DNA of 64,000 nt. Source: Bdellovibrionota bacterium. GTDB taxonomy: Bacteria; Bdellovibrionota_C; UBA2361; CALJRW01. A program made the translations under genes and the position numbers. Location of the stretch: contig JBGSMD010000064.1 in assembly GCA_041740355.1 (NCBI GenBank), positions 1 through 64,000 on the forward strand, in the 5' to 3' direction. This document shows, one piece after another, positions 1 through 64,000 of this stretch. Each line of letters starts with the position of its first letter. Positions within the stretch are counted from its first letter, which is position 1. The notes under the pieces were generated by a model. That model had not been told where the DNA came from, did no database searches, and saw only the letters and a list, made by a program, of their open reading frames with translations.

Positions 1-137
1 ACAAAAAATAAATTACGTAAAAATCAAATAGATTGAGTTGTTTTTTGTCATAACTATATAATTTTATTATCCCTCCGGGGGATAGAAAGCCCCAAAAAGT
101 AATTTCCTTACGTAAATTACTTTTTGGACTTTCTATA
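1..137. repeat. MITE-like palindromic repeat, family A (cut by window start)
   Basis: Co-linear with 44376-44524 and with the reverse complement of 43338-43485 (tatccctccgggggata core; ccaaaaagtaattt...aaattactttttggactttctata hairpin). Confidence 0.85.
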
Positions 138-259
138 ATAAGATTATCAGCAAAGCCAGATAATTCATTAATGAATGCAACTATCGAGAGTGTAAAAAAT
201 TTCCCTTAAGGTAATTATTTTGGGGCTTACTTTAATTTAAAAATTTGAACCTATTTAAG

Positions 260-571
260 CTATTCGACCACCGTGTGAACTCGTCGATATGAATTCATAA
301 ATTCAGGATTATCCACCAGTCCCGTAGACTCTAAAACATGTTCCGGTGGTATTCTTAGATATTCACAGATTGAACGAAAAGAGAAAACATATTCTGAATC
401 AGGATTAAGAAAAAAACGCAGCGCTTCTTTCGCAACGTAACCTTCTTTTTCTAGATCACTAATGGCAGAAAACAGCACGGCTTTAAGTAAATCGCGCTCT
501 GAGCCAACCGGGTCTGAAGGATAGATATCATCGTCGATGCTGATAATTAGAGTTTCTTTGTTTTTGGACAT
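260..571 (-). CDS. Small hypothetical protein
   Basis: 103-aa ORF; the pattern ERDLLKAVL..AI.D...FSFRSICEYL resembles, from recall, a small uncharacterised family in deltaproteobacteria-like genomes; downstream of the kinase on the same strand. Confidence 0.65.
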   Translation of the reverse strand: MSKNKETLIISIDDDIYPSDPVGSERDLLKAVLFSAISDLEKEGYVAKEALRFFLNPDSEYVFSFRSICEYLRIPPEHVLESTGLVDNPEFMNSYRRVHTVVE

Positions 572-767
572 AATTACTAAATAGTTAAAAACACGACTTA
601 ATCATCGACAGCCTTTATTAATTTGTTTAGGAAATTATGAAAAAAAATGAGGAAATCAATACTTTTATTCTGGAATTAAAGGTATTTTAGCTGCCTAGAG
701 TCAAATTTAGGCATTTTTTTGATCTGGAGATTAAACCAGCAGGGATACCAGGAAAAGAAACCGTAAA

Positions 768-2474
768 TTATTTTGGCAAAACACGAGCAACTGTCTGAGC
801 TAAATCACTTAGCTTCAAGGGCTTATTTAAACAAATATCAATTCCCATTTTTAAGTATGACTCTGTATCGAAGTCAAAGGCTCGACTACTCATAACGATT
901 ATTGGAATATTTGCATTTTTTAGATTATGTCGGAGATTATTAACAAAATCTACTCCTTGATCATCGACTAAGGAGTTCTCTAGAAGTACCAAAGAATATG
1001 GATCTTCATTTAAGCTTGGATTAAAACTAGCAGAATGGGACTCAACCTGATACCCAAGATTGTTTAAGTAATCAACAACAACACTTGCTTCTTCACTATT
1101 TGGTTCTAACAATAATACTTTCTCACCATGTCCACGAGGAACCTGAACTACAACTTCCACATTTTTATTAATCAATAAGCTGGCATCTTCGGCATCAAAT
1201 ACAATATAAAATTCACTGCCTTCACCAGCGACAGAATCAAAACCAATCTGTGCCAAATTTGCTTCCGCCAAACGAACCGTAAGAGAAAGCCCTAGACCAG
1301 TTCCCATCTGTTCTTTGGAGTATTCGTCATCGATTCTTTCAAAAGCAGAAAAAACCTTATCTTTTTGATCCTCGGGAATTCCAACTCCGTTGTCTTTCAC
1401 AACAATCCGAACTTGGCCATCTAATGTTCGTTCTGCCCAGAAATCAACTTTTCCTTCGGGTGGAGTATACTTAATGGCGTTTGTTAGGAAATTAATTAGA
1501 ATTTGTCTGGCATGACGGCGATCACATTTGATGGCCAAATTTTTATGTCGAGTTTCATAATTAAAAGCATGTTTTTTCTTATGCGCTTGAGAATTAACAA
1601 GCTTACCAACGTCATAAATTAATTCATCGACAGAAATTATCTGCATATCCGGGATCACTTTACCTGCTTCAATCTTAGCAAAATCAAGAACGTCATTTAC
1701 TAGATCGAGCAAATGCTCACCATTTTTTTTAACCATTGTTAATGTCTGATCTTGACGGTCGTTAACATCTCCGCAAATACCGGAAAGAACAATCTCCACA
1801 GCATTTAACATAATTCCCAGCGGCCCACGAAGCTCATGACTAAGATTTGCTAAAAATCCAACCTTGGCACGGACAGACTCTTCCGAACTCTGTTTTAATT
1901 TAAATAACTGTGTGGAAAACTTAGCATTTAAAATTGCAATCGCAGCTTGTAGAGTTAGCAAATCAAGCAACTCCCCTTCTTCTACTGTCAACTCCCTTGA
2001 GGCATCAAAAACTAAGCGAATTAAACCAAATCGCTCACCTGAAAAACTAATTTGTTTAATATCTTGGTGTTGTGCTCGGACTCCAACTATTTTCTTAAGC
2101 GGCTCACCAACAAAACATGAGGTATGATAAAATTCTGTATTGGCATCGATTAATGAAATCTCTACAAACTGACAGCGAAATAATCGATACGCCAAATTGG
2201 CAATGCTAGTTAAAACTTTGGTTAGCTCGGAACTATTATCAATATTAATACTGGAAGTATTTAAATTAAGGATTTCCTTTTGGTTAATAATTTGTTCCAA
2301 ATAAAAACCCAGGGCGTATTTATTGGATTTGCTATTGGAACCAAAAGCTGAGCGTAATTTTTTCTGAATACGAACAAGTACGATACAAAGATAGATCGAG
2401 AACATTGCTGAGATTCCAGCGATAACTGCTAAGATAATAATTAGACTTTCGGTGTTAAACAATCCTACTCCCAT
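768..2474 (-). CDS. Membrane-anchored hybrid sensor histidine kinase/response regulator
   Basis: N-terminal TM helix, GAF-like segment, H-box [10 protein letters not shown]-box [11 protein letters not shown]1 DNGVGI, G2 GTGLGL, C-terminal atypical receiver; start overlaps the guaA stop. Confidence 0.9.
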
Positions 2475-4027
2475 TCAATCGTAGCTGGTGGCTTATTTGA
2501 GATATCAAGGACGACTCGATTCACACCACTGACTTCATTAATAATTCTTGAACTGATGATACCCAAAACCTTTTCCGGAAGATATGCCCAATTCGCGGTC
2601 ATCCCATCTTGCGATTCAACCGCACGAATGGCAATACACTTTTCATAAGTACGCCCATCCCCCATTACTCCTACAGAATCAACCGGTAATAGCACGGCAA
2701 ATGATTGCCAAAGTTTTTCATACCAACCAGCTCTTTTAACCTCTTCCACTAAAATAGCATCGGCTTCTTGTAATATATCAATCTTATCTTGCGTAATTTC
2801 ACCTAAAATCCTTACTGCTAAACCAGGACCAGGAAATGGCTGTCTTTTAATAATTTCGGTCGGAACATTTAAAGCCTCTCCAACTCTTCGGACCTCATCT
2901 TTAAAAAGCTCACGAAAGGGCTCAATTAACTCAAAATTCATTTTTTCTGGAAGTCCACCAACATTATGATGAGACTTGATAGTTGCCGATGGCCCTTTTA
3001 CAGAAACTGATTCAATTACATCAGGATACAATGTTCCTTGCACTAAATATTTTACATTCTGCAATGACTTACTCTCTTCTTCAAAGACATCAATAAAAAC
3101 ACTTCCAATAATCTTGCGCTTCTTCTCTGGATCCGTCACCCCTCGTAATGCTGTCAAAAAACGTTCCCTGGCATCCACAAGCTTAACATCCAATCCAAGA
3201 CCTTCAACCCCTAATCTCTTATAAACCTGCTGGGCTTCATCTTTACGAAGTAGTCCATTATCAACAAAAATTGATTTAAGCTGTCCTGGAATAGCGCGGT
3301 CAATGAGTACCGCGGCAACTGTAGAATCTACTCCACCACTTAGGGCACACAGAACATTTTGCTCAGGGCTAACCATCGACTGAATCTTCTTGTTAAAAGT
3401 ATGAATAAAACCATCCGCACTCCAACTGGTATCGCATTTCGCAATCTTGATTAAGAAATTACTGATAATCTCCCCACCTCTTTCGGTATGAAAAACCTCT
3501 GGATGGAATTGTAAGGCATACAACTGATCTGCTTTGTTCCCCATTGCCGCCATTGGAATACTTTCACTTTTGGCTAAAACTTTAAAGCCGCTTGGAACTT
3601 CAACAACATGATCACCATGACTCATCCAAACTTGCAGATTTTTATCGAGCGCAAAGCCTTCAAATAAGTCTGAATTATCAATAATCTCCAAGGCGGTTGC
3701 TCCGTATTCACGTTTTTTGGAACTTGCAACCTTACCACCAAGCATTTGGCTCATTAACTGCATACCATAGCAGATTCCTAAAGTGGGAATTTTAGTCTTA
3801 AGCCAGGCAATATCAAATGCTGGACTATCATCATCTAAGACAGAAGCCGGACCCCCAGAAAAGATGACAGCCTCAACATTTGTTAGATCTTGGACCGAGC
3901 AATTACGAGTACAGGGAATAATTTCACTAAAAATATTTAACTCTCTTACTCGACGAGCAATTACCTGAGTATATTGTGAGCCGAAATCTAGGATTAAAAC
4001 TTTTTTTACACTATTTTCTATAGTCAT
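2465..4027 (-). CDS. guaA: GMP synthase (glutamine-hydrolysing)
   Basis: [48 protein letters not shown]. Confidence 0.98.
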
Positions 4028-4100
4028 TTAAGGTAGTTAGAATATTAAGTAATTTTTCTCGATACTATCCTAGAGAAGAACCCTTGTCTAGTTTGGATTA

Positions 4101-4296
4101 CACTCACCGCATTTAATTTTTGATAAAAAATGAAAAGAGAGGAGTGCGAGTAAAATCCTGCCGAAGACAGGTTTTACTCTAGAAAACACTACTTAACCTA
4201 CTCAAATCAGCGGTGAGTATTGGTTTTGTCTTCTACGGCGTAACTTGGCTAATGCCAAGCTTACGCTCGCCCTCCGCAAATTTCATCTGTGGAGGG
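4101..4296. repeat. Structured intergenic repeat, family B, copy 1
   Basis: Reverse complement aligns along its length with 27815-28042; internal inverted arms actcaccgc/gcggtgagt and several hairpins. Confidence 0.9.
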
Positions 4297-4426
4297 CATA
4301 AATTGGCACCTCGCAATAAAAACGATACTTTTGTTTGCCCTCCTCTAAATTTATGTCTTATAATCAAGCACACCTTTCAAAATGCTAGCATAACGTACGT
4401 AGGATATTTGATTAACTCTTAACCAT

Positions 4427-5731
4427 ATGAAAATACTTATTATTGATTCTTCGATTGCTAACCAAGCAAAGTATGCAGAAAAGTTGCACTCCTTACATAA
4501 CAAGGATGTAGAAACTTTGGATCTACATATTATGTTGGTTGATGATAAAAAATACCAAGAACATGCTAAGATTATGGACGTGATTATCTTGGGTTCTGGC
4601 CTAGGAGAGCAAGCAAACGTGATTGCCCGGACCATCAAAGAAACTTACCCAGATAAAAATTTAATCGTATTTGTTAATAAAGATAATTATAACGGACAAA
4701 TCATTCGTCAGGCTCATAACATTGGAGTTCGTCGAGTAATGTTTGATTTAATTGACAACCTTGAATTCCTACAAGAACTTTATGCGATTGATGCTGAGTT
4801 CCGAAGAAACGGACAAATCAATCTAGGCAAGGTAATTACTGTAACTTCACCTAAAGGTGGAGCGGGAGCAACAACACTAGTTGCTGCCCTAGGTGAAATT
4901 ACTAGCAAAATGCAAGAGAAAACTTTAGTAATTGATTTGGACTTTACAACTCAAGATTTAAGTCGCTCATTGGCATTATACTCTAGTAAACCAAAAAATT
5001 ATGTTCGTTGGATGGATTCAATCGATGATTTGACCTTGAAGTCTTTTACAGAACAAACAACTAAAGTTGATGAATATGTTGACTTAATTAGCCCACCAGT
5101 TGACTTAAAAACAACACACGACCTAGGTTACCATCATGAAGGTACTCAAGTGCTGTTAAAAATAATTGACTTAGCTAGATACAATTACCAAAATATTATT
5201 ATTGATTTAGCTGAGCCAAACAGTCCAACAGGTGAAAAAATTATGGCCATCTCTGACCAGATTGCAGTTCTAACTGGTGAGTGTGCTCTTAGCTTAACTG
5301 CCTGCGAGTTGTTTATCGATAAATCAAAAGAGTACTTAAACAATTCTGATACTATTCGGATTATTAATGCTGGAGATCGTCATTCCTTAATTGACCTTCA
5401 ACAAAGCTTTAGTGGACTGAATTTAAATTCTAAGAATTGGATTGAAAATCTTCCTAATGATGCTGAGGCTTGGACTTGGCCGGGAAGTGGTAAAACATTA
5501 TTCTCAATTGGTGACTATCGAACGAAACTAGCTCTTAATAACATTGCTAGAAAGTTAGAAGTAATTAAAGAAGATGTTGTTGAACTGGAATTCCGAACAG
5601 TAAGTAAAGTTAAATTGATTAGTGCTCCATTTATTAATCGCTTTAAACAAATTCCACTTAGAGCTAAAATTGAAACTGATAGCAAAAAGTTATTACCTAA
5701 TAACTCTGGCTATAATAAAGCATCTGCCTAG
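4427..5731 (+). CDS. CpaE/TadZ-like ParA/MinD ATPase with N-terminal receiver-like domain
   Basis: Receiver-like N-terminus, then deviant Walker A SPKGGAGATT, LVIDLD and IIIDL motifs. Confidence 0.75.
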   Translation: MKILIIDSSIANQAKYAEKLHSLHNKDVETLDLHIMLVDDKKYQEHAKIMDVIILGSGLGEQANVIARTIKETYPDKNLIVFVNKDNYNGQIIRQAHNIGVRRVMFDLIDNLEFLQELYAIDAEFRRNGQINLGKVITVTSPKGGAGATTLVAALGEITSKMQEKTLVIDLDFTTQDLSRSLALYSSKPKNYVRWMDSIDDLTLKSFTEQTTKVDEYVDLISPPVDLKTTHDLGYHHEGTQVLLKIIDLARYNYQNIIIDLAEPNSPTGEKIMAISDQIAVLTGECALSLTACELFIDKSKEYLNNSDTIRIINAGDRHSLIDLQQSFSGLNLNSKNWIENLPNDAEAWTWPGSGKTLFSIGDYRTKLALNNIARKLEVIKEDVVELEFRTVSKVKLISAPFINRFKQIPLRAKIETDSKKLLPNNSGYNKASA

Positions 5732-5740
5732 TTAGTAATT

Positions 5741-5771
5741 AGCGACCCCTCAACAGTTTCGAGGGGTCGCT
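5741..5771. terminator. Hairpin between convergent genes, probable terminator
   Basis: 11-bp stem agcgacccctc/gaggggtcgct just after the 5731 stop. Confidence 0.65.
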
Positions 5772-5881
5772 TGAATTTCTTGGAGATTGATCCAAGGCAC
5801 TTCCTTTTTAAAAAGTTAGTCTTCTAGGCCCCTCCTTTATTATTCATTTTTTTGCTTCGAGATTGGTTAAAGACAATTTCT

Positions 5882-6682
5882 TTATTTAGATTTGATCTGT
5901 ACTTCGCTCTGGTGATAGACCTTGGAGTTCGGTAGAACAGATTCAGTTAACCAAACATTCCCACCAATCACGCTACCATGACCAATAACTGTGGTTCCTC
6001 CAAGGATTGTAGCGTTGGCGTAAATCACCACATCATTTCCAATAGTGGGATGTCTCTGCTTATTCTGCATTTGTTTATCAACAACTAAACCACCCAAAGT
6101 AACACCTTGGTAAATTCGTACGCGATTACCAATAATAGAAGTTTCACCAATCACAATTCCCGTACCGTGATCTATGGCAAAGTCCTTACCAATCTTAGCT
6201 CCGGGATGTATATCGATACCTGTATGTTGATGAGCATATTCTGCAAGTATTCTAGGAAATAAAGGTACCTCTGCCAAGTAAAACCAATGCCCAATGCGAT
6301 GAATAATAATAGCAAAGAAACCTGGGTAAGTGACAATCACCTCTTCCTTAGAAGATGCCGCCGGATCCATTGCATAAATTGCCTCGGCATCTAAATCAAG
6401 CAAATTATAAATTTCTGGCAAATCTTTGAAAAAACGTTCCGCCACATCTAAGCAGTCAGTTTTTAATTCTGAACAAAAGGGCTGGAGAATTACCACCAAA
6501 TCTTTCGCTAATTGCTGCAAAGTAAGCTCAACTGACTCTACCGTAAATTTCTTAGAAGCACTGCGATGGGGGAAAAGTAATTGAATTAAATTTCGAAGAA
6601 AAGTGATCGATAGATCTTTAGAAATTAAGAGACTATCAACATCCTGATGCGACTTGGCAATGAGTTCGTAAAAATTCTTCAT
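5882..6682 (-). CDS. cysE: Serine O-acetyltransferase
   Basis: DPAA, YPGF, TGIDIHPGAKIG, IDHGTGIVIGET, RHPTIG hexapeptide repeats. Confidence 0.93.
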   Translation of the reverse strand: MKNFYELIAKSHQDVDSLLISKDLSITFLRNLIQLLFPHRSASKKFTVESVELTLQQLAKDLVVILQPFCSELKTDCLDVAERFFKDLPEIYNLLDLDAEAIYAMDPAASSKEEVIVTYPGFFAIIIHRIGHWFYLAEVPLFPRILAEYAHQHTGIDIHPGAKIGKDFAIDHGTGIVIGETSIIGNRVRIYQGVTLGGLVVDKQMQNKQRHPTIGNDVVIYANATILGGTTVIGHGSVIGGNVWLTESVLPNSKVYHQSEVQIKSK

Positions 6683-7776
6683 ATTTTAATTCGTCCTCCA
6701 CCCAGAACTTCTTCGTTCGCTAAATCATAAAAAACAGCTGCCTGACCAGGGGAAACTGTCGACCATTCATCTAGGAATAAAACTTCTGCTAAATCTTCAG
6801 CTGTAATTCGGACGCTAACGGGAACTCCCTCATGACGATAGCGCATTTGGCAAATCGATTTAAACTCGATCGGAAACTTATTACTTCGATACTGTTCAGC
6901 CAACTTAGAATTAACAAAATTAAGTTCGGAAACCTTAAATCCCGGTCTTTCCAATTCATCTTTAGAACCAACAATAATTTGATTTTCGACTGCACGGATT
7001 TCTAAAACATAAAGTGGATCTTCCGAGCTAATTCCCAAACCTTTTCGTTGTCCTACCGTATAGGAAGTAATTCCTTGGTGTCGTCCAAGCACTTTACCTT
7101 TAGAATCAACTATATTGCCATCAGGTGATTTGCCCCCGATTCGTACTATAAAATCTTTCACGGCACCCGATACAAAACAGATGTCCTGACTTTCTGGCTT
7201 ACTTGCAATTGTGAGCCCTGCTTGTCTTGCTAACTCCCTAACTTCTGGTTTAGTTAAATGACCCACAGGGAATATTGTAGATGTTAACTCCTCAGGAGAT
7301 AATCCATAAAGAAAATAACTTTGATCTTTTTGATCGTCAACTCCACGAATTAATTGCAAGCCATTAGTAGACTCACGAATTTGGGCATAATGTCCAGTAG
7401 CAACAGCTTTACAACCAAAAGTATTGGCTCTTTCTCGTAACTCTCGAAATTTAACTTTATTATTACAATCAATACAAGGATTTGGTGTTAAGCCTTGTTT
7501 ATATTTTTCGATAAAATTATCAATAACTTTTTCTTTAAAAGTCTGTTCAAAATCAAATACATAATATGGAACACCAATCTTAGCGGCTACCATTCGAGCG
7601 TCTGTAAAATCATCCGGTGCGCAGCAAGTCGCTCTGGTACTACAACCACCATTTTGTCGATAATCCCAGACCTGCATGGAAATACCCACCAAGTCATGGC
7701 CAGTCTGTTGTAAAAGCAATGCGGCAACACAGGAGTCAACTCCGCCAGACATAGCTACGACGATTTTATCATTCAT
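6679..7776 (-). CDS. mnmA: tRNA 2-thiouridine(34) synthase
   Basis: AMSGGVDS, TPNPCIDCN, ATGHYA, KDQSYFL, ESQDICF, TVGQRKGLG, PGQAAVFY. Confidence 0.97.
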   Translation of the reverse strand: MNDKIVVAMSGGVDSCVAALLLQQTGHDLVGISMQVWDYRQNGGCSTRATCCAPDDFTDARMVAAKIGVPYYVFDFEQTFKEKVIDNFIEKYKQGLTPNPCIDCNNKVKFRELRERANTFGCKAVATGHYAQIRESTNGLQLIRGVDDQKDQSYFLYGLSPEELTSTIFPVGHLTKPEVRELARQAGLTIASKPESQDICFVSGAVKDFIVRIGGKSPDGNIVDSKGKVLGRHQGITSYTVGQRKGLGISSEDPLYVLEIRAVENQIIVGSKDELERPGFKVSELNFVNSKLAEQYRSNKFPIEFKSICQMRYRHEGVPVSVRITAEDLAEVLFLDEWSTVSPGQAAVFYDLANEEVLGGGRIKI

Positions 7777-7848
7777 CAGCGGAGTCTAATATAAATATCA
7801 TAATAATGCACCAATACTAAGATCGGAAGATAAAGCTTTTAGTTCAAC

Positions 7849-8985
7849 TTAATGGATAACATTCTTGACCAATTGAGCTATGAAATAGTGCCGATCGGCA
7901 ACAGTTAAATCGGGGCGAAAACTAATTCGAATTGTGGAACGAGCTTCTTCTTCAGTCTTACCAATAGCTAAAAGAACGTGCGAAGGGCTTGGTTTTCCTG
8001 AGGCACAGGCTGAACCTGATGATATTGCAATTCCAGCTAAGTCCATTGCAACTACTAAATCATCAGCTTTAATCCCAGGAATTTCCAAGCTAATCGTATT
8101 GGGTAAAGTTAAGGCGTCCTCAAAATTGATTTTTGCAGTTGGAAGTTTAGCTTTGATTTCAGAAATTAAACTTTGTTTAATCAAATGATAATAATTTAAG
8201 TTTTCTACAAGTTTAACTCTCATTACTTTAGCAGCAATTCCCAGAGTATATGCGCCCAGTATATTCTCAGTTCCTGCGCGCCAAGATAATTCTTGTGGTC
8301 CACCAGAAATTAATGCTTCGGCAGAGAATTGATCGTTAACTACTAAGGCTCCAATACCAGTAAGCGATCCAAGTTTATGTCCCGATATCGCAATGAAATC
8401 AGCATCTAGCTTTGAGAAATTTATTGGTAATTTTCCTAAGACTTGCACTGCATCACAAATCGTATAAGTCTTGGGGAAATCTTGCTTGATAGCTTTAAAT
8501 ATTTCCTGCACGGGATAAATATAACCAGTCTCATTATTAGCAAACATCATGCTACAACAAATTGTTTCCGAATTTACTTGCTGAAGGAAATCTTCGGCAG
8601 AAAATATTTCAGATTTATAGTTATCAAAAATATTTGTTGGTACACCATAGGAAGAGAGCTTTTGAAATGTAGTTAAAGTAGCTGGGTGCTCAATAGTTGA
8701 AGTTAAATAATTAATATTTTGGAATTGACCTTTAAGACTCCAAAATGGATAAAACAAAGCTTGGTTTAATGCTTCAGTTGCTCCTGAAGTAAAAACTATT
8801 CTCTGCTTGGAGTTTAATTGCATCAGAGCTGATAATTCACTTCGCGCCTCTTCCAAGATAGCTCGCGCACGCTGGCCAAGTTGATGAATGGCTGAAGGAT
8901 TAGCAAAATCCACCGACCAAGCAGCGATCGCCTCTCGTACTTCTGGTAGTAGTCCGTAACTGGCATTGGCATCACAATTAATCAT
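7849..8985 (-). CDS. iscS: Cysteine desulfurase (IscS/NifS family)
   Basis: NPSAIH, FTSGATE, ANNETG, SGHKLG (PLP lysine), SSGSACASG. Confidence 0.9.
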   Translation of the reverse strand: MINCDANASYGLLPEVREAIAAWSVDFANPSAIHQLGQRARAILEEARSELSALMQLNSKQRIVFTSGATEALNQALFYPFWSLKGQFQNINYLTSTIEHPATLTTFQKLSSYGVPTNIFDNYKSEIFSAEDFLQQVNSETICCSMMFANNETGYIYPVQEIFKAIKQDFPKTYTICDAVQVLGKLPINFSKLDADFIAISGHKLGSLTGIGALVVNDQFSAEALISGGPQELSWRAGTENILGAYTLGIAAKVMRVKLVENLNYYHLIKQSLISEIKAKLPTAKINFEDALTLPNTISLEIPGIKADDLVVAMDLAGIAISSGSACASGKPSPSHVLLAIGKTEEEARSTIRISFRPDLTVADRHYFIAQLVKNVIH

Positions 8986-9027
8986 TACCCTTCAACTTTC
9001 TTAAAATATTTTCGATATCAGTTAGCT

Positions 9028-9384
9028 ATGAATTATAGAAAATTTTGCCAAGAATTCCAATTAGCCACATTAATCTTATCATTAATTGGTCTAAAAATGA
9101 TATTAAATCAATCTTCCTCGCCCAAGGACCCCAAAATAGATCCAAATATTTATCATCAAACAAGCACTAGGCTAGCACTGGGGGAGCAACTATATTCTAA
9201 AAATTTAACAAAAACCGACTTAGAAAAAATACCTCTGGTTTCATCTTCGATTGCTGAGGCAATAATTAATCAACGAGAAGACCTAATAAAATCCTCAGAA
9301 AGTAATATCAAAAGACTTGAAGCTGTTAAAGGAATTGGTGAAAAAAAAGCCCGTACTATTAGTGAATATTTGGTACTAGATTAA
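9028..9384 (+). CDS. ComEA-like helix-hairpin-helix DNA-binding protein
   Basis: N-terminal hydrophobic anchor; two HhH-like motifs LEKIPLVSSSIA and LEAVKGIGEKKA. Confidence 0.75.
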   Translation: MNYRKFCQEFQLATLILSLIGLKMILNQSSSPKDPKIDPNIYHQTSTRLALGEQLYSKNLTKTDLEKIPLVSSSIAEAIINQREDLIKSSESNIKRLEAVKGIGEKKARTISEYLVLD

Positions 9385-9517
9385 CTATAGTCATCCCAAT
9401 AAATAATTTCCGTTAGGAAATTATAAAACAGATCATGACGATAGAAGCGACCAGCGGGAGCCAAAAGACAAATAGTAAACCCAACTTAAAAAAACAGAGT
9501 TAAACCATAGGTTTATC
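9384..9517. repeat. Intergenic repeat, family C, copy 1
   Basis: Same-orientation similarity to 59791-59954 (actatagtca...taatttccg.taggaaattataaaa...gcgaccagcgggagccaaaagacaaata...tttatc). Confidence 0.85.
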
Positions 9518-9589
9518 TATCAACTTAGGTCCTTAAATTACTTTAGGGTAAAAAATATAAGGGTCAGCAAAAGTCTTAGTTTAATCTAT

Positions 9590-10009
9590 TTATCGGAAAT
9601 CCATTTTTGGGTTTACTATAATTGTAATCTCACGTTGGTAACTTTCTATAATCTCAATCTTAATTTCTAGGTCAATTAGCTCTCGGTAGTTAGGAACTAA
9701 ATCAATCCACTCTATCACCCTCAAAGTATTTTCACTTACTGGTTCTATCAACTCTTCAGGAAGATGTTTTAATCGATAAAGATCCCAATGTTCAATCTGC
9801 AAATTATCATTATGGTAAATATTTTGCAGAGTATAAGTCGGAGAAGTAACCTCCGATTCAGGAATACCCAAGTCCATTAATAAATACTTAACTAGAGTGG
9901 TTTTACCGGCACCCAGAACTCCTATTAAGCCGATAGTTAAGGGTAACTTTGATCTTAAATCTAGTCCGCTCACTATTTTTATCAAATCGTTTGGTCTAGA
10001 AATAATCAT
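9590..10009 (-). CDS. tsaE: tRNA threonylcarbamoyladenosine biosynthesis ATPase
   Basis: GVLGAGKTT, VTSPTYTL, HWDLYRL, VIEW. Confidence 0.92.
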   Translation of the reverse strand: MIISRPNDLIKIVSGLDLRSKLPLTIGLIGVLGAGKTTLVKYLLMDLGIPESEVTSPTYTLQNIYHNDNLQIEHWDLYRLKHLPEELIEPVSENTLRVIEWIDLVPNYRELIDLEIKIEIIESYQREITIIVNPKMDFR

Positions 10010-11358
10010 TATTGAAGCTTATCAGAAAAAAATTCTTCAAACTCCTTAGAAATTGCTTCACACTCTTTTTTGGTCTTAGCTTCGACTAAGATTCTCAATT
10101 TATTTTCTGTCCCAGAATAGCGAATGAAAGCTCGCCCGTTTGATCCTAATTGCTCAGATTTCTTTTTATAAAGATCGGTATATCCTGGAAGACTATCCAA
10201 TGCCGGCTTCTCCCGAACATTCATATTCAGTAATTTTTTAGGAAATAATTCAAAATCATTAATGATTTTGGAAAGTGGTTTGCCTGAGCGTAGCACAACC
10301 TCTAACACCTTAATTGCTGCTAGAATTCCATCGCCACAGGTACAATCATCTAACATGATAATATGACCTGATTCCTCCCCACCAAGGTTATAACCTTTCT
10401 CTCGCATGGTATCTAAAACATAGCGATCACCAACATTTGTTCGGATAACTTCAATATTATTATTAGCTAAATATGGCTCAAGAGCGGAGTTTGACATGAT
10501 TGTAGAAACTAAGGTGTTATTCTTTAATAATCCTTGTTCAGAGTAATACTTAGCAAGTAATGCTAGTAGATGATCCCCGGAAAGAATAGTTCCCTTTTCA
10601 TCAATTACAACTAAACGGTCGGAATCACCATCAAAAGCAAATCCAATATCAAGATTATATTCTTGGACTAATTTACTAACAATTTCTGGATAAAGGCTAC
10701 CAAATCCAGAGTTAATATTTTTACCTGTTGGGCTTACTCCTCTTGTCACAACTTCAGCACCTAGCTCGTCAAAAACTGCTGGGGCCACTTGATAGGCCGC
10801 ACCATTTGCACAATCTAATCCAATTTTTAATCCCTTTAAACTCAGATCGCGAGAAAGAAAGTTTTTCAAAAAAACGATATAGCGCCCCTTGGCATCATCA
10901 ATTCGTTTAATTTTTCCTAAGCTATTAGGATTCACGGATTCACTAATTTTTAAGTCAGAATAAAAAAGGCTAGAAATCTCATCTTCCACTTGATCGGGTA
11001 ATTTAAAACCATCTCCAGCAAAAATCTTAATGCCATTATCCTCATAGGGGTTGTGTGAAGCTGAGACCATAATTCCAGCATCTGCTCGCATGCTCTTAGT
11101 TAAATAAGCGACTCCGGCAGTGGGAAGAGGTCCAGTCAAATAAACATTGGCTCCAGCCGAAGTTAATCCTGCAGCTAGCGAATACTCAATCATATAACCT
11201 GACAAGCGAGTATCCTTACCAATCAAAATAGTATGTCTTTCAGAATCCTTCAGAAAATAACGAGCGATTGCTTGTCCTAACTTTACAATACTGGCAGGAT
11301 CAAGAGGCGCTAGATTCGCTTTAGTTCTAATACCGTCTGTACCAAATAATTTTTCCAT
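10009..11358 (-). CDS. glmM: Phosphoglucosamine mutase
   Basis: LFGTDGIR, SASHNP, FDGDSDR, GGEESGH, RYSGTE. Confidence 0.97.
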   Translation of the reverse strand: MEKLFGTDGIRTKANLAPLDPASIVKLGQAIARYFLKDSERHTILIGKDTRLSGYMIEYSLAAGLTSAGANVYLTGPLPTAGVAYLTKSMRADAGIMVSASHNPYEDNGIKIFAGDGFKLPDQVEDEISSLFYSDLKISESVNPNSLGKIKRIDDAKGRYIVFLKNFLSRDLSLKGLKIGLDCANGAAYQVAPAVFDELGAEVVTRGVSPTGKNINSGFGSLYPEIVSKLVQEYNLDIGFAFDGDSDRLVVIDEKGTILSGDHLLALLAKYYSEQGLLKNNTLVSTIMSNSALEPYLANNNIEVIRTNVGDRYVLDTMREKGYNLGGEESGHIIMLDDCTCGDGILAAIKVLEVVLRSGKPLSKIINDFELFPKKLLNMNVREKPALDSLPGYTDLYKKKSEQLGSNGRAFIRYSGTENKLRILVEAKTKKECEAISKEFEEFFSDKLQ

Positions 11359-11369
11359 ATTAATCTTTT

Positions 11370-12266
11370 TTATTTTTTTACTGGAATCAACTTCACCTGT
11401 TCAGGCTCTATCTTTATTAATGAGATATCCTCCGGCAAGTCAACTCTAACATTGGCCATAAAATCATTACTTAACTTTTTGTTAATTTTCACATAAGGAA
11501 TTATTTCATTTTCCTTAAGTTTATTAATAGAATAACTGGGACCTGATACTTCTAAATTTATTAAATTAGTTTCCGGCTGATAATCTATTTCGCCGTCTGC
11601 TCGGAGTTCTAAGGGTAAGCCGACAAACTGTCTTTCTACTGCCAAACTAGCTAATGAAAAAGTTACTTTAACCTTATCCGTTTCTAAACTAATTGAAGAA
11701 CCGGGAGCTCTAAGTTCTAGTAAAGATTCTCCGCTTTCTTTCATCGCCCGTAAATCAATCGGCAATGTTTCCACCGTAAGTATTTGATTTACTTCTGAGG
11801 AGGGTCCTTTGACCTTCACTTTTGTTGGCTCGCTATTGATACCTAATAGTTTTATATCATTATTGACTTGCCCAATAGTAAGTACTTCAACTTTGACTTC
11901 CTTTGTAATAATATCATCTAGAATCAAATCAAGCTTTGAAGGATTGATGTTATATGCTTCTAGGCCAACTGGTAGATTTAGATTTTGACTAGTAAGCGAG
12001 ATTTGTAGCTTATTTTCAATCTCCGAGGGCAAATTAACCTCAAAAAACAAACCAGATGCTGCGGGTGAAATTTTATGTGCTGGGCCACGAAGCGTTACTT
12101 GTACCTGACGATTTACCGGCAAAAGGATAAATTTAGATTCAGGAAGGTTTTTAAATTTAACTGGTAAGGATAAAGTCAACTCCGTTTGATTGCTTTGACT
12201 ATTTACGAAAGCGTAAAGAACTAGCGTAATTATAACTGCTAAAATTTTAAGTCCTAAATTTTTCAT
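11370..12266 (-). CDS. cdaR: YbbR-domain regulator of diadenylate cyclase
   Basis: N-terminal TM helix plus three YbbR-like repeats (V.L.GP..., P.KVKVKGP); located between cdaA and glmM. Confidence 0.85.
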   Translation of the reverse strand: MKNLGLKILAVIITLVLYAFVNSQSNQTELTLSLPVKFKNLPESKFILLPVNRQVQVTLRGPAHKISPAASGLFFEVNLPSEIENKLQISLTSQNLNLPVGLEAYNINPSKLDLILDDIITKEVKVEVLTIGQVNNDIKLLGINSEPTKVKVKGPSSEVNQILTVETLPIDLRAMKESGESLLELRAPGSSISLETDKVKVTFSLASLAVERQFVGLPLELRADGEIDYQPETNLINLEVSGPSYSINKLKENEIIPYVKINKKLSNDFMANVRVDLPEDISLIKIEPEQVKLIPVKK

Positions 12267-13060
12267 TATACTTCAGTTAACTCTTTTTCTGTTTTTTCTG
12301 GTTTATTATAGTTTAAGAGAAAATCAATTTGATCTTGAAGTCCAAGTAAATCTAAATTTCGGTAGATAGTAGCTTCGTGAACGAGAGAGATACTTCCAGT
12401 TTCTTCAGAAACCACTAAGATGATTGCATCTGATCGCTCAGAAAGTCCTAGTGCTGCTCGGTGACGAGTCCCCAAGTTTGGATCTAAATCAGGATCAAAA
12501 CTTAAAGGCAATACACACCCCGCTGCTTTAATTCTTTCATTATCTATGACTACAGCGCCATCGTGTAATGGCGAGTACTTATTAAAGATACTTAGTAATA
12601 ATTTTTTATTAAAGGCGGCATCAAGTGTTACAGCTTCTTCTAAAAACTCCTCTAATCCAACTTCCTTTTGAATTACAATCAATGCGCCAGTCTTATCTTT
12701 TGCTAAGAGATCAACAGTCTTAGCAATATCCTCAATAGTTTTTTCCGAAAAGGTCTTGGAAGTACCAAAAAATATTGAGTTAATTCCCACCTTAGTTAAT
12801 CCCCTTCTTATTTCTTCCTGAAAAATCACGATTACAACTAGGATAATTGAACTTAAAAAATTCCCTAAAAGCCATTCAAGGGTGGTCAGACCAAAAGATT
12901 TTGCTAAGAAGTATAGAATAATTATCAGAGCTAATCCCGTTAGCATCTGAACTGCTCTGGTTCCCTTAATCATCTGCAACACCCGATAGATCAGGAAGCT
13001 AACGATCAGTAAGTCGAATAGCAGAATTAAGTTTTTAACACTCAAATAACTGATCATCAT
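12266..13060 (-). CDS. cdaA: Diadenylate cyclase
   Basis: Three TM helices, IFQEEIRR, SPLHDGAV, LGTRHRAA, VSEETG. Confidence 0.95.
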   Translation of the reverse strand: MMISYLSVKNLILLFDLLIVSFLIYRVLQMIKGTRAVQMLTGLALIIILYFLAKSFGLTTLEWLLGNFLSSIILVVIVIFQEEIRRGLTKVGINSIFFGTSKTFSEKTIEDIAKTVDLLAKDKTGALIVIQKEVGLEEFLEEAVTLDAAFNKKLLLSIFNKYSPLHDGAVVIDNERIKAAGCVLPLSFDPDLDPNLGTRHRAALGLSERSDAIILVVSEETGSISLVHEATIYRNLDLLGLQDQIDFLLNYNKPEKTEKELTEV

Positions 13061-14950
13061 CTATACCGACTCAGTCACGGAACTACGAGAATCTCCATTT
13101 AAGCTAGCTCCTAGTTCTGATAAAGGAGCTTCCTTCCTTACTGGTGGAGTCAGATCAATAGCTTCTCCCAGAACAAGTTTTTTAATCTCATCAGCATTTA
13201 AGGTTTCTTTCACGATTACGGCTTGAGCCATCGCATGAAGAATAGCAACATTATTTTTAATAATATCATCAGCTCGCATTTTAGCTTCCATTAGGATCCG
13301 CTCTACTTCGTGATCGATCTCAATCTGTGTTTGTTCGGAGTGTTCTCGACTCTTACCAAGATCACGACCCATGAACATTTGATCTTCACTACTAGAGTAA
13401 TGAATTGGTCCAACTTTGTCGCTCATACCCCATTCAGTTACCATTCGTCTGGCTATCTTAGTAGCTCTTTGGATATCGTTACTGGCTCCAGTATTAAGTT
13501 CATTAAAAATGATTTCTTCAGCAACTCGCCCACCATAAAACACTGCTAATTGATCTAACCAATAAGCACGAGAATAAGTGTGTTTATCATCTTCTGGAAG
13601 TTGTTGCATTAATCCAAGTGCCATACCTCTAGGAATGATTGTTAATTTGTGAACGGGATCAGCTTGTTCCAATTTCGAAGCAACAAGTGCGTGACCGGCT
13701 TCATGATAAGCAGTTGTTTCCTTTTCTTTATCACTAAGAATCATTGATCGGCGCTCAGCACCCATCATTACTTTGTCTTTAGCAAATTCAAAGTCGTCTT
13801 TCTCGATTTTGTCTTTACCATATCGTGCTGCGTTTAATGCTGCTTCATTAACCAAAATCTCTAATTCAGCACCTGAGAATCCTGGCGTACCACGAGCAAC
13901 AGTCTTTAAATCAACATCATCAGAAATTGGTTTACTCTTAGTATGAACTTCTAAAATTCCTTTTCGTCCACCGAGATCTGGTGCAGGAACAATGACGCGG
14001 CGATCAAAACGACCAGGTCGGAGTAATGCGGGATCCAAAACATCTGGACGGTTAGTAGCTGCAATTAAAATTACACCTTCGTTCGACTCGAATCCATCCA
14101 TCTCCACAAGCAATTGATTTAGAGTTTGCTCTCTTTCATCATGACCACCACCCATTCCGGCACCACGATGCCTTCCCACAGCGTCAATCTCATCAATGAA
14201 AATAATACAAGGAGCATTTTTCTTTCCCTGGACAAATAAATCCCTTACTCGCGAAGCACCAACCCCTACAAACATCTCGACGAAATCAGAACCGGAGATA
14301 CTAAAGAAAGGAACCCCCGCTTCACCGGCGATAGCTTTAGCCAAAAGTGTCTTACCAGTTCCAGGCGCACCTGCTAATAAAACTCCTTTAGGGATTCGAC
14401 CCCCAAGTCGGGTAAACTTTTTTGGATCTTTTAAAAAATCAACAATTTCTACTAACTCCCCCCGTGCCTCATCAACACCAGCAACATCTTTAAAGGTTAC
14501 TTTATGTTGAGATTCCGTTAGTAGCTTTGCTTTCGACTTACCAAAGCTCATGCCTTTTCCAGCACCGGAGGACATTTGGCGCATAAAGAAAACCCATAAC
14601 CCAACTAGGATTAACACCGGCAAAATATTAACTAATAATAAAATCAGCCAAGATTGTCCTTCGTCTTTCTTAACATTGATTTCAACCTTTGCTTCTTTTA
14701 ATTCTTTGATCAGATCAGGATGCTCTGGCGCTATAACTAGAAAACTTTCTTCAGATTTATCATACTTTCCTTTAATCTCTTTACCTTGGATTGTAACGGC
14801 TGTAACTTTACCGGTTTCAACATCAGCTAAGAACTTGGAATAAGAAATTTCAACAGACTGTCTTTTCGCATCATTAACTACACTCCAAAGGGTCATGAAC
14901 AGAACCCCTAGGATTAACCAAAACATTAAACTTCGTGAAAATTGATTCAT
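13061..14950 (-). CDS. ftsH: ATP-dependent zinc metalloprotease
   Basis: Two TM helices, Walker [22 protein letters not shown]. Confidence 0.98.
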
Positions 14951-15186
14951 AAAAATATATTATTAAATATTTTGTATCCGCAAAATAAAATTCTTAAGGA
15001 AACTTAATTATGTTTTACTTTTTGGTCGTGACTAAAAACTAGAGATGTCATATTACCTGCAGATGAAAGCCTATTAGGGATTTAAAGCTAGCATTTTTTT
15101 AGTAATCAGCAAAGCCTCTGGAAGCATAATCTAACAAGAATGTTTAGTTTTTTTTCAATATTAATTACTTCAAAAAAGGTGGCTAA

Positions 15187-16140
15187 TTACCAAGTATCAA
15201 TCTTTTGAAGATAATATTTCCCCTTGCTTCGGGAGAAGCGATACCCACTTGGCAACTCACAGGCCACAGTTTGATGATTAACAACCTCAGCAACCCGCCC
15301 ACAAGCTCGATATCCAATTCTAAAACCAAGCTCCATCAAAATTACTTCATCTATGACTCGCCAAGCAATAGAATATTCATCGTTTAATAACGTTCTCAAG
15401 TCAGGAAATATTGCCAATCTTTTTTCCTTTGATGTTAAATCTTTTATGACCAAATAATCTTTAACTTTTTGATCAAAATAAGATCGGTCTTGATTTGCTT
15501 TTCTTGCCTGTTCTTCAATGCTAATTCGAACACCGGAACCAAAAGTTTCCGCAAGCTGTGGAATTAGCTGATTACGCACTTGATTCCGTAGAAATAAGCA
15601 TGAAGCATTGCTAGGATCCTCGCGATAAACTAGGTTTTCCTTTTCTGCATAGTCTTGTAAGTCCAACTTAGTCAAAGTAAGCAAGGGACGAATTAATCTT
15701 CTCTTGGGATCTATCTCGGCAATTGAGGTTAAATCGCGATTTGCAAAAAACTTCATTAAAATTGTTTCCACTTGATCGTCAGCTGTATGAGCAGTTAAAA
15801 TCCAATCTGCCTTTTCCTGAAGCCTAAGTTCCTGAAAAAAACTATACCGCTCCCTACGTCCCCAAGCTTCAATGTTGGTAGTTGGTGGACTAGATAAACG
15901 TTTCAAAAAAAATGGTAATTTGCGTTGTTCGGCAAGATTTCTGACAAACTCAGCATCTAAGTCAGAATCCAAACGTAAGGCATGATCAACATGCGCCACA
16001 ATTAATTGATATCCCTTTGGCATGCTTAATTTAGATAATAAATCAAGCAACACAACGCTATCAACTCCACCAGAAACAGCAACAATTAATTTGCTTGGAG
16101 CAGGAATTGTCTTAGTAACTTGAGTTAAAAGTTTGCTCAA
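15187..16140 (-). CDS. tilS: tRNA(Ile)-lysidine synthetase (short form)
   Basis: AVSGGVDS, HVDHALR, AHTADDQVET, DPSN, RNQVR; upstream of ftsH. Confidence 0.92.
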   Translation of the reverse strand: MSKLLTQVTKTIPAPSKLIVAVSGGVDSVVLLDLLSKLSMPKGYQLIVAHVDHALRLDSDLDAEFVRNLAEQRKLPFFLKRLSSPPTTNIEAWGRRERYSFFQELRLQEKADWILTAHTADDQVETILMKFFANRDLTSIAEIDPKRRLIRPLLTLTKLDLQDYAEKENLVYREDPSNASCLFLRNQVRNQLIPQLAETFGSGVRISIEEQARKANQDRSYFDQKVKDYLVIKDLTSKEKRLAIFPDLRTLLNDEYSIAWRVIDEVILMELGFRIGYRACGRVAEVVNHQTVACELPSGYRFSRSKGKYYLQKIDTW

Positions 16141-16143
16141 GAT

Positions 16144-16557
16144 TTAGGATCCTTTATTACGAAACTTATCAATACTTAATGCCCCAGGTCCAGAACAAAG
16201 TAGGGCAAAACAGGATGTAAGCCAAATAATATCTTTGTTAAATGGTAAAATTTGATCGGGATAAATGCCAAAGGCATAAATGAAAGATGCTAATAATAAG
16301 ATTCCACCAATGGCTGCTAAATTTGTCAAAAAGCCAAAGGTCAACAGGATTCCAATAATTATCTGAAAGTATGGCAAACTTAAACCGTAAAGCTGTGCCA
16401 AATGTTCATTAACAATATTAAAATAGCTAATAGCCTCAACCAGCCCTGCGGGATCTTGAAGTAATAAACGACCCGACAAGAAAAAGTATATTCCAATTGG
16501 AATGCGAATAAAGGTCCCAGTGAGTGTGGCAGAAAAGATTGGCTTATCTAGATTCAT
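16144..16557 (-). CDS. DoxX/MauE family membrane protein
   Basis: Four hydrophobic segments, RIPIG near the N-terminus, C-terminal GPGALSID. Confidence 0.8.
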   Translation of the reverse strand: MNLDKPIFSATLTGTFIRIPIGIYFFLSGRLLLQDPAGLVEAISYFNIVNEHLAQLYGLSLPYFQIIIGILLTFGFLTNLAAIGGILLLASFIYAFGIYPDQILPFNKDIIWLTSCFALLCSGPGALSIDKFRNKGS

Positions 16558-16606
16558 TTTACAGACTACAAAATTTCAATGAACGTCATGACTATAAAGT
16601 TAATTA

Positions 16607-17563
16607 TTAGCGATAACAAGCAAATTTGTTAATTAAATCGGTAAAATCCTGCGGTAAGTCCGTGGTTAAAACCTGCAGAACCCCTGTTTTTGGGTGGATA
16701 AACTGTAATTCTTTGGCATGAAGAGCTTGTCTACCAAATAGCTTACTGCTAACAGCTAAGTCTTTTGGAAGTAGACTAAAGTCACCATAGGTTTTATCTC
16801 CGATAATTGGGGACCCGATGTGATTTAAGTGCACTCTAATTTGGTGCGTCCTGCCGGTTTCTAGTCTCATTTCCAATAAATACGCGTAAGAATATTTCTG
16901 CAAAACTTTCCAGTTGGTAATTGCAGTTCTTCCATCATCTTCCACTACAGCCATTTCCAACTTATTTTGAGGACTTCTGGCAATCATCGTTTCAATTCGG
17001 CCTTCTTCGGCTTTTTGAATTTCACGATTAGAACGAGGAGTTACCAAAGCTAAAGCTTGATATACTCGCTTAACTTGACGAGTAGAAAATTGCTGCACTA
17101 AATGAGCTCGAGATTCTTCATTCTTAGCAACTAATATTAACCCAGTAGTATCTTTATCCAAACGATGCGCCAACAGAATTTTTTGATTTGGTCCTAAGTA
17201 ACTAGCTAAAGCATTTAATAATGTCTTATCTGGATTACCTGCCCCGGGATGTACCGTTAAATCAGCCGATTTGTTAACCACAATTAAATCTTGATCCTCA
17301 TATACTACAACTAGTGGGTAGTCATAGGGTACTATGTCTTTGGCCTGACCAAGCGAGCTCAAATCAATTTCCACTGAATCACTGACCTTAAGTAATACGC
17401 CCGCCTTAAAAAGTTTTTGATTATTGACGATCACTCCATACTCTTTGATTAGATTTTTTAATTGCGACCTAGTTAAAAAACTAAACTCAGGAGAATTCTG
17501 TAATTGCTGTATTAAAAAATTATCTAATCTTTGGCGATCTGTCGGGTTAGTAAACTTGTGCAT
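16607..17563 (-). CDS. rluD: RluA-family pseudouridine synthase with S4 domain (RluD-like)
   Basis: RLDNFL S4 domain, HRLDKDTTG, TGRTHQIRVH, GDKTYG, RQALHA. Confidence 0.88.
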   Translation of the reverse strand: MHKFTNPTDRQRLDNFLIQQLQNSPEFSFLTRSQLKNLIKEYGVIVNNQKLFKAGVLLKVSDSVEIDLSSLGQAKDIVPYDYPLVVVYEDQDLIVVNKSADLTVHPGAGNPDKTLLNALASYLGPNQKILLAHRLDKDTTGLILVAKNEESRAHLVQQFSTRQVKRVYQALALVTPRSNREIQKAEEGRIETMIARSPQNKLEMAVVEDDGRTAITNWKVLQKYSYAYLLEMRLETGRTHQIRVHLNHIGSPIIGDKTYGDFSLLPKDLAVSSKLFGRQALHAKELQFIHPKTGVLQVLTTDLPQDFTDLINKFACYR

Positions 17564-17626
17564 ACTCTACAAACTAACATTTACAAGTCAGTGAGTACAG
17601 TTGGCTAATCTGACCTCTACTTTGTA

Positions 17627-18004
17627 ATATAGAGAAACCAAAAAAGAATTTCCGTTAAGGAAATTATTTTTTGAGGTTCGGGCTTTAGCGTTTAAATATT
17701 GATTTTGAAGAAATCAATATTTATCGGCTTTTCAAATCCTGGTTAAACCAGGATTTGAATGCCTAAAAACAACAAATATAGTAAACTCAACATGAATTCC
17801 GAAAAACTTTTTCGGAAATTCATTCTTGGGGTTACTATATTTCAGCTCCAAGATTAAAATTCTTGCCTTTGTACTAAGCGTTTAGACTTTGAGTGGAGGT
17901 CTAGTGATTGTGAGTTTAAAACACATTGCCTTGCAAATAGGCTTTTCAGGTACTCAATATCATTATTGTTTTTTGCTATACAAACTTGGATGAATCCAAG
18001 ATTT
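17627..18004. repeat. Cluster of palindromes, including family A-type hairpin units
   Basis: Family A-like units at ~17627-17680 and 17776-17840; palindromes aaatattgattt..aaatcaatattt (17694-17722) and ttcaaatcctggtt/aaccaggatttgaa (17731-17759); aaacttggat..atccaagattt (17982-18004). Confidence 0.7.
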
Positions 18005-18078
18005 TTTTAGCAGTAATTAACTTTGTTAAGACGGAGGTGTTCTCGTTTTTCTTTCGAGATCTGCCAAAGACTAAGCGC

Positions 18079-18327
18079 TTAGTTAGATTCAATCCGACTA
18101 ATAATTAATTCTAATGCAGGCAATAGCTCCTTGGGTACAGCCTGATCCACTGGTAACATTTCTAATATCTCTACAAGCTGGGGATTTGTAACAATTGGAA
18201 TATTATATTTCTTGGCTAATTTCACAACCAAAGAGACGTTTTCTTGATAGGCTTTCAAACTAAGGGCATAACTTTTACCTGAATCAATCGACGTAAGACC
18301 AACGGCATAATGCTTTTCTAAATCCAT
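18079..18327 (-). CDS. SctU/FlhB C-terminal (CC) subdomain encoded as a separate protein
   Basis: HYAVGL...LKA...AKKYNIPIVTNPQLVEIL...DQAVPKELL matches the FlhB/YscU post-cleavage pattern (T)HYAVAL...AKG...A....IP...N..LAR.L....IP..L. Confidence 0.8.
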   Translation of the reverse strand: MDLEKHYAVGLTSIDSGKSYALSLKAYQENVSLVVKLAKKYNIPIVTNPQLVEILEMLPVDQAVPKELLPALELIISRIESN

Positions 18328-18365
18328 AACTCAAAATAATTTAAACATTAGTTGCGATCAACGAA

Positions 18366-21300
18366 CTAATCGTCTTCGTCTTCTTCCGATCGTGAAATTA
18401 CCACTTGGTCAATTAAGGTATTATTCGAAGTATTTTCGGAAAAGTTGATCAGCAGCTCTTCAAAGTCAATTACGCTTAATGGCTTATCCAAGTAATATAA
18501 ATTATCAAAAAAACGTAATGAAGCATCCCAGGTTTGGTGATTACTAGTAGTTAAGATAAACTTAATATTATTAAATCGATCTCTAATAATATTTAAGAAA
18601 TCAATAATATCCGTTCCTTGCTGATCAAGATCCATCATCAGATACTGGGGATTGAAATTAGCCTTAGCTAAGTATGTAATCATTTGCCCACGATTATTTA
18701 ACTGAAATAATTTAAAGTTTTGCTGTTCAATTATTTTCAAAATACGCTCGTCCATTTTTTCTATTCCAGAAATCATCACAAATGACTGTTTGAATTCCTC
18801 AGCCGAGCCTTCGACAGCTTTAAAGCTAATTTTATCTTTATTATAATGAGGCAAATATATACTAAAAGTGCTCCCTTGATTTAAATGACTACTAGCCACA
18901 ATTACCCCCCCGTGTCCACGAACAATGCTGTAGGAGTTCGATAGTCCTAAGCCACTTGCTGAGTAACTAACGCCACTGCCCAAGTCTCGATTTTTTGTAG
19001 TATAAAATGGCTCAAAACAATGCTTTAACTGTTCTTGATCCATACCATGTCCGTCATCTATCACATCAACTTGAAAATACTTTCCAGGAGGTAATTCTGC
19101 TGATACTTCATGACTAAAAACGCGCCGACTCGATATTCTAATCAAGATCTCACCCCCAATAGATTTCTCCATTGATTCTGCTGAATTCTTGATCAAATTA
19201 CTTAGGACGCCTAAAAGCTTTTGTTGATCGGCAAAGACTAGCGCTTGAGAAACTTCTTTCACTAAACGAATTTGTACCTGATCCTGATAATATTCTTTTT
19301 GCTTGAGAATTTCATTTTCGAATGTATCAACTAGATCGACAACATCAGAGTTCAAATTTTCAATTTCGCGTAAATAAGACATTTGCTTAATTAAATCTGC
19401 CCCTTTACTGGCGTAACTACAAATATCCTGCAATGGCTTTTTAAATGGAGAGTCGTCAGTAAATTTTGTCTCTAAGATCGAAGCCTGTCCCATAATTGCT
19501 TGCAGCAAGTTATTAAAATTATGAGCTACACCAGCCGCTAATAAGCTAACTGTTTTCATCTTATCGGAATTAGCTATCTGCAATTCAAAGCGACGAGTAA
19601 GTAAGGCGGAAGCGACCTCATTAGAAATACTGGTTAGTAAAGACATGTTAGCCAACATTCGCTCACGGCTATTAAGGTTAGGTTCAATTGCAATCAATCC
19701 AACGACTTGGCCGATACTAACAAGTGGTAAAATTAAGATACAGGTTGGTTTTAAAATATCGATGATTCGATTGATTCCCGAACACTCCGCCCGATCATTG
19801 CGGTCTAGTAACATTGGACGCTTCTCTGATAAAGCTTGATCCATGAAATCGTGTCTTAATGCCAATTCGATTTGAATTTCATTAATATTCTGGCGCATAC
19901 CAGGCCCCTTACCGTAGATCCCTTGAATATGACTACCGCTATTATTCATTACTCCAAACCAAATCCTTTTCACCGAAAATAGTTGCTCAATTACGGAACA
20001 AGAATTTTGTCCAATTTCTAAATGTGTTAACGATTTAGTGAGAGATTTACTCAACAGAAAAAGAGTATTTACGGAATCTGCTTGCTTCTTCTCCGCCAGT
20101 AGATACTCAGCATTGTAGGTTAACTTGGCAATCTGACTAGCGACGGTATCAAGTAATTCCAGATCTTCATTACTATAGTGATATGATTTCTTAGAAGCTA
20201 AAAAAAATGCCCCCACAATCGAAGGATTATTTCCAAGATCGTTCACAATTAAGGGCATAGCAATCATCGAGCCATAAATAGGAGCTAAACACTGTAGCGC
20301 GTAGTCATCTGCTTCTTTGGCAAAATCTTGGAGGACAACTCCGTACTTATTATGACAAATAATATCAACTAAGTTTCCTTCTTTTTGAAGATACTCCCAC
20401 ATATTAGCAAAGTTTGGTTCAGGTACTCCACGAATTGCAAGAAGCTCAAATTTATCTTCAACTCCCACTCCAAACCAAATACCACCTGCCTCTGAATTTG
20501 TTGCTGAAATTAATGAATCAAGTGATAAGTTAGCTATCTGCTTTGGTTCCGTAGAGTTCTGAACGCAACTAAGAATTTGATAAAGTGTATTATACCTTTT
20601 AGTTTGTGCTTCCAGTTTTAACTCATAAGTTTTCTTATCCGTAATATCTAAACCAAATCCTTCCCAACCAACAAGTTCATGATCTTCAAAAATTGGTACC
20701 GCTGAAAACATGATATAACAAGTTTGCTTAGTAGAAAAATTTTGAAAGGAGATTTCTTTTGTGAAGCTTCGTGGTTTTTTTATTAAGCGATAAAAAGCCT
20801 TCTTCAAAGCTCCATCCTGATTTTCAGAGAGGATATCTAACCAAAGATTAGGGTTTTCCTCTAATTGATGATTTTTTAACCCTAAAATTTTCTCGGTATC
20901 GCCGAGAATCTCCTTAACATTTAAATTTAAATCACTACGCAAGAAAAAAAGATTACCCTTTTCCAAAATTCGCATCGAACGAAGTTGAGAATTATTTAAA
21001 TTGCCACCACTAACAGTGATCTCCGACTGATCCTGAATAAATAGAATCGAGCGATTAAAATTCTGACTACTAGCCTCAAGTTGCAATAAATAAAGTTTCT
21101 CTTCCTCCGTAATTACATTAATTCCTTTAGCTTGTGATTCTAAAAATTGCCTTGTCCCACGAAGTACTTCACTAATTAGTGGCCAGAGTTGTTTAGCGGA
21201 ACTTGCTCCCAGTAATTGCTCAATAAAGTTATGAATGTCAGTACCAATAACATGGCTAGTCTTAAAACCAGTAATTTGCTCCAAGCCGGAGCTAATGTAA

Positions 21301-21431
21301 GCGATTTGTCCATTGCGAAGAATTTCGACAATAACTCCCCTAGTATTTGTATCTTCAAGTTCTTCAACCATTTCATCTGAAACGCCCTCGGCAACAGTTA
21401 AAAGTTGGTTTTTTATATCGTCGTTAGTCAA
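18366..21431 (-). CDS. Cytoplasmic PAS-PAS-GAF-GAF hybrid histidine kinase
   Basis: PAS-like segments (YISSGLEQITGF; GFGLDITDKK), GAF-like segments, H-box AGVAHNFNNLL, DDGHGMD, FEPFYTTK, GLGLS, degenerate receiver; TTG start 2 nt after the sctU stop. Confidence 0.88.
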   Translation of the reverse strand: MTNDDIKNQLLTVAEGVSDEMVEELEDTNTRGVIVEILRNGQIAYISSGLEQITGFKTSHVIGTDIHNFIEQLLGASSAKQLWPLISEVLRGTRQFLESQAKGINVITEEEKLYLLQLEASSQNFNRSILFIQDQSEITVSGGNLNNSQLRSMRILEKGNLFFLRSDLNLNVKEILGDTEKILGLKNHQLEENPNLWLDILSENQDGALKKAFYRLIKKPRSFTKEISFQNFSTKQTCYIMFSAVPIFEDHELVGWEGFGLDITDKKTYELKLEAQTKRYNTLYQILSCVQNSTEPKQIANLSLDSLISATNSEAGGIWFGVGVEDKFELLAIRGVPEPNFANMWEYLQKEGNLVDIICHNKYGVVLQDFAKEADDYALQCLAPIYGSMIAMPLIVNDLGNNPSIVGAFFLASKKSYHYSNEDLELLDTVASQIAKLTYNAEYLLAEKKQADSVNTLFLLSKSLTKSLTHLEIGQNSCSVIEQLFSVKRIWFGVMNNSGSHIQGIYGKGPGMRQNINEIQIELALRHDFMDQALSEKRPMLLDRNDRAECSGINRIIDILKPTCILILPLVSIGQVVGLIAIEPNLNSRERMLANMSLLTSISNEVASALLTRRFELQIANSDKMKTVSLLAAGVAHNFNNLLQAIMGQASILETKFTDDSPFKKPLQDICSYASKGADLIKQMSYLREIENLNSDVVDLVDTFENEILKQKEYYQDQVQIRLVKEVSQALVFADQQKLLGVLSNLIKNSAESMEKSIGGEILIRISSRRVFSHEVSAELPPGKYFQVDVIDDGHGMDQEQLKHCFEPFYTTKNRDLGSGVSYSASGLGLSNSYSIVRGHGGVIVASSHLNQGSTFSIYLPHYNKDKISFKAVEGSAEEFKQSFVMISGIEKMDERILKIIEQQNFKLFQLNNRGQMITYLAKANFNPQYLMMDLDQQGTDIIDFLNIIRDRFNNIKFILTTSNHQTWDASLRFFDNLYYLDKPLSVIDFEELLINFSENTSNNTLIDQVVISRSEEDEDD

Positions 21432-21433
21432 TT

Positions 21434-22171
21434 CTAAAATTTATTTATAAAAATTACTTTTGAAGATTTCACTTTAGTTTCCATGTTATCCAGTAATAAC
21501 AAGCGATATTCGGATTGTTGTCTACTAGCAGTTAATGGATCACTGCGATCATTCTTACTTTCTGCTTTCATTTCTTGATCATCCATCATTAAGGAATGGG
21601 ATAACACTGAACGACGAACCAGAAGTTCGAAACAACAAGCGATTAAAACAATTCCTGTTAGCAAACCAAATAATTCATAAAAATTATTTAAGGGATAGCT
21701 TTTAGCTTGGCTCCAAGAAATTGGTAGGTAAAATATAAATGGAATAGCCATCAAAGGTATCAGAAACAGCTTAAAAAATTCCTGTTTAAAATGTTTCAGT
21801 TTGCCCTTGAAAACACTGAGTGGATTAAACTTGTTAAATTCACACAAGTTTTCACGATGGCTAATTTGAAACCTTCGTAAAAATAAATCTGTCAAAAGCA
21901 AAGACACACAAGCTACTAGCATGGCACCAAAAAAAATTTGAGTTAATAAACAGGCTAATTGGAGGATGTTATCGATTTGATAAAGACTTAAATTGCCTAA
22001 GCTGGATTTTAACAATTTTTGAATAGTTACCCAATAGAGATTTAATCCTTCAAAAACTAGATAACAGCTTAAAAGTAATAATAAGCACCCGCGAGTTGTA
22101 AAATAATGTAAAAACTGTCCGTTGCGATTAGCTTTTTGTAGTTTTTTAAGACTAGGTGCATGTTGTTTCAT
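21434..22171 (-). CDS. SctU/FlhB export switch protein, N-terminal part (TM + CN) only
   Basis: PSLKKLQKANRNGQ start, TM segments, LMMDDQEMKAESKNDRSDP (MSKQEVKDE.K..EGDP consensus); ends KVIFINKF where VVITNPTH is expected. Confidence 0.82.
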   Translation of the reverse strand: MKQHAPSLKKLQKANRNGQFLHYFTTRGCLLLLLSCYLVFEGLNLYWVTIQKLLKSSLGNLSLYQIDNILQLACLLTQIFFGAMLVACVSLLLTDLFLRRFQISHRENLCEFNKFNPLSVFKGKLKHFKQEFFKLFLIPLMAIPFIFYLPISWSQAKSYPLNNFYELFGLLTGIVLIACCFELLVRRSVLSHSLMMDDQEMKAESKNDRSDPLTASRQQSEYRLLLLDNMETKVKSSKVIFINKF

Positions 22172-22803
22172 CAGATCATCCCGCTAGTGATAATCAGCAA
22201 AACAATCATTATAGTAAAAAAGATTTCGGTAAAAAATGAACTTTGAGGGTACAATTTACTTACAAACATAAAAAAAACCTGAATTATCAAAAAACAGATC
22301 ACAATCGGAACTAACAAATGAAATCCAATACTTAATGAAGCTAAACTTACATCCGCAATCTGTTGCGCAAGGTTCTCAACAGATACAAAATTTGAAAAAC
22401 TGTTATCTAATTGTTTAAATATCTCTAATAATAAGTTCTGTTCTAAAAAAACTATCAATAGAATCAACTTAATCCCTTGGGCTAATTGCTGACTGCTAGC
22501 AAACTCATCAGCACCAAAAAAAATGGCATAATTCATTCCACGTAAATTTTCACTTATCTCAAAGTAGATTAACAAACTCCAAAAGCTAGCTAATAAACTA
22601 AAGCTAATAGTTATTCCAATAATAAAGTTATAAAAAAATCCTAGCGATGCAATTGGTAAAGTTGTATTACAATTAAGAAAATATTGGCTAAAAATCAAAC
22701 TTAAGATTGCTCGTCCTATTAAACCTGAGGCATTTAAATTATATGGTATTAATAATAGTGATCCATAAACTCTAATATAAATTGCCCAAAATTCAGGTAA
22801 CAT
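22171..22803 (-). CDS. SctT/FliR-like export gate protein (divergent)
   Basis: Hydrophobic protein between the SctS-like and SctU-like genes; ISENLRG and SKLYPQ match the D..RG and R..PQ motifs. Confidence 0.72.
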   Translation of the reverse strand: MLPEFWAIYIRVYGSLLLIPYNLNASGLIGRAILSLIFSQYFLNCNTTLPIASLGFFYNFIIGITISFSLLASFWSLLIYFEISENLRGMNYAIFFGADEFASSQQLAQGIKLILLIVFLEQNLLLEIFKQLDNSFSNFVSVENLAQQIADVSLASLSIGFHLLVPIVICFLIIQVFFMFVSKLYPQSSFFTEIFFTIMIVLLIITSGMI

Positions 22804-23064
22804 TCAGACTCCACCAATTAGAATAACCTGCTCTAAGCATCGTTCAACGAATATGCAAAAATTTGAATTCCAAGTTGGGAAAAAAATTATAATTGTAATT
22901 CCTGCGACTACTATCTTAATCAAAAAAAGAAATGTTTGTTCTTGTAATTGAAATAGTGTCAAAATAAAATTTAAAATTAAGCTAACCGTCGCGATTAAAC
23001 CTAAGGGCCAAATCAATCCAGTGAGCAAAAGATTTAGTGCTTCGGATAAAATCTTACTTAACAT
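22804..23064 (-). CDS. SctS/FliQ-like export gate protein
   Basis: 86 aa, two TM helices, QLQEQTFLFLIKI (QIQEQTL.F..K consensus). Confidence 0.82.
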   Translation of the reverse strand: MLSKILSEALNLLLTGLIWPLGLIATVSLILNFILTLFQLQEQTFLFLIKIVVAGITIIIFFPTWNSNFCIFVERCLEQVILIGGV

Positions 23065-23709
23065 TTAAGCATAAGATAAAAACAATGACTTAAAAATTAA
23101 TTGCCAAAAATCTAGCCCAACAATTAAGAGAATTTTGAGTGGCAATGACAATAAAATTGGACTAAACATCATCATGCCTAGTCCAGCTAAGAAATTGGCA
23201 ATCAAAAAATCTATTATTAAAAATGGTAAAAGCACCATCAGGCCCATTTGGAAAGCTTCGTTAAGTTCACTTAAGATAAATGCAGTAATAATAAGAAATA
23301 ACCCATCTTCCTGCAGATTAACGCTAGGTCCATTTTCCGCTCTTAGGTTTTTAAGAAAAAGGAGTTCCTCCGCTCCAGCGTGTTTAGTGACAAACTCCTT
23401 CCAAGGTTCCATAGCAGGAGTGAATTTTTTTAAAATATCGGAAATTGTTTGCTCTTCTAATTTTCCTGCAAACAATTCATTAGAGCTAAGTAGTTTACCA
23501 GATTTATCCCAAACAGGTTCCATTACCATCAGACTAATCGCTAATGAGATTGTTCCAATAATAACTCCTGAGGGTACTTGTTGCGCACCAATGGCATTTT
23601 TAAAAAGATTTAATACAATATTAACTTTTAGATATGCAGTGCCGATCACTACCAAGAAAGGGAAAATTGCCAAACAAACTGATAATAACAAAACATTCGA
23701 ATTATTCAT
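23065..23709 (-). CDS. SctR/FliP-like export gate protein
   Basis: TAYLKVNIVL, NAIGAQQVP, AFILSELNEAFQMG, PFLIIDF, LGMMMFSP, SLPLK; probable start is the ATG at 23709, overlapping the upstream stop. Confidence 0.9.
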   Translation of the reverse strand: MNNSNVLLLSVCLAIFPFLVVIGTAYLKVNIVLNLFKNAIGAQQVPSGVIIGTISLAISLMVMEPVWDKSGKLLSSNELFAGKLEEQTISDILKKFTPAMEPWKEFVTKHAGAEELLFLKNLRAENGPSVNLQEDGLFLIITAFILSELNEAFQMGLMVLLPFLIIDFLIANFLAGLGMMMFSPILLSLPLKILLIVGLDFWQLIFKSLFLSYA

Positions 23710-24475
23710 TTTGTAAATTGAATGTTTGATAGCCGAGTCCTTTGAGTGCTGCTTGTAAATATTGTTTTTGACCAAGCCACCAATTATAATCGCTATGTAC
23801 AGCAACTCTAAGTGTTAAATTACCCTCTAGATCTAACTCTAATGCAAATGCTTGTTCTCCACGACTTTTAGATTGATAAAGAAGTTCTAGTTTCTGTTGG
23901 TTTTGATCCTGCCTAACATTAAGATATTTTGTGGGCTGTTTTCTGGAATCTTGATTATCACCTGCTGGAACAAAATGGTTATTAGAATTTATTACTAATG
24001 AATCACGAACGATGCTTGAATCTAATAAATGTTTAATTTGATCTTTGGCCAACGAGATATCTTCAACTGTTTGACTTTTCAGCTCAGCATTTTTTGGATT
24101 TAAAAAATTTTGTATTTGGGAATGCTTCGGATTGTTATTCAAAATTTCTTCGGTTGATATTTGTAGTAAGCTTATATTAGGATTTGATTGATCTTTACAA
24201 ATTACCCTGGAATTTTGAATGTTAGGAAATAAAACTCTTTGATTATTTAATTGTATTTCAGGTTGATTCCGAAATTTAGAACTGTCCCTTCTACTTATTT
24301 CCATTCTTGCTATGTCTGGCTGAACTTTCGCTGAATTAAGAAAATTTCTGATCAGTCTGCTTACTCCAGAAGGACTTGCTAATCTATAATCAACTGGTAA
24401 ATTCAAACCAAATCTGAGGCCTTCAATCATACTTGTTACTAAAGATTGTGAAGGTATTACTGGGCTATTTTTCAT
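23702..24475 (-). CDS. Hypothetical protein, possibly SctP/FliK-like length-control protein
   Basis: Low-complexity N/Q-rich body; C-terminal beta-beta-alpha pattern ending LQAALKGLGY resembles a T3S4/FliK_C domain; coupled to neighbours in the operon. Confidence 0.45.
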   Translation of the reverse strand: MKNSPVIPSQSLVTSMIEGLRFGLNLPVDYRLASPSGVSRLIRNFLNSAKVQPDIARMEISRRDSSKFRNQPEIQLNNQRVLFPNIQNSRVICKDQSNPNISLLQISTEEILNNNPKHSQIQNFLNPKNAELKSQTVEDISLAKDQIKHLLDSSIVRDSLVINSNNHFVPAGDNQDSRKQPTKYLNVRQDQNQQKLELLYQSKSRGEQAFALELDLEGNLTLRVAVHSDYNWWLGQKQYLQAALKGLGYQTFNLQNE

Positions 24476-24762
24476 TGATTAGCCTGTACTTTTCTTAAAG
24501 TTTGTAACAGACCTTCCGCCGTCTTACTTAGCATTTCAATTCGCAAATGATAATTGCTAGCTTGAATTTGATACAGAATTAAATCCTGTGAGGAAAGAGT
24601 TTGTGTCGCTATCTTTTCGAAGGAAAAGCTACGATCTAAACCTAGTTTTTCAGTGAAACTTTGAATCAGATCATAAAATTTTTCTTGATTTATTGGTGCT
24701 AAGCTTTCACTGGAGGTAATAGCGACCTCGGGCCGAGGGTTTATTTCCGTAATATTCATCAT
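24472..24762 (-). CDS. SctI (inner rod)-like protein
   Basis: 96 aa; C-terminal SSQDLILYQ....YHLRIEMLSKTAE.....LRKV resembles the EscI/YscI helix pattern. Confidence 0.55.
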   Translation of the reverse strand: MMNITEINPRPEVAITSSESLAPINQEKFYDLIQSFTEKLGLDRSFSFEKIATQTLSSQDLILYQIQASNYHLRIEMLSKTAEGLLQTLRKVQANQ

Positions 24763-24819
24763 AATCAGTACCTTCTGTAGATAACTGACTATTATTCGAA
24801 GATACTTAACTAAAGTTGC

Positions 24820-25200
24820 TTAGTTCTTTTTTGAATTTTTACTTTCGATCATCAATGCTAAGATTGCGGCATTAAAGTCTTTTTGCTGACGGATAAAGTC
24901 TTTGAGGAAAAATTTGATAATTGGAGCAATTAGTTTTTTTAGTGAAACAATGATTGGTCCGATTATTTTACGATGAGAAGTAATTTGTTGATTTCTTAAA
25001 TCTACATCCCAAAGCTGACAAGCTGTACGAAGTTTATCTAGGAAGGGAGCTGTTATTTCGGAAGAATTTAATTTTAATTCAAAAGTTAATGCTTCTAGGT
25101 ATTTTTTTTGGTCCCAGGTGTATTCGATTTGAGAGATACGGTTTTGGATTTTGGATTCAAGCTGGAAGTTGGAATAGGTGGTATTGAGGAAGGTGGTCAT
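24820..25200 (-). CDS. Hypothetical protein
   Basis: 126-aa ORF; ITSHRKIIGPIIV.LKK...RQQKDFN pattern recalls coiled segments in polysaccharide-locus proteins. Confidence 0.6.
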   Translation of the reverse strand: MTTFLNTTYSNFQLESKIQNRISQIEYTWDQKKYLEALTFELKLNSSEITAPFLDKLRTACQLWDVDLRNQQITSHRKIIGPIIVSLKKLIAPIIKFFLKDFIRQQKDFNAAILALMIESKNSKKN

Positions 25201-25235
25201 GATCTATCAAATAACATTTAAGTACTCGAGTGTTG

Positions 25236-25362
25236 ATAATTCGCTACGCGAATTAAACGCACTCAGCTTAGTAGACTCCAACAGAAAAGTGCCAATAATT
25301 CGCTACGCGAATTAAACGCACTCAGCTTAGTAGACTCCAACGGAGTCTACTAAGCTGAGTGC
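25236..25362. repeat. 47-bp direct duplication plus 21-bp perfect hairpin at the tRNA 3' end
   Basis: ataattcgctacgcgaattaaacgcactcagcttagtagactccaac at 25236-25282 and 25295-25341; stem 25318-25338 pairs with 25342-25362. Confidence 0.9.
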
Positions 25363-25443
25363 CCGAAAGAGGACTTGAACCTCCACGACCTTGCGATCAC
25401 CAGACCCTTAATCTGGCGTGTCTACCAATTCCACCATTCGGGC
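25360..25443 (-). tRNA. tRNA-Leu, anticodon AAG
   Basis: GCCCGAATGGTGGAATTGGTAGACACGCCAGA-TTAAGGG-TCTGGTGATCGCAAGGTCGTGGAGGTTCAAGTCCTCTTTCGGGCA: class II cloverleaf with long variable arm, A73 discriminator, CCA not encoded. Confidence 0.95.
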
Positions 25444-25445
25444 TT

Positions 25446-25713
25446 ATATAGTAAGTCCAATAAGTAAATTTAAAAAACTAGCGATTTTGTTTGGACTCAC
25501 TATTTATGTTGTTTTTAAGTTATGTAAACTTGGATTTCCGCCGACGGTAAAGCTTTGGCGCGACAATAATCCAAGATTTACATTAGGCGTAATGACCATC
25601 TTTAATTTACTACCGTAAATTATTTTTTGTCATTAATATAGTAAGTCCAAAAAGTAATTTCCATTCGGAATTATTTTTTGGGGCTTACTATCCCCCGGAG
25701 GGATAACTATATA
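25446..25713. repeat. Family A hairpin units and a mini-element between tRNA-Leu and secG
   Basis: tatagtaagtccaa...ttggactcactat (25446-25503), tatagtaagtccaaaaagtaatttcc...ggggcttactatcccccggagggata (25637-25713), mini-element at 25537-25566. Confidence 0.8.
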
Positions 25714-25811
25714 TACCGTCCCCTCATCATTTTTGAAAATATCAAAGTTAATCAAGGAGGTTTTTACTTTGTTTTCTAGGGCAAAAAACGGCAACGCCAT
25801 TATTTTGCTCG

Positions 25812-25850
25812 CCAACGTCATTTATTGTTATTAAAAATAAATGACGTTGG
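25812..25850 (-). terminator. Hairpin immediately downstream of secG
   Basis: 15-bp stem ccaacgtcatttatt/aataaatgacgttgg. Confidence 0.55.
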
Positions 25851-25852
25851 GA

Positions 25853-26362
25853 TTAATCTACATTAGTAACTTCAGGTTGTTTAGCTTCTTCAACAACTGG
25901 TGCTACTGGTACTTCTACTTTAGCTTCAGGAATTATAACTTCAGGTACGGTACCTTCTGCTGAAACAACAGGAGCAATAGTAGTATCTGTTTTAGTAATT
26001 TCTTTTTTCATTTCAGCAGATTCTGCTGGCACAAGAGCTGGAACTTCAGGAGTTGTATCTTCCCCTTCATGAACTTGTGTATTAAGGATTGAACCTTCCA
26101 AGACATCCTTAGCAGAACTTTCTGTGTTAACAGACTGCTTCATGTAAAGATTAACTAACAAAATTGAAGTGACCATAAATGAAATTGCCATTCCAGTAGT
26201 CAATCGACCAATGAAGTTTGGAGCAGATCCTGCCCCAATTACAGAATCACTACTACTACCAAAAACGGCACCAGCCTCTGCACCTTTACCTTGTTGTAAA
26301 AGAACAAGACCAATAATAGCAGCACAAATAATAAGATGAATAACAAAGATTACTGAAAACAC
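25853..26362 (-). CDS. secG: Preprotein translocase subunit SecG with long acidic/Pro-rich tail
   Basis: LVLLQQGKGAEAGAVFG, two TM helices, RLTT motif. Confidence 0.93.
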   Translation of the reverse strand: MFSVIFVIHLIICAAIIGLVLLQQGKGAEAGAVFGSSSDSVIGAGSAPNFIGRLTTGMAISFMVTSILLVNLYMKQSVNTESSAKDVLEGSILNTQVHEGEDTTPEVPALVPAESAEMKKEITKTDTTIAPVVSAEGTVPEVIIPEAKVEVPVAPVVEEAKQPEVTNVD

Positions 26363-26371
26363 GATTTTCCT

Positions 26372-27151
26372 TTAATTAAAGATATTAACGTTTTGGTTAG
26401 ATTTTAGTTTATTATCAACTATTTCGATAAGTTTCAATGCCAAGTCTGAAAATTGCTGTGCAATAGGATTAGTAGGATTATTTGCAATTGGCTCACCGAC
26501 ATCCCCACCCTCTCTAATTGCGATATTTATTGGAAAGCTAGCTAAAACGGGGATTTTAAATTTTTCGGACAATTCTGCACCACCACCGGTTCCAAAAATA
26601 TTATAAACCTGCCCATCAGGTGCTGTAAATCCAGCCATATTCTCGATTAAACCAAGAACAGGAACATTTACCTTAGCAAACATATTAATTGCTTTGCGAA
26701 CATCGGCCATTGCGACTTCTTGCGGAGTTGTAACCATGAGTGCTCCAGTGATTTGCACCATCTGACAAAGTGATATTTGGGCATCCCCTGTTCCAGGTGG
26801 TAAATCAAGAATACAATAATCGACAGCACCCCAATTTACATCTTGGAATAATTGTTGCAAAGCTTTGGTAAACATTGGGCCACGCCAAATTATTGGATCG
26901 TCAGGGTTATTCAAAAAGAATGCCAGTGAAACGTATTTAACTCCAAACTTTTCCGCTGGAATTAAACGACCTTCATGATCAGTTTGAATCTTCCCTCCAC
27001 CCATTAAAGTAGGAACACTTGGTCCATACAAATCAGCATCAATCAGTGCAACCTTAGCTCCAGTTTTAGCGAGAGCTACGGCAAGATTTACGGCAACTGT
27101 GGATTTACCAACGCCTCCTTTCCCAGAGGCTACAGGGATAATTGACTTCAT
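26372..27151 (-). CDS. mrp: Mrp/NBP35 (ApbC) Fe-S carrier ATPase
   Basis: SGKGGVGKST, DADLYGPS, WRGPM, DLPPGTGD, VTTPQ, IENM. Confidence 0.9.
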   Translation of the reverse strand: MKSIIPVASGKGGVGKSTVAVNLAVALAKTGAKVALIDADLYGPSVPTLMGGGKIQTDHEGRLIPAEKFGVKYVSLAFFLNNPDDPIIWRGPMFTKALQQLFQDVNWGAVDYCILDLPPGTGDAQISLCQMVQITGALMVTTPQEVAMADVRKAINMFAKVNVPVLGLIENMAGFTAPDGQVYNIFGTGGGAELSEKFKIPVLASFPINIAIREGGDVGEPIANNPTNPIAQQFSDLALKLIEIVDNKLKSNQNVNIFN

Positions 27152-27155
27152 GATA

Positions 27156-27716
27156 TTACTGAGCCTCTATGACAGCTGCTGTTGGAGCCACTGGTAAAGC
27201 CGAAGTCTCGGTAGTTAATTTTGCTTCTAAAGCACGAATTTCATCTTTTTTCTTCTCAATTTCAGCAAGGATTTCTTCATTTGAAACGCCACGAGACTTT
27301 TTCGTCCAACTTCTCATTTCAACATTTACGTTAGCAGTATTACTTGGCACTCTCATCGTACGTGTGACTGATTTTTTGGCTGGGATACTTGCAGATGACC
27401 CAGTACGGCGAACAGATCTCCCATCAATATCTTTAGCTATTAATTCTAGACTTACTGTATATTGATCTTCAGTATTATTAAAAACTGTATACTCATATTC
27501 ATTAGAAGAAACTCTTTGCACGCTAGCAGTAAGTGGATTAAGTGTTGCTGAATCAAGACTATTTCCACCCGCTGGCCCATCTTGTGTCGCCTGACCCGCA
27601 GGAACATTTGTTGTAGCAGCTAACGTTCCAGATTTAGGCATGGAAGTTTCCTCAGATTGAGCAAAAGCTAATCCTGGCAAAATACAAAGTAAGAACAAAA
27701 AGACAATTTTTTTCAT
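27156..27716 (-). CDS. Exported hypothetical protein
   Basis: Signal peptide ending AFA, beta-rich middle, coiled-coil C-terminus. Confidence 0.7.
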   Translation of the reverse strand: MKKIVFLFLLCILPGLAFAQSEETSMPKSGTLAATTNVPAGQATQDGPAGGNSLDSATLNPLTASVQRVSSNEYEYTVFNNTEDQYTVSLELIAKDIDGRSVRRTGSSASIPAKKSVTRTMRVPSNTANVNVEMRSWTKKSRGVSNEEILAEIEKKKDEIRALEAKLTTETSALPVAPTAAVIEAQ

Positions 27717-27814
27717 TTTAATATTATTTAAATTTATTACCTAATGGTCTAAAAGTTAACGAGCAAGATACCGCTTGATATGCAATTTCTACTCTTATAT
27801 AAGCTTAGTATAAA

Positions 27815-28042
27815 CCCTCCGCAAATGAAATTTGTTGAGGGCGAGCGTAATCTTGGCCTAAGCCAAGTTACGCCGTAAAAGACAAAACTAATACTCACCG
27901 CCTATCAGCATAGGGTTTAGATGTTGTTTTCTACGGCAAAACCTGTCTTCCACCTTCGCTTAAGCTACGGCGGACAAGGCAACAGGATTTTGCTCGCTCA
28001 CCTTTCTTTTCATTTTTCTCAAAAATGGAAAGCGGTGAGTAT
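27815..28042. repeat. Structured intergenic repeat, family B, copy 2 (inverted, carries a mini-element)
   Basis: Matches the reverse complement of 4101-4296, with an extra ~30 nt at 27950-27980. Confidence 0.9.
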
Positions 28043-28096
28043 ATTATTGCTCCGTTAAACTATACAAGAAATACTTAAAAGGCAAAAGAAGAACTT

Positions 28097-28420
28097 ATGA
28101 GTACTGAATTTAGAATTGCATTAACTACTATTGGCAGTCTAGAAGAAGCAAAGCTGCTTTCTACCGCTATAATTGAAAAGAAATTAGCAACCTGTGTTAA
28201 TACTTTAAAAATAGAGAATTCTTGCTATCCTTGGGAGGGTAAAGTTAATAATGGTGAGGAAATGCTTCTTACAATTAAAACGACTAAGCACTTAATCTCA
28301 GAAATCTCCGATTTTCTCGATCAACACCACCCTTATAAAACATATTTTTTCACAGTCCTTACTCCAGAAAGTATTAATCATACTTATTTTGAATGGCTTT
28401 TAACAAACATCAAAAAATGA
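28097..28420 (+). CDS. cutA: Divalent-cation tolerance protein
   Basis: LATCVN, S.YPWEGK, E....IKT, HHPY. Confidence 0.85.
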   Translation: MSTEFRIALTTIGSLEEAKLLSTAIIEKKLATCVNTLKIENSCYPWEGKVNNGEEMLLTIKTTKHLISEISDFLDQHHPYKTYFFTVLTPESINHTYFEWLLTNIKK

Positions 28421-28968
28421 AATCTATAGCTGTATTAATCTCTGGTCGAGGATCAAACCTCCTAAACCTTTTAGAGAATGCTAAAAACTATAAAATTATT
28501 GCGGTCTACTCCAATCGTGCTGACGCCCTTGGCTTAGAACATGCCAAAAAATTTCAAATTCCCTACTTTGTTTTTGCTAAAGATCTAAATTTTACTTCTA
28601 AAGAACAAAAAATAAAACTATTTGAACATATAGAGAATTTAAATCCTGATTTAATTGCCTTGGCAGGATTTATGAGCATAGTACCTGCTACCTTTACTCA
28701 AAAATTTGCCCGTAGAATTATTAATATTCATCCTGCCCTATTACCTAAATTCCCAGGGCTTGATACTCATCAACGTGCAATCGATGCTAATGAAACAGAG
28801 CACGGCTGTACTGTTCATTATGTTGACGAAGGAATAGATACAGGAGAAATTATTGCCCAAGCAAGTTGTCAGGTACTACCTAATGATACCGAAGCAATAC
28901 TTGCAAGCAGAGTTCTCAAATTAGAACATGAGATATACCCAAAAGTTTTAAATAAAATTTCTGCTTGA
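28417..28968 (+). CDS. purN: Phosphoribosylglycinamide formyltransferase
   Basis: IAVLISGRGSNL, LAGFM, INIHPALLPKFPG, GCTVHYV, DTGEII; probable start overlaps the cutA stop (ATGA). Confidence 0.95.
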   Translation: MKSIAVLISGRGSNLLNLLENAKNYKIIAVYSNRADALGLEHAKKFQIPYFVFAKDLNFTSKEQKIKLFEHIENLNPDLIALAGFMSIVPATFTQKFARRIINIHPALLPKFPGLDTHQRAIDANETEHGCTVHYVDEGIDTGEIIAQASCQVLPNDTEAILASRVLKLEHEIYPKVLNKISA

Positions 28969-29558
28969 TGAAAAAACGCGTAATTATTCTTCATGGTTGG
29001 GATGGTCATCCAGAAAATGGCTGGTTTCCATGGCTAAAGCAAAAGTTAGAAAAAAGTAACTATCAAGTTATTGTTCCGCAACTTCCTAATACCGCAAATC
29101 CCAGAATCGAGAACTGGATTCCTGCAATTCAAGAGTTAGTTGGTATTGCCGATAATAATACATTTTTTGTCGGTCACAGCATGGGCTGTCAGGCAATTGC
29201 GCGTTACTTGGAAACATTACCTAAAGATGTTGTTGTTGGCGGTGCCGTGTTTGTCGCCGGGTTCTTTACGGCCTTAACTAATCTAGATCAACCAGAAGAA
29301 GTTGCTGAAACAGTCAGACACTGGTTAGACACGCCAATTGATTTTAAGAAGATTAAAAGTCATCTCCCAAAATCTACCGCTGTCTTTTCAAATGATGATC
29401 CTTGGGTTCCTTTATCAAACCAAGAAGCTTTCTCTAAAGATTTGGCAGCAGAAATAATAATAATTAAAAATGTTGGTCACTTTAGTGGGAATCGTGATGG
29501 TACTCTCGAACTACCAATAGTTCTGGAGATTTTAGAGCATTTTAATCCGACGGACTAA
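28965..29558 (+). CDS. RBBP9/YdeN family alpha/beta hydrolase
   Basis: ILHGW, WFPWL, GHSMG nucleophile elbow, SNDDPWV, GHF. Confidence 0.88.
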   Translation: MMKKRVIILHGWDGHPENGWFPWLKQKLEKSNYQVIVPQLPNTANPRIENWIPAIQELVGIADNNTFFVGHSMGCQAIARYLETLPKDVVVGGAVFVAGFFTALTNLDQPEEVAETVRHWLDTPIDFKKIKSHLPKSTAVFSNDDPWVPLSNQEAFSKDLAAEIIIIKNVGHFSGNRDGTLELPIVLEILEHFNPTD

Positions 29559-30305
29559 TTGCTTTTCAAAATCACCTTCTGGAAGTATTCCTGAAATTAG
29601 ATCTAGTGGTATCCCACCTTTTGGTACTTTTAACCTTGGAACTTTTCCATCACTAGCGACTTCAGAGTATTTTGCAAATGTAAAAACTTCCGGTTTTAGT
29701 CCGATACAAAAACCGTTTAAAGTATCCACGAAATCTACCGCAGCATTCACTTGTTTTTCAAAATATCCACGCTCACCTAAAATTTGGATTGCTGACAATC
29801 GTTCATCGGCAGAAGCTGCTGATGGAGTTGAATCTACTAATCTCAAGACGAGCAAATAATCTTCTTCCGATTTTGGATTTAATCCAAAAATTCTGATTAA
29901 AGCATTAGACTTAGCTTGTAAACCAGCATGAACTTCTGCATAACCATGGTATTCATTAGGAGAATCTGAAAAATGTGCATATCCAACTTTTAAGGCATTT
30001 CTAGCTTCGGCATGATTTTCAATGACACGAATGATGGGCTCAACTTCTAAAAAACCTCGATAGTTCTTAGTACTAATCTGACATGCAGAAAGTGTTCCAA
30101 CTTTCAAGATATCTTGAATGGCACCAAGACTGGCTCCATGAATTGCAGCAGTATTCTCAGCAGGTAATTCGGTCACAAATAAAGACTGAAACTTGGCCAA
30201 GGTAACTGAATCTAAACCTCGAGTTAGATCTAATGGAATGCTTAAATTAGCGCTTAGCAGGTTTGACTGAAGTTCCTCTATTGAGCTGTGCTGAAAACTT
30301 GCCAT
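29532..30305 (-). CDS. Hypothetical protein
   Basis: 257-aa ORF with no recognised family. Confidence 0.6.
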   Translation of the reverse strand: MASFQHSSIEELQSNLLSANLSIPLDLTRGLDSVTLAKFQSLFVTELPAENTAAIHGASLGAIQDILKVGTLSACQISTKNYRGFLEVEPIIRVIENHAEARNALKVGYAHFSDSPNEYHGYAEVHAGLQAKSNALIRIFGLNPKSEEDYLLVLRLVDSTPSAASADERLSAIQILGERGYFEKQVNAAVDFVDTLNGFCIGLKPEVFTFAKYSEVASDGKVPRLKVPKGGIPLDLISGILPEGDFEKQLVRRIKML

Positions 30306-30455
30306 GTTTCAAATATATAATATAAAAATCAAAAAGGTAATTTTTGTAAGATAATTACTATCGGTTAATTTGTTATGATAATTTAGTTGATAGTTGTTAC
30401 ATTTTTATAAAAATATCCATAACATCATTGAATTTCTGTTTTTTACAATTTTAGA

Positions 30456-31559
30456 ATGATGATTGCAGCTAGTACAACTCCCGCCCCACAAAGACAAGAG
30501 GAGTTTATCCCTGAAAATCATCAACATAATCTCGCATTAATGAGAACACTGGTCGCGGAACTACCAGATCAACCCCTGCTTGCTCCTATTAAAGACTTTA
30601 ACCCGGCCCTAAAACTTGAAAAAGCGATTCTAAGGTTTGCGAAAGAATACGCCGGATTAACCTCGGATTATTTTTCAGCGCCCATGATGGAACAAGCAAA
30701 GGGTCTTTCCACAGAACAAGCGCTTTATTGTTTAAGAGATATCGTTCGTACCAAAAGATTCTTACAGGCAATTGATGAAGCAATTACCAAATTAAGTCCC
30801 GGTAAAGAAAAAATTTATGTCCTAGATGCTGGTTGCGGCCCAGTGGTAATTCTAGGATTATTTGCAACACTTGCTTCGGAAAAGGTGCATTGTACCTGCT
30901 TGGAAATTAACCCTGCCTCAGCCTGCTTTGCCAAACAAATTGCCAAGGCTTTTGGATTAGAAGATCGACTCACTGTAATTTATGGCGACGCCACAAAATT
31001 TAAATCAGAAAATAATCAAAAATATGATTTAATTATTTCAGAAACAATGAACACGGCACTAGTAGGTGAGCCTATCGTGGAAATTTTTAATCACCTAATG
31101 CAATTCATAGCAGCAGAGGGTCTGACCTTACCAAGTAGTATCGATTTTAAATATGGTTATGTTAATTCGGAAGAACCTACTTTTCAATCTAATGATTTTG
31201 TTCAATATGGATCATCTGAAGGTGACATTTTTATAAGACATCAGTTAGATTACTGGAAAACACTTTTTACTTGGAAACCTGGGGAACAATTAGACCAAAT
31301 CTGCTTTGTACATCCTCTACCGACAGATCAAAATAGTGAATTCTATTATTTTGTTGGTTGCGATGTGCAACTTGGCAGTTACCGACTGGCAGGATTTGAT
31401 TCTAATATAAGTTTGCCACTGGCTCTGGAAAGCTTTGGAGATCGAACTTGTTCCAAAGGTTCACCTACAGGAGTCATAAAAGTAAATTATCCGGTTGGAG
31501 AGGTATATGCCAGTTGTACCGGATGTATTAATCCGAGAGCCCAGATTGAATTATACTAA
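30456..31559 (+). CDS. Class I SAM-dependent methyltransferase, PRMT-like
   Basis: D..RT..F..AI, motif I VLDAGCG, CLEIN, IYGDAT, DLIISETMNTALVGE. Confidence 0.8.
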   Translation: MMIAASTTPAPQRQEEFIPENHQHNLALMRTLVAELPDQPLLAPIKDFNPALKLEKAILRFAKEYAGLTSDYFSAPMMEQAKGLSTEQALYCLRDIVRTKRFLQAIDEAITKLSPGKEKIYVLDAGCGPVVILGLFATLASEKVHCTCLEINPASACFAKQIAKAFGLEDRLTVIYGDATKFKSENNQKYDLIISETMNTALVGEPIVEIFNHLMQFIAAEGLTLPSSIDFKYGYVNSEEPTFQSNDFVQYGSSEGDIFIRHQLDYWKTLFTWKPGEQLDQICFVHPLPTDQNSEFYYFVGCDVQLGSYRLAGFDSNISLPLALESFGDRTCSKGSPTGVIKVNYPVGEVYASCTGCINPRAQIELY

Positions 31560-31573
31560 TATATCATTGTTAA

Positions 31574-32317
31574 TTACTTAAGCAGTAAGCTTAGTGCGGT
31601 ACAGACTGCCACAAATAAAAAGATATTCTTCAGAAACTTATTTCCCTGCTTTAAGGAAAACTTTGCTCCTAAATAACTACCAATTAATGCTCCTAAAATT
31701 AATGCTGGTGCTAAATCCCAACGTACGTGTCCCAAAAACAAATGACAAACAGCTCCAACACCATTCCATAAAAGTCCACAGGCAGAAATAGTCATGGCAG
31801 TTGCGTGCTTTTGATCATATTTCAATACAATTATGTACATCAGAGTTAAAAAGATTCCACTCCCAGCAGATAGCCAACCACTATAAAAAGCAATCGGTGT
31901 CATAACTATAATACATTTCCAAATCGTTAGATTTGTAAGGGGCACGGGTTGATGCTGACGAATCCCAAGTTTACTAAAGAAACTGATGGCGACTGCTAAT
32001 AAGATAAATCCGCCTAAAATGATTTTCATAGTTTCGCCTGGTAGGCGATCTGAAAATAATGTTCCTAGAATAACAAAAGGTAATCCGTATAAAGCAGAAA
32101 ACCAAAATACTTTTCGATCAATAATCCCGGAACGAAAATAAACAAGACTACTGGAGATTCCGATAAAACCAACTGCCAATTTGGCAGAGGCTAAAGCATT
32201 GATGTAGGGAAGACCACTTAACATAAAAACTGGTTGCAGGATTAGTCCGGCACCACCTCCAGCAAGCGTTGCAAAGAAACAGGCAATTAAAGCTGTAAAA
32301 AATGAAATAATTAGCAT
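31574..32317 (-). CDS. TauE/SafE (TSUP) family membrane transporter
   Basis: GGGAGLI and SGWLSAGSG glycine motifs, about eight TM helices, GALIGSYLGA. Confidence 0.85.
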   Translation of the reverse strand: MLIISFFTALIACFFATLAGGGAGLILQPVFMLSGLPYINALASAKLAVGFIGISSSLVYFRSGIIDRKVFWFSALYGLPFVILGTLFSDRLPGETMKIILGGFILLAVAISFFSKLGIRQHQPVPLTNLTIWKCIIVMTPIAFYSGWLSAGSGIFLTLMYIIVLKYDQKHATAMTISACGLLWNGVGAVCHLFLGHVRWDLAPALILGALIGSYLGAKFSLKQGNKFLKNIFLFVAVCTALSLLLK

Positions 32318-32571
32318 TATAAAAGAGTAGAATTTATTGAGATCGCTGTCTATAACTCAAGTTACAGGATTGAAAAAACAGCTAGTGGAATCCGCCTTCG
32401 TTTTCTGTTACTCAAAAATTTCGGAGGACTTGTACACTTATGGCGGACAAAAAGATCTATTAAAACCAACATTTAACGCCAAGAATTCAGTAATATCAAA
32501 AAAAATTAGCTAGTGGAGTAAATTTAATATTCTTAGTAATGTATCGCAGGTTTTCTTTTTTATAAAAATAC

Positions 32572-34245
32572 ATGAGTAGTCAGGATATTATTTTCTCAAT
32601 GCGCGGTGTCACTAAGACGTTCCCTCCCCAAAAAACAGTTCTTAAAAATATTCACTTATCATTTTTCTATGGAGCTAAGATTGGAGTGTTAGGATTAAAC
32701 GGATCTGGAAAATCTTCCCTCTTAAAAGTCATTGCTGGGATTGATAAGGAAATCCAAGGAGAAGTTTCTTTTATGTCTGAGAGTTACTCGATTGGTATGC
32801 TGGAACAAGAACCGAATCTCGACCCAACAAAAACTGCTCGGGAGATCGTAGAAGAAGGTGCTCAGGAGGTAGTCGATCTCTTAAAAGAATTTGAAGCAAT
32901 CAACATGCGTTTCGGAGAGTCGATGAGCGATGACGAAATGGATCGCTTAATTACGAAACAAGCAGAAGTTCAAGAAAAGTTAGATCATCATGATGCTTGG
33001 GAATTAGATACTAAACTGGAACGGGCAATGGATGCCCTTCGCTGTCCCCCATCTGATGCACTTGTTAAAAACTTATCTGGTGGTGAGAAACGTAGACTGG
33101 CACTTTGTCGCTTACTTTTGAAGGAACCGGATGTCTTATTATTAGATGAACCAACCAACCACCTTGATGCTGAGTCAGTAGATTGGTTAGAGCAACACTT
33201 ACAAAAATATAAAGGTACCGTAATTGCTGTTACCCACGATAGATACTTTTTAGATAATGTTGCCGGTTGGATTTTGGAATTAGACCGAGGAGCTGGAATT
33301 CCATGGAAAGGAAATTACTCTTCATGGTTAGAGCAGAAACAAGATCGTTTAGCTCAAGAAGAAAAGACAGAATCTAAAAGACAAAAAACCCTACAACGAG
33401 AATTAGAGTGGATTCGTATGTCACCTAAAGCCAGACAGGCTAAATCAAAAGCTAGGATTTCATCTTACGAATCTATGGCCAATGAAGAATCAAAACAGAA
33501 AGAAGATCGCTTAGAGCTTTTTATTCCGACAGGTCCAAGACTTGGAGCCCAAGTTGTAGAAGCAAAAAATGTCTCCATGGGTTTTGGTGATCGCTTACTT
33601 TATGAAAACTTAAATTTTACTTTACCTCAGGGTGGGATTGTTGGAATTATTGGACCTAATGGTGCAGGAAAGACAACCCTCTTTAAATTAATTACAGGCG
33701 AACTAAAACCATTAACCGGGGAATTTGTGACTGGCAGTACTGTAAAAATTGGTTATGTAGATCAAAGTCATGATAATTTAGATCCAAATAAATCTATTTA
33801 TGAAGCCATCTCCGGTGGTAATGATCCAATGATGCTTGGCGATCGACCAGTCAATGCCAGAGCCTATGTCAGTAAATTTAACTTTAGTGGTCCCGATCAA
33901 GAGAAAAAAGTAGGAGCCCTCTCTGGAGGAGAAAGGAACCGAGTTCATTTATCGATGGCTCTAAAAGAAGGTGCCAACTTACTATTATTAGATGAGCCCA
34001 CAAATGATCTTGATGTGAATACGTTACGAGCCTTGGAAGATGCCCTAGATAACTTCGCTGGTTGTGCAGTTATTATCTCCCACGATCGTTGGTTCTTAGA
34101 CCGAGTTGCTACTCATATTTTAGCATTTGAAGGTGACTCTCAAGTAATGTGGTTTGAAGGAAATTACTCCGACTATGAAGTGGATCGATTAAAACGAGTT
34201 GGTCGGGACACTCCAAAGCGAATCAAATATAAACCACTAAAATAA
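32572..34245 (+). CDS. ettA: Energy-dependent translational throttle protein (ABC-F)
   Basis: SFFYGAKIGVLGLNGSGKS, two ABC domains, RELEWIRMSPKARQAKSKARI linker, no TM helices. Confidence 0.95.
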   Translation: MSSQDIIFSMRGVTKTFPPQKTVLKNIHLSFFYGAKIGVLGLNGSGKSSLLKVIAGIDKEIQGEVSFMSESYSIGMLEQEPNLDPTKTAREIVEEGAQEVVDLLKEFEAINMRFGESMSDDEMDRLITKQAEVQEKLDHHDAWELDTKLERAMDALRCPPSDALVKNLSGGEKRRLALCRLLLKEPDVLLLDEPTNHLDAESVDWLEQHLQKYKGTVIAVTHDRYFLDNVAGWILELDRGAGIPWKGNYSSWLEQKQDRLAQEEKTESKRQKTLQRELEWIRMSPKARQAKSKARISSYESMANEESKQKEDRLELFIPTGPRLGAQVVEAKNVSMGFGDRLLYENLNFTLPQGGIVGIIGPNGAGKTTLFKLITGELKPLTGEFVTGSTVKIGYVDQSHDNLDPNKSIYEAISGGNDPMMLGDRPVNARAYVSKFNFSGPDQEKKVGALSGGERNRVHLSMALKEGANLLLLDEPTNDLDVNTLRALEDALDNFAGCAVIISHDRWFLDRVATHILAFEGDSQVMWFEGNYSDYEVDRLKRVGRDTPKRIKYKPLK

Positions 34246-34330
34246 TAAACAGTTATTCAAGTAGAACTTTAAGCTTTGCATCTGTAAAATTATTGTTTTA
34301 CCGTTGGATTATTCTCTGCTGCTACAAAAC

Positions 34331-34615
34331 CTATTTTTTTTTAGTTGAGATACGATTAACTTTTAATTTACCCTCTAATCGGTTTAATACAGATGGGAAA
34401 ATTTCTTGGCGTTGATGCATACCTGGCTTATGGTTGTTGGTGGTCGCTTCCTGACTTACAACTATAGTACCTGAAGCGTAAGCTTTAGTAGATAAGTTTT
34501 TCTTATTTAGGATTGTGAAATCACCTTGACGTAATGAGGTTGTCATATGCACCCAACTTTCCTCAACACTGATAGTTTTATTAAAGATCTGGCAAAGGCT
34601 ACTAATCCACTTCAT
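34331..34615 (-). CDS. Possible small hypothetical protein
   Basis: 94-aa ATG-initiated ORF in an otherwise empty gap. Confidence 0.3.
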   Translation of the reverse strand: MKWISSLCQIFNKTISVEESWVHMTTSLRQGDFTILNKKNLSTKAYASGTIVVSQEATTNNHKPGMHQRQEIFPSVLNRLEGKLKVNRISTKKK

Positions 34616-34805
34616 ACTTCATCCTTGAAAATTTAGAGTGTTTGGTAAAATCCTAACCAATTTCGCTTCAAGAGCAACACGATAAAGTTTATCTCCACTT
34701 CGCAAAGTGCCAAGTGATCAATCTCTATCATCTAGGGCTAAGATTTTAATTATGTAAATAATTATCGGATAACTAATTTGCAAACTTTAAAGCTTGAGAG
34801 TAAGT

Positions 34806-37800
34806 TTATTTATCTTGTAAATTAATCTCTTGGTCTAAACGCCTCTGTACAGCTCCGGGAGAACCTGTTTTTCTAGCAAGTAAGGAGTAAGCCACTGGGA
34901 CTAAAAATATTGTTAAAAACGTAGCAATAAGTATGCCAAAAAACACGACAACCCCGATTGTAAATCTTGTTTCCGCACCAGCACCAAAAGCAATAATAAG
35001 GGGGATTGCACCAGCCGCTGTTGTAATACCTGTCATTAGAATAGGTCTTAGCCGAACTCGGGACGCTTCACGTATCGCTCGATCAAATTCCATACCCTGA
35101 TCTCTAAGTTGATTTGCGAACTCTACAATTAAAATACCATTCTTAGCAGCCAAACCTACCAACATTACCAATCCAATCTGCGAATATAAATTTAGACTAC
35201 TTCCCATGATAAATAATCCCAATAAGCCTCCGGCAACAGCCGTGGGAACAGATAACATAATAATAAATGGATGTATAAAACTTTCGAATTGTGCCGCTAA
35301 GATTAAAAATGTAATTAAAATCCCTAAAATAAATACAAATATTATTGACTGACCGGCAAATTTAAAATCTTGAGATTGCCCCTTATAATCAATTATGACT
35401 TTTTCCGGTAATTCATTACGCACTAAATTTTCCATATACTCTAAGGCTTCACCAAGAGAATATTTAGCAGCTAGGTTTGACTCAATAGTAATTGCTCTAA
35501 TTCGATTATATCGATTAAGCGTTGCGGAGTCAGAGAATTCTGTGAGAGTTACTAAATTTGCTAGAGGTATTAATTGGCCCGTTCTTTCCGATCGCACGTA
35601 CATATTTTGTAAATCATTAGAATCCCTTTGAGCATTGCGCTCCCCTTGAAGAATCACATCGTACTCCTCACCTTCTTCAATGTAGGTTGTAACTCGTTTT
35701 GATCCCAGCATTGATTCCAATGTTCTGCCAATCTCCGAATATTTAACTCCAAGTTCAGCTGCAGTATTATAATCAATTTTAATTTGAATTTGCGGTTTTG
35801 TCTCTTTGTAGTCCCAATCAATTCCTTCAAACCCGGGGTTATTAACTTCTAATTTCTTAAGTAAAATATCTCGCCACTCTGCTAATTCTTGGTATGTTCC
35901 CCCACCAATTACAAATTGAAAGACCTTAGTATTCCCAGCTCCAAACCCTTGTCGCATAATGGGTACAGCACGCACCCCTGTTAAATCTGAAAGCTTATTT
36001 TTAATTTCGTCCATAATCACAAATGCGGAGCGTCGCTCCGACCAAGAGGTTAGGCCGCACATGATCATACCAGTATTGAAAGATTCAAATGTACCAAAAG
36101 TCCTGGGAGTACGGACTAATAATCTGGATATTTCACCTGCTTCAATGTAGGGAAGCAAGCGGGCCTCAATTTCATCCATGTAATCGGCCATATATTTGTG
36201 GGATGCACCTTCCGGACCGTTAACCATAATTGCAAATGTCCCGCGATCTTCTTTCGGGGCATACTCACTGGGTAAGGAGATAAATATTAAATAACAGCTG
36301 ACTAATAAACCTGCAAAAATTCCAATTACAGCGTAGGAATGATTAAATGCTTTTTCTAACCAAACAATATATTTCGATTGAAACAAACTTAAATATTTTT
36401 CTACAAAAAAATATATCTTTGTCGGCTGCTGATCCCTTTTTAACAATTTTGATGCCAACATCGGACATAATGTGAGTGCAACAATACTAGAGAAGACTAC
36501 AGCTACTGCCATCGTCATCGAAAACTCTGAAAATAATCGACCGATATCACCTTCAATAAAAGCTAATGGAACAAACACAGCTACAAGTACTAATGTAGTT
36601 GCAATGACTGCCATGCCAACTTCTTGAGTGCCCCGGTAGGCGGCGACCAGGGGAGTCTCTCCTAGTTCCGTCATCCTCCGAGAAATGTTTTCTAAAACAA
36701 TAATTGCATCATCAACAACTAACCCAATTGCCAAGACTAAAGCTAAAAGAGTAAGGAGATTAATTGAATAACCAAAGGCGTAAAGCGCAATAAAGGAGGA
36801 AATAATTGAAATTGGCACGGTGATAGCAGGAATAATCATGCCACGAACATCACCTATAAAAATATAAATGACTAAAACAACTAATATTATTGCAACAATA
36901 AATGTTAGATAAACTTCACCAATCGCTTCTTCGATGAAGATTGAGCTATCATAACTTTGCTCAATTTTCATTTTATTTGGTAATGTGGAATTAATTAATT
37001 TTGCTTGTGCCTTGGCCGCTCTGGCAACACTGATTGTATTAGCGGTTGATTGTTTAACAATACCGATCCCAATCATTGGGGCACCATTTCCCCTGAAAAA
37101 GGTACGATTCTCAATCGAGCCTTTCTCGACTCTGGCAACATCACCAAGTCTGGTAATATATCCATCAACACTTCTACCTAAAGATAAGGCCATAAAATCT
37201 TCTGGCACTCGAAAGGCTCTTTGTAATCTCACTGTGAATTGCCGAGTATTCGACTCAATACTTCCGGCTGGTAATTCAATATTTTCAGCACGGAGAGCAT
37301 TCTCAACATCTGTTACTGTCAAATTTCTAGCTGCTAATGCCTCTCGGTCTAGCCAGACGCGCATGGCATATTCTTGTCCCCCTCCAATTCGCACACGACC
37401 AACCCCATCTAAAGTTGAAAAACGATCAACTAAGTAACGTGACGCATAATCAGTGAGCTCAGGAACTGTCATCTGTGGACTGGTTAAGTTCAGCCACATA
37501 ATGACATCTTCATTGGAATCTATTTTTTGAATTTCTGGCGGATCAGCCTCGTCAGGGAAATCTCCAAGAGCACCAGAAACACGATCTCGTATATCGTTTG
37601 CTGCACTATCAATATCCCGAGATAGACTAAACTCAACATTAACCGTTGAACGTCCATCCTCACTCTTGGACTCAATAAACTCAATGCCTTCAATTCCAGC
37701 AATTCGTTCTTCTACAATTTCAGTAATTTTGGACTCGACAACGTTGGCGGAGGCTCCCGGATAATTAACTTCGACTGATATAATTGGAGGGTTAATATCT

Positions 37801-37913
37801 GGATATTCCCTTAACGATAAACGACTAAAGGAAACAAATCCAAATATTATCAAAATTAATGACAGGACGGTCGCAAATACTGGACGAGTTACTGAGATAT
37901 CAGAAAGCTTCAT
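34806..37913 (-). CDS. RND efflux permease (AcrB/MdtB family)
   Basis: RPVFA, YPGASA, GLVVDDAII, AKNGILIVEFA, RLRPILMT. Confidence 0.96.
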   Translation of the reverse strand: MKLSDISVTRPVFATVLSLILIIFGFVSFSRLSLREYPDINPPIISVEVNYPGASANVVESKITEIVEERIAGIEGIEFIESKSEDGRSTVNVEFSLSRDIDSAANDIRDRVSGALGDFPDEADPPEIQKIDSNEDVIMWLNLTSPQMTVPELTDYASRYLVDRFSTLDGVGRVRIGGGQEYAMRVWLDREALAARNLTVTDVENALRAENIELPAGSIESNTRQFTVRLQRAFRVPEDFMALSLGRSVDGYITRLGDVARVEKGSIENRTFFRGNGAPMIGIGIVKQSTANTISVARAAKAQAKLINSTLPNKMKIEQSYDSSIFIEEAIGEVYLTFIVAIILVVLVIYIFIGDVRGMIIPAITVPISIISSFIALYAFGYSINLLTLLALVLAIGLVVDDAIIVLENISRRMTELGETPLVAAYRGTQEVGMAVIATTLVLVAVFVPLAFIEGDIGRLFSEFSMTMAVAVVFSSIVALTLCPMLASKLLKRDQQPTKIYFFVEKYLSLFQSKYIVWLEKAFNHSYAVIGIFAGLLVSCYLIFISLPSEYAPKEDRGTFAIMVNGPEGASHKYMADYMDEIEARLLPYIEAGEISRLLVRTPRTFGTFESFNTGMIMCGLTSWSERRSAFVIMDEIKNKLSDLTGVRAVPIMRQGFGAGNTKVFQFVIGGGTYQELAEWRDILLKKLEVNNPGFEGIDWDYKETKPQIQIKIDYNTAAELGVKYSEIGRTLESMLGSKRVTTYIEEGEEYDVILQGERNAQRDSNDLQNMYVRSERTGQLIPLANLVTLTEFSDSATLNRYNRIRAITIESNLAAKYSLGEALEYMENLVRNELPEKVIIDYKGQSQDFKFAGQSIIFVFILGILITFLILAAQFESFIHPFIIMLSVPTAVAGGLLGLFIMGSSLNLYSQIGLVMLVGLAAKNGILIVEFANQLRDQGMEFDRAIREASRVRLRPILMTGITTAAGAIPLIIAFGAGAETRFTIGVVVFFGILIATFLTIFLVPVAYSLLARKTGSPGAVQRRLDQEINLQDK

Positions 37914-38971
37914 GCCTTTACCTTTTTGCGTTTGATTATATCTTTTAAACCTTCACCTGCTTGTTGGATAGCGTCTACCACAACTTCTTTGTCATCTGTT
38001 AGAGCCATCGCCCCATGAGTTACTACCAAATCACCAGCTTGTAGTCCTGATAATATTTCGACCTCTCCATTTTTTCGAATTCCAACTTCCACAATTACCT
38101 GCTTAACTTTATTATCTAAAATTTGAAAAACTCCCACCTTACTACCTAATGGCAAAATAGCTTCTTCGGGTACGACTAAACTCTCTCGATCTAAGTGTCG
38201 AACTTTTACTTGCATCAGTAATCCTGGTTTTAATAATCCATCGGAATTAGGTATTTTAGCTCTGACAACTATTGATCTTGTAATTGGATCAACTCTTGAA
38301 TCTAAGGCTACAATTTCTCCTGCAAACTGACTCTTAGGAAAGGCCGACGTAGTTGAGTAGACCTTCAGTCCTACCGAAAGTGCATTTAACAGAACAGCAG
38401 GAACGGAAAAATCTAAATTCATTATTTGATCATCCGTTATTGTTCCTATTTCTTCACCCGGAGTTACTAAGGCACCTGCACTTACATTTCTTAGTCCCAT
38501 TACACCAGAAAAAGGTGCAATTATTAGGCGATCTTCTAATCTACTTTTCATTGCCTCTAACAAAGCATTGGCCGATTCAAACTCTCTTCTTCTTTGATCG
38601 ACAACCGAGCCAGATATTGCTCCTTGTTGAGGAATATTCTTAACACGTTCAAATTGTTTTTTGGCCTCCTCAACTCGTGCTAAACTTTCCTTGACTAAGG
38701 CACTCTCCTCTTGATTGGTCATCTCTGCTAATAGAAATCCCTTTTCCACCCTTTGGCCGTCTTCAAAATAAATATTTGTAATTGTGTCTGTGACCGTAGA
38801 TGTCAAACGAACTGTTTCATTTGCCTTTAAGGTTCCAAGAGCTTCTATTTCATTAAACAAATGCTTTTTTTTAATCTCATATCCAATCACCTTAGTTTGA
38901 GCTAGCGTATTAAATGAACTAATGAGTGTAAGAAAAATTAGAATTATTCCAAGATAATGTTTATTAATCAT
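37910..38971 (-). CDS. RND periplasmic adaptor (membrane fusion protein)
   Basis: Lipoyl-like F.DGQRV.KG, IAPFSGV, VDPITRS, LKPG, GL..GD.VV. Confidence 0.93.
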   Translation of the reverse strand: MINKHYLGIILIFLTLISSFNTLAQTKVIGYEIKKKHLFNEIEALGTLKANETVRLTSTVTDTITNIYFEDGQRVEKGFLLAEMTNQEESALVKESLARVEEAKKQFERVKNIPQQGAISGSVVDQRRREFESANALLEAMKSRLEDRLIIAPFSGVMGLRNVSAGALVTPGEEIGTITDDQIMNLDFSVPAVLLNALSVGLKVYSTTSAFPKSQFAGEIVALDSRVDPITRSIVVRAKIPNSDGLLKPGLLMQVKVRHLDRESLVVPEEAILPLGSKVGVFQILDNKVKQVIVEVGIRKNGEVEILSGLQAGDLVVTHGAMALTDDKEVVVDAIQQAGEGLKDIIKRKKVKA

Positions 38972-39238
38972 AATAATTATAAAAATCTGTAAAAACCACT
39001 TCCGTCAATAACAGCTAATTTAATAAAATAAATATTGCAAATCATGTTCAAACTAAAGGTAGTTTATTTTATTACGCATCAAAGCAAAAGTGAAAGTGCT
39101 TATTTAAGTATTGGAAGCTGCGTAAAGCTAAAACTGACAATTGAAATTCAGAAATGACACATCTACCATTGATTAATTGTAATTATTATAGAAACTAAAC
39201 CTTTCGCTGTCGATTAAATCACTGTAAAAGATATTACA

Positions 39239-40747
39239 ATGAAGCTATCTAATCCACTTTCCACACACTACAGATTGCTGACAGCAATATTACTCGCATT
39301 AATTTGTTTAGGTTGTTCAATTGGTCCAGAATATTCTAAACCTAAAATTAAAAAACCAAACCACTGGAAGGGTCAACAAAAAGCTTTAACTCCAAAAAAA
39401 CTAGCTGCTATTTCTACCTATTGGACAATGTTCAATGATCCAGTACTTACAGAGCTGATCGATCGAAGTAATACAAATAACCTCTCATTACAAGAATCAT
39501 TCTTAAGGATTCAGGAAGCAACGGCTTCAGCCGGGGTTAGTTTTAGTGATTTTTTTCCACAAATTGATGCCACTACTGATTTAGCAACTCGGCGTCGTAG
39601 CGAAAGTGTAGCCTCTGCAATTAGCGGTGCAGAAAATGATTTTTTATCCGTGGGAGCAAGACTTAATTGGGAATTAGATCTTCTTGGAAGATTAAGAAGA
39701 CTACAAGAATCAGCTCAAGCAAATCTAGAAGCTACCCTTGAGGATTACTTTGATACTCAAGTAATCTTATACTCGCAGGTAGCTTCCACCTACATCACAT
39801 ATTGCACAAATTCTGCTAGGATTTCTTTAGCTAAGGAAAATATTAAAAATCAAAAAGAAAGCCTACAACTTGCGAGAGAATTGTTTACTGCAGGAATTGC
39901 GCCAGAATTAGATGTTAAACAAGCAGAATCTAATTTAGGGGAAACCGAAGCTACTCTTCCTAGCCTCAGGATCCAATTAGCGCAAGCTAAGCATCAGTTA
40001 GCTGTTCTAATTGGGACACTACCTGAAGAATTAGATGGACTTTTACTTAGTAATCGAAAAATTCCTACTATCAAAAAATTTAGCAGAAAGTCTTTACCCT
40101 TAGATATTTTACGACAACGTCCAGATATCCGTCGCGCGGAACGTAATCTAGCTGCGCAACATGCCCTAATTGGCGCTAGTCAAGCTGAGCATTTTCCGAT
40201 TATTTCACTTCCAGGTCAAATCTCTTTTGAAGCTCTAAATAACTTAGAAGATGCTTTTCGAACAAATAGCATGGCTTATACTATTGGACCTAGTGTTAGC
40301 TGGAACATTTTTAATGCTGGTAAAATTTCCCGCAACGTTGAAATACAAGAAGCTCGTACTCAACAGTTAAACAGAAGATATCAACAGAGCGTTTTAATTG
40401 CAGTTCAAGAAATCGAAAATGCTTTAGTTGGTATTAAGGAAGAAAAGCTACGTCAACTTAGTCTGGAAAAATCTGTAGCCGCAAGCAAAGAAGCAGTCAG
40501 TTTAGTTAAGGCACTTTACGCATCTGGACTTACTGATTTTCAAAATGTACTTGATAGCGAAAGACGTTACTTCATACAGCAACTAAGTTTGGCAGATAGT
40601 ATTGGAACACTAGCTCAAAATAATGTAGCACTGTATCGCTCATTAGGTGGAGGCTGGGAAGTTCCATTACAAAATTTGAAAACTAAAAAGACTAAAAACT
40701 TATCCAAAAAATCTAAAAGAAAAGTAATCGTCGAACCTCATAAATAA
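39239..40747 (+). CDS. Outer membrane efflux lipoprotein (NodT/OprM family)
   Basis: Lipobox LGC, SIGPEY, WELDLLGR, RPDIRRAE, LYRSLGGGW; divergent from the adaptor gene. Confidence 0.93.
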   Translation: MKLSNPLSTHYRLLTAILLALICLGCSIGPEYSKPKIKKPNHWKGQQKALTPKKLAAISTYWTMFNDPVLTELIDRSNTNNLSLQESFLRIQEATASAGVSFSDFFPQIDATTDLATRRRSESVASAISGAENDFLSVGARLNWELDLLGRLRRLQESAQANLEATLEDYFDTQVILYSQVASTYITYCTNSARISLAKENIKNQKESLQLARELFTAGIAPELDVKQAESNLGETEATLPSLRIQLAQAKHQLAVLIGTLPEELDGLLLSNRKIPTIKKFSRKSLPLDILRQRPDIRRAERNLAAQHALIGASQAEHFPIISLPGQISFEALNNLEDAFRTNSMAYTIGPSVSWNIFNAGKISRNVEIQEARTQQLNRRYQQSVLIAVQEIENALVGIKEEKLRQLSLEKSVAASKEAVSLVKALYASGLTDFQNVLDSERRYFIQQLSLADSIGTLAQNNVALYRSLGGGWEVPLQNLKTKKTKNLSKKSKRKVIVEPHK

Positions 40748-40844
40748 ATGAGTAAATTGCTGAAAAATTTTGGGCAAATATAAATTTTAGCAAATTGCTA
40801 TATATGAGGAAGTAAATATTATTCTCCCTAATAGATAATATTTT

Positions 40845-41456
40845 TTATTTAAAATAATTGGCATAATCTAACTGGCTCGCTTCTATTACTTGCCAGGCGG
40901 ATTCCTTGCCATAAACTTCTACAATCTCGCACTTAGATAAAGTTTCCGGCATTTGTTTGTATGTCAAAAAATAATGCTTAAGGCGATTTAATATGCTCTC
41001 AGGAAGATCTGTGATGTCTTTCCAGCCTCCATACAAATGATCATCTTTTAAAACAGCAATTATTTTATCGTCAGCTTCATTATGATCAATTAGTCGCAAA
41101 CCTCCGATTGGATAAGCTTTCACTAAGATATCACCATGGGTAATCTGTCTTTCAGTTAGAACTAAAATATCAAGAGGATCATTATCTCCCACAACTAACT
41201 CTTTCCGACCACTGGCTTTAGCCGATAATTTAGCAACTTCTTCTTTACAATAAGTTTGGGGAATAAAACCGTAAAGCGCTGGAACTATATTACTAAATTT
41301 TTGAGGCCGATCTATTTTTAAATACCCAGAATGTTTATCAATCTCATACTTCACCGTATCACTTGGAATAATTTCAATAAAAGCAGTAATTAACTGGGGC
41401 GCTTCCTGACCAATCTCCACGCCATGCCAAGGATGTAGTTTATAGTGATTATTCAT
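40845..41456 (-). CDS. ppa: Inorganic pyrophosphatase (family I)
   Basis: HPWHG, KYEIDK, YGFIPQT, DNDPLD, DDKIIAV. Confidence 0.93.
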   Translation of the reverse strand: MNNHYKLHPWHGVEIGQEAPQLITAFIEIIPSDTVKYEIDKHSGYLKIDRPQKFSNIVPALYGFIPQTYCKEEVAKLSAKASGRKELVVGDNDPLDILVLTERQITHGDILVKAYPIGGLRLIDHNEADDKIIAVLKDDHLYGGWKDITDLPESILNRLKHYFLTYKQMPETLSKCEIVEVYGKESAWQVIEASQLDYANYFK

Positions 41457-41688
41457 GCCAACAATTATTTAATTAAATAAGGATGGAGTCATGCTAACAG
41501 ATTAATCCTGACCATGAAATATGCTTAGTGTTACGATAATTATAACTCTTTCATGCTTGAAGTAAGGTTTTACTGATTTTATAAGTGTTATTTCAATTGT
41601 TGTTTGATTTAAATCTTAAGGAAAAAGACTACAGACAAAGAAAAGAATGAATTTAAATTTAAAGGACAAATAACGTCAGTGATACAGT

Positions 41689-41836
41689 ATATAGTAAGTC
41701 CAAAAAGTAATTTCCGGTAGGAATGACTTTTTGGGGCTTACTATCCCCCGCAAGCGTTATAAAATCATACGGTTATGACAAAAATCACAAAAGTAACTTT
41801 TTAAATATTCGGAAATTAGTTTTTGTCATAACTATA
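41689..41836. repeat. Family A repeat flanked by a further inverted repeat
   Basis: atatagtaagtccaaaaagtaatttcc...ttttgtcataactata; flanks ataacgtcagtgata (41670-41684) and tatcactgacattat (41838-41852) are near-complementary. Confidence 0.8.
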
Positions 41837-41868
41837 ATATCACTGACATTATTTATTATTATTTACAA

Positions 41869-43144
41869 TTAATTAACAGCAACTCTCATGTCAGGGATAC
41901 AGAAACGATCAGGATCGCTATCGTCCCCGGCCATCTTAATTGATGTATGGTGAACATTGTTCATCACGTTGGCGTTACCAGGAGCACCAAAACAAGCAGT
42001 CTTGGTTCCAGCACCATCAATATATCTTTGAACTTTGTAAGGTGTGCAATTTGCTAGGGCACAATCCTCATCCAAACGATCTCCCCCATCTGGTAATCTT
42101 AATTGAACACTGAATGCTCCTTGAAAACTTCCGGAAAGAATCACTGCCGCATTACCACCACATTCTTCTAACTCTGGTCGGTATTGAACAGTTGTTGGAG
42201 CAGTATCACAATTAAATTCCGGTTCTTCGTCATTTCCTCCAACAGAACCAACACCATCATACTCAAAACGGGTACAGCCATTAGCAATTAAAACTGAGGG
42301 TTGAGAACCAAAGTAAACTACTTCCCCTGTTGCTTTATCTTTCACTTCAACTGTAGCTGCACCAAAAAAGCACCCTTCTTGAGCAGAACGAACTGTCACA
42401 CAACGTCCGTTTCCTGTTGGATAATCTAACAACTGTGATCCATTTACAAAGACATTGACATCGCAAGGGTCTAATAAAATCGAGACTCCACCGGGGTTGT
42501 ATGGGCTCTCGCTGTCAGGCTTCCACAAAAAATTTGAAACTTGTCTGGCTGGAAGTGCTTCCGGTGCACCTGAAGTATCCTCAGGAATCTCACCAGTTGA
42601 TAATATTTCTAAACAAGAAGCTACTTGGTTACCAGAACATCCATTATCTGCAGCAATCACACCTCCGAAATATTCTGTTACAACTTCTTCACTAAGACCT
42701 AAACCTTCAGCTGTTGCTAATTGCCCAACTGTGGCAGTTCCTGAAATAGTTTCTTGAGTGCATCCGGCATCAAAAAAACGGAAACTTCTTTCTGCCACTA
42801 AGGCTGATAAAACTTTTTTTGCTTCAGTGTAATCCATTGGTATCACCTAAGCCCTGAAGCTTAACTAACTTTGGCCCCGAAGCAGTTGTAACATTAACTA
42901 AGTTAGAATCGATGACTTGAATTGCTAAAACGTCTTCCCCATCGGAAAATTGTGGTGGATTTTGATAATTTCCATTTGAAGTAAGACCACAAAGAGTGGC
43001 ACCAACATCCTTAACACTGCCTGGAATCACAGTCGCACCACCAGAATTACCACCCTGATCATCATCACTGCTACTACTGCTATTACAAGCTGCTAGGAGC
43101 AAACCCAGACTAAATACTACAAGAGATTTATAGATTGAATTCAT
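41869..43144 (-). pseudogene. Cys-rich lipoprotein with thermonuclease(SNase)-like region, split over two frames (43144-42824 and 42846-41869)
   Basis: Lipobox LAAC; VIDSNLVNV...VKLQGLG continues naturally into EAKKVLSAL...GLGLSEEVV in the +1 frame at ~42830. Confidence 0.55.
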
Positions 43145-43337
43145 AATTTTTATAATTAAAATAAGCTGACATCTTGTACCAACCTGAGGGACTAAGGATT
43201 TAAGAATGGAGCCTGTGAAAACTAGGCAATCTTATTTAAAAAATCAAGCGTAGCGTCAGCAAAAAATTTTAATTTAATCTTAACTTTTGAATTTCAAACA
43301 AGCGTTTGAGTTAGAGAGAATGTTAAGATTGAAAGGA

Positions 43338-43485
43338 ATATAGAAAGTCCAAAAAGTAATTTACTTTAAGATACTACTTTTTGGGTCTTGCTATCCGCCC
43401 GAGGGATAGTAAATCGTATAGTTATTACAAAAAACAAGTTGCTCTATAATATTTAAACGTAATTTATTTTTTGGAATAACTATAT
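43338..43485. repeat. Family A MITE-like repeat (inverted relative to 44376-44524)
   Basis: atatagaaagtccaaaaagtaattt...tttttggaataactatat; aligns end to end with the reverse complement of 44376-44524. Confidence 0.9.
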
Positions 43486-43568
43486 TAAGAAAAAGTTTGA
43501 TTGCAAAAGAAATTAAAATTTTTAGGAAATTTAATAAATTAAAAATAGAGAGAGAAAACTAATACTCT

Positions 43569-43769
43569 TTAAATTCCTAACAAGGCACTTGTTATGGCAA
43601 GAAATTTTGTGCTAATTGTCTGACCAAGATCCGTAATTGCTAAAATACAAACGACAGCAATCAAAGCTACAAGCAAGCCATACTCCACCAGCGAGGCACC
43701 TTTTTCACTATTGAGATCCATTCGCTTTAATTTGTTTTCAATTATTTTATTGATTAACATATACCTCAT
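43569..43769 (-). CDS. flp: Flp family type IVc (Tad) pilin
   Basis: EKG/ASLVEYGLLVALIAVV prepilin cleavage and Flp motif; 66 aa. Confidence 0.92.
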   Translation of the reverse strand: MRYMLINKIIENKLKRMDLNSEKGASLVEYGLLVALIAVVCILAITDLGQTISTKFLAITSALLGI

Positions 43770-43967
43770 CTTAAAATATTTCTATTGACATAATTTTACG
43801 TGATACAAGGATGCCTTACAAGTTAAATCTTATTTTTAGTAGTTAATTATGCTGACTATAGAATGTAAGTTCTATAAAAAGTCCTAAATCACACATAGGG
43901 AAAAATACTTTTCATAACCTAATTATAGGTGTTCATTCGAAGACCTTAGGTTATTTTAAAGGTTTTA

Positions 43968-44324
43968 ATGAAAGCTATAGTAAAAGCTATTTTCTCGTTT
44001 ATGCTGACAAGCTGGACCTACTCTGAAATCATGTTGGTTTTCCCAGAAATCGAACCGTTCACAAAACAAGTAATTAGCACCCTGACAATCCCTACACATG
44101 ACGAATGGCGAGTTTACTACGACAAAGAATATCAAGCTAAAGTTAAAGAAGAAATAAATGGTTTTCTGGTAAGCAATGGATTGGATACTCAAACATATCA
44201 ATCCAGTGATTTTGAAGAATTTTTAAAAATACCCAAAAACATAGAAACACATTCTAAAGAAACTAATTATATTTCAATTTTTGAAAACTCAGTTCTTCCC
44301 GAAACTCTTTACGAAAGCTTTTAG
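43968..44324 (+). CDS. Hypothetical protein
   Basis: 118-aa ORF with hydrophobic N-terminus, divergent from flp. Confidence 0.55.
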   Translation: MKAIVKAIFSFMLTSWTYSEIMLVFPEIEPFTKQVISTLTIPTHDEWRVYYDKEYQAKVKEEINGFLVSNGLDTQTYQSSDFEEFLKIPKNIETHSKETNYISIFENSVLPETLYESF

Positions 44325-44375
44325 TCTAATCAAATTTGCAATCCCTATTGAATAAGAATCAGGAGAGCTGTAAAC

Positions 44376-44524
44376 ATATGGTTATTCCAAAAAATAAATT
44401 ACGTATGATTTTATTCCGGCTAGTTGTTTTTTGTAATAAGTATATGATTTTTTTATCCCTCCGGGGGATATAAAGCACCAAAAAGTACTTTCCTTAAGTA
44501 AATTACTTTTTGGACTTTCTATAT
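44376..44524. repeat. Family A MITE-like repeat
   Basis: Same orientation as 1-137; TA-rich termini (atatggttattcc...ctttctatat). Confidence 0.9.
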
Positions 44525-44589
44525 TTAGTCAAATCATATTATTTCTAATATCTCCCATACTTTTAAAACAAATAATAAATAATTTTCGA

Positions 44590-45195
44590 ATGATTCCACT
44601 AAAAAATACAATTGTTTCTGATTTATTGTTAGATCGGAAATTTGTCTGTGACCTACAAGCTTGTAAAGGTGCCTGCTGTCTACTTGGTGCAACTGGGGCA
44701 CCACTTGAAAAAACCGAGCAGCAAATTATTCAAGATAACCTCGAAGAGATAAAACCTTTTATGACAACAGAAGGATTAAGGGCTATCGCAAAGAATGGTA
44801 TTTACTCCTTGAACGAATCCGGAGATTCCTTTACTACACTAGTCCCGGAAAATAATGCTTGTGCCTTTGTTTTTTATGACGAGAAGCAAATTGCTAAATG
44901 TGCCATTGAAGCAGCACATAAATCTAATAAAATTAATTTTAAAAAGCCGATATCATGTCATCTATATCCGGTTAGGATTACTAAATATCCTGAATTTGAT
45001 GCTGTTAACTTTGATCAACGAGAGGAATGTAAGCCTGCCTGCCTTTGTGGAGAAAAATTAGCAACTAAAGTTTATCGTTTTCTAAAAGAACCACTAATTA
45101 GAAAGTATGGAGAAGATTGGTATCAGGAATTAGAAAAGATTGATCGACTCGGCGAGCAGAGCACTAATAATACTTCGGGTAAAATAAAAGAGTAG
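44590..45195 (+). CDS. DUF3109 family Cys-rich protein
   Basis: FVCDLQACKGACC, CAF, CAIE, KPISCHLYPVR, FLKEPLIRKYGEDWY. Confidence 0.85.
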   Translation: MIPLKNTIVSDLLLDRKFVCDLQACKGACCLLGATGAPLEKTEQQIIQDNLEEIKPFMTTEGLRAIAKNGIYSLNESGDSFTTLVPENNACAFVFYDEKQIAKCAIEAAHKSNKINFKKPISCHLYPVRITKYPEFDAVNFDQREECKPACLCGEKLATKVYRFLKEPLIRKYGEDWYQELEKIDRLGEQSTNNTSGKIKE

Positions 45196-45364
45196 TCAGT
45201 ACCACCCCAATAGTGCCAGTCCAAATTGGATTAGCAGAAAAATATGGAAATAACATTAATGCAATCGCCAAAACAAATGCTCGTGGTTCTTCCGCTTTTT
45301 TAGCCCAGCAAAAAGCCGCCATCCCGACAAGTGAAAAAAACATACCGAGACTAAGATTTAACAT
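45164..45364 (-). CDS. Small membrane protein
   Basis: 66 aa, hydrophobic; FSLVGM...K...LM.FPYF pattern. Confidence 0.6.
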   Translation of the reverse strand: MLNLSLGMFFSLVGMAAFCWAKKAEEPRAFVLAIALMLFPYFSANPIWTGTIGVVLTTLLFYPKYY

Positions 45365-45588
45365 AGTTCTATTATAGAGTGAGTCTTGGGATATTGCTAT
45401 CTGTATATTTAACGAACTCTTATAATAATAAGCATTAGAGGTGATTTCTTAGAAGCATAGTTCAATTTTCGAATCGACTCACCAGTCGGCCTCTCGGTCA
45501 ATTTGCCACATGAAAATAATAATTATTGAAACTTAGTTGGGATTAGTGCTATACATTTTGGCTGAAAATTCTCTTAATTTAATTTCAT

Positions 45589-46803
45589 ATGAAGCAAATC
45601 CAAATAATTATCCTTTCCATACTAACCTTTCTTCCTTTCTCACTTTACGCCCTGACAACTGAAGCTTCTAAGGTAAAAACTAAAGAAGAAATAGAAACGC
45701 TAGTTAGCCCAATTGCCCTATATCCTGATATTTTACTTTCCAACATACTCCCAGCTGCAACTTTCCCCGATCAAATTGCTGATGCTGCTTTATTAATTCA
45801 CGATAAATCTGATGCCGAATTGATTGCCCAACAATCTTGGGATGATAGCGTCAAAATCATAGCTACTTATCCTGGTATTTTAAAAATGATGTATGAAAAA
45901 TTAGATTGGACAACTAATTTAGGGAATGTGTTCTTAAATCAAAGTGAACTTGTAATGAGTTCTATTCAAAAACGAAGGTCTCAAGCTAAGCAAGTTGGAA
46001 ACTTAAAAACCAATGATCAACAAATGGTAACAACGCAATATGTGGATAGTGGTAAACAAGTAATTGTAATCGAACCAAAAGATCCGCAAATCATATATGT
46101 TCAAGAATCTAGTCCAGTTGTCTATACTAGTCATGTAGAGCAAACGAGTTATGTTGCTCCTCTTGTTACATTTGGTTTAGGAGTCGCCTTAGGAGCTGCC
46201 GTAGCTAATAATAATGATAATAATAATTATTATTATCATAGTAGCCCCTGGGGTGGAAATATTTGGGTTCACAATAACTATCATAACGATTGGTATGATG
46301 CTCAACGTGACCGACAAGAATTTCACCAAGACCGTTATCAGAAAGAACAAAATTTTCGCCACGATCGGGTTAGTGAGCAACAAGACTTCCGGAATGATCA
46401 TGTTAGTGATCGACAAGACTTCCGACAAGAACAATATAATAATGGGAATAAGGACTTCTCTGCTAATCGGCAAGCACAACTATCTGAAGCCAAAAGCAAG
46501 ATGCAGAGCCAGGGCTTTAGTGGGTCAAAATTACAATCAGCAAAAAGCTCCGGAAGCTTTTCTAAGTCAAGTGCTTCTGGGAGCTATGCGAGCACACAAA
46601 GAACAGAAAGTTTTTCTAGTGCAAAAAGTCAGGCATCTAAATACCATTACACACCAACAAAATCGTCACTTAGTGATAGAAAGGCAAGCTATACCAGTCA
46701 AATTAGTACCCGTGGCTCGCAAAGTAGAAGTTTATCAACAAGCTCTAGTTTCAGTCGTGCCTCAAGCGGCTTTAGTGGCGGTGGAGGTTTTAGAAGGAGA
46801 TAA
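45589..46803 (+). CDS. DUF3300 domain exported protein with repetitive/low-complexity tail
   Basis: Signal peptide, LVSPIALYPDILL, WD.SVK, WT.NLG..F, IEP.DPQIIYV. Confidence 0.88.
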   Translation: MKQIQIIILSILTFLPFSLYALTTEASKVKTKEEIETLVSPIALYPDILLSNILPAATFPDQIADAALLIHDKSDAELIAQQSWDDSVKIIATYPGILKMMYEKLDWTTNLGNVFLNQSELVMSSIQKRRSQAKQVGNLKTNDQQMVTTQYVDSGKQVIVIEPKDPQIIYVQESSPVVYTSHVEQTSYVAPLVTFGLGVALGAAVANNNDNNNYYYHSSPWGGNIWVHNNYHNDWYDAQRDRQEFHQDRYQKEQNFRHDRVSEQQDFRNDHVSDRQDFRQEQYNNGNKDFSANRQAQLSEAKSKMQSQGFSGSKLQSAKSSGSFSKSSASGSYASTQRTESFSSAKSQASKYHYTPTKSSLSDRKASYTSQISTRGSQSRSLSTSSSFSRASSGFSGGGGFRRR

Positions 46804-46804
46804 T

Positions 46805-47683
46805 ATGAAAAATAATTTACAACTACCCTTTATCTTTTTAGTTTTCTTAATAACTAGTTGTTCAACAATAAAACCGAATACTGTTAATCTAGCAACACAA
46901 CAAGGATTTAATTCCCCTGAGATTGCTGTCCAAGAATTAGCAGCTGCCGCCAAGAGTTTAGACCAAGAAGGCCTAACAAGGATTTTTGGTCCAAATTTTG
47001 TGGCCGAAGTTTCTTCCGGAGATCCGGCACAGGATAAAAATTCACTGAATAATTTTGCTAATAAAATAGCGGAAAAGACAGATTTGTTAGCTAATAATAA
47101 ACAAACCTTTTTAATGCAAATTGGTACAGACAATTTTATATTTCCTGTGCCACTTATTAAAATCAAAGATCTTTGGTACTTTGATGGCGAGGCAGGAAGA
47201 GAAGAAATCTTAAATCGTCGTATTGGTCATAATGAAATTAGTGCTATTAAAGTATTAACTTTCTTTAGTTCAGCACAGGCTGTCTATGCTTCCAAAGATC
47301 GCGATGCTGACGGACAGCTGGAATATGCTGAAAGATTTCTAAGTACTCCCGGTGAACAAGATGGACTATACTGGGACTATGCAACTTTCGGCGAACCCAG
47401 TCCCTTGGGACCACAAGCAGCAAGGCTAATTAAGGAAGAAGGTGCAGATGGAATTTACCAAGGATATAATTATCAAATTATATCTGTTCCAAATAGTGAT
47501 AACTCCAAAAACAATGTGACTCTCCTGGCCTATCCCCTGCGATATGGCATTTCTGGAGTAATGAGTTTCGTTGCAGGACAAGATAGTAAAATATACGAAC
47601 AAAATATTAACCCAGAAAAAGCACCTGGTAAAACTTTTGATCCATTTCACTTAGATAGCGAATGGAAAGCTGTGATAAAATAA
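46805..47683 (+). CDS. DUF2950 family lipoprotein
   Basis: Start at ATG 46805 (MKNNLQ...ITSC lipobox); F.SPE.A, FPVPL, WYFD...G.EEI..RRIG.NE, DGLYW, SPLGP, AYP..YG.SGVMSF. Confidence 0.85.
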   Translation: MKNNLQLPFIFLVFLITSCSTIKPNTVNLATQQGFNSPEIAVQELAAAAKSLDQEGLTRIFGPNFVAEVSSGDPAQDKNSLNNFANKIAEKTDLLANNKQTFLMQIGTDNFIFPVPLIKIKDLWYFDGEAGREEILNRRIGHNEISAIKVLTFFSSAQAVYASKDRDADGQLEYAERFLSTPGEQDGLYWDYATFGEPSPLGPQAARLIKEEGADGIYQGYNYQIISVPNSDNSKNNVTLLAYPLRYGISGVMSFVAGQDSKIYEQNINPEKAPGKTFDPFHLDSEWKAVIK

Positions 47684-47770
47684 TTTTAGAAATGAGTTCA
47701 GTTTTAATACTTAAACTTATTTTAGATATAAAATAACTTTTTATTTAACAATAAAGATAGGAGCAAATTT

Positions 47771-48460
47771 ATGAATAGATATGTAGCTGAATTATTTGGC
47801 ACATTTTGGTTGGTACTTGGAGGCTGTGGAAGTGCCGTTCTTGCAGCTGGCTTTCCCGAAGTTGGTATTGGATTGCTGGGAGTTTCTGTAGCTTTCGGTT
47901 TAACAGTTGTCACTATGGCTTTCGCTATCGGTCATATTTCTGGATGTCATCTTAACCCAGCAGTCTCAATTGGGCTCTGGGCCGGAGGAAGATTTCCAGC
48001 AAAAGATTTACTACCTTACATTATTGCTCAAGTACTTGGTGCAATTATTGCCGCTGCTGTTCTATATATTATTGCTAGTGGCCAAGCAGGCTTTGATCTA
48101 GCCGGAGGTTTTGCTTCTAATGGATTTGGAGAGCATTCTCCAGGTAAATATAGTTTACTGGCAAGCTTTGTGACTGAAGTTGTCATGACGATGGTCTTTC
48201 TTTTTGTAATTCTTGGAGCAACAGACAAACGTGCGCCTCAAGGTTTTGCACCATTGGCAATTGGACTATGTTTAACTTTAATTCACTTAGTTAGTATTCC
48301 CGTAACAAACACTTCCGTTAACCCAGCACGCAGTACTGGTGTGGCTTTATTTATGGGAGACTGGGCAATTTCTCAGCTCTGGTTATTTTGGGTTGCGCCG
48401 ATTATTGGTGGTGTTTTAGGTGCTTTAGCCTATCGCTTTATTAGTACAGAAACTAAATAA
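47771..48460 (+). CDS. aqpZ: Aquaporin Z
   Basis: [19 protein letters not shown] and TSVNPARS (two NPA motifs). Confidence 0.96.
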
Positions 48461-48486
48461 ACTAAGAATCCTTGAGATATAAAGTA

Positions 48487-48536
48487 TAGACTCGGTGACA
48501 TAAAATTTTTGCTAAAATTCAATATCACCGAGTCTA
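48487..48536. terminator. Inverted repeat downstream of aqpZ
   Basis: 12-bp arms tagactcggtga/tcaccgagtcta with a long loop. Confidence 0.45.
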
Positions 48537-48643
48537 CTTTAAGTAAGAATCTTCCACACGATACATTCCATATAGTGCCTGTCTTTCTTCTGTCCATCAA
48601 AAAATATCTATTCATCGCACATGTAAACTGCTAAAAATAATTA

Positions 48644-49630
48644 ATGAAATTAAACAAACTAGCAACCTTATTACTTACTACCATTTTATTTTCTTCCTTT
48701 GCACAAAGTACTTTACAAGCGCAAGCAGGTAGCTCTGGGCAGACTGCCTTTCAATCAGCCGAAGAAGCGCTTCGCGCCTTAACCTCTGCCGCAAAGGCAG
48801 AAGATTCAAAGCGAATGATAGAGCTATTTGGTAAAAACTCTAAAGAAATATTTTTAACTGGGGACACTATTAGTGACATAGCTTTCCTTCGTAAATTATC
48901 ACGTCGTTTTGAGGAAAGAGCCGAGCTATTTTCAGTTAATAGTTTAGATCACCCCAATGAACAATGGTATCTCGTACGCTTTGGTATAGAAGGTTGGAAT
49001 ATGCGGGTTCCACTTGTAAATACAAAGAAAGGATGGAGTTTTGCTACGGAATATACGACTGAATCTAATCGCAAAATTAGAATTTCCCTAAATGAAGTTG
49101 CCACAGTTGATACTTTGCGAGCCTTGGTAAAAGCTCAAAGAACATACCAAGCCAAAGATTGGAATCAAGACGGTGTCTTGGAGTATGCCCAAAAATTTAT
49201 TAGTAGTCCCAACACTAAAGATGGTCTTTATTGGCCAGATCTTCCGGGGCAAGCTACAAGCCCTATCGATGGTTTAGTAGCGCGAGCAATGCTTGATGGT
49301 TATAAAACTTCAAAGGACAATCACCCTACCTATAGTGGTTATGTTTATAAAATACTAACTGAGCAAGGAGCAAAAACACGTGGTGGTAAAAAATCATATT
49401 TGCAAGACAAGTCTCTCGTAAATGGTTTTGCAATTTTGGCGTACCCAGTGGAATGGAGATCCAGTGGCAACTCCTGTTTTGTAGTTGGTACTGATGCCCA
49501 AGTTTGGCAAAAAGATTTTGGATCAAGGACAAGCACAATAGCTAAAAAAATCACCTCAATGGATCTTGATTCCCTATGGTTGAGAGTTGATCCTAATTTG
49601 GGTGGCGAAAATAGTCGATCCAACTGGTAA
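48644..49630 (+). CDS. DUF2950 family exported protein (second paralog)
   Basis: Signal peptide, FQSAEEA, EYAQKFISS...DGLYW, GY.YKILT.QG, GFA.LAYP. Confidence 0.85.
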   Translation: MKLNKLATLLLTTILFSSFAQSTLQAQAGSSGQTAFQSAEEALRALTSAAKAEDSKRMIELFGKNSKEIFLTGDTISDIAFLRKLSRRFEERAELFSVNSLDHPNEQWYLVRFGIEGWNMRVPLVNTKKGWSFATEYTTESNRKIRISLNEVATVDTLRALVKAQRTYQAKDWNQDGVLEYAQKFISSPNTKDGLYWPDLPGQATSPIDGLVARAMLDGYKTSKDNHPTYSGYVYKILTEQGAKTRGGKKSYLQDKSLVNGFAILAYPVEWRSSGNSCFVVGTDAQVWQKDFGSRTSTIAKKITSMDLDSLWLRVDPNLGGENSRSNW

Positions 49631-49663
49631 GATTATTTTGGATATTCTCGATAAACTGGAAAC

Positions 49664-49689
49664 TTAACGATAATAAAAATTATCGTTAA
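49664..49689. terminator. Hairpin between convergent genes
   Basis: ttaacgataat-aaaa-attatcgttaa. Confidence 0.45.
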
Positions 49690-49726
49690 TACAAGTCATT
49701 CGCCAAGCATCTATTAAATAAAAATT

Positions 49727-51082
49727 CTAAGGAAAAAGAAAGTTTATTACATCAGACGCTTGATAATGCTCTTGGTTATTCAGTAATTTCTTAATAATTG
49801 AAAGGTCTTCTCCTGCGGTAAGTAATACTGGTTCTTTTCCTTCCGGTTGAATTTGAGCCTGACCAATAACGGAAAACAGGGAATTACAAAGACATTTTTT
49901 TTGAGCAGTATCTTCTAGTTTTCCGCCCTTTTGAAGATAAGTCTCTACTGGCTCTCCAGGACATCGAAAGCCTACACTCCCATTGTCTTTTCGATACGCT
50001 GTTCGGAGATATCCTAAATCACATTTTCGAACTCGATTTTGATAAACTTGATCTTCCGAGATAGACCCAGACATCTCAAAAACCTTAAACGGAAAACCTG
50101 TGGGAGAAGCTAGTTGATCTGTATAAATTTGAGCTTGATCTTTGCGGATTAAATTAAGAGCCACTCTTTTAACTTCACTATCAACCCCTGACTCCTCGCA
50201 AAGGGCAAACAAGCTTCCCACCTGAACTCCTGTTGCACCATAATCAATTGCTTGCTGGACATCACTAGAACTTCTCACTCCTCCTGCATACCAAAATGGC
50301 AAATCTAATTTACGATAGTCTTCAAATTCACTTTCAATCGACTTGCTATTTTTTCGATCGGGAGCATTATGACCCCCGGCTAGATTATTTTCCACAACAA
50401 ATCCATCAATTTTTCCTGCTTTTCTTTTCAACATAATTGCTAAAACGGAAGAAGAAACAATTGGTAAAAATTTTGGTATTTTCAAGTCTGTTTTTATTCC
50501 CATAAAACTAGGATCAAATTGCAAGACTTCACTACTTCCTGCTAAATCTAATTTAAGTTCACTTTTAGAATTAAGTGCTAACTTTTCTAAAACGGCAGGA
50601 ATTTCTTTGGGGATTCCAGCACCCATTAAAAGATAATCTACACCCGCTAACATAGCGCCATATATTGTAGGCAAGGTTGGTAATTGAATTTTTGTTAATA
50701 GGTTCATGCCCACTTGACCATTATGTCCTTGCTTGGCGAGAGTTACTTCGACGTAGCTAGCCAAAGCTGTAATGGCAGAAAAAATTGGCTTTTGAACGAA
50801 TGAAGGCAGCGCTAACAATTGATATGGCTGCCCCTTTCGACCTTCTGGTTTGAAAAATTTCTTCATCACATTTTGCACAACTTCCTGATAAGGAAAATTG
50901 CGACATGCTTCACGAATTGCACCATCAAAATCTCCGTCTTGTAGACGACGAATCATGACCGTATCAATACATGTTCCAGAAATCACACCTAAATGTCCTG
51001 CTTGTGAAACAGCCCTAGCCAGTGTCCAATTAGAAACGCCGATACCCATGCCGCCTTGAATTAATAGTGGAAAATTATTCAT
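49727..51082 (-). CDS. Nitronate monooxygenase/2-nitropropane dioxygenase family flavoprotein
   Basis: IQGGMGIGVS, MGAGIP, AGGHN, GVQVGSLFA..EES, SPTGFPFK, Cys cluster C..GYL...CP...CLCN. Confidence 0.85.
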   Translation of the reverse strand: MNNFPLLIQGGMGIGVSNWTLARAVSQAGHLGVISGTCIDTVMIRRLQDGDFDGAIREACRNFPYQEVVQNVMKKFFKPEGRKGQPYQLLALPSFVQKPIFSAITALASYVEVTLAKQGHNGQVGMNLLTKIQLPTLPTIYGAMLAGVDYLLMGAGIPKEIPAVLEKLALNSKSELKLDLAGSSEVLQFDPSFMGIKTDLKIPKFLPIVSSSVLAIMLKRKAGKIDGFVVENNLAGGHNAPDRKNSKSIESEFEDYRKLDLPFWYAGGVRSSSDVQQAIDYGATGVQVGSLFALCEESGVDSEVKRVALNLIRKDQAQIYTDQLASPTGFPFKVFEMSGSISEDQVYQNRVRKCDLGYLRTAYRKDNGSVGFRCPGEPVETYLQKGGKLEDTAQKKCLCNSLFSVIGQAQIQPEGKEPVLLTAGEDLSIIKKLLNNQEHYQASDVINFLFP

Positions 51083-51306
51083 CTCAATATACCTAAATGT
51101 CTATTGAGAAGAGTATCTTAATTTTTTAATATACTCAAGTGGTAGAAGATCAAAATCAATCTTTATTTTCCTCTTGAAAGGTTCTGAGAAGATGGAGCTT
51201 TCTAAAATGAATTCGAACCGCCCCTTGCAAAGAGACATATGATAATTGATCTGCATGGCAAAATTGAAAATTACCGTTTTAAATTAGTAGCCTAATAAGA
51301 ATTTAA

Positions 51307-51822
51307 TTAAAGACAAACCTTAATAATCTCTTTTAATACTATATTTGTATCTGGCTCTGTTTTATCAGCGGCTCCTACGGCACCTGCTTTTATCAATAAT
51401 TGATTACTATGATCGGAAGAAGAAAAACCAAAAATCTTGACTAAGGGCAATTCATTTTTTAATTTTTCAACAAGTAGATTACCTTGAACTCCACCTGCTA
51501 GGGATTTATCAAGAAGAATAATATCAGGGTTTCGTCTTGCAATCATTCCAATTAAATTTTGCTCACTAACTGAAGCTTCATGAAAAATAGCACTCGCACA
51601 ATTATTAGTTGCTACAATTAGGATCGGAACCCAGTTTTCAATCCAATCACTATCATCTACCATTAAGATCTTTTTCCCTGACAAACTTTTAACTATTTCA
51701 GGATCTACCTCTGGTAATTTTAAATAACTAGCTTTGCAACCCAATTGAGCTAAATGCTCATTGATTGCCGACAATAAATCTACTATGACAGGTTTTAAAT
51801 TTGGATCTTGGAAAATTGACAT
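51307..51822 (-). CDS. Stand-alone response regulator receiver protein
   Basis: ILMVDD, IILLD (phosphoacceptor), GFSS, GAADK. Confidence 0.75.
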   Translation of the reverse strand: MSIFQDPNLKPVIVDLLSAINEHLAQLGCKASYLKLPEVDPEIVKSLSGKKILMVDDSDWIENWVPILIVATNNCASAIFHEASVSEQNLIGMIARRNPDIILLDKSLAGGVQGNLLVEKLKNELPLVKIFGFSSSDHSNQLLIKAGAVGAADKTEPDTNIVLKEIIKVCL

Positions 51823-52194
51823 CTATTTTGATTATTCTTTATCGTACAAGTTGTGAAGGATTCCCCCTATTATGTGTGATTTATTTTTTCAGCTTAAAGA
51901 TACTTAAATTATATGGATTAAAGGTGCCTAAACTGAAGCATCAACATCGGTTAAGTTGATTATATTCTAGACGACATTTAAAATTACCGTTTTAAATCAG
52001 TCGCCTAGTATATCAAGTGCGACGCTCTTGTAGGGAGTCGCTAAGGCAGAAAGGCTTGTTTTACAAGCATTTCTGCTGGGGAAAACAAATATACGAAAAC
52101 CCGATAAACAGAAAAAGCTTTAGCTTTTTTCCAAGCACTCAGGTCAAAATCTTATGGGTTTTAGTATACATTTAATACATTTGTTAAGGTATTA

Positions 52195-53262
52195 ATGTTA
52201 TTAATTATAAAAACAGAATTGCCAAAGCCTAGTGCTTCTCTGGCTCCAAAAGTAGAAAATGATAACTCGGCATCAATTCTAGACATTGCCACCTCCCCAC
52301 TTAATCGTCTTGAAATTTTACGCGAACTAAAGGTAAAGCAAGCAGACGATCCCAAAGCTCATGCTTCCACCAAATCTTCTTTAAATACATCTTCAGAAAA
52401 GATTAATCACCAGAATTCTACAAAGGAAGAAATTAAAGATAAATTTATGAAACGACGGGCTATGGGACTTAAGGGAACCCCTCCCGAGTTACGAGAAGAT
52501 TTTAAGATCAAGCAATTAATTGATAAATTATCTCCTAACGAACGTAAAAACTGGAACGATCAAGAGATTGTTACTATCACTCGCGGAGTTATCTTTGGAC
52601 TGCAAGCCTGCGGAGTTGATGAAAGTAAAATTGAAGCTGTTGCCAAGTTTGCTCTCCAAGCAATTCATGAAGATTCGGTGGTAAATCGTTTTATGGGACC
52701 GATTAAAGCCGCTTGGAATCAAATAGAGTCAGCTCCACTCGGAACTAAGCTCTTAGCACCTTTGATCATGGGTGGTGCCGTCACTATCGCCATAGCTGGA
52801 AGTATTCGGGGGTTCTTTGATAAGAATTTCGAGCAATCAGAAACTCTTGGCAATTCTGTGGGATATTATGGCTCTCCAGCAGGTGCAAGCATAATGATTA
52901 AAGCGAAACATCCGGCGGATCTTGGTTTTATTGTTGCCCATGAAGTCTGTCATATGATGCAAAATGGTAAAGAAGCACATTTTGAATATTTTTCACACGT
53001 TACTCACTCAGCTTTCCTTGATTCCAATAAAGCAGAAAAAGGATCCTTACTCTGGAGTTGGGACGATAATTTAAATGCCATAGGTGGCAAATTCACAGAA
53101 TATGAAAGATTTTTCCCACAGAGCGCCGCTGCTTCCTCCATTTTTAGGACAAGATTAATGCTCGATGGAAAAGATGCCGCCATGAAAGTCCTTCAAGAAC
53201 TTCGCGAGCTGGCCGAACCCTCTGAATTTAGAGATGTGTACGTAAAAATACGTAACAAGTAA
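52195..53262 (+). CDS. Hypothetical protein with HExxH zinc-metalloprotease motif
   Basis: IVAHEVCHMMQ; central hydrophobic helix; disordered N-terminus; start codon uncertain. Confidence 0.6.
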   Translation: MLLIIKTELPKPSASLAPKVENDNSASILDIATSPLNRLEILRELKVKQADDPKAHASTKSSLNTSSEKINHQNSTKEEIKDKFMKRRAMGLKGTPPELREDFKIKQLIDKLSPNERKNWNDQEIVTITRGVIFGLQACGVDESKIEAVAKFALQAIHEDSVVNRFMGPIKAAWNQIESAPLGTKLLAPLIMGGAVTIAIAGSIRGFFDKNFEQSETLGNSVGYYGSPAGASIMIKAKHPADLGFIVAHEVCHMMQNGKEAHFEYFSHVTHSAFLDSNKAEKGSLLWSWDDNLNAIGGKFTEYERFFPQSAAASSIFRTRLMLDGKDAAMKVLQELRELAEPSEFRDVYVKIRNK

Positions 53263-53307
53263 TTATGATCGGATGCTTTTGACTCACGTTACCAGAAGAA
53301 ATTCATT

Positions 53308-54816
53308 CTAGATAACTTTATAGAGTAAACAACTCATTTCTCTTTTTTTTGCGTCTTTGAAAATCATTTTTTTTGATAACTTAAGTCTGTCAGACTGTGC
53401 TCTGATCCAATTTTCAAATTGCTCATTACCTCTAGAATTCAAGTTCGTTACAAGATACTTAATTCCATGTTTTTTATAAACTTCGATGTTAAATTTATCA
53501 CCTTCAATTACTACCCCCGAGCGATTTGCATAATAATTTATGCTATTAAACCTGCTAACATCTGTGTAAATTCCAACCTTCGCTTGCTCCTCAGTATTGT
53601 CTGTAATCATTTTTGCACATTCTAAAACATCTGGATTTTCCTTGGTAGCTTTTAGGTATGACTTGGTACCAATACTTACATGTATTAAGAGTATTACTAT
53701 TAAAATTATCGGCTTAACTTTAACACTGCTAAGTAAAGCTGAGATTGCTCCAGATGATAAATAAAAGAATATTGGTACACCTAGTAAAAAATAATATTCA
53801 TGTTGTGGTATCTTATCTGCGACGGCGATCAAAAATAATCCTAAACATATTGTGTAAGGGAGAAACCATTCTGGCAAATTAATTTTTTGTAAGCGATTTT
53901 TAGCTAAGTAATAAATACTAAAGAGCAATAAGGCGTAGAAAGGAATCAGACCTAAAAATTTTACCAAATGTTTATAAATAGCGTAATAATATTCAGCTTG
54001 TAATAAATGCTCCAACTTTCTTAGAATATTATGAGAACTAGAGTCGTGATAACCTGGCTGGAGAGATGTCCAATAATGCCAATAAAGAACCGGCAAGCAG
54101 ACCATTAACAGACATAAACAGTTCCATACTTTTATTTTTTGTGAAATATGTCCTTTCTTTTTTAGAAGTAAAAAAAGCAGTACAGGTAAAAAAATAATTG
54201 CATAGGATTTAAAAATAGTTGCCAGAAAAAATAGCAATAATCCAAAATTCAAATCTCGACTTTTACTCTCTGGACTTAAATACCACTTATTTATGAAAAA
54301 CAATGACATAACTAGACAACTAGTCATTGCTATATCGCTCATAATTGCTTGCCCATAATACAAGATTGGGGAAGATGTAATTAGTAAAAGGTATAAAAGG
54401 TATATTTGATTTTTTTTACAATAAGGTCGTAATAACTTAACGAGGAAATAGATTAAGAGAAAAAGAAACATTATCGAAGTAAAGTGTGCTCCCAGTTCGT
54501 AGGAACCAGCAATTTTTCCTACCTTTGAACTTATCCAATGGTATAAGGGAAATTCTTCAAAGGTGTTAAACCTAGGATCATTTTCCCAAGCAAGATCTTG
54601 GACTGGTTCAATATTATAATTAACTCGTGTTACGATATCCTTTGGTGTGAAGATATTAATCTTGTTTTCGCCCAGTGCCTTTATAGTAACAAGAGTAGTT
54701 ATTTGATTCCAACTGTGTAGATAAGTGATTGGTTTAGAAGTAATTCAGTAAAATAATAAACCTGCACTTACTAGCGAAATTAACAGCAGCAACTTTAAAT
54801 AATTTTTATTTGACAT
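53308..54816 (-). pseudogene. ArnT/GT-C-like membrane glycosyltransferase with one in-frame TGA
   Basis: Frame is open from ATG 54816 except for TGA at 54747-54745; upstream part has HSWNQ.TT and EFPLY motifs and is in frame with ORF 54471-53308. Confidence 0.7.
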
Positions 54817-55138
54817 GGATTCATTCTAAAATATTTTTTAAAATCGAGTCAGTCAGTAATTTACTCAATTTTGAAATGATTTTTTAAGGCGAATTCGCAT
54901 CATATAGACATCTAAAAGGATATATTCTTAGTTGCTGAGAAAAGTTGCCTGGCTCCAAAGGAAAAGGAAAGGAAAAAAGGAAGTTAGATTTCATTAGACC
55001 TACCATGATTTAAATACCAATCAGCCATTTCCCTCAATTTCTTACTCAATACATGACATCGATCATATAACTAGATCAAGTTTGATTGTTATAAATTATG
55101 TTCATAGTTGTAAACTTTACTTTTCATTTACTTTTTGA

Positions 55139-55981
55139 GTGCGGATCATGTTAAATATATATAAATCTAGTTCATTACTTATTCCCTTATTATTAATTAT
55201 GTCATCGGCCTGCGGTGGAGATGGTGATGATGCCAGAAATGTAAGTGACCGGTGGAGTGGATCTTTAATTCAACAAAGTAATACCTGTGGAGCTCGTTCT
55301 GTAGACTCTCCCAAAATAGTAGCAGCTTCTGGAAATTTTACACACAATGTAAATCAAAATGAAGATGCGGTAGATTTGAATGATGGCAATGGTACATCTT
55401 TTTTGGGGAATGTAGTCAGTGATGATGGTTTCTCAGTTGATGCCGTAACAAGACAAGACAATAGTTTTGATATTAATGTTACCTGTGATGAATCTCAACG
55501 AATATCTTATGATGATATAAATGAAGATTCAGATACAACCGCAAATGTGACAGTAACAACTAGTAAGGAGTGTAGTGATGGAGTTCGTTGCCAGGTAGTG
55601 TCAATAGGTGTTGCAACTAGAAATAATGTTGCAAATTCGCCGAACGATGATACTGATGGGAATGATGATGATTCCGCTAATGATCGCACAAATTGTAACG
55701 ATCTTGCTGAAAGAGAGTATCGCGGAGATTCTGGTTGCAATATTGGTCAGATCACAACATCAACTAATGGCAATATTATTTTATTAAATCCACTAGGAGC
55801 TAATGGCGCTACTAGTTTTACTATCGATGCTACTGATTCTACAGAAGCAACAGCTGCTAATATGGATTTACAAATTTTAGGTGAGACTGGTTATTCCTGC
55901 TCAATTAATTGCTTAGGACAGTTAACCTTTACACTCGATTGCGTTCAGGAAGGTGGTACAGTTTGTTCAGAGAAATTTTAA
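55139..55981 (+). CDS. Cys/Asp-rich lipoprotein, unknown function
   Basis: Lipobox SSAC followed by GGDGDD, many Cys, acidic linker between two beta-rich domains. Confidence 0.75.
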   Translation: MRIMLNIYKSSSLLIPLLLIMSSACGGDGDDARNVSDRWSGSLIQQSNTCGARSVDSPKIVAASGNFTHNVNQNEDAVDLNDGNGTSFLGNVVSDDGFSVDAVTRQDNSFDINVTCDESQRISYDDINEDSDTTANVTVTTSKECSDGVRCQVVSIGVATRNNVANSPNDDTDGNDDDSANDRTNCNDLAEREYRGDSGCNIGQITTSTNGNIILLNPLGANGATSFTIDATDSTEATAANMDLQILGETGYSCSINCLGQLTFTLDCVQEGGTVCSEKF

Positions 55982-56310
55982 TGGCTATGATTATTAGGAG
56001 TCATTTATGGATACTCCAATATTTTTTTAAAAATTCAATTAGCTAATTTTAAATAAACTAGTTGAAAGAATTTTAAAAGTTAGAGGCGCCCTAACCAATA
56101 TTTAATTACGTAGTTACGGTGTCTTTAGCTTTGTTCCTCCAGTAAATATTTTATCCTCTTCCCTGAGCTCTAATTGTATTTCTTTGAGTCGTTTATGAAT
56201 TGTTTAATTAAATGAAAAGAAAGACATTTAGATACTGAAAAAAGTTGCTTAGCTCCAAAGGAAAGGAAATAGTAATGGGGATTTTTGAAGTTTTAAAATT
56301 TGTCATAAAT

Positions 56311-56923
56311 TGTGCCATGCGGTGATTTTTTGTGCAGAATTGTGCCGTCAGTGTGCCAAGAATAGGTTCTTGAGTATTTCTAAGAATTTAACCCTTTCCA
56401 TAAAGGGCTATCTCTTATTGATTTTACAAAAGAAAGAGGAATGCGAGAGGCGGGAATTTATTTAATGGAATCGCTGTGTATTTTTATGGGCTCGATTCTC
56501 GCCTAGAGCAAATGAGCCTTAGGGGCAGGCATCTTTGCTTTAGCAAAGTGATGGGGCCCGCCTGCGCTGTAAGATTTTATAAATTTGGAAGTTATTAATG
56601 AGCTACGGCGCGGTTAGTCTTTTCTAAAAGTTACCCCTCGTAAGACTTGGTCTAAACTTTTGAAAAGAACTAAAAAAGTATGCGAGAGGCGGGAATCGAA
56701 CCCGCACGAGGTTGCCCTCACAGGATTTTAAGTCTCAACCAAGCAATTTTTGACAAAAAATCACGACAGAATACAACAATAATATTAATAAGTTACACTA
56801 CTTTCCCACATTTCACTTTTTGTCAAAAATCGTCATTTTTTGTCTATCACTGTGCCGAGAGTGTGCCTGGAAATGAGATGTTTTTGGATCTAAAATAAAA
56901 ATTATTTATTTTTTAAGGCACAC
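56311..56923. mobile_element. Integrative-element attachment junction at tRNA-Leu(TAA)
   Basis: 17-bp atgcgagaggcgggaat at 56441 and 56680; tRNA 3' fragment; tgtgcc-N4-gtgtgcc direct repeats at 56341-56357 and 56851-56867. Confidence 0.7.
56681..56734 (-). pseudogene. 3' fragment of tRNA-Leu(TAA)
   Basis: GA-CTTAAAA-TCCTG TGAGGGCAACCTCGT GCGGGTTCGATTCCCGC CTCTCGCA: anticodon loop, variable arm, T arm and acceptor 3' strand present; D arm and 5' strand absent. Confidence 0.85.
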
Positions 56924-57302
56924 AGGTATTTTTTATTGTGCGTCCCCGTCCATCACAAAATAAAAATTAGATAAAATTCTTTAACTAATATTTTTCTTCA
57001 GAAAATTGAGCAAGAGTCACTACTAGTATGACTCCTGCTACTTCCCCCTCCAAGTAAAGCAAACTGCCCTGGCCTTTCTGCAAGTTCACCGCAAACCCTA
57101 GTTGTTACTAGTAGGACAAGTAAAATGTAAAATAACTCCATAATTATAAGACTTATTGAGTCGAATACCAAGCATTATATAATATCCCCCCATTAGTCGC
57201 GCCAGATCTTTATCATACGCACACCTACATAATGATGTCATACTTCGTTCCTTAGACGTAGATCCAGAAAATTCATTAGTAAGGACTGCTAGGGAAATAT
57301 AA

Positions 57303-59624
57303 ATGAGAAATTCAGCAGAAAATAAAGTCGGCGAAACGGATCCTGTATGTGGGATGAAAGTGTCAGTTGAGAATTCGAATGGCTCGACTAAATTTGATGG
57401 CAGAAACTATTACTTCTGTAGTCAAAAGTGTCAGGAGAAATTTGTTGCCTCTCCCCAAACTTACATTAACCATGAAGCACAGAAAAAAATGGAGAGTGCC
57501 AAACCTAAGTCTGGCGTAATCTTTACCTGCCCGATGCATCCACAAATTCGCCAGAGCACTCCAGGTGCTTGCCCTATTTGTGGAATGGCTCTTGAGCCAG
57601 AAGGTGCTGCTTTAGGTGATGAGAAATCAGATGAACTAAGCGATATGCTAAGACGGTTTTGGGTAAGCCTTGCATTTACCGCACCGCTTTTTATTTATTC
57701 GATGTCGTCTTTAATTCCTGGTCTTGGAATTCACAATTTATTTTCACCAAGACTTTCAATTTGGATCCAATGTGTGCTGGCAACACCTGTAGTTTTATGG
57801 GGCGGATTTCCTTTTTTTGTTCGTGCTATTGCCTCACTACGTTCAATGAAGTTAAACATGTTTACTCTAATTGGTCTCGGTATTGGAGTCGCATATTTAT
57901 ATAGTGTAATAGGAGTTATTTTCCCAGGGCTATTTCCGGCTTCAATTTTAGGAATGACTGGAGTTCCTGAAGTATATTTTGAGGCAGCTGCTGTAATTAC
58001 CACATTGGTACTTCTTGGGCAGGTACTTGAACTTAAAGCACGAAGTCAAACTAGTAGTGCAATTCGTGCTCTGCTTGAACTTGCGCCATCTCGTGCCATG
58101 AGGATTAAACCTGACGGATCAGAAGAAGAAGTTGAATTAGATGATATAAAGGTTGGCGACAAACTTCGTGTCAGACCTGGGGAGAAAATCCCAATTGACG
58201 GAAAGATACTAGAAGGTTCTAGCTCAATTGATGAATCAATGATTACTGGGGAATCACTTCCAATACAAAAAGGGATCGATGACTTAGTAATTGGTGGAAC
58301 TGTAAATAGCAGTGGTGGTTTTGTTATTGAAGCAACAAAAGCTACAAGTGATACACTCCTTTCTCGAATTGTTAAGATGGTGAGCGAAGCTCAAAGAACA
58401 AGAGCTCCTATTCAGCGCCTAGCCGACATTGTATCGGGGTACTTTGTGCCAGTAGTGATTGCCTCTTCCATCGTAACTTTTGGAGTCTGGTATTTCTTTG
58501 GACCAGAACCTGTCCTAGCTCACGCCATAGTAAATAGTGTTGCTGTTCTAATTATTGCTTGTCCTTGTGCCCTTGGACTTGCAACACCAATGTCCATTAT
58601 GGTTGGAACTGGTCGTGGCGCTCAAATGGGTATTCTTATAAAAAACGCAGAAGCACTGGAGACATTTGAGAAAGTTGACATTATTGTTGTTGATAAAACC
58701 GGTACTCTTACTGAAGGTAAACCAAAACTAATCGCTGTCGAATCTACTTCTAGTTTTAGCGAAGATGAACTGCTTCAGTTTGCTGCTTCCCTTGAGCGAG
58801 GTAGCGAACATCCACTAGCACAAGCTATAATCAATGGTGCTGAAGAAAGAAAAATAGCATTTAAAACTGTGGCGAATTTTCAATCGATCACAGGCAAAGG
58901 AATTGAAGGAGATGTTGAGCAACATAAGGTCGTAGTAGGAAACAAAAGTTTAATTGAAGATTTAAAATTAATTGAAAGAGCAGAGATCCTTAGAGCAGAG
59001 GGTCAAACTGTTATGTTTGTCTCAATAGATGGAAAGCCTTCTGGACTATTAGGAGTTGCCGATCCTATAAAAGCTACAACTGAAGCAGCAATCGAGTCTT
59101 TTCGTAAGAGTAATATTAAACTTGTGATGTTAACTGGGGATAGTAAAACGACTGCTGAGGCTATTGGGAAAAAACTTGGCATTAAAGATATTCGCGCTGA
59201 AGTTTTACCACAAGATAAATATAGAATAGTTAAAGAACTTCAGAGTCAGGGTCGAATTGTTGCAATGGCTGGAGATGGCATTAACGATGCCCCAGCACTT
59301 GCCCAAGCACAAATTGGAATTGCCATGGGGACTGGAACTGACATTGCCATGGAAAGTGCCAGTGTCACACTGGTTAAGGGAGATTTAAATGGAATCGCCC
59401 ATGCTCGAAGACTCAGTCATGCCACGATGCAAAACATTCGACAAAATCTTTTCTTTGCCTTCTTCTATAATATTTTAGGCGTTCCAATAGCAGCAGGTGT
59501 GCTGTATCCATCTTTCGGTTTACTTTTAAGTCCGATGATCGCGGCGGCGGCGATGAGTTTAAGTTCAGTTTCAGTTATTGGAAATGCCTTGCGCTTACGT
59601 GCTCTAAAGTTTGGGGGATCCTAG
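57303..59624 (+). CDS. copA: Copper/silver-translocating P1B-type ATPase with YHS and CPMHP domains
   Basis: DPVCGM..YYFCS..C (YHS), [42 protein letters not shown]. Confidence 0.93.
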
Positions 59625-59790
59625 TTTCGGCAGTTGCCAATCTAGGATTAAGAAGCCTGGTTTTAGCTAAAAGATTTCCTCTTTAGCTAGACTCTAGAGT
59701 CATCGCTCTGATTTAATCATGACCTTCATGCTCCATTTTTCCTTTTCTCCAGAGAAAATAATAATCTAGCCGATTAAAGATATCCAAATT

Positions 59791-59954
59791 ACTATAGTCA
59801 TGACAAAAAGTAATTTCCGATAGGAAATTATAAAAAAACAGCCATTACTATATCGCGACCAGCGGGCTTGCCTGCCGAAGCTTTAGCGGAGGTGGGAGCC
59901 AAAAGACAAATATAGCAAACCAAATAAAAAATAGAGTTAAACTATAGATTTATC
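59791..59954. repeat. Intergenic repeat, family C, copy 2 (carries a mini-element)
   Basis: Aligns with 9384-9517, with an extra segment at 59867-59895. Confidence 0.85.
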
Positions 59955-60296
59955 AAGACCTTCAAACGCCTGAACATCTCTGATTTATTCAAAAGATAAA
60001 GTTCTTTAATATTAAGAAAAACACTTCTTTGGGAAATTAGTTTTTGGGTTTGCTATAATATATCAGACTGTGCTTTTACCCAGAAGAAATACCATATTGG
60101 AAATGATATCATATACACGATACTTCTAAATAATTATTCTTATATTTTTATCTTACTTTTCAATGAATATAATAATTCTTATACAATTCTAAGGTAACGG
60201 CCATTGCCTTTAGTCACAGTCTTTTATTTTCTAGCTAGCAAATAATTATAGGTGTGGTTCGCCGCTTTTTTACTACCCTCACTCTTTCCTCAATCT

Positions 60297-61595
60297 TCAC
60301 AGCCAACCTCCATTAAACCCAGCCTTTCGCAAACCACTAACAAGATAAGAACACTTTCTCATTAACTCCCATAATAATCCTGTGCGATAATTTTCGATCA
60401 TCAAAACAATTGGACCTTGATTAATTCCATACTGACTAGGTGACATCCAACCATACGTCTTTCCAGTTTTGACTGGAAAAGTAGGATTGAATGATGCTTT
60501 ATAACCAAAGGTGTACTGATCTTTTAATTTGATTTCACTAATCCCAAAGTCTATGGCAGGGATAACTATTTCAGGAGCAAAGGGTAGTGAGGAAACTACC
60601 GCCCATGGAGCAAGAGTTCCGTCATCAGGTCCATAAGGCACTCCTCGCCCTTTGTAACCGAAGAATTTTCGCTGAATTCCATCTATTTTTCTTTGCTTTA
60701 TACCCGGACCATCACTAGCTGTAATTCCCCAAGAGTTGCGCCCGTAGCCTTTAAATCCTAGCGGATTATTAATAGCATATTGTTGTTGCACATAAGTAGC
60801 ACGGCGACTATTTTCAAAATAATCGCTACCCTTTTCTTTCATGTATGCGTCTTGGATGTCACGAAAATCAATCCAGATATGAGAGAGCTGATGTGTAAAA
60901 AGTGGCCCACAGTAAAGATATTCCTGGCCATAATAATTCACCCATTCGTAAGTTGAACACCATGCGGCGTAACTGCTTTCAGGTAGCGGAAATGTCGGCG
61001 AACCTAACCCAAGTACATAAAGCAACATCGCCTCATCGTAACCTCTCCATCGGTACCTTAGAAAACCTCGTTCTGGTTTCCAACCGTGAGTTACTGTGGC
61101 TGCTTTGTTTTGTGCCCATTGCCAATCAGCACGGAGATAGAGCTCATCAGCCAAAGTTCGAATCTCCTGCTCTTCTGCCGACTGATCATCAAAATAGATT
61201 CCCGCAGTTAATGCTCCCGCTAGAAAAAAACAGCTATCAACAGTGGAAAGTTCGCACTGCCAGGCACGATGCCCTGTTTGCATATCTAGAAAATGATAAT
61301 AAAAACCTTTGTAGCCAGTGGCATCAGCCTCCACTCCCTGTGGACTGTTCCAAAAAAAACGAAGTGTTGTAAGAGTCAGTTCTACTGCCGCGGCACGTGT
61401 CATATAACCACGCTTAACTGCAATAGGATACGAGGCAAGAGCGAGTCCAGTAGCAGCAATACTGGCAGGCCAATCTGTTTTAGTTTTATCCCTCACCAAA
61501 CCATTGGCGAAATTTGTTTCATTTAAAAAGTAGTTAAAAGAATCACGCTGAAGATCCTCTAACGTGCCTTCGATACTAGGCTCGACTTCAGTCAT
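60297..61595 (-). CDS. Glucoamylase-family (DUF3131/GH144-like) glycoside hydrolase
   Basis: NGLVRD, ASIAATG, GFYYHFLD, ELSTVD, GPLFTHQLSH.W.DFR, WGITASDGP, DDGTLAP, GINQGP..LMIENYR. Confidence 0.85.
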   Translation of the reverse strand: MTEVEPSIEGTLEDLQRDSFNYFLNETNFANGLVRDKTKTDWPASIAATGLALASYPIAVKRGYMTRAAAVELTLTTLRFFWNSPQGVEADATGYKGFYYHFLDMQTGHRAWQCELSTVDSCFFLAGALTAGIYFDDQSAEEQEIRTLADELYLRADWQWAQNKAATVTHGWKPERGFLRYRWRGYDEAMLLYVLGLGSPTFPLPESSYAAWCSTYEWVNYYGQEYLYCGPLFTHQLSHIWIDFRDIQDAYMKEKGSDYFENSRRATYVQQQYAINNPLGFKGYGRNSWGITASDGPGIKQRKIDGIQRKFFGYKGRGVPYGPDDGTLAPWAVVSSLPFAPEIVIPAIDFGISEIKLKDQYTFGYKASFNPTFPVKTGKTYGWMSPSQYGINQGPIVLMIENYRTGLLWELMRKCSYLVSGLRKAGFNGGWL

Positions 61596-63265
61596 TACTT
61601 CTCCTTACCTGTCACTCTGAAAAGCGCATCATTAACTATTATCTGTGCCTCTTCTACTATCCGCTGTAAATGAGCATTACCTAGAAAGCTCTCAGCATAA
61701 ATTTTATAAATATCTTCCGTGCCTGAGGGGCGAGCGGCAAACCATCCATTCTTGCTAGTTACCTTTAATCCGCCAATCGCGGCATCGTTACCCGGAGCAT
61801 GGCTTAGCTTACTCTCAATTATTTCACCTGCAAGTTCTGTAGCGGAAATTTGATCAGGTGAGAGTGCTGACAATTTCTTTTTCTGTTCTAAGTTAGCGGG
61901 TGCTTCAAATCTATCATAAACTGGCTCACCAAACTTAGCAGTTAACTCGCGGTAAATCTCGCCAGGATCTTTACCCATTTGCGCTGTAATTTCTGCTGAT
62001 AAGAGTGCTGCGATAATTCCATCTTTGTCAGTTGTCCAAACTGTGCCATTAGTGCGAAGAAAGGATGCTCCGGCACTTTCTTCTCCGCCAAAGCCAAGCG
62101 ATCCGTCAAAAAGTCCGTCCACAAACCACTTAAAGCCAACTGGGACTTCATAGAGTTTTCGCCCAATGGCTGCTGCCACGTGGTCGATCATCTGGCTACT
62201 GACTAGGGTCTTTCCTACGGCAGCATCATTCCCCCACTCTGTTCGGTACTGGAATAGATAGTTGATCACAACTGAGAGATAATGATTTGGTGGAAGTAAG
62301 CCGGCGCTTTTTGTAACAATATCGTGCCGATCATGATCAGGATCACAAGCAAAGGAAATATCAAATCGATCCTTAAGACTAATTAAACTTTGCATAGCAT
62401 AAGAAGATGATGGATCCATGCGAATACGACCATCCCAATCTACTGACATGAATCCAAAAGTTGGATCAACCTCTTTGTTTACTACAGTAAGATTTAGTTT
62501 ATATAATTCTGCAATTGCCTCCCAGTAATGCACCCCTGCTCCACCTAGTGGATCTACGGCAAGACTGAGGTTGGAGTTCCGAATAGTACTCATGTCGATG
62601 ACATTAGCAAGATCGGCAACATACGCTTTTAGATAGCTATGGCGGTGAGTTGTATCCGCGCTAAGTGCATCTTTTAATGATTTTCTTTTTACTCTCTTTA
62701 AATTTTTAGTAAGATATCGATTGGCTCGCTCTTCAATCCAATTTGTAATGCTTGATTCAGCGGGACCACCATGTGGGGGATTGTATTTAAATCCACCATC
62801 TTCCGGTGGATTGTGAGAGGGAGTCAGGACAATTCCGTCGGCAAGTCCAGAAGACCTTCCATTGTTATAGGTAAGTATCGCGTGTGATATTGCCGGTGTC
62901 GGAGTGTATTCGTCATTCTCAGCGAGCATTACCTCAGCGCTATTCCCTGCTAATACTTCGATTGTACTGTCTAGCGCTGGTTTCGAAAGTGCATGAGTAT
63001 CAATACCAACATACAGTGGTCCATCAATATTTTGCAATTTCCTAAAATCACAAACTGCTTGAGAAATTGCTAAAACATGTTGCTCGTTGAAAGTTGTTTG
63101 AAAAGCTGAACCACGATGTCCCGATGTTCCAAAGATTACCTTTTGATTTGGGTTAGAAGGGTCTGGAATATTGTCGTAATATGCTGTTATTAGTTTATCC
63201 ACATTAAGGAGTAACTCCTTTGGCATAGATTTTCCAGCATAGGGGCTAATTTCTTTTTTTGTCAT
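61595..63265 (-). CDS. pgm: Phosphoglucomutase (alpha-D-glucose-1,6-bisphosphate dependent)
   Basis: FGTSGHRG, TPSHNPP, DPDHDRH, GGEESAG, RPSGTE.IYKIYAESF. Confidence 0.95.
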   Translation of the reverse strand: MTKKEISPYAGKSMPKELLLNVDKLITAYYDNIPDPSNPNQKVIFGTSGHRGSAFQTTFNEQHVLAISQAVCDFRKLQNIDGPLYVGIDTHALSKPALDSTIEVLAGNSAEVMLAENDEYTPTPAISHAILTYNNGRSSGLADGIVLTPSHNPPEDGGFKYNPPHGGPAESSITNWIEERANRYLTKNLKRVKRKSLKDALSADTTHRHSYLKAYVADLANVIDMSTIRNSNLSLAVDPLGGAGVHYWEAIAELYKLNLTVVNKEVDPTFGFMSVDWDGRIRMDPSSSYAMQSLISLKDRFDISFACDPDHDRHDIVTKSAGLLPPNHYLSVVINYLFQYRTEWGNDAAVGKTLVSSQMIDHVAAAIGRKLYEVPVGFKWFVDGLFDGSLGFGGEESAGASFLRTNGTVWTTDKDGIIAALLSAEITAQMGKDPGEIYRELTAKFGEPVYDRFEAPANLEQKKKLSALSPDQISATELAGEIIESKLSHAPGNDAAIGGLKVTSKNGWFAARPSGTEDIYKIYAESFLGNAHLQRIVEEAQIIVNDALFRVTGKEK

Positions 63266-63384
63266 GGACTTCTTTTCCTTAAACTGTTTACTTAAAGAAG
63301 ATAATCGAAGACAAAGAAGAAAACATAAATTCCCTTGATCGTTATAAACTTTTTATAATAAATCTTATCTGTTTGACTTCAATC

Positions 63385-63999
63385 CTAAGCAAAATGTAAT
63401 TGTTCAGCAACTTGTCTACTCTCTGGAATGAAGTTCCAAAGATTTATAACCTTAAGTCGTGGGTGGTGTGAATCAAATGCAAGAATACTAATAGATGCAG
63501 TGCTCAGTGGAAAATGAAGTGTGCTAGTAATCGGTAATCCGACCCATTGCATGGCAAGCACTCCGCCAAGTTGTCTATGAGAAAAAAGTGCAATATTTCC
63601 TTGAAGTGCGGACACTCTTTTAATGACACGATCGGCTCGAGTCGTTATTTGCTCGGGCATTTCACCGGCAGGACATCCATCTTGATAAACGTCCCAGTTG
63701 GGCCGCTGTTCTCGAATCTCGGCAGTTCGTTTTCCTTCGTAGTCGCCATAGTTCCATTCCGCAAGATTGGGATCTATCTCAGCAACATTACCAAACCCCG
63801 CAAACTCAGATGTTTGTCTGGCTCGCTTTAGTGGACTGCTAAAGACATAGTCAAATGAGATCTGTTTTAAGTACTTAGCAAGTTCTGCTGCTTGATTTTC
63901 ACCGTTTGGTGTTAAAGGTATATCAGTCTGACCAGTATGTTGGCCAGTTAGTGCCCATTCTGTTTCCCCATGTCGTATTAAATAAATGCGACAAGCCCC
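63385..63999 (-). CDS. Histidine phosphatase (phosphoglycerate mutase-like) family protein, 5' end outside window
   Basis: Frame extends upstream of the listed 91-aa ORF: IYLIRHGETEWALTGQHTGQTDIPLT...SSPLKRARQT...EWNYGDYEG. Confidence 0.9.
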   Translation of the reverse strand, partial: GACRIYLIRHGETEWALTGQHTGQTDIPLTPNGENQAAELAKYLKQISFDYVFSSPLKRARQTSEFAGFGNVAEIDPNLAEWNYGDYEGKRTAEIREQRPNWDVYQDGCPAGEMPEQITTRADRVIKRVSALQGNIALFSHRQLGGVLAMQWVGLPITSTLHFPLSTASISILAFDSHHPRLKVINLWNFIPESRQVAEQLHFA

Positions 64000-64000
64000 T

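Follow-up and report, generated by a model that had tools for sequence, protein, structure and literature searches.

A non-flagellar 'Myxo' type of type III secretion system (T3SS), encoded by short and long loci, has been described in the Cystobacterineae (Abby & Rocha 2012, PMC3459982) and goes in later work by the name of needle-less T3SS* (Myxococcus xanthus, mxan_2434-2464; PMC12075869, PMC12428579). Judged by its published feature list, it appears to be the known system closest to the one analysed here (hereafter referred to as system 1), the phylogenetic trees covering flagellar and injectisome references. As far as the published descriptions of Myxo/T3SS* go, system 1 resembles it in combining an export gate with SctJ and with SctI, the protein of the inner rod, without a secretin (PMC3459982), in having no recognisable tip or translocon and in forming a deep branch outside the classical injectisome families; the lineage that carries system 1 has likewise kept two paralogous variants vertically, and a Tad-like machine co-occurs in the source genome. 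The comparison with the Myxococcus T3SS* and its Tad-like apparatus, drawn in a preliminary description of the locus, is apt, since the same genome holds a second gate set whose sctV lies inside a Tad operon. However, the Myxo loci are described as retaining the ATPase, and the long locus a full sorting platform, both of which the source genome lacks, and system 1 differs from them in having sctU split around a kinase gene, in being spread over three or more loci, in carrying a weakly needle-like gene and in belonging to a different phylum.

With the classical injectisomes (Ysc, Mxi-Spa, Hrp/Rhizobial) system 1 shares the order sctP-(Q)-R-S-T-U, as in the Yersinia and Shigella loci, SctR, SctV and SctJ proteins that score higher on injectisome than on flagellar models and, with the Mesorhizobium locus, a TPR gene after sctV. 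In contrast, it falls outside the sampled injectisome clan, lacks SctC, SctN/L/Q/K/O, the gatekeeper and the translocon, and has a SctU without NPTH, encoded by two genes. Flagellar export without FliH/FliI, driven by the proton motive force, was reportedly described in 2008 by Minamino and Namba and by Paul and colleagues; a gate of the FliPQR/FlhB/FlhA type, similar in this respect to system 1, is said to be able to export without an ATPase. The ATPase-less flagellum is, however, by the same accounts, a laboratory mutant of a complete flagellum, whereas system 1 represents a natural loss of the ATPase in a non-flagellar system.

The window, that is, the whole stretch of DNA analysed, comprises 64,000 nucleotides (JBGSMD010000064.1:1-64000) of a Bdellovibrionota bacterium (GCA_041740355.1). 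Its minus strand carries at 21434-24762 what is, as predicted from sequence, a real operon, conserved, for the core of an unusual type III secretion machine of the non-flagellar kind. All six genes of the preliminary description, from the SctI-like gene to SctU(N), were found in place on this strand. These are the sctI-like gene for an inner-rod/adaptor protein (24472..24762; 96 aa), which is the first of the operon; the sctP/fliK-like gene (23702..24475; 257 aa), the product of which is variable in its N-terminal and middle parts and conserved in about 80 C-terminal residues of the substrate-specificity-switch (T3S4) type; sctR (23065..23805), for which the ORF finder gave a TTG start at 23805, the likely true start being the ATG at 23709 (214 aa); sctS (22804..23064; 86 aa); sctT (22171..22803; 210 aa); and the N-terminal part of sctU (21434..22171; 245 aa), encoding the membrane domain and linker. 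The junctions among the six range from a 1-nt overlap to a 2-nt gap, and sctP and sctR overlap by about 8 nt if the ATG is taken as the start. The operon extends beyond these genes on the same strand and takes in a gene for a cytoplasmic hybrid histidine kinase (18366..21431; 1021 aa), with PAS, PAS, GAF, GAF, HisKA and HATPase domains and a weak receiver-like tail, and a gene for the C-terminal part of SctU (18079..18327; 82 aa), the SctU_CC/FlhB_CC switch domain as a gene of its own, the full order being sctI, sctP, sctR, sctS, sctT, sctU(N), histidine kinase, sctU(CC).

The placement of the operon between tRNA-Leu and rluD stood as far as both boundaries are concerned, but the kinase gene and the SctU C-terminal gene lying there had been overlooked. 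The upstream boundary is a tRNA-Leu(aag) at 25359-25443 on the minus strand (ARAGORN), followed by a perfect 20-bp hairpin at 25362-25318 on the same strand (20 pairs, 10 of them G-C), and the RluD-type gene at 16607-17563 lies beyond the SctU C-terminal gene. A conserved neighbour gene of 126 aa (24820..25200, minus strand) has no family match and is a putative operon member; it shows 86% identity to the copy of the congener, and in six of 12 relatives its orthologue is found no more than a few kb from the operon, sometimes on the opposite strand. No sctN, sctV, sctJ, sctC or flagellar domain was present among the 54 ORFs scanned in the window, in agreement with the preliminary description, and the drifted motifs QQVPSG and RSDP were both seen in the translations, the RSDP position being EGDP-like in relatives.

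SctR, SctS and SctT belong to the SctRSTUV core of the non-flagellar export apparatus, and all three are present with Pfam family matches (PF00813, E 4.7e-47; PF01313, E 3.4e-8; PF01311, E 4.1e-12, respectively). With the NCBIfam models, SctR reaches 184.6 bits on NF009438 (EscR/YscR/HrcR subfamily; cut-off 179) and scores 164.6 bits on yscR against 133.4 on fliP, while its PDB matches to SpaP (130 and 112 bits) exceed those to FliP (at most 106). SctS scores 33.1 bits on TIGR01403 SctS and 16.5 on fliQ; SctT scores higher on fliR (33.2 bits) than on SctT (19.3), both values being far under the cut-offs.

The SctI-like and SctP/FliK-like assignments were upheld through orthologues, by sub-threshold matches. 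The window's own SctI-like copy gave no match to PF17001 (T3SS_basalb_I), which was matched by five of ten members of the 96-aa family with E-values from 4e-5 to 0.06, all under the Pfam cut-off; aligned orthologues occupy the same position in ten loci, and the congener's copy is 60% identical. In the 257-aa SctP/FliK-like family, three of 13 positional orthologues match PF02120 (Flg_hook, FliK), with a best E-value of 0.014. The AlphaFold model of this product has a pLDDT of about 70-85 for residues 180-256 and below 50 for the remainder. The structure search that had been proposed for it brought out 5cuk, the SS (switch) domain of PscP, as the best of 48,161 chains for the modelled C-terminal domain (VIA; Z 5.6, rmsd 3.3, 75 residues aligned), but unrelated folds were tied within 1 Z; with Foldseek, 5cuk ranked 6th (probability 0.90, E 0.4).

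Profile matches and alignments indicate that sctU is divided at the NPTH autocleavage site, with the kinase gene inside the gap. SctU(N) matches PF01312 (E 3.5e-18) at profile positions 3-257 of 335 only, and its orthologues match at 1/2-256 in four of five relatives and in two pieces (3-103 and 184-256) in the remaining one; in all five, the same strand holds a second SctU piece (261/262-333 of PF01312) about 3.4 kb downstream, and the three flagellated ones have a full-length flagellar FlhB besides the split SctU. In an alignment with FlhB of the order itself, the N part ends just before NPTH and the CC part begins just after it; the motif is absent from the window's SctU, the break falling at its position. 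The SctU_CC gene matches PF01312 at positions 260-332 of 335 (E 0.012), TIGR00789 flhB_rel (4.9e-7) and TIGR01404 at positions 263-336 of 341 (E 1.7e-4). Its orthologue L030:3396-3677 matches PF01312 at 262-333 (2.2e-16) and, used as a tblastn query, led to window positions 18121-18306 (3e-5). The family HMM detected the gene in 13 of 13 loci across the order, where it comes after the kinase in 12 and immediately follows the N part in one, with a single copy in the source genome; in a scan of 124 genomes the best 55 SctU_CC matches were all short ORFs (83-189 aa), 54 of them from genomes of the order. The N-terminal gene reported earlier as SctU(N) thus exists and ends at the autocleavage position, but it is not simply truncated, the C-terminal domain being a separate gene 3 kb downstream behind the kinase. 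The two SctU pieces may reassemble as a 'pre-cleaved' switch.

The genome carries further components on other contigs. On contig C20 there are genes for a FliA/SigF-like sigma factor and for a needle-like protein of 96 aa, together with sctJ, a short sctV and a TPR gene of chaperone-like type. SctV (FHIPEP) is present in two copies, on C20 (613 aa) and C30 (693 aa), and in none in the window, and SctJ-type lipoproteins are encoded on C20 and C6; both SctV copies score higher on hrcV than on FlhA. The 'FlhA' label is given to the partner SctV by public pipelines. The description of the operon as minimal, without SctV and ring, therefore holds within the 64-kb window but not genome-wide, where C20 holds sctJ and sctV and another such pair is divided between C6 and C30. 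In nine of nine loci of relatives the needle-like gene keeps company with sctV and the TPR gene, and eight of these loci also have sctJ. No Pfam match was obtained for the needle-like family, and the best PDB match of its profile, a weak one (E 0.035), is 7y6c_F, a 43-residue chain of a needle/co-chaperone entry. The relatives' SctD-like FHA protein is matched on C53 (114 bits) by one that ends in a C-terminal membrane helix and has no periplasmic domain.

The second, paralogous gate set (system 2, a Tad/Kil-type pilus operon plus a needle-less gate) has SctR, SctS, SctT, SctU(N) and SctJ on C6 and its sctV inside the Tad operon on C30. It belongs to the same genome and the same order as system 1, the SctR, SctS, SctT, SctU(N), SctJ and SctV of the two being paralogous. 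However, system 1 has no adjoining Tad genes and possesses SctI, SctP, a SctU_CC gene and the kinase, while system 2 has FHA proteins and a 331-aa protein without a Pfam match. The family HMM found no SctU_CC for system 2.

System 1 is an inherited feature of an entire order of uncultured bacteria, in which the orthologues are labelled Bdellovibrionota or Oligoflexia. A flagellar-grade FliP match (at least 232 bits) accompanied by weaker ones was found in 36 of 41 order genomes, exactly three FliP-type matches in 30 of the 41, and three FHIPEP types occur in the order. Most relatives have a free-standing sctL-sctN pair, a SctQ-like gene (PF01052, 5.6e-7 in one relative) and flagella; sctL adjoins the ATPase gene in four of four loci scanned. 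The source genome is 97% complete, and PF01052, PF00669, PF00460 and PF02108 gave no match in it at E-values up to 0.1; rod, hook, filament and switch genes (PF00460, PF00669, PF01052) were thus not found there. Neither tblastn nor the family HMMs built from relatives detected SctN, SctL or SctQ in this genome, the best match to the T3SS ATPase model TIGR02546 (245 bits) belonging to the N-type and F-type ATP synthase operons, and the congener has no T3SS ATPase either. Only two PF00263 matches came up in the search for the secretin SctC, one of the GspD type in a T2SS operon and one of the PilQ type. SctN, SctL, SctQ, the secretin and flagellar genes are absent from the source genome and the congener alike. 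The preliminary description of an operon without ATPase is correct for the source genus, from which SctN is truly absent, but not for the order, a T3SS-type ATPase being present in 38 of the 41 genomes.

System 1 is probably a needle-poor type III export apparatus of the non-flagellar kind, without a secretin, with its core operon in the window and its partners dispersed; in the source genus it would export without an ATPase. Sequence comparison of the two congeners indicates that the gate genes of the operon are intact and that purifying selection acts on them. For the five operon genes measured, a pN of 0.24-0.31 stands against a pS of 0.57-0.81, which is saturated, and all eight operon ORFs are intact in both genomes. 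The faster divergence, together with the loss of SctN, SctL and SctQ, implies weaker constraint, and the function may be reduced or changed. System 1 genes are only 52-75% identical between the congeners, whereas most neighbours reach 86-97% and the Tad/sctV operon 88-99%; within the genus, A-type SctR and D-type SctV have path lengths of about 0.5 and the Tad-borne SctV one of 0.07. The preliminary description had considered the case of no other T3SS component and relaxed selection; SctN, SctL and SctQ are indeed absent and the genes evolve faster than their neighbours, but purifying selection persists.

An unlikely though serious alternative is that, after losing flagella, SctN, SctL and SctQ, the operon has become a decaying relic that builds no working machine, with only the kinase kept for itself. 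This would be consistent with the disappearance of SctN, SctL, SctQ and a small D-locus gene from both congeners when most relatives have them, with the long within-genus path, with the drift of RSDP away from the EGDP-like motif of relatives and with gate genes that are 52-60% identical between congeners against 91% for the kinase. However, eight open frames have survived a saturated pS with a low pN, the gene junctions are still tight and SctU_CC is 75% identical. Further, since the ATPase loss is common to both congeners, it is most simply older than their split, and the genes would have been kept under selection without the ATPase.

The kinase raises another, rather improbable, reading, namely that the gate and the two-piece SctU act mainly as a sensor or check-point, the kinase reading or setting the switch state and, with the FliA/SigF-like sigma factor, controlling expression, while bulk secretion is secondary. 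The kinase (HATPase_c 9e-18, GAF_2 2e-15, HisKA 1e-3, PAS_9 4e-5 in Pfam) is the best conserved gene of the operon, its start codon lies 2 nt past the stop of sctU(N), and the stop and start codons of sctU(N), kinase and sctU(CC) overlap or abut; orthologues immediately follow sctU(N) in 11 of 12 relatives. The position between the sctU halves in nearly all loci, the FliA/SigF-type sigma factor genes adjoining both sctJ loci, the FHA proteins and Ser/Thr kinases around the sister system and the persistence of the system without ATPase, sorting platform and outer-membrane channel all favour such a role. However, it is derived from gene order, neither a cognate response regulator nor a secreted anti-sigma factor was identified, the N-terminal 160 residues of the kinase, its sensor region, are poorly conserved, and one relative has a split sctU with the kinase missing from the operon. 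SctI, SctP and the needle-like gene moreover suggest a built structure rather than sensing alone.

The window operon is not the Tad-linked gate set. Its RSTU genes would work with the SctJ and SctV of C20, because the loci are complementary and it is with the Tad-borne sctV that the other RSTU set is linked. It is very improbable that the window RSTU instead serves the Tad-operon SctV, or that both gate sets feed one Tad/T3SS machine. Adjacency is not uniform, as in one relative (L040) the other RSTU set adjoins a C20-type sctJ/sctV locus, and all four loci occur together in nearly all order genomes. In two relatives of one genus (L041, L042), however, the Tad/sctV operon runs directly into the other gate set; the C6 set includes a sctJ, so that only sctV is missing from it, whereas the window operon has neither gene and C20 supplies both; and in evolutionary rate the window operon resembles C20 (fast), just as C6 resembles C30 (mostly slow).

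The trees bear on the flagellar question. The flagellar clans, with support of 100/99 (FliP) and 100 (FlhA), contain FliP and FlhA of the order itself, and the A-, B-, C- and D-type proteins fall outside them. The window SctR lies outside the combined flagellar-plus-injectisome reference clan, and neither system 1 SctR nor the partner SctV belongs to the flagellar clan or to the sampled injectisome clan; the A-type SctR proteins were not recovered as one clan (52% of bootstrap trees). Clustering with ordinary flagellar FliP/Q/R, which the preliminary description had allowed for, was not observed, and its reading as an atypical non-flagellar T3SS is borne out. The operon is thus predicted to encode an atypical, non-flagellar export apparatus and not a flagellar remnant. 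The notion of an export apparatus (FliP/Q/R/FlhB) left behind after loss of the flagellum, in spite of the source genome having no flagellar genes, the slightly better score of SctT on the fliR model and the 'FlhA' name of the partner SctV, is refuted by the exclusion of system 1 from clans that hold the order's own flagellar genes and by the coexistence of its operon with canonical fliP, flhA and flhB in flagellated relatives, the companions also being of the SctI, SctP and SctJ-lipoprotein type.

For the non-flagellar export apparatus preferred here, SctR, SctS, SctT, the two-piece SctU and SctV would form an inner-membrane gate beneath a SctJ ring, and the co-translated kinase may, from its place in the gene order, couple the state of this gate to gene regulation. 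ATPase-deleted flagellar systems can export on the proton motive force alone. In the source genus, the gate may similarly export a few small substrates, such as SctI, the needle-like protein and SctP, by the proton motive force alone.

Six closely packed open reading frames lie on the minus strand at 21434-24762 of the window, as reported in the preliminary description of a type III export gate, and four of the six are recognised by Pfam: SctR (PF00813, E 4.7e-47), SctS (PF01313, E 3.4e-8), SctT (PF01311, E 4.1e-12) and the N-terminal piece of SctU, hereafter SctU(N) (PF01312, E 3.5e-18, covering only positions 3-257 of the 335 in the profile). The proposed boundaries were both found, namely a tRNA-Leu(aag) gene at 25359-25443 and an RluD-type gene at 16607-17563, and no SctN, SctV, SctJ, secretin or flagellar domain was detected among the 54 window ORFs scanned, in agreement with the same description. 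SctR scores 184.6 bits on the NCBIfam EscR/YscR/HrcR subfamily model, above the cut-off of 179, and 164.6 bits on the yscR model versus 133.4 on fliP, and its ESM Atlas match is to 'SctR/SpaP-like' only. The ORF finder placed the sctR start at a TTG codon (23805); the ATG at 23709, which gives a protein of 214 aa and an overlap of only a few bases with the upstream gene, is the likelier start. A sequence search of the PDB with SctU(N) returned no match at E values up to 0.01. Consensus matching placed terminator-like hairpins after tRNA-Leu and after the last sctU piece and found no excess of promoter-like sites (25 versus 30.2 in shuffles). A perfect 20-bp hairpin with 10 G-C pairs (25318-25362, minus strand) begins directly at the 3' end of the tRNA gene. 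Elsewhere in the window, an operon of cdaA (diadenylate cyclase), a ybbR-like gene and glmM (10009-13060, minus strand), the usual c-di-AMP module, lies directly downstream of ftsH, and an aquaporin-family (MIP) gene has a DUF2950 gene on either side, with products of 489 and 328 aa (46214-49630, plus strand).

The first two genes of the operon, encoding proteins of 96 and 257 aa, were compared with their positional orthologues from 12 genomes of the order to which the organism belongs. The 96-aa family has a conserved C-terminal helix (alignment A2), and five of ten members match the SctI inner-rod family PF17001 with E values of 4e-5 to 0.06, all below the Pfam cut-off. A PDB profile search with this family yielded coiled-coil noise only (keratin, syntaxin). 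The 257-aa family combines a coiled-coil or low-complexity front with a conserved end domain of about 80 residues (alignment A1), and three of its 13 members match FliK (PF02120, best E 0.014). The AlphaFold model of the 257-aa protein is confident at residues 180-256 alone; when it was compared with 48,161 solved chains, the PscP substrate-switch domain came first (5cuk; Z 5.6, rmsd 3.3, 75 residues aligned), with unrelated folds within one Z unit, and Foldseek ranked the same entry sixth (E 0.4), with nothing at E values up to 0.001. The window's own 96-aa copy gives no PF17001 match. From these matches and the position just upstream of sctR, where sctP also lies in the Yersinia and Shigella loci compared, the two genes are read as sctI and sctP with moderate confidence.

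The operon extends beyond these six genes. A cytoplasmic hybrid histidine kinase of 1021 aa begins two bases after the sctU(N) stop codon, with PAS, PAS, GAF, GAF, HisKA and HATPase domains, a weak receiver tail and a poorly conserved stretch of 160 residues at the N-terminus, and an 82-aa ORF (18079-18327) sits 38 nt past the kinase gene. This ORF encodes the C-terminal domain missing from SctU, hereafter SctU(CC): it matches positions 260-332 of 335 in PF01312 (E 0.012), TIGR00789 'FlhB-like' (E 4.9e-7) and positions 263-336 of 341 in the SctU model (E 1.7e-4), while an orthologue from another family of the order matches positions 262-333 of PF01312 with an E value of 2.2e-16. In all five relatives searched genome-wide, the N part ends at PF01312 position 256, as a single match (1/2-256) in four and as two pieces (3-103 and 184-256) in the fifth (G011), and a separate part matching positions 261/262-333 follows some 3.4 kb downstream, in the same orientation. 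The three flagellated relatives additionally carry a full-length FlhB (positions 1-335). When aligned to the FlhB proteins of the order itself, the N parts stop just before the NPTH motif and the C parts start just after it. Thus, the sctU gene is interrupted at the position of the usual self-cleavage of its product, with a sensor kinase gene established between the two pieces.

An HMM of SctU(CC) recovered the gene in all 13 loci, 12 of which have it after the kinase and one immediately after the N part, and exactly one copy was found in the present genome. When 124 genomes of the phylum were searched, 120 had a match; the best 55 matches are all short ORFs (83-189 aa), 54 of them from genomes of the order. 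In most loci, sctU(N), the kinase gene and sctU(CC) follow one another with overlapping or abutting stop and start codons. Because the two sctU pieces are adjacent, with no kinase gene between them, at a locus from one family of the order (L039, G024:C18, 7017-8098), the split of sctU and the insertion of the kinase are separable events. No description of a natural FlhB/SctU split was found in the limited literature searched, which is weak evidence of absence. Free-standing extra FlhB-C-like ORFs (99-118 aa) occur away from the gate loci in some relatives (G003:C1:29292-29504 and G016:C3:236833-237045), with none in the present genome. In relatives, sctU(CC) is followed by an FHA gene, whose counterpart here (114 bits) has moved to contig C53 (3325-4248, minus strand), beside LPS heptosyltransferase-like genes; it encodes a 307-aa protein with an FHA domain at the N-terminus and its only membrane helix at the extreme C-terminus.

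The genome (3.27 Mb in 74 contigs, 97% complete) contains two each of the FliP-family, SctU(N), SctJ-type and FHIPEP genes. Contig C20 carries, in order, genes for a FliA/SigF-like sigma factor, SctJ, a 96-aa protein, a 613-aa SctV, a TPR protein and a 104-aa protein. Contig C6 carries those for two FHA proteins, SctJ, an 81-aa protein, a 331-aa protein, SctR, SctS, SctT, SctU(N), an 80-aa protein and a TPR protein, followed by two sigma-like genes. Contig C30 carries an FHA protein gene, a Ser/Thr kinase gene, cpaE, cpaB, cpaF, tadB, tadC, a 693-aa sctV and the gene of a pseudokinase of about 800 aa. Since the window operon lacks sctJ and sctV and C20 supplies both, while C6 lacks only sctV and C30 supplies it, the window operon and the C20 locus would constitute one system (system 1) and C6 and C30 another (system 2). 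The C30-type operon runs directly into the C6-type cluster in two genomes of one genus; against a uniform pairing, a C6-type gate adjoins a C20-type locus in one relative (L040). The adjacency of tadC and sctV was observed in all 11 loci of relatives, and the C20-type trio of 96-aa gene, sctV and TPR gene is kept in nine of nine loci.

The 96-aa family of C20, for which no Pfam match was obtained, has as its best PDB match a 43-residue chain of a needle/co-chaperone entry (E 0.035), so that a needle-like subunit is possible. The TPR gene directly after the short sctV (L019:9132-9677 on C20, likewise in 9/9 relatives) has the same position relative to sctV in a Mesorhizobium huakuii T3SS locus (L079:10942-11472). 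In system 2, the 81-aa protein encoded between sctJ and the 331-aa gene (L017:9396-9641 on C6) is strongly conserved, with a mean column identity of 54% over seven genomes (alignment A4), and has no family match, and the 80-aa gene after sctU(N) matched neither the SctU(CC) HMM nor Pfam. A lone CpaE/ParA-like AAA_31 ATPase gene in the window (4427-5731, plus strand) encodes a product 36% identical to that of cpaE in the Tad/sctV operon of the congener, the second genome of the same genus.

The affinities of these proteins are non-flagellar. In the PDB, the window SctR matches SpaP with 130 and 112 bits versus at most 106 for FliP, and the C20 SctV matches YscV (297 bits) and SsaV (281 bits) versus at most 254 for FlhA. 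The hrcV model outscores the FlhA model for both SctV paralogues, and both SctJ proteins match the SctJ lipoprotein model. A quick LG+G4 tree of SctV (37 rows, with four injectisome and six flagellar references and five FlhA sequences of the order, and without Myxococcales or Chlamydiae) gave four separate groups, namely the flagellar clan, the injectisome references, the C20 type and the C30 type (SH-aLRT 100, 98, 100 and 100, respectively), and did not recover their branching order. In the SctR tree (33 rows with few references and none from Myxococcales or Chlamydiae; injectisome references number only 3-4 in these trees), the flagellar and injectisome references fall together on one side of a 99/99 branch and the C6 type forms a 100/99 clan. 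The window-type SctR lies outside both, but only 52% of the bootstrap trees unite it in one clan. A scan of close relatives with SctR yielded a single relative, 68% identical, besides three FliP loci from clostridia. The possibility that the genes are ordinary flagellar ones, accompanied by a complete canonical system elsewhere, is contradicted on both counts, as SctR and SctV fall outside the flagellar clans of these trees and no complete canonical system was found in the genome. The best 120 database clusters for the C20 SctV all have lengths of 589-643 aa and, where a name is given, bear that of FlhA, FHIPEP or 'type III secretion protein V'; orthologues are common in metagenomes, with organism labels of Oligoflexia, Bdellovibrionales, Bdellovibrionota or Deltaproteobacteria bacterium.

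The SctN model finds nothing better in the genome than the alpha and beta subunits encoded by an N-type and an F-type ATP synthase operon, at 245 bits or less. For SctN, SctL, the SctQ-like protein and the small gene of the C20 locus, tblastn and HMMs built from relatives found nothing further in this genome, nor did the FliMN_C, flagellin, rod and FliH profiles at E values up to 0.1. Secretins are limited to two, a GspD within a T2SS operon and one of PilQ type. Among 41 genomes of the order, T3SS-type ATPases number two in 33, one in five and none in three, the last being the present genome, its congener and a genome that is 62% complete. Each of the 33 has one FliI-grade ATPase (529-569 bits) and one weaker (275-465 bits), the latter lying in a free-standing sctL-sctN pair in four of four loci scanned. 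An SctQ-like gene is present between sctJ and the 96-aa gene in six relatives (PF01052 E 5.6e-7 in one) and absent from this genus. Flagellar-grade FliP was found in 36 of the 41 genomes; the family of the present organism and one other lack it. The minimal appearance thus reflects losses confined to this genus, starting from a dispersed system with more parts. Just past the window, at 65-72 kb of contig C64 (L022:1059-8203), there is a complete N-type ATP synthase operon (AtpR, 'gene 1', a, c, b/delta, alpha, gamma, beta, epsilon), and an ordinary F1Fo operon is present on C26.

All eight operon ORFs are intact in both congeners. Amino-acid identity to the congener is 52% for SctU(N), 58% for SctT and SctS, 60% for SctI, 68% for SctR, 75% for SctU(CC) and 91% for the kinase; for C20 it is 69% (SctV) and 53% (SctJ), and for the Tad/sctV operon genes 88-99%. 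Non-synonymous differences amount to 0.24-0.31 per site in the five gate genes measured, and synonymous sites are saturated (pS 0.57-0.81), so that dN/dS-type ratios are rough upper bounds only. The constraint on the gate genes is weaker than on system 2. As the ATPase is absent from both genomes, its loss is most simply older than their split, in which case the gate genes have been kept under purifying selection without it.

Two Myxo loci, 'short' and 'long', were described by Abby and Rocha in Cystobacterineae, both with the gate, ATPase and SctJ, with SctI in the short and SctD in the long; they are without secretin, SctF and translocon, and are regarded as vertically inherited and basal to other non-flagellar systems (PMC3459982). 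In later work, the long locus corresponds to T3SS*, which acts with the Tad-like Kil system and has SctN and a sorting platform (PMC12075869, PMC12428579). In gene content, system 1 resembles the short locus. It differs in its split sctU with a kinase gene, its dispersal over several loci, a possible needle-like gene and, in this genus, the lack of an ATPase. The limited literature searched yielded neither a paper on a non-flagellar T3SS in Bdellovibrio-like bacteria nor a prior description of either a split sctU with an embedded kinase or a natural absence of the ATPase. The window operon is a real, conserved and selected feature, a variant within the needle-less, non-flagellar kind of T3SS.

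A likely working scheme may be proposed from the gene anatomy. SctR, SctS, SctT and the membrane part of SctU, with a nonameric SctV, would form an inner-membrane gate under the SctJ ring. The linker of the N piece of SctU would be the docking site of the C piece, in the manner of the halves of a cleaved SctU, which remain together; FlhB halves produced in the same cell reportedly complement a mutant. Early substrates, namely SctI, the needle-like protein and SctP, would build and measure a short periplasmic rod. There being no ATPase, export would be powered by the proton-motive force, as is reportedly the case in Salmonella fliHI mutants. With its translation falling between those of the SctU pieces, the kinase probably links the gate to regulation; the FliA/SigF-like sigma factor genes beside both sctJ loci would fit such a secretion-coupled circuit.

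A broader reading, which is considered improbable, would be that with SctU split at its autocleavage site and a kinase wired between the pieces, the gate doubles as a signalling organelle. In this genus, which lacks ATPase, sorting platform and outer channel, the proton-motive force would power a natural 'bare gate' that serves to regulate genes, by way of the FliA-like sigma factors encoded nearby, as much as to export proteins; together with the Tad-coupled paralogue, it would represent deep, undescribed T3SS branches that bear on the origin of the injectisome from flagella.

NPTH autocleavage is regarded as central to substrate switching, and the order carries a naturally 'pre-cleaved' SctU in which a gene split takes the place of cleavage and the two halves are co-translated with a sensor kinase between them. 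In one view the gate runs on the proton-motive force and the ATPase complex is accessory to it; the present genome, which has two type III gates but lacks a type III ATPase, would put that view to a natural test. The proteins, which fall outside the flagellar clan and also outside the injectisome clan as sampled, are found throughout the near-complete genomes of the order, and public pipelines label them FlhA or generic FHIPEP. Tad-like and T3SS-like gene sets co-occur in this lineage too, and the set of 'intermediate' systems bearing on the origin of the injectisome is widened beyond the Myxococcales.

Follow-up and report, generated by a model that had tools for sequence, protein, structure and literature searches.

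The 64-kb window, that is, the whole stretch of DNA that was analysed, contained a single tRNA gene called by ARAGORN, a tRNA-Leu with the anticodon aag at 25359-25443 on the minus strand. The Rfam model RF00005 matched the same gene at 25360-25443 (minus strand, full model 1-71) with 51.1 bits and an E-value of 8.4e-9, against a gathering score of 29. The ARAGORN span included one extra base (25359) past the discriminator A73 (25360), which is the final base of the tRNA before the trailer, and CCA was not encoded. The features of the locus were as follows:

25360..25443, minus strand: tRNA-Leu(AAG) gene of class II with a long variable arm and A73 at 25360 (ARAGORN and Rfam RF00005)
25407..25409, minus strand: anticodon AAG, with A34 at 25409 (T on the plus strand), from the minus-strand reading
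25400..25416, minus strand: anticodon arm CCAGA-UUAAGGG-UCUGG with the closing pair A31-U39, from the minus-strand reading
25853..26362, minus strand: secG, 169 aa, upstream of the tRNA (NCBIfam TIGR00810, 68.8 bits; cut-off 30.85)
25446..25650, no strand assigned: repeat DNA between secG and the tRNA (genome motif count)
25318..25362, minus strand: trailer hairpin whose two 21-nt arms are perfectly complementary and stand 3 nt apart, with a T-rich run behind it
25229..25344, no strand assigned: tandem duplication of the distal arm of the trailer together with a small second hairpin (two copies of 57 nt at 59-nt spacing, 93% alike)

The anticodon loop comprises U32 (25411), U33 (25410), A34 (25409), A35 (25408), G36 (25407), G37 (25406) and G38 (25405), and the variable arm appeared as a 12-nt insertion (gaucgcaagguc) in the Rfam alignment. 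The long variable arm and the discriminator A73 are identity elements for LeuRS. The original prediction of a tRNA-Leu with an AAG anticodon and A34 at 25409 was thus borne out by ARAGORN, by Rfam and by the anticodon arm itself. Base 25409 showed zero differences in independently assembled contigs of three public DNA runs (X1, X2 and X4) from a single study, and one of these runs may be that of the source sample. Furthermore, a 7689-nt contig from a different study carried a tRNA identical over 25356-25443 (0 differences), next to a secG with 37 letter differences and 4 gaps over 262 nt (approximately 14% diverged). An identical tRNA beside a diverged secG indicated that a diverged relative keeps the tRNA-Leu(AAG) letter for letter. 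The base at 25409 was T on the plus strand throughout, and the C that would restore a GAG anticodon was not seen in any of these contigs. The letter A34 is therefore no assembly slip, given that contigs from four runs and two studies agree.

The gene order and strand at this locus, with secG followed by a tRNA-Leu that reads CUY, are the same as in Escherichia coli, where direct reading of the K-12 locus placed leuU, annotated as tRNA-Leu(GAG), 14 nt after secG. The comparison with secG-leuU that had been drawn from the sequence was therefore correct. The E. coli gene, however, carries G34 where the present gene carries A34, and the gap between secG and the tRNA is approximately 410 nt and includes a repeat element, in contrast to 14 nt in E. 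coli. A blastn search of E. coli genomes with the tRNA-Leu(AAG) gene returned just two weak matches. An element of approximately 160 nt in the spacer (25491-25650) carries a 15-nt motif in inverted orientation at its two ends; the motif recurs once more at 25446-25460, stopping 3 nt before the tRNA gene. The motif occurs in 206 copies in the genome (two mismatches or fewer), many of them at contig ends, and this genome-wide repetition accounts for the high summed contig depth of the DNA runs over 25446..25650. The repeat DNA also makes the 62-aa and 66-aa open reading frames of the spacer doubtful. A permissive Rfam search of the spacer gave no match, nor was a sigma-70-like site seen directly upstream of the tRNA gene. 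A hairpin lies 3' of secG within the spacer. On the other side of the gene, the trailer hairpin has the form of a terminator, and its first 3 nt overlap the end of the tRNA.

The assembly that holds the window (hereafter G000) has 3.27 Mb in 74 contigs, a GC content of 36.3% and an estimated completeness of 97%. Its RNA genes comprise 37 tRNAs and a tmRNA. The leucine tRNAs carry the anticodons AAG, UAG, CAA and UAA; neither GAG nor CAG was present among the 37 tRNAs, and the check for a missing GAG isoacceptor thus gave the answer that the original prediction had anticipated. The tRNA-Leu(AAG) was the sole CUY-specific leucine tRNA found in this genome. The only other tRNA with A34 was tRNA-Arg(ACG), whose anticodon arm reads UCUGA-CUACGAA-UCAGA; the leucine loop UUAAGGG differs from the arginine loop CUACGAA at positions 32, 35, 37 and 38. 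Genome-wide, as estimated over 2259 long open reading frames, CTT made up 19.9% and CTC 5.0% (4971 codons) of leucine codons.

Among 91 species genomes of the order to which G000 belongs, a pattern of D-arm and anticodon found AAG in 17, GAG in 64, both in none and neither in 10, and nine of these last 10 genomes are no more than 87% complete. ARAGORN, run on 30 fetched loci, called 29 tRNAs (7 AAG, 17 GAG, 2 CAA and 3 UAG), and further AAG loci of the order were also confirmed by this program. The AAG pattern had no match in 33 additional genomes of the same class from the rest of the GTDB phylum. Moreover, secG lay within 1.5 kb of the tRNA at 21 of the 24 AAG or GAG loci, the three misses all belonging to family f3; of 13 AAG genomes examined, 12 had it next to the tRNA. 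This common secG locus implies that the AAG gene is an ortholog of the GAG gene that was changed in place. Consequently, the proposal that G34 was replaced by A34 in the native secG-linked gene is supported by the gene neighbourhood, by the mutual exclusion of AAG and GAG across the 91 genomes and by the lack of a GAG gene among the tRNAs of G000; the orthologous tRNAs of relatives had either anticodon at the same locus and never both.

The number of such changes was estimated on a FastTree phylogeny of RpoB and RpoC with 79 genomes (14 AAG, 60 GAG and 5 without a state), from which 12 genomes without a usable rpoB piece were omitted. Five changes of state were needed on this tree, four of which were forced by well-supported branches, and a quick IQ-TREE tree also gave five. 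The five AAG groups are the clade of families f1 and f15 that holds G000, the single genomes G019 and G017, a clade of six f9 genomes, and G028, surrounded in the tree by GAG species of its own genus. The AU test rejected monophyly of the f9 AAG genomes (p 2e-44), and the TadA of G028 clusters with the TadAs of its GAG sisters. The AU test did not reject a clade of f1, f15 and G019 (p 0.64) or one that also included G017 (p 0.57), and both of these constrained trees outscored the quick free tree. Because these deeper groupings stand unrejected, only three changes are firm; the tested groups were named after a tree had been seen, which weakens these tests. On this phylogenetic evidence the state changed at least three times, and five times on the best tree, with the direction of change left unrooted.

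Several observations point to selection on the AAG tRNA. The sequence is identical in G000 and in G001 of the same genus, and the AAG state has been retained across a clade in which RpoB is only approximately 70% identical. In 13 AAG tRNAs, 10 of the 27 predicted cloverleaf pairs were kept through changes on both sides, pairing in the variable arm was likewise kept by compensatory changes in relatives, and the loop UUAAGGG was invariant. These patterns argue that the AAG tRNA is under selection in these genomes. Within the order, 6 of 17 AAG genes close the anticodon arm with A31-U39, a pair that all 64 GAG genes lack. The same pair also closes the anticodon arm of tRNA-Arg(ACG) in G000.

The original prediction had linked the switch to AT-rich usage of CTT, and this part was not borne out. 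Codons of relatives were counted in up to 20 kb around rpoBC, so that the values come from sampled regions of related genomes. In the f9 AAG genomes these regions have a GC content of 51-58%, and CTC is the commonest leucine codon (36-41%; seven genomes). The leucine tRNAs found in three of them (G028, G062 and G067) were AAG, CAG, UAG and UAA, and a search of leucine tRNAs did not find GAG in these three. Conversely, family f8, the most AT-rich of the order (31-35% GC, with CTT making up at least 95% of CUY), retains GAG. When CTT/(CTT+CTC) was modelled by binomial regression with the AAG state and C/(C+T) at other four-fold sites as predictors, the coefficients for the AAG state were -0.09 (78 genomes) and +0.04 (30 f9 genomes), which is no visible shift. 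The share of CUY among leucine codons was 0.25-0.36 in f1, and 0.65-0.77 in f9 AAG genomes versus 0.40-0.86 in f9 GAG genomes; in G028 it did not differ from that of its sisters, all of these shares being drawn from sampled regions with few independent contrasts. AT-richness as a driver of the switch was rejected, since GC-rich f9 AAG genomes favor CTC and the AT-richest family keeps GAG.

Taken together, the gene is probably a native, functional tRNA-Leu that reads CUY, whose A34 is most likely converted to inosine by TadA; the conversion step and the identity of the enzyme are those that we infer by analogy with Streptococcus. Inosine reads both U and C. In the proposed mechanism, an ancestral tRNA-Leu(GAG) at the secG locus would have undergone a single G34-to-A34 change in place that was then retained, and the A34 of the transcript would be deaminated post-transcriptionally to inosine by the single TadA of G000. 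Once mature, tRNA-Leu(IAG) would decode CUU, CUC and potentially CUA, with tRNA-Leu(UAG) serving CUA and CUG. An A34 that pairs well with U alone would fit poorly with the high use of CTC in the highly expressed rpoBC genes of the f9 AAG genomes. The enzyme itself is encoded at G000:C46:83717-84202, on a different contig from the tRNA, as a single TadA of 161 aa with the HAE and PCxxC motifs. Its best solved relatives were TadA entries (2B3J, E-value 7.5e-34; 7CPH; 2NX8). Against the NCBIfam model NF008113 it scored 115 bits, under the curated cut-off of 150; the same model matched in 12 of 14 control genomes, and only 6 passed this cut-off. TadA was found in 78 of the 91 genomes of the order and in 16 of the 17 AAG genomes, the lone AAG genome without a match being 70% complete. 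In Streptococcus pyogenes, TadA was reported to edit tRNA-Leu(AAG) fully, with I34 in vivo, whereas the E. coli enzyme did not edit it in vitro (10.1101/2023.09.19.555891). According to the same report, the two streptococcal substrates of TadA differ at positions 35 and 37 and share the consensus YUAMGRA (10.1101/2023.09.19.555891). Streptococcus pneumoniae TadA was described as converting tRNA-Leu(AAG) in vitro, and an isogenic GAG mutant of Streptococcus mutans as losing in competition (PMC13249217). The loop UUAAGGG of the present tRNA fits the S. pyogenes consensus at positions 32-37 and has G instead of A at position 38.

The alternative that deserves most weight is a functional tRNA whose A34 stays unmodified, which would pair with CUU in Watson-Crick fashion and decode the remaining CUN codons through loose (super)wobble, partly relieved by tRNA-Leu(UAG). 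We regard this as possible, although appreciably less probable than editing by TadA. In AT-rich G000, where CTT stands at 19.9% against 5.0% for CTC, a plain A34 together with tRNA-Leu(UAG) would suffice, and the four loop positions at which the leucine tRNA departs from the arginine substrate of TadA are in keeping with an enzyme that ignores it. The rejection of the streptococcal tRNA-Leu(AAG) by the reported E. coli enzyme means that the presence of TadA alone proves nothing. In addition, four sequenced A34 tRNAs of four-fold boxes in E. coli were reported to be expressed with unmodified A34, and genomically expressed A34 tRNAs to replace native tRNAs without severe cost (10.64898/2026.05.15.725136). 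However, AAG is fixed in GC-rich relatives in which CTC is the commonest leucine codon of the rpoBC region and no GAG was found among the leucine tRNAs searched, and the AAG state brings no enrichment of CTT. TadA accompanies AAG in all but one of the 17 genomes, an RNA-contacting residue of this enzyme has changed repeatedly alongside the switch, and the natural bacterial tRNA-Leu(AAG) species tested so far, as described in the reports cited here, all carry I34. Deamination by TadA is therefore the reading that we prefer.

It is very improbable that A34 is deaminated by an enzyme other than TadA, for which a 196-aa protein with a CDA fold (G000:C69:5428-6015) was considered. This protein has a dCMP_cyt_deam_1 domain with weak matches to MafB19-like and Bd3614-like deaminases and no clear assignment, and weak homologs lie approximately 0.1-0.6 kb from the tRNA-Leu gene in G016 and G006. 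G006, however, carries GAG beside its homolog, and such a protein would be without precedent as an A34 editor. With one query, homologs were found in 8 of the 17 AAG genomes and in 31 of the 91 genomes overall, including many with GAG. Accordingly, this second deaminase was rejected as the editing enzyme, as its distribution does not track AAG. Least probable of all is that the gene is an artefact of assembly or binning, or a decaying unexpressed copy with CUY read by another tRNA, a view to which the 74-contig metagenome assembly, the lack of a sigma-70-like site directly upstream and the repeat DNA of the spacer might lend some colour but which is opposed by the agreement of independent contigs from four runs and two studies, by the AAG state of 17 species genomes, by a tRNA that is identical across diverged genomes and shows compensatory pair changes, and by the lack of an alternative CUY tRNA in a genome that is 97% complete.

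If editing by TadA is accepted as the preferred reading, the enzyme would have to take a second substrate, and the comparison of TadA sequences offers some leads. The strictness of E. coli TadA at C35 has been attributed to R26 and R152, and in Staphylococcus aureus TadA the pocket is described as open, with G22 at the site of R26 (PMC10586758). Gly occupies this site in 14 of 16 AAG TadAs and in 40 of 54 GAG TadAs. An ancestral TadA of the order may thus have tolerated different bases at position 35, and the recurrence of the switch would then be easier to understand. A second position of interest is Val113 of the G000 enzyme, in the alignment the counterpart of K106 in S. aureus and of K110 in E. 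coli (MDPV versus DDPK and RDAK). This Lys is described as holding the loop backbone and as making, with N123, the sole contact to the pair C32-A38 (PMC3711424; PMC10586758), and as conserved in all TadA enzymes examined in the former source (PMC3711424). The comparison of TadA sequences thus returned Val at the equivalent of K106 in G000 and Gly at the equivalent of G22 in most of the enzymes compared. The residues at the equivalent of K106 were distributed as follows:

GAG genomes, whole order (54): K or R in 46, other residues in 8
AAG genomes, whole order (16): K or R in 5, other residues in 11 (A in 7, Q in 3, V in 1)
GAG genomes, family f9 (19): K or R in 19, other residues in 0
AAG genomes, family f9 (9): K or R in 0, other residues in 9 (A or Q)

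The f9 AAG enzymes with A or Q at this position have two independent origins, and G000 and G001 have V and A, respectively. The Lys equivalent has been replaced in three AAG lineages; K or R is kept in four AAG lineages or genomes (G002, f15, G017 and G019), and is also lacking in 8 of the 54 GAG genomes. G054, one of the ten genomes for which neither anticodon turned up, has Ala here and would be predicted to have AAG. A scan of all TadA columns gave mostly clade-specific signals. Position 113 was the only one of 171 columns that was novel in both f9 origins; by chance alone, one such shared column would turn up in roughly a fifth of cases. A tree-aware pair test of this residue against the AAG state was not significant, with only 4-5 pairs, of which 2-3 went the same way and 0-1 the opposite way, too few for such a test. 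The tRNA-Leu(AAG) has U32 and G38 in place of the C32 and A38 of tRNA-Arg(ACG), so a change at the TadA residue that contacts the C32-A38 pair makes sense. The co-change of the K106 equivalent with the AAG switch is accordingly put forward as a lead, at the level of a hypothesis drawn from sequence comparison.

A broader scenario is offered tentatively, and we would rate it as rather doubtful as a whole: that tRNA-Leu(AAG) was added several times in this order to the substrates of TadA, with the loss of K106/K110 as one route, and that the anticodon arm drifted toward the arginine type (A31-U39). If this scenario is true, the sister species that differ in G34 or A34 and in K or Q (G028 versus G039, G081 and G082) would form a natural series for the expansion of inosine decoding. 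It would also agree with a broader distribution of tRNA-Leu(AAG), frequent in many phyla and not confined to Bacilli.

Published accounts place bacterial tRNA-Leu(AAG) mainly in Lactobacillales, with mention of Mycoplasma and Prochlorococcus, and those based on GtRNAdb assign nearly all such genes to Bacilli (PMC13249217; 10.64898/2026.05.15.725136). The original prediction, which limited Leu(AAG) to some lineages such as certain Firmicutes, matched this literature, but the limitation itself did not stand. A pattern scan of species genomes gave at least 91 loci of tRNA-Leu(AAG) confirmed by ARAGORN, among 120 matches listed, and their records bear at least 12 phylum labels. Among the matches listed, the labels were Verrucomicrobiota (at least 22), Bacillota (at least 19), Actinomycetota (at least 10), Pseudomonadota (at least 10), Melainabacteria (at least 3), Myxococcota (at least 3), Bdellovibrionota (at least 2), Caldisericota (at least 2) and others, with at least 13 unplaced. 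The AAG tRNAs of other bacteria, again among the matches listed, had A38 with A31-U39 at 43 loci or more and G38 with U31-G39 at 35 or more. A limited full-text literature search found no earlier report of tRNA-Leu(AAG) in Bdellovibrio, Verrucomicrobia or Akkermansia.

The gene described here thus belongs to a rare tRNA type that was previously described in lactic acid bacteria, and it occurs in an uncultured lineage that resembles Bdellovibrio. Two features may be of some interest, namely the repeated change of state among close relatives whatever their GC content and the candidate co-change in TadA. The lineage of G000 adds a case of tRNA-Leu(AAG) in a distant phylum, in which close relatives differ through at least three flips of the G/A state, independently of GC. 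How a sequence-specific TadA acquires a second substrate was left open in previous work (10.1101/2023.09.19.555891), and the close relatives with G34 or A34 provide matched natural pairs of tRNA and TadA with one concrete candidate residue. For annotators and for modellers of codon usage, there is also a warning that leucine tRNAs with A34 should not be taken for errors and occur commonly in uncultured groups.

Several known systems with A34 resemble the one described here. The unmodified A34 tRNAs, namely the tRNA-Thr(AGU) of Mycoplasma and the engineered A34 tRNAs of E. coli, are like the gene of G000 in that an A34 tRNA of a four-fold box replaces the G34 isoacceptor. The tRNA-Thr(AGU) of Mycoplasma has an unmodified A34 and works without deamination. 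Whereas such systems need no deaminase, TadA is present in G000, and the codon usage of its relatives argues for I34. The tRNA-Leu(IAG) of eukaryotes, formed by ADAT2/ADAT3, has the same anticodon and the same decoding logic as proposed for G000. ADAT2/ADAT3, however, is described as a heterodimer of relaxed specificity that needs the whole tRNA, in contrast to bacterial TadA, a homodimer that reads the anticodon arm (PMC10586758).

The closest parallel is with Lactobacillales (S. pyogenes, S. mutans, the TadA of S. pneumoniae, and Oenococcus oeni), in which AAG is reported to replace GAG and never to occur together with it (PMC13249217), the same as was found here. Lactobacillales and G000 are alike in keeping tRNA-Leu(UAG), in having a single TadA and in the loop U33-A34-A35-G36-G37. 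The former are Bacillota, whereas G000 is Bdellovibrionota-like, and position 38 is G in the loop of G000 versus A in the streptococcal consensus. The conversion of A34 to inosine is documented in S. pyogenes and is proposed for the tRNA of G000. The rise of CUU and CUC reported for Lactobacillales was not seen in the family of G000 (CUY at 25-36% of leucine codons). Moreover, the switch is fixed by family in Lactobacillales, whereas in the order of G000 it is recurrent, even within one genus.

The tRNA-Leu(AAG) gene, which lies on the minus strand downstream of secG, was found to be flanked by the following features in the window:

25446-25650: MITE-like repeat between secG and tRNA-Leu(AAG)
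25229-25362: trailer hairpin with a tandem duplication, starting within the last 3 nt of tRNA-Leu(AAG)
21434-23805: genes for the type III secretion export apparatus (SctR, SctS, SctT and a SctU-like gene of reduced length), downstream of tRNA-Leu(AAG)

The repeat is approximately 160 nt long and carries copies of a 15-nt motif in inverted orientation at its two ends, and an additional copy of this motif stops 3 nt short of the tRNA gene. When up to 2 mismatches were allowed, 206 copies of the motif were counted in the genome; copies at contig ends were frequent, as were pairs approximately 48 nt apart. On the other side of the tRNA, the two arms of the trailer hairpin are 21 nt each and perfectly complementary, and the tandem duplication, with a period of 59 nt, comprises the distal hairpin arm and a small second hairpin. 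The 3' CCA of tRNA-Leu is unencoded in the source genome (G000) and in five other genomes of the order (G001, G031, G019, G016 and G017). G002 does encode it, as do the orthologs of f9, a family with both AAG and GAG members.

Among the neighbouring genes, the SctU-like product has 245 aa and its match is limited to positions 2-260 of the 341 in the profile. No family match was obtained for the three ORFs ahead of the Sct genes (23702-25200). SecG (25853-26362) has 169 aa, with the match to the SecG model confined to residues 3-72; the rest of the protein, approximately 95 aa, forms a tail with a high content of Glu, Pro, Val and Ala.

Elsewhere in the source genome, an unassigned CDA-fold deaminase of 196 aa (G000:C69:5428-6015; locus L032:1324-1911) had weak MafB19-like and Bd3614-like matches. 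Its weak homologs adjoin the tRNA-Leu gene in both G016 (AAG) and G006 (GAG). In the f9 genome G068, two copies of TadA lie on opposite strands approximately 1 kb apart (G068:C126:11730-13627; locus L184). This genome, which is 87% complete, gave no match to the AAG pattern or to the GAG pattern.

A34 tRNAs of this kind are described as missing from phages in the literature consulted. ARAGORN predicted tRNA-Leu(AAG) in 26 of the 43 pattern-matching IMG/VR loci (L034-L076), on contigs that may be phage or host DNA, and some of these genes adjoin tRNA-His or tRNA-Glu.

In the pattern scan of genome contigs, tRNA-Leu(AAG) was confirmed at no fewer than 91 loci (91 of the 120 matches listed, L237-L356). 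The record labels of these confirmed loci included Verrucomicrobiota, Ca. Actinomarinales, Vampirovibrionales, Dependentiae/Babeliales, Myxococcota, Caldisericota and Saccharimonadota, in addition to others, and two arm types predominated: 43 loci had A31-U39 together with A38, and 35 had U31-G39 together with G38. The spread of tRNA-Leu(AAG) among the matches listed reaches far past the Bacilli-centred picture of the literature consulted.
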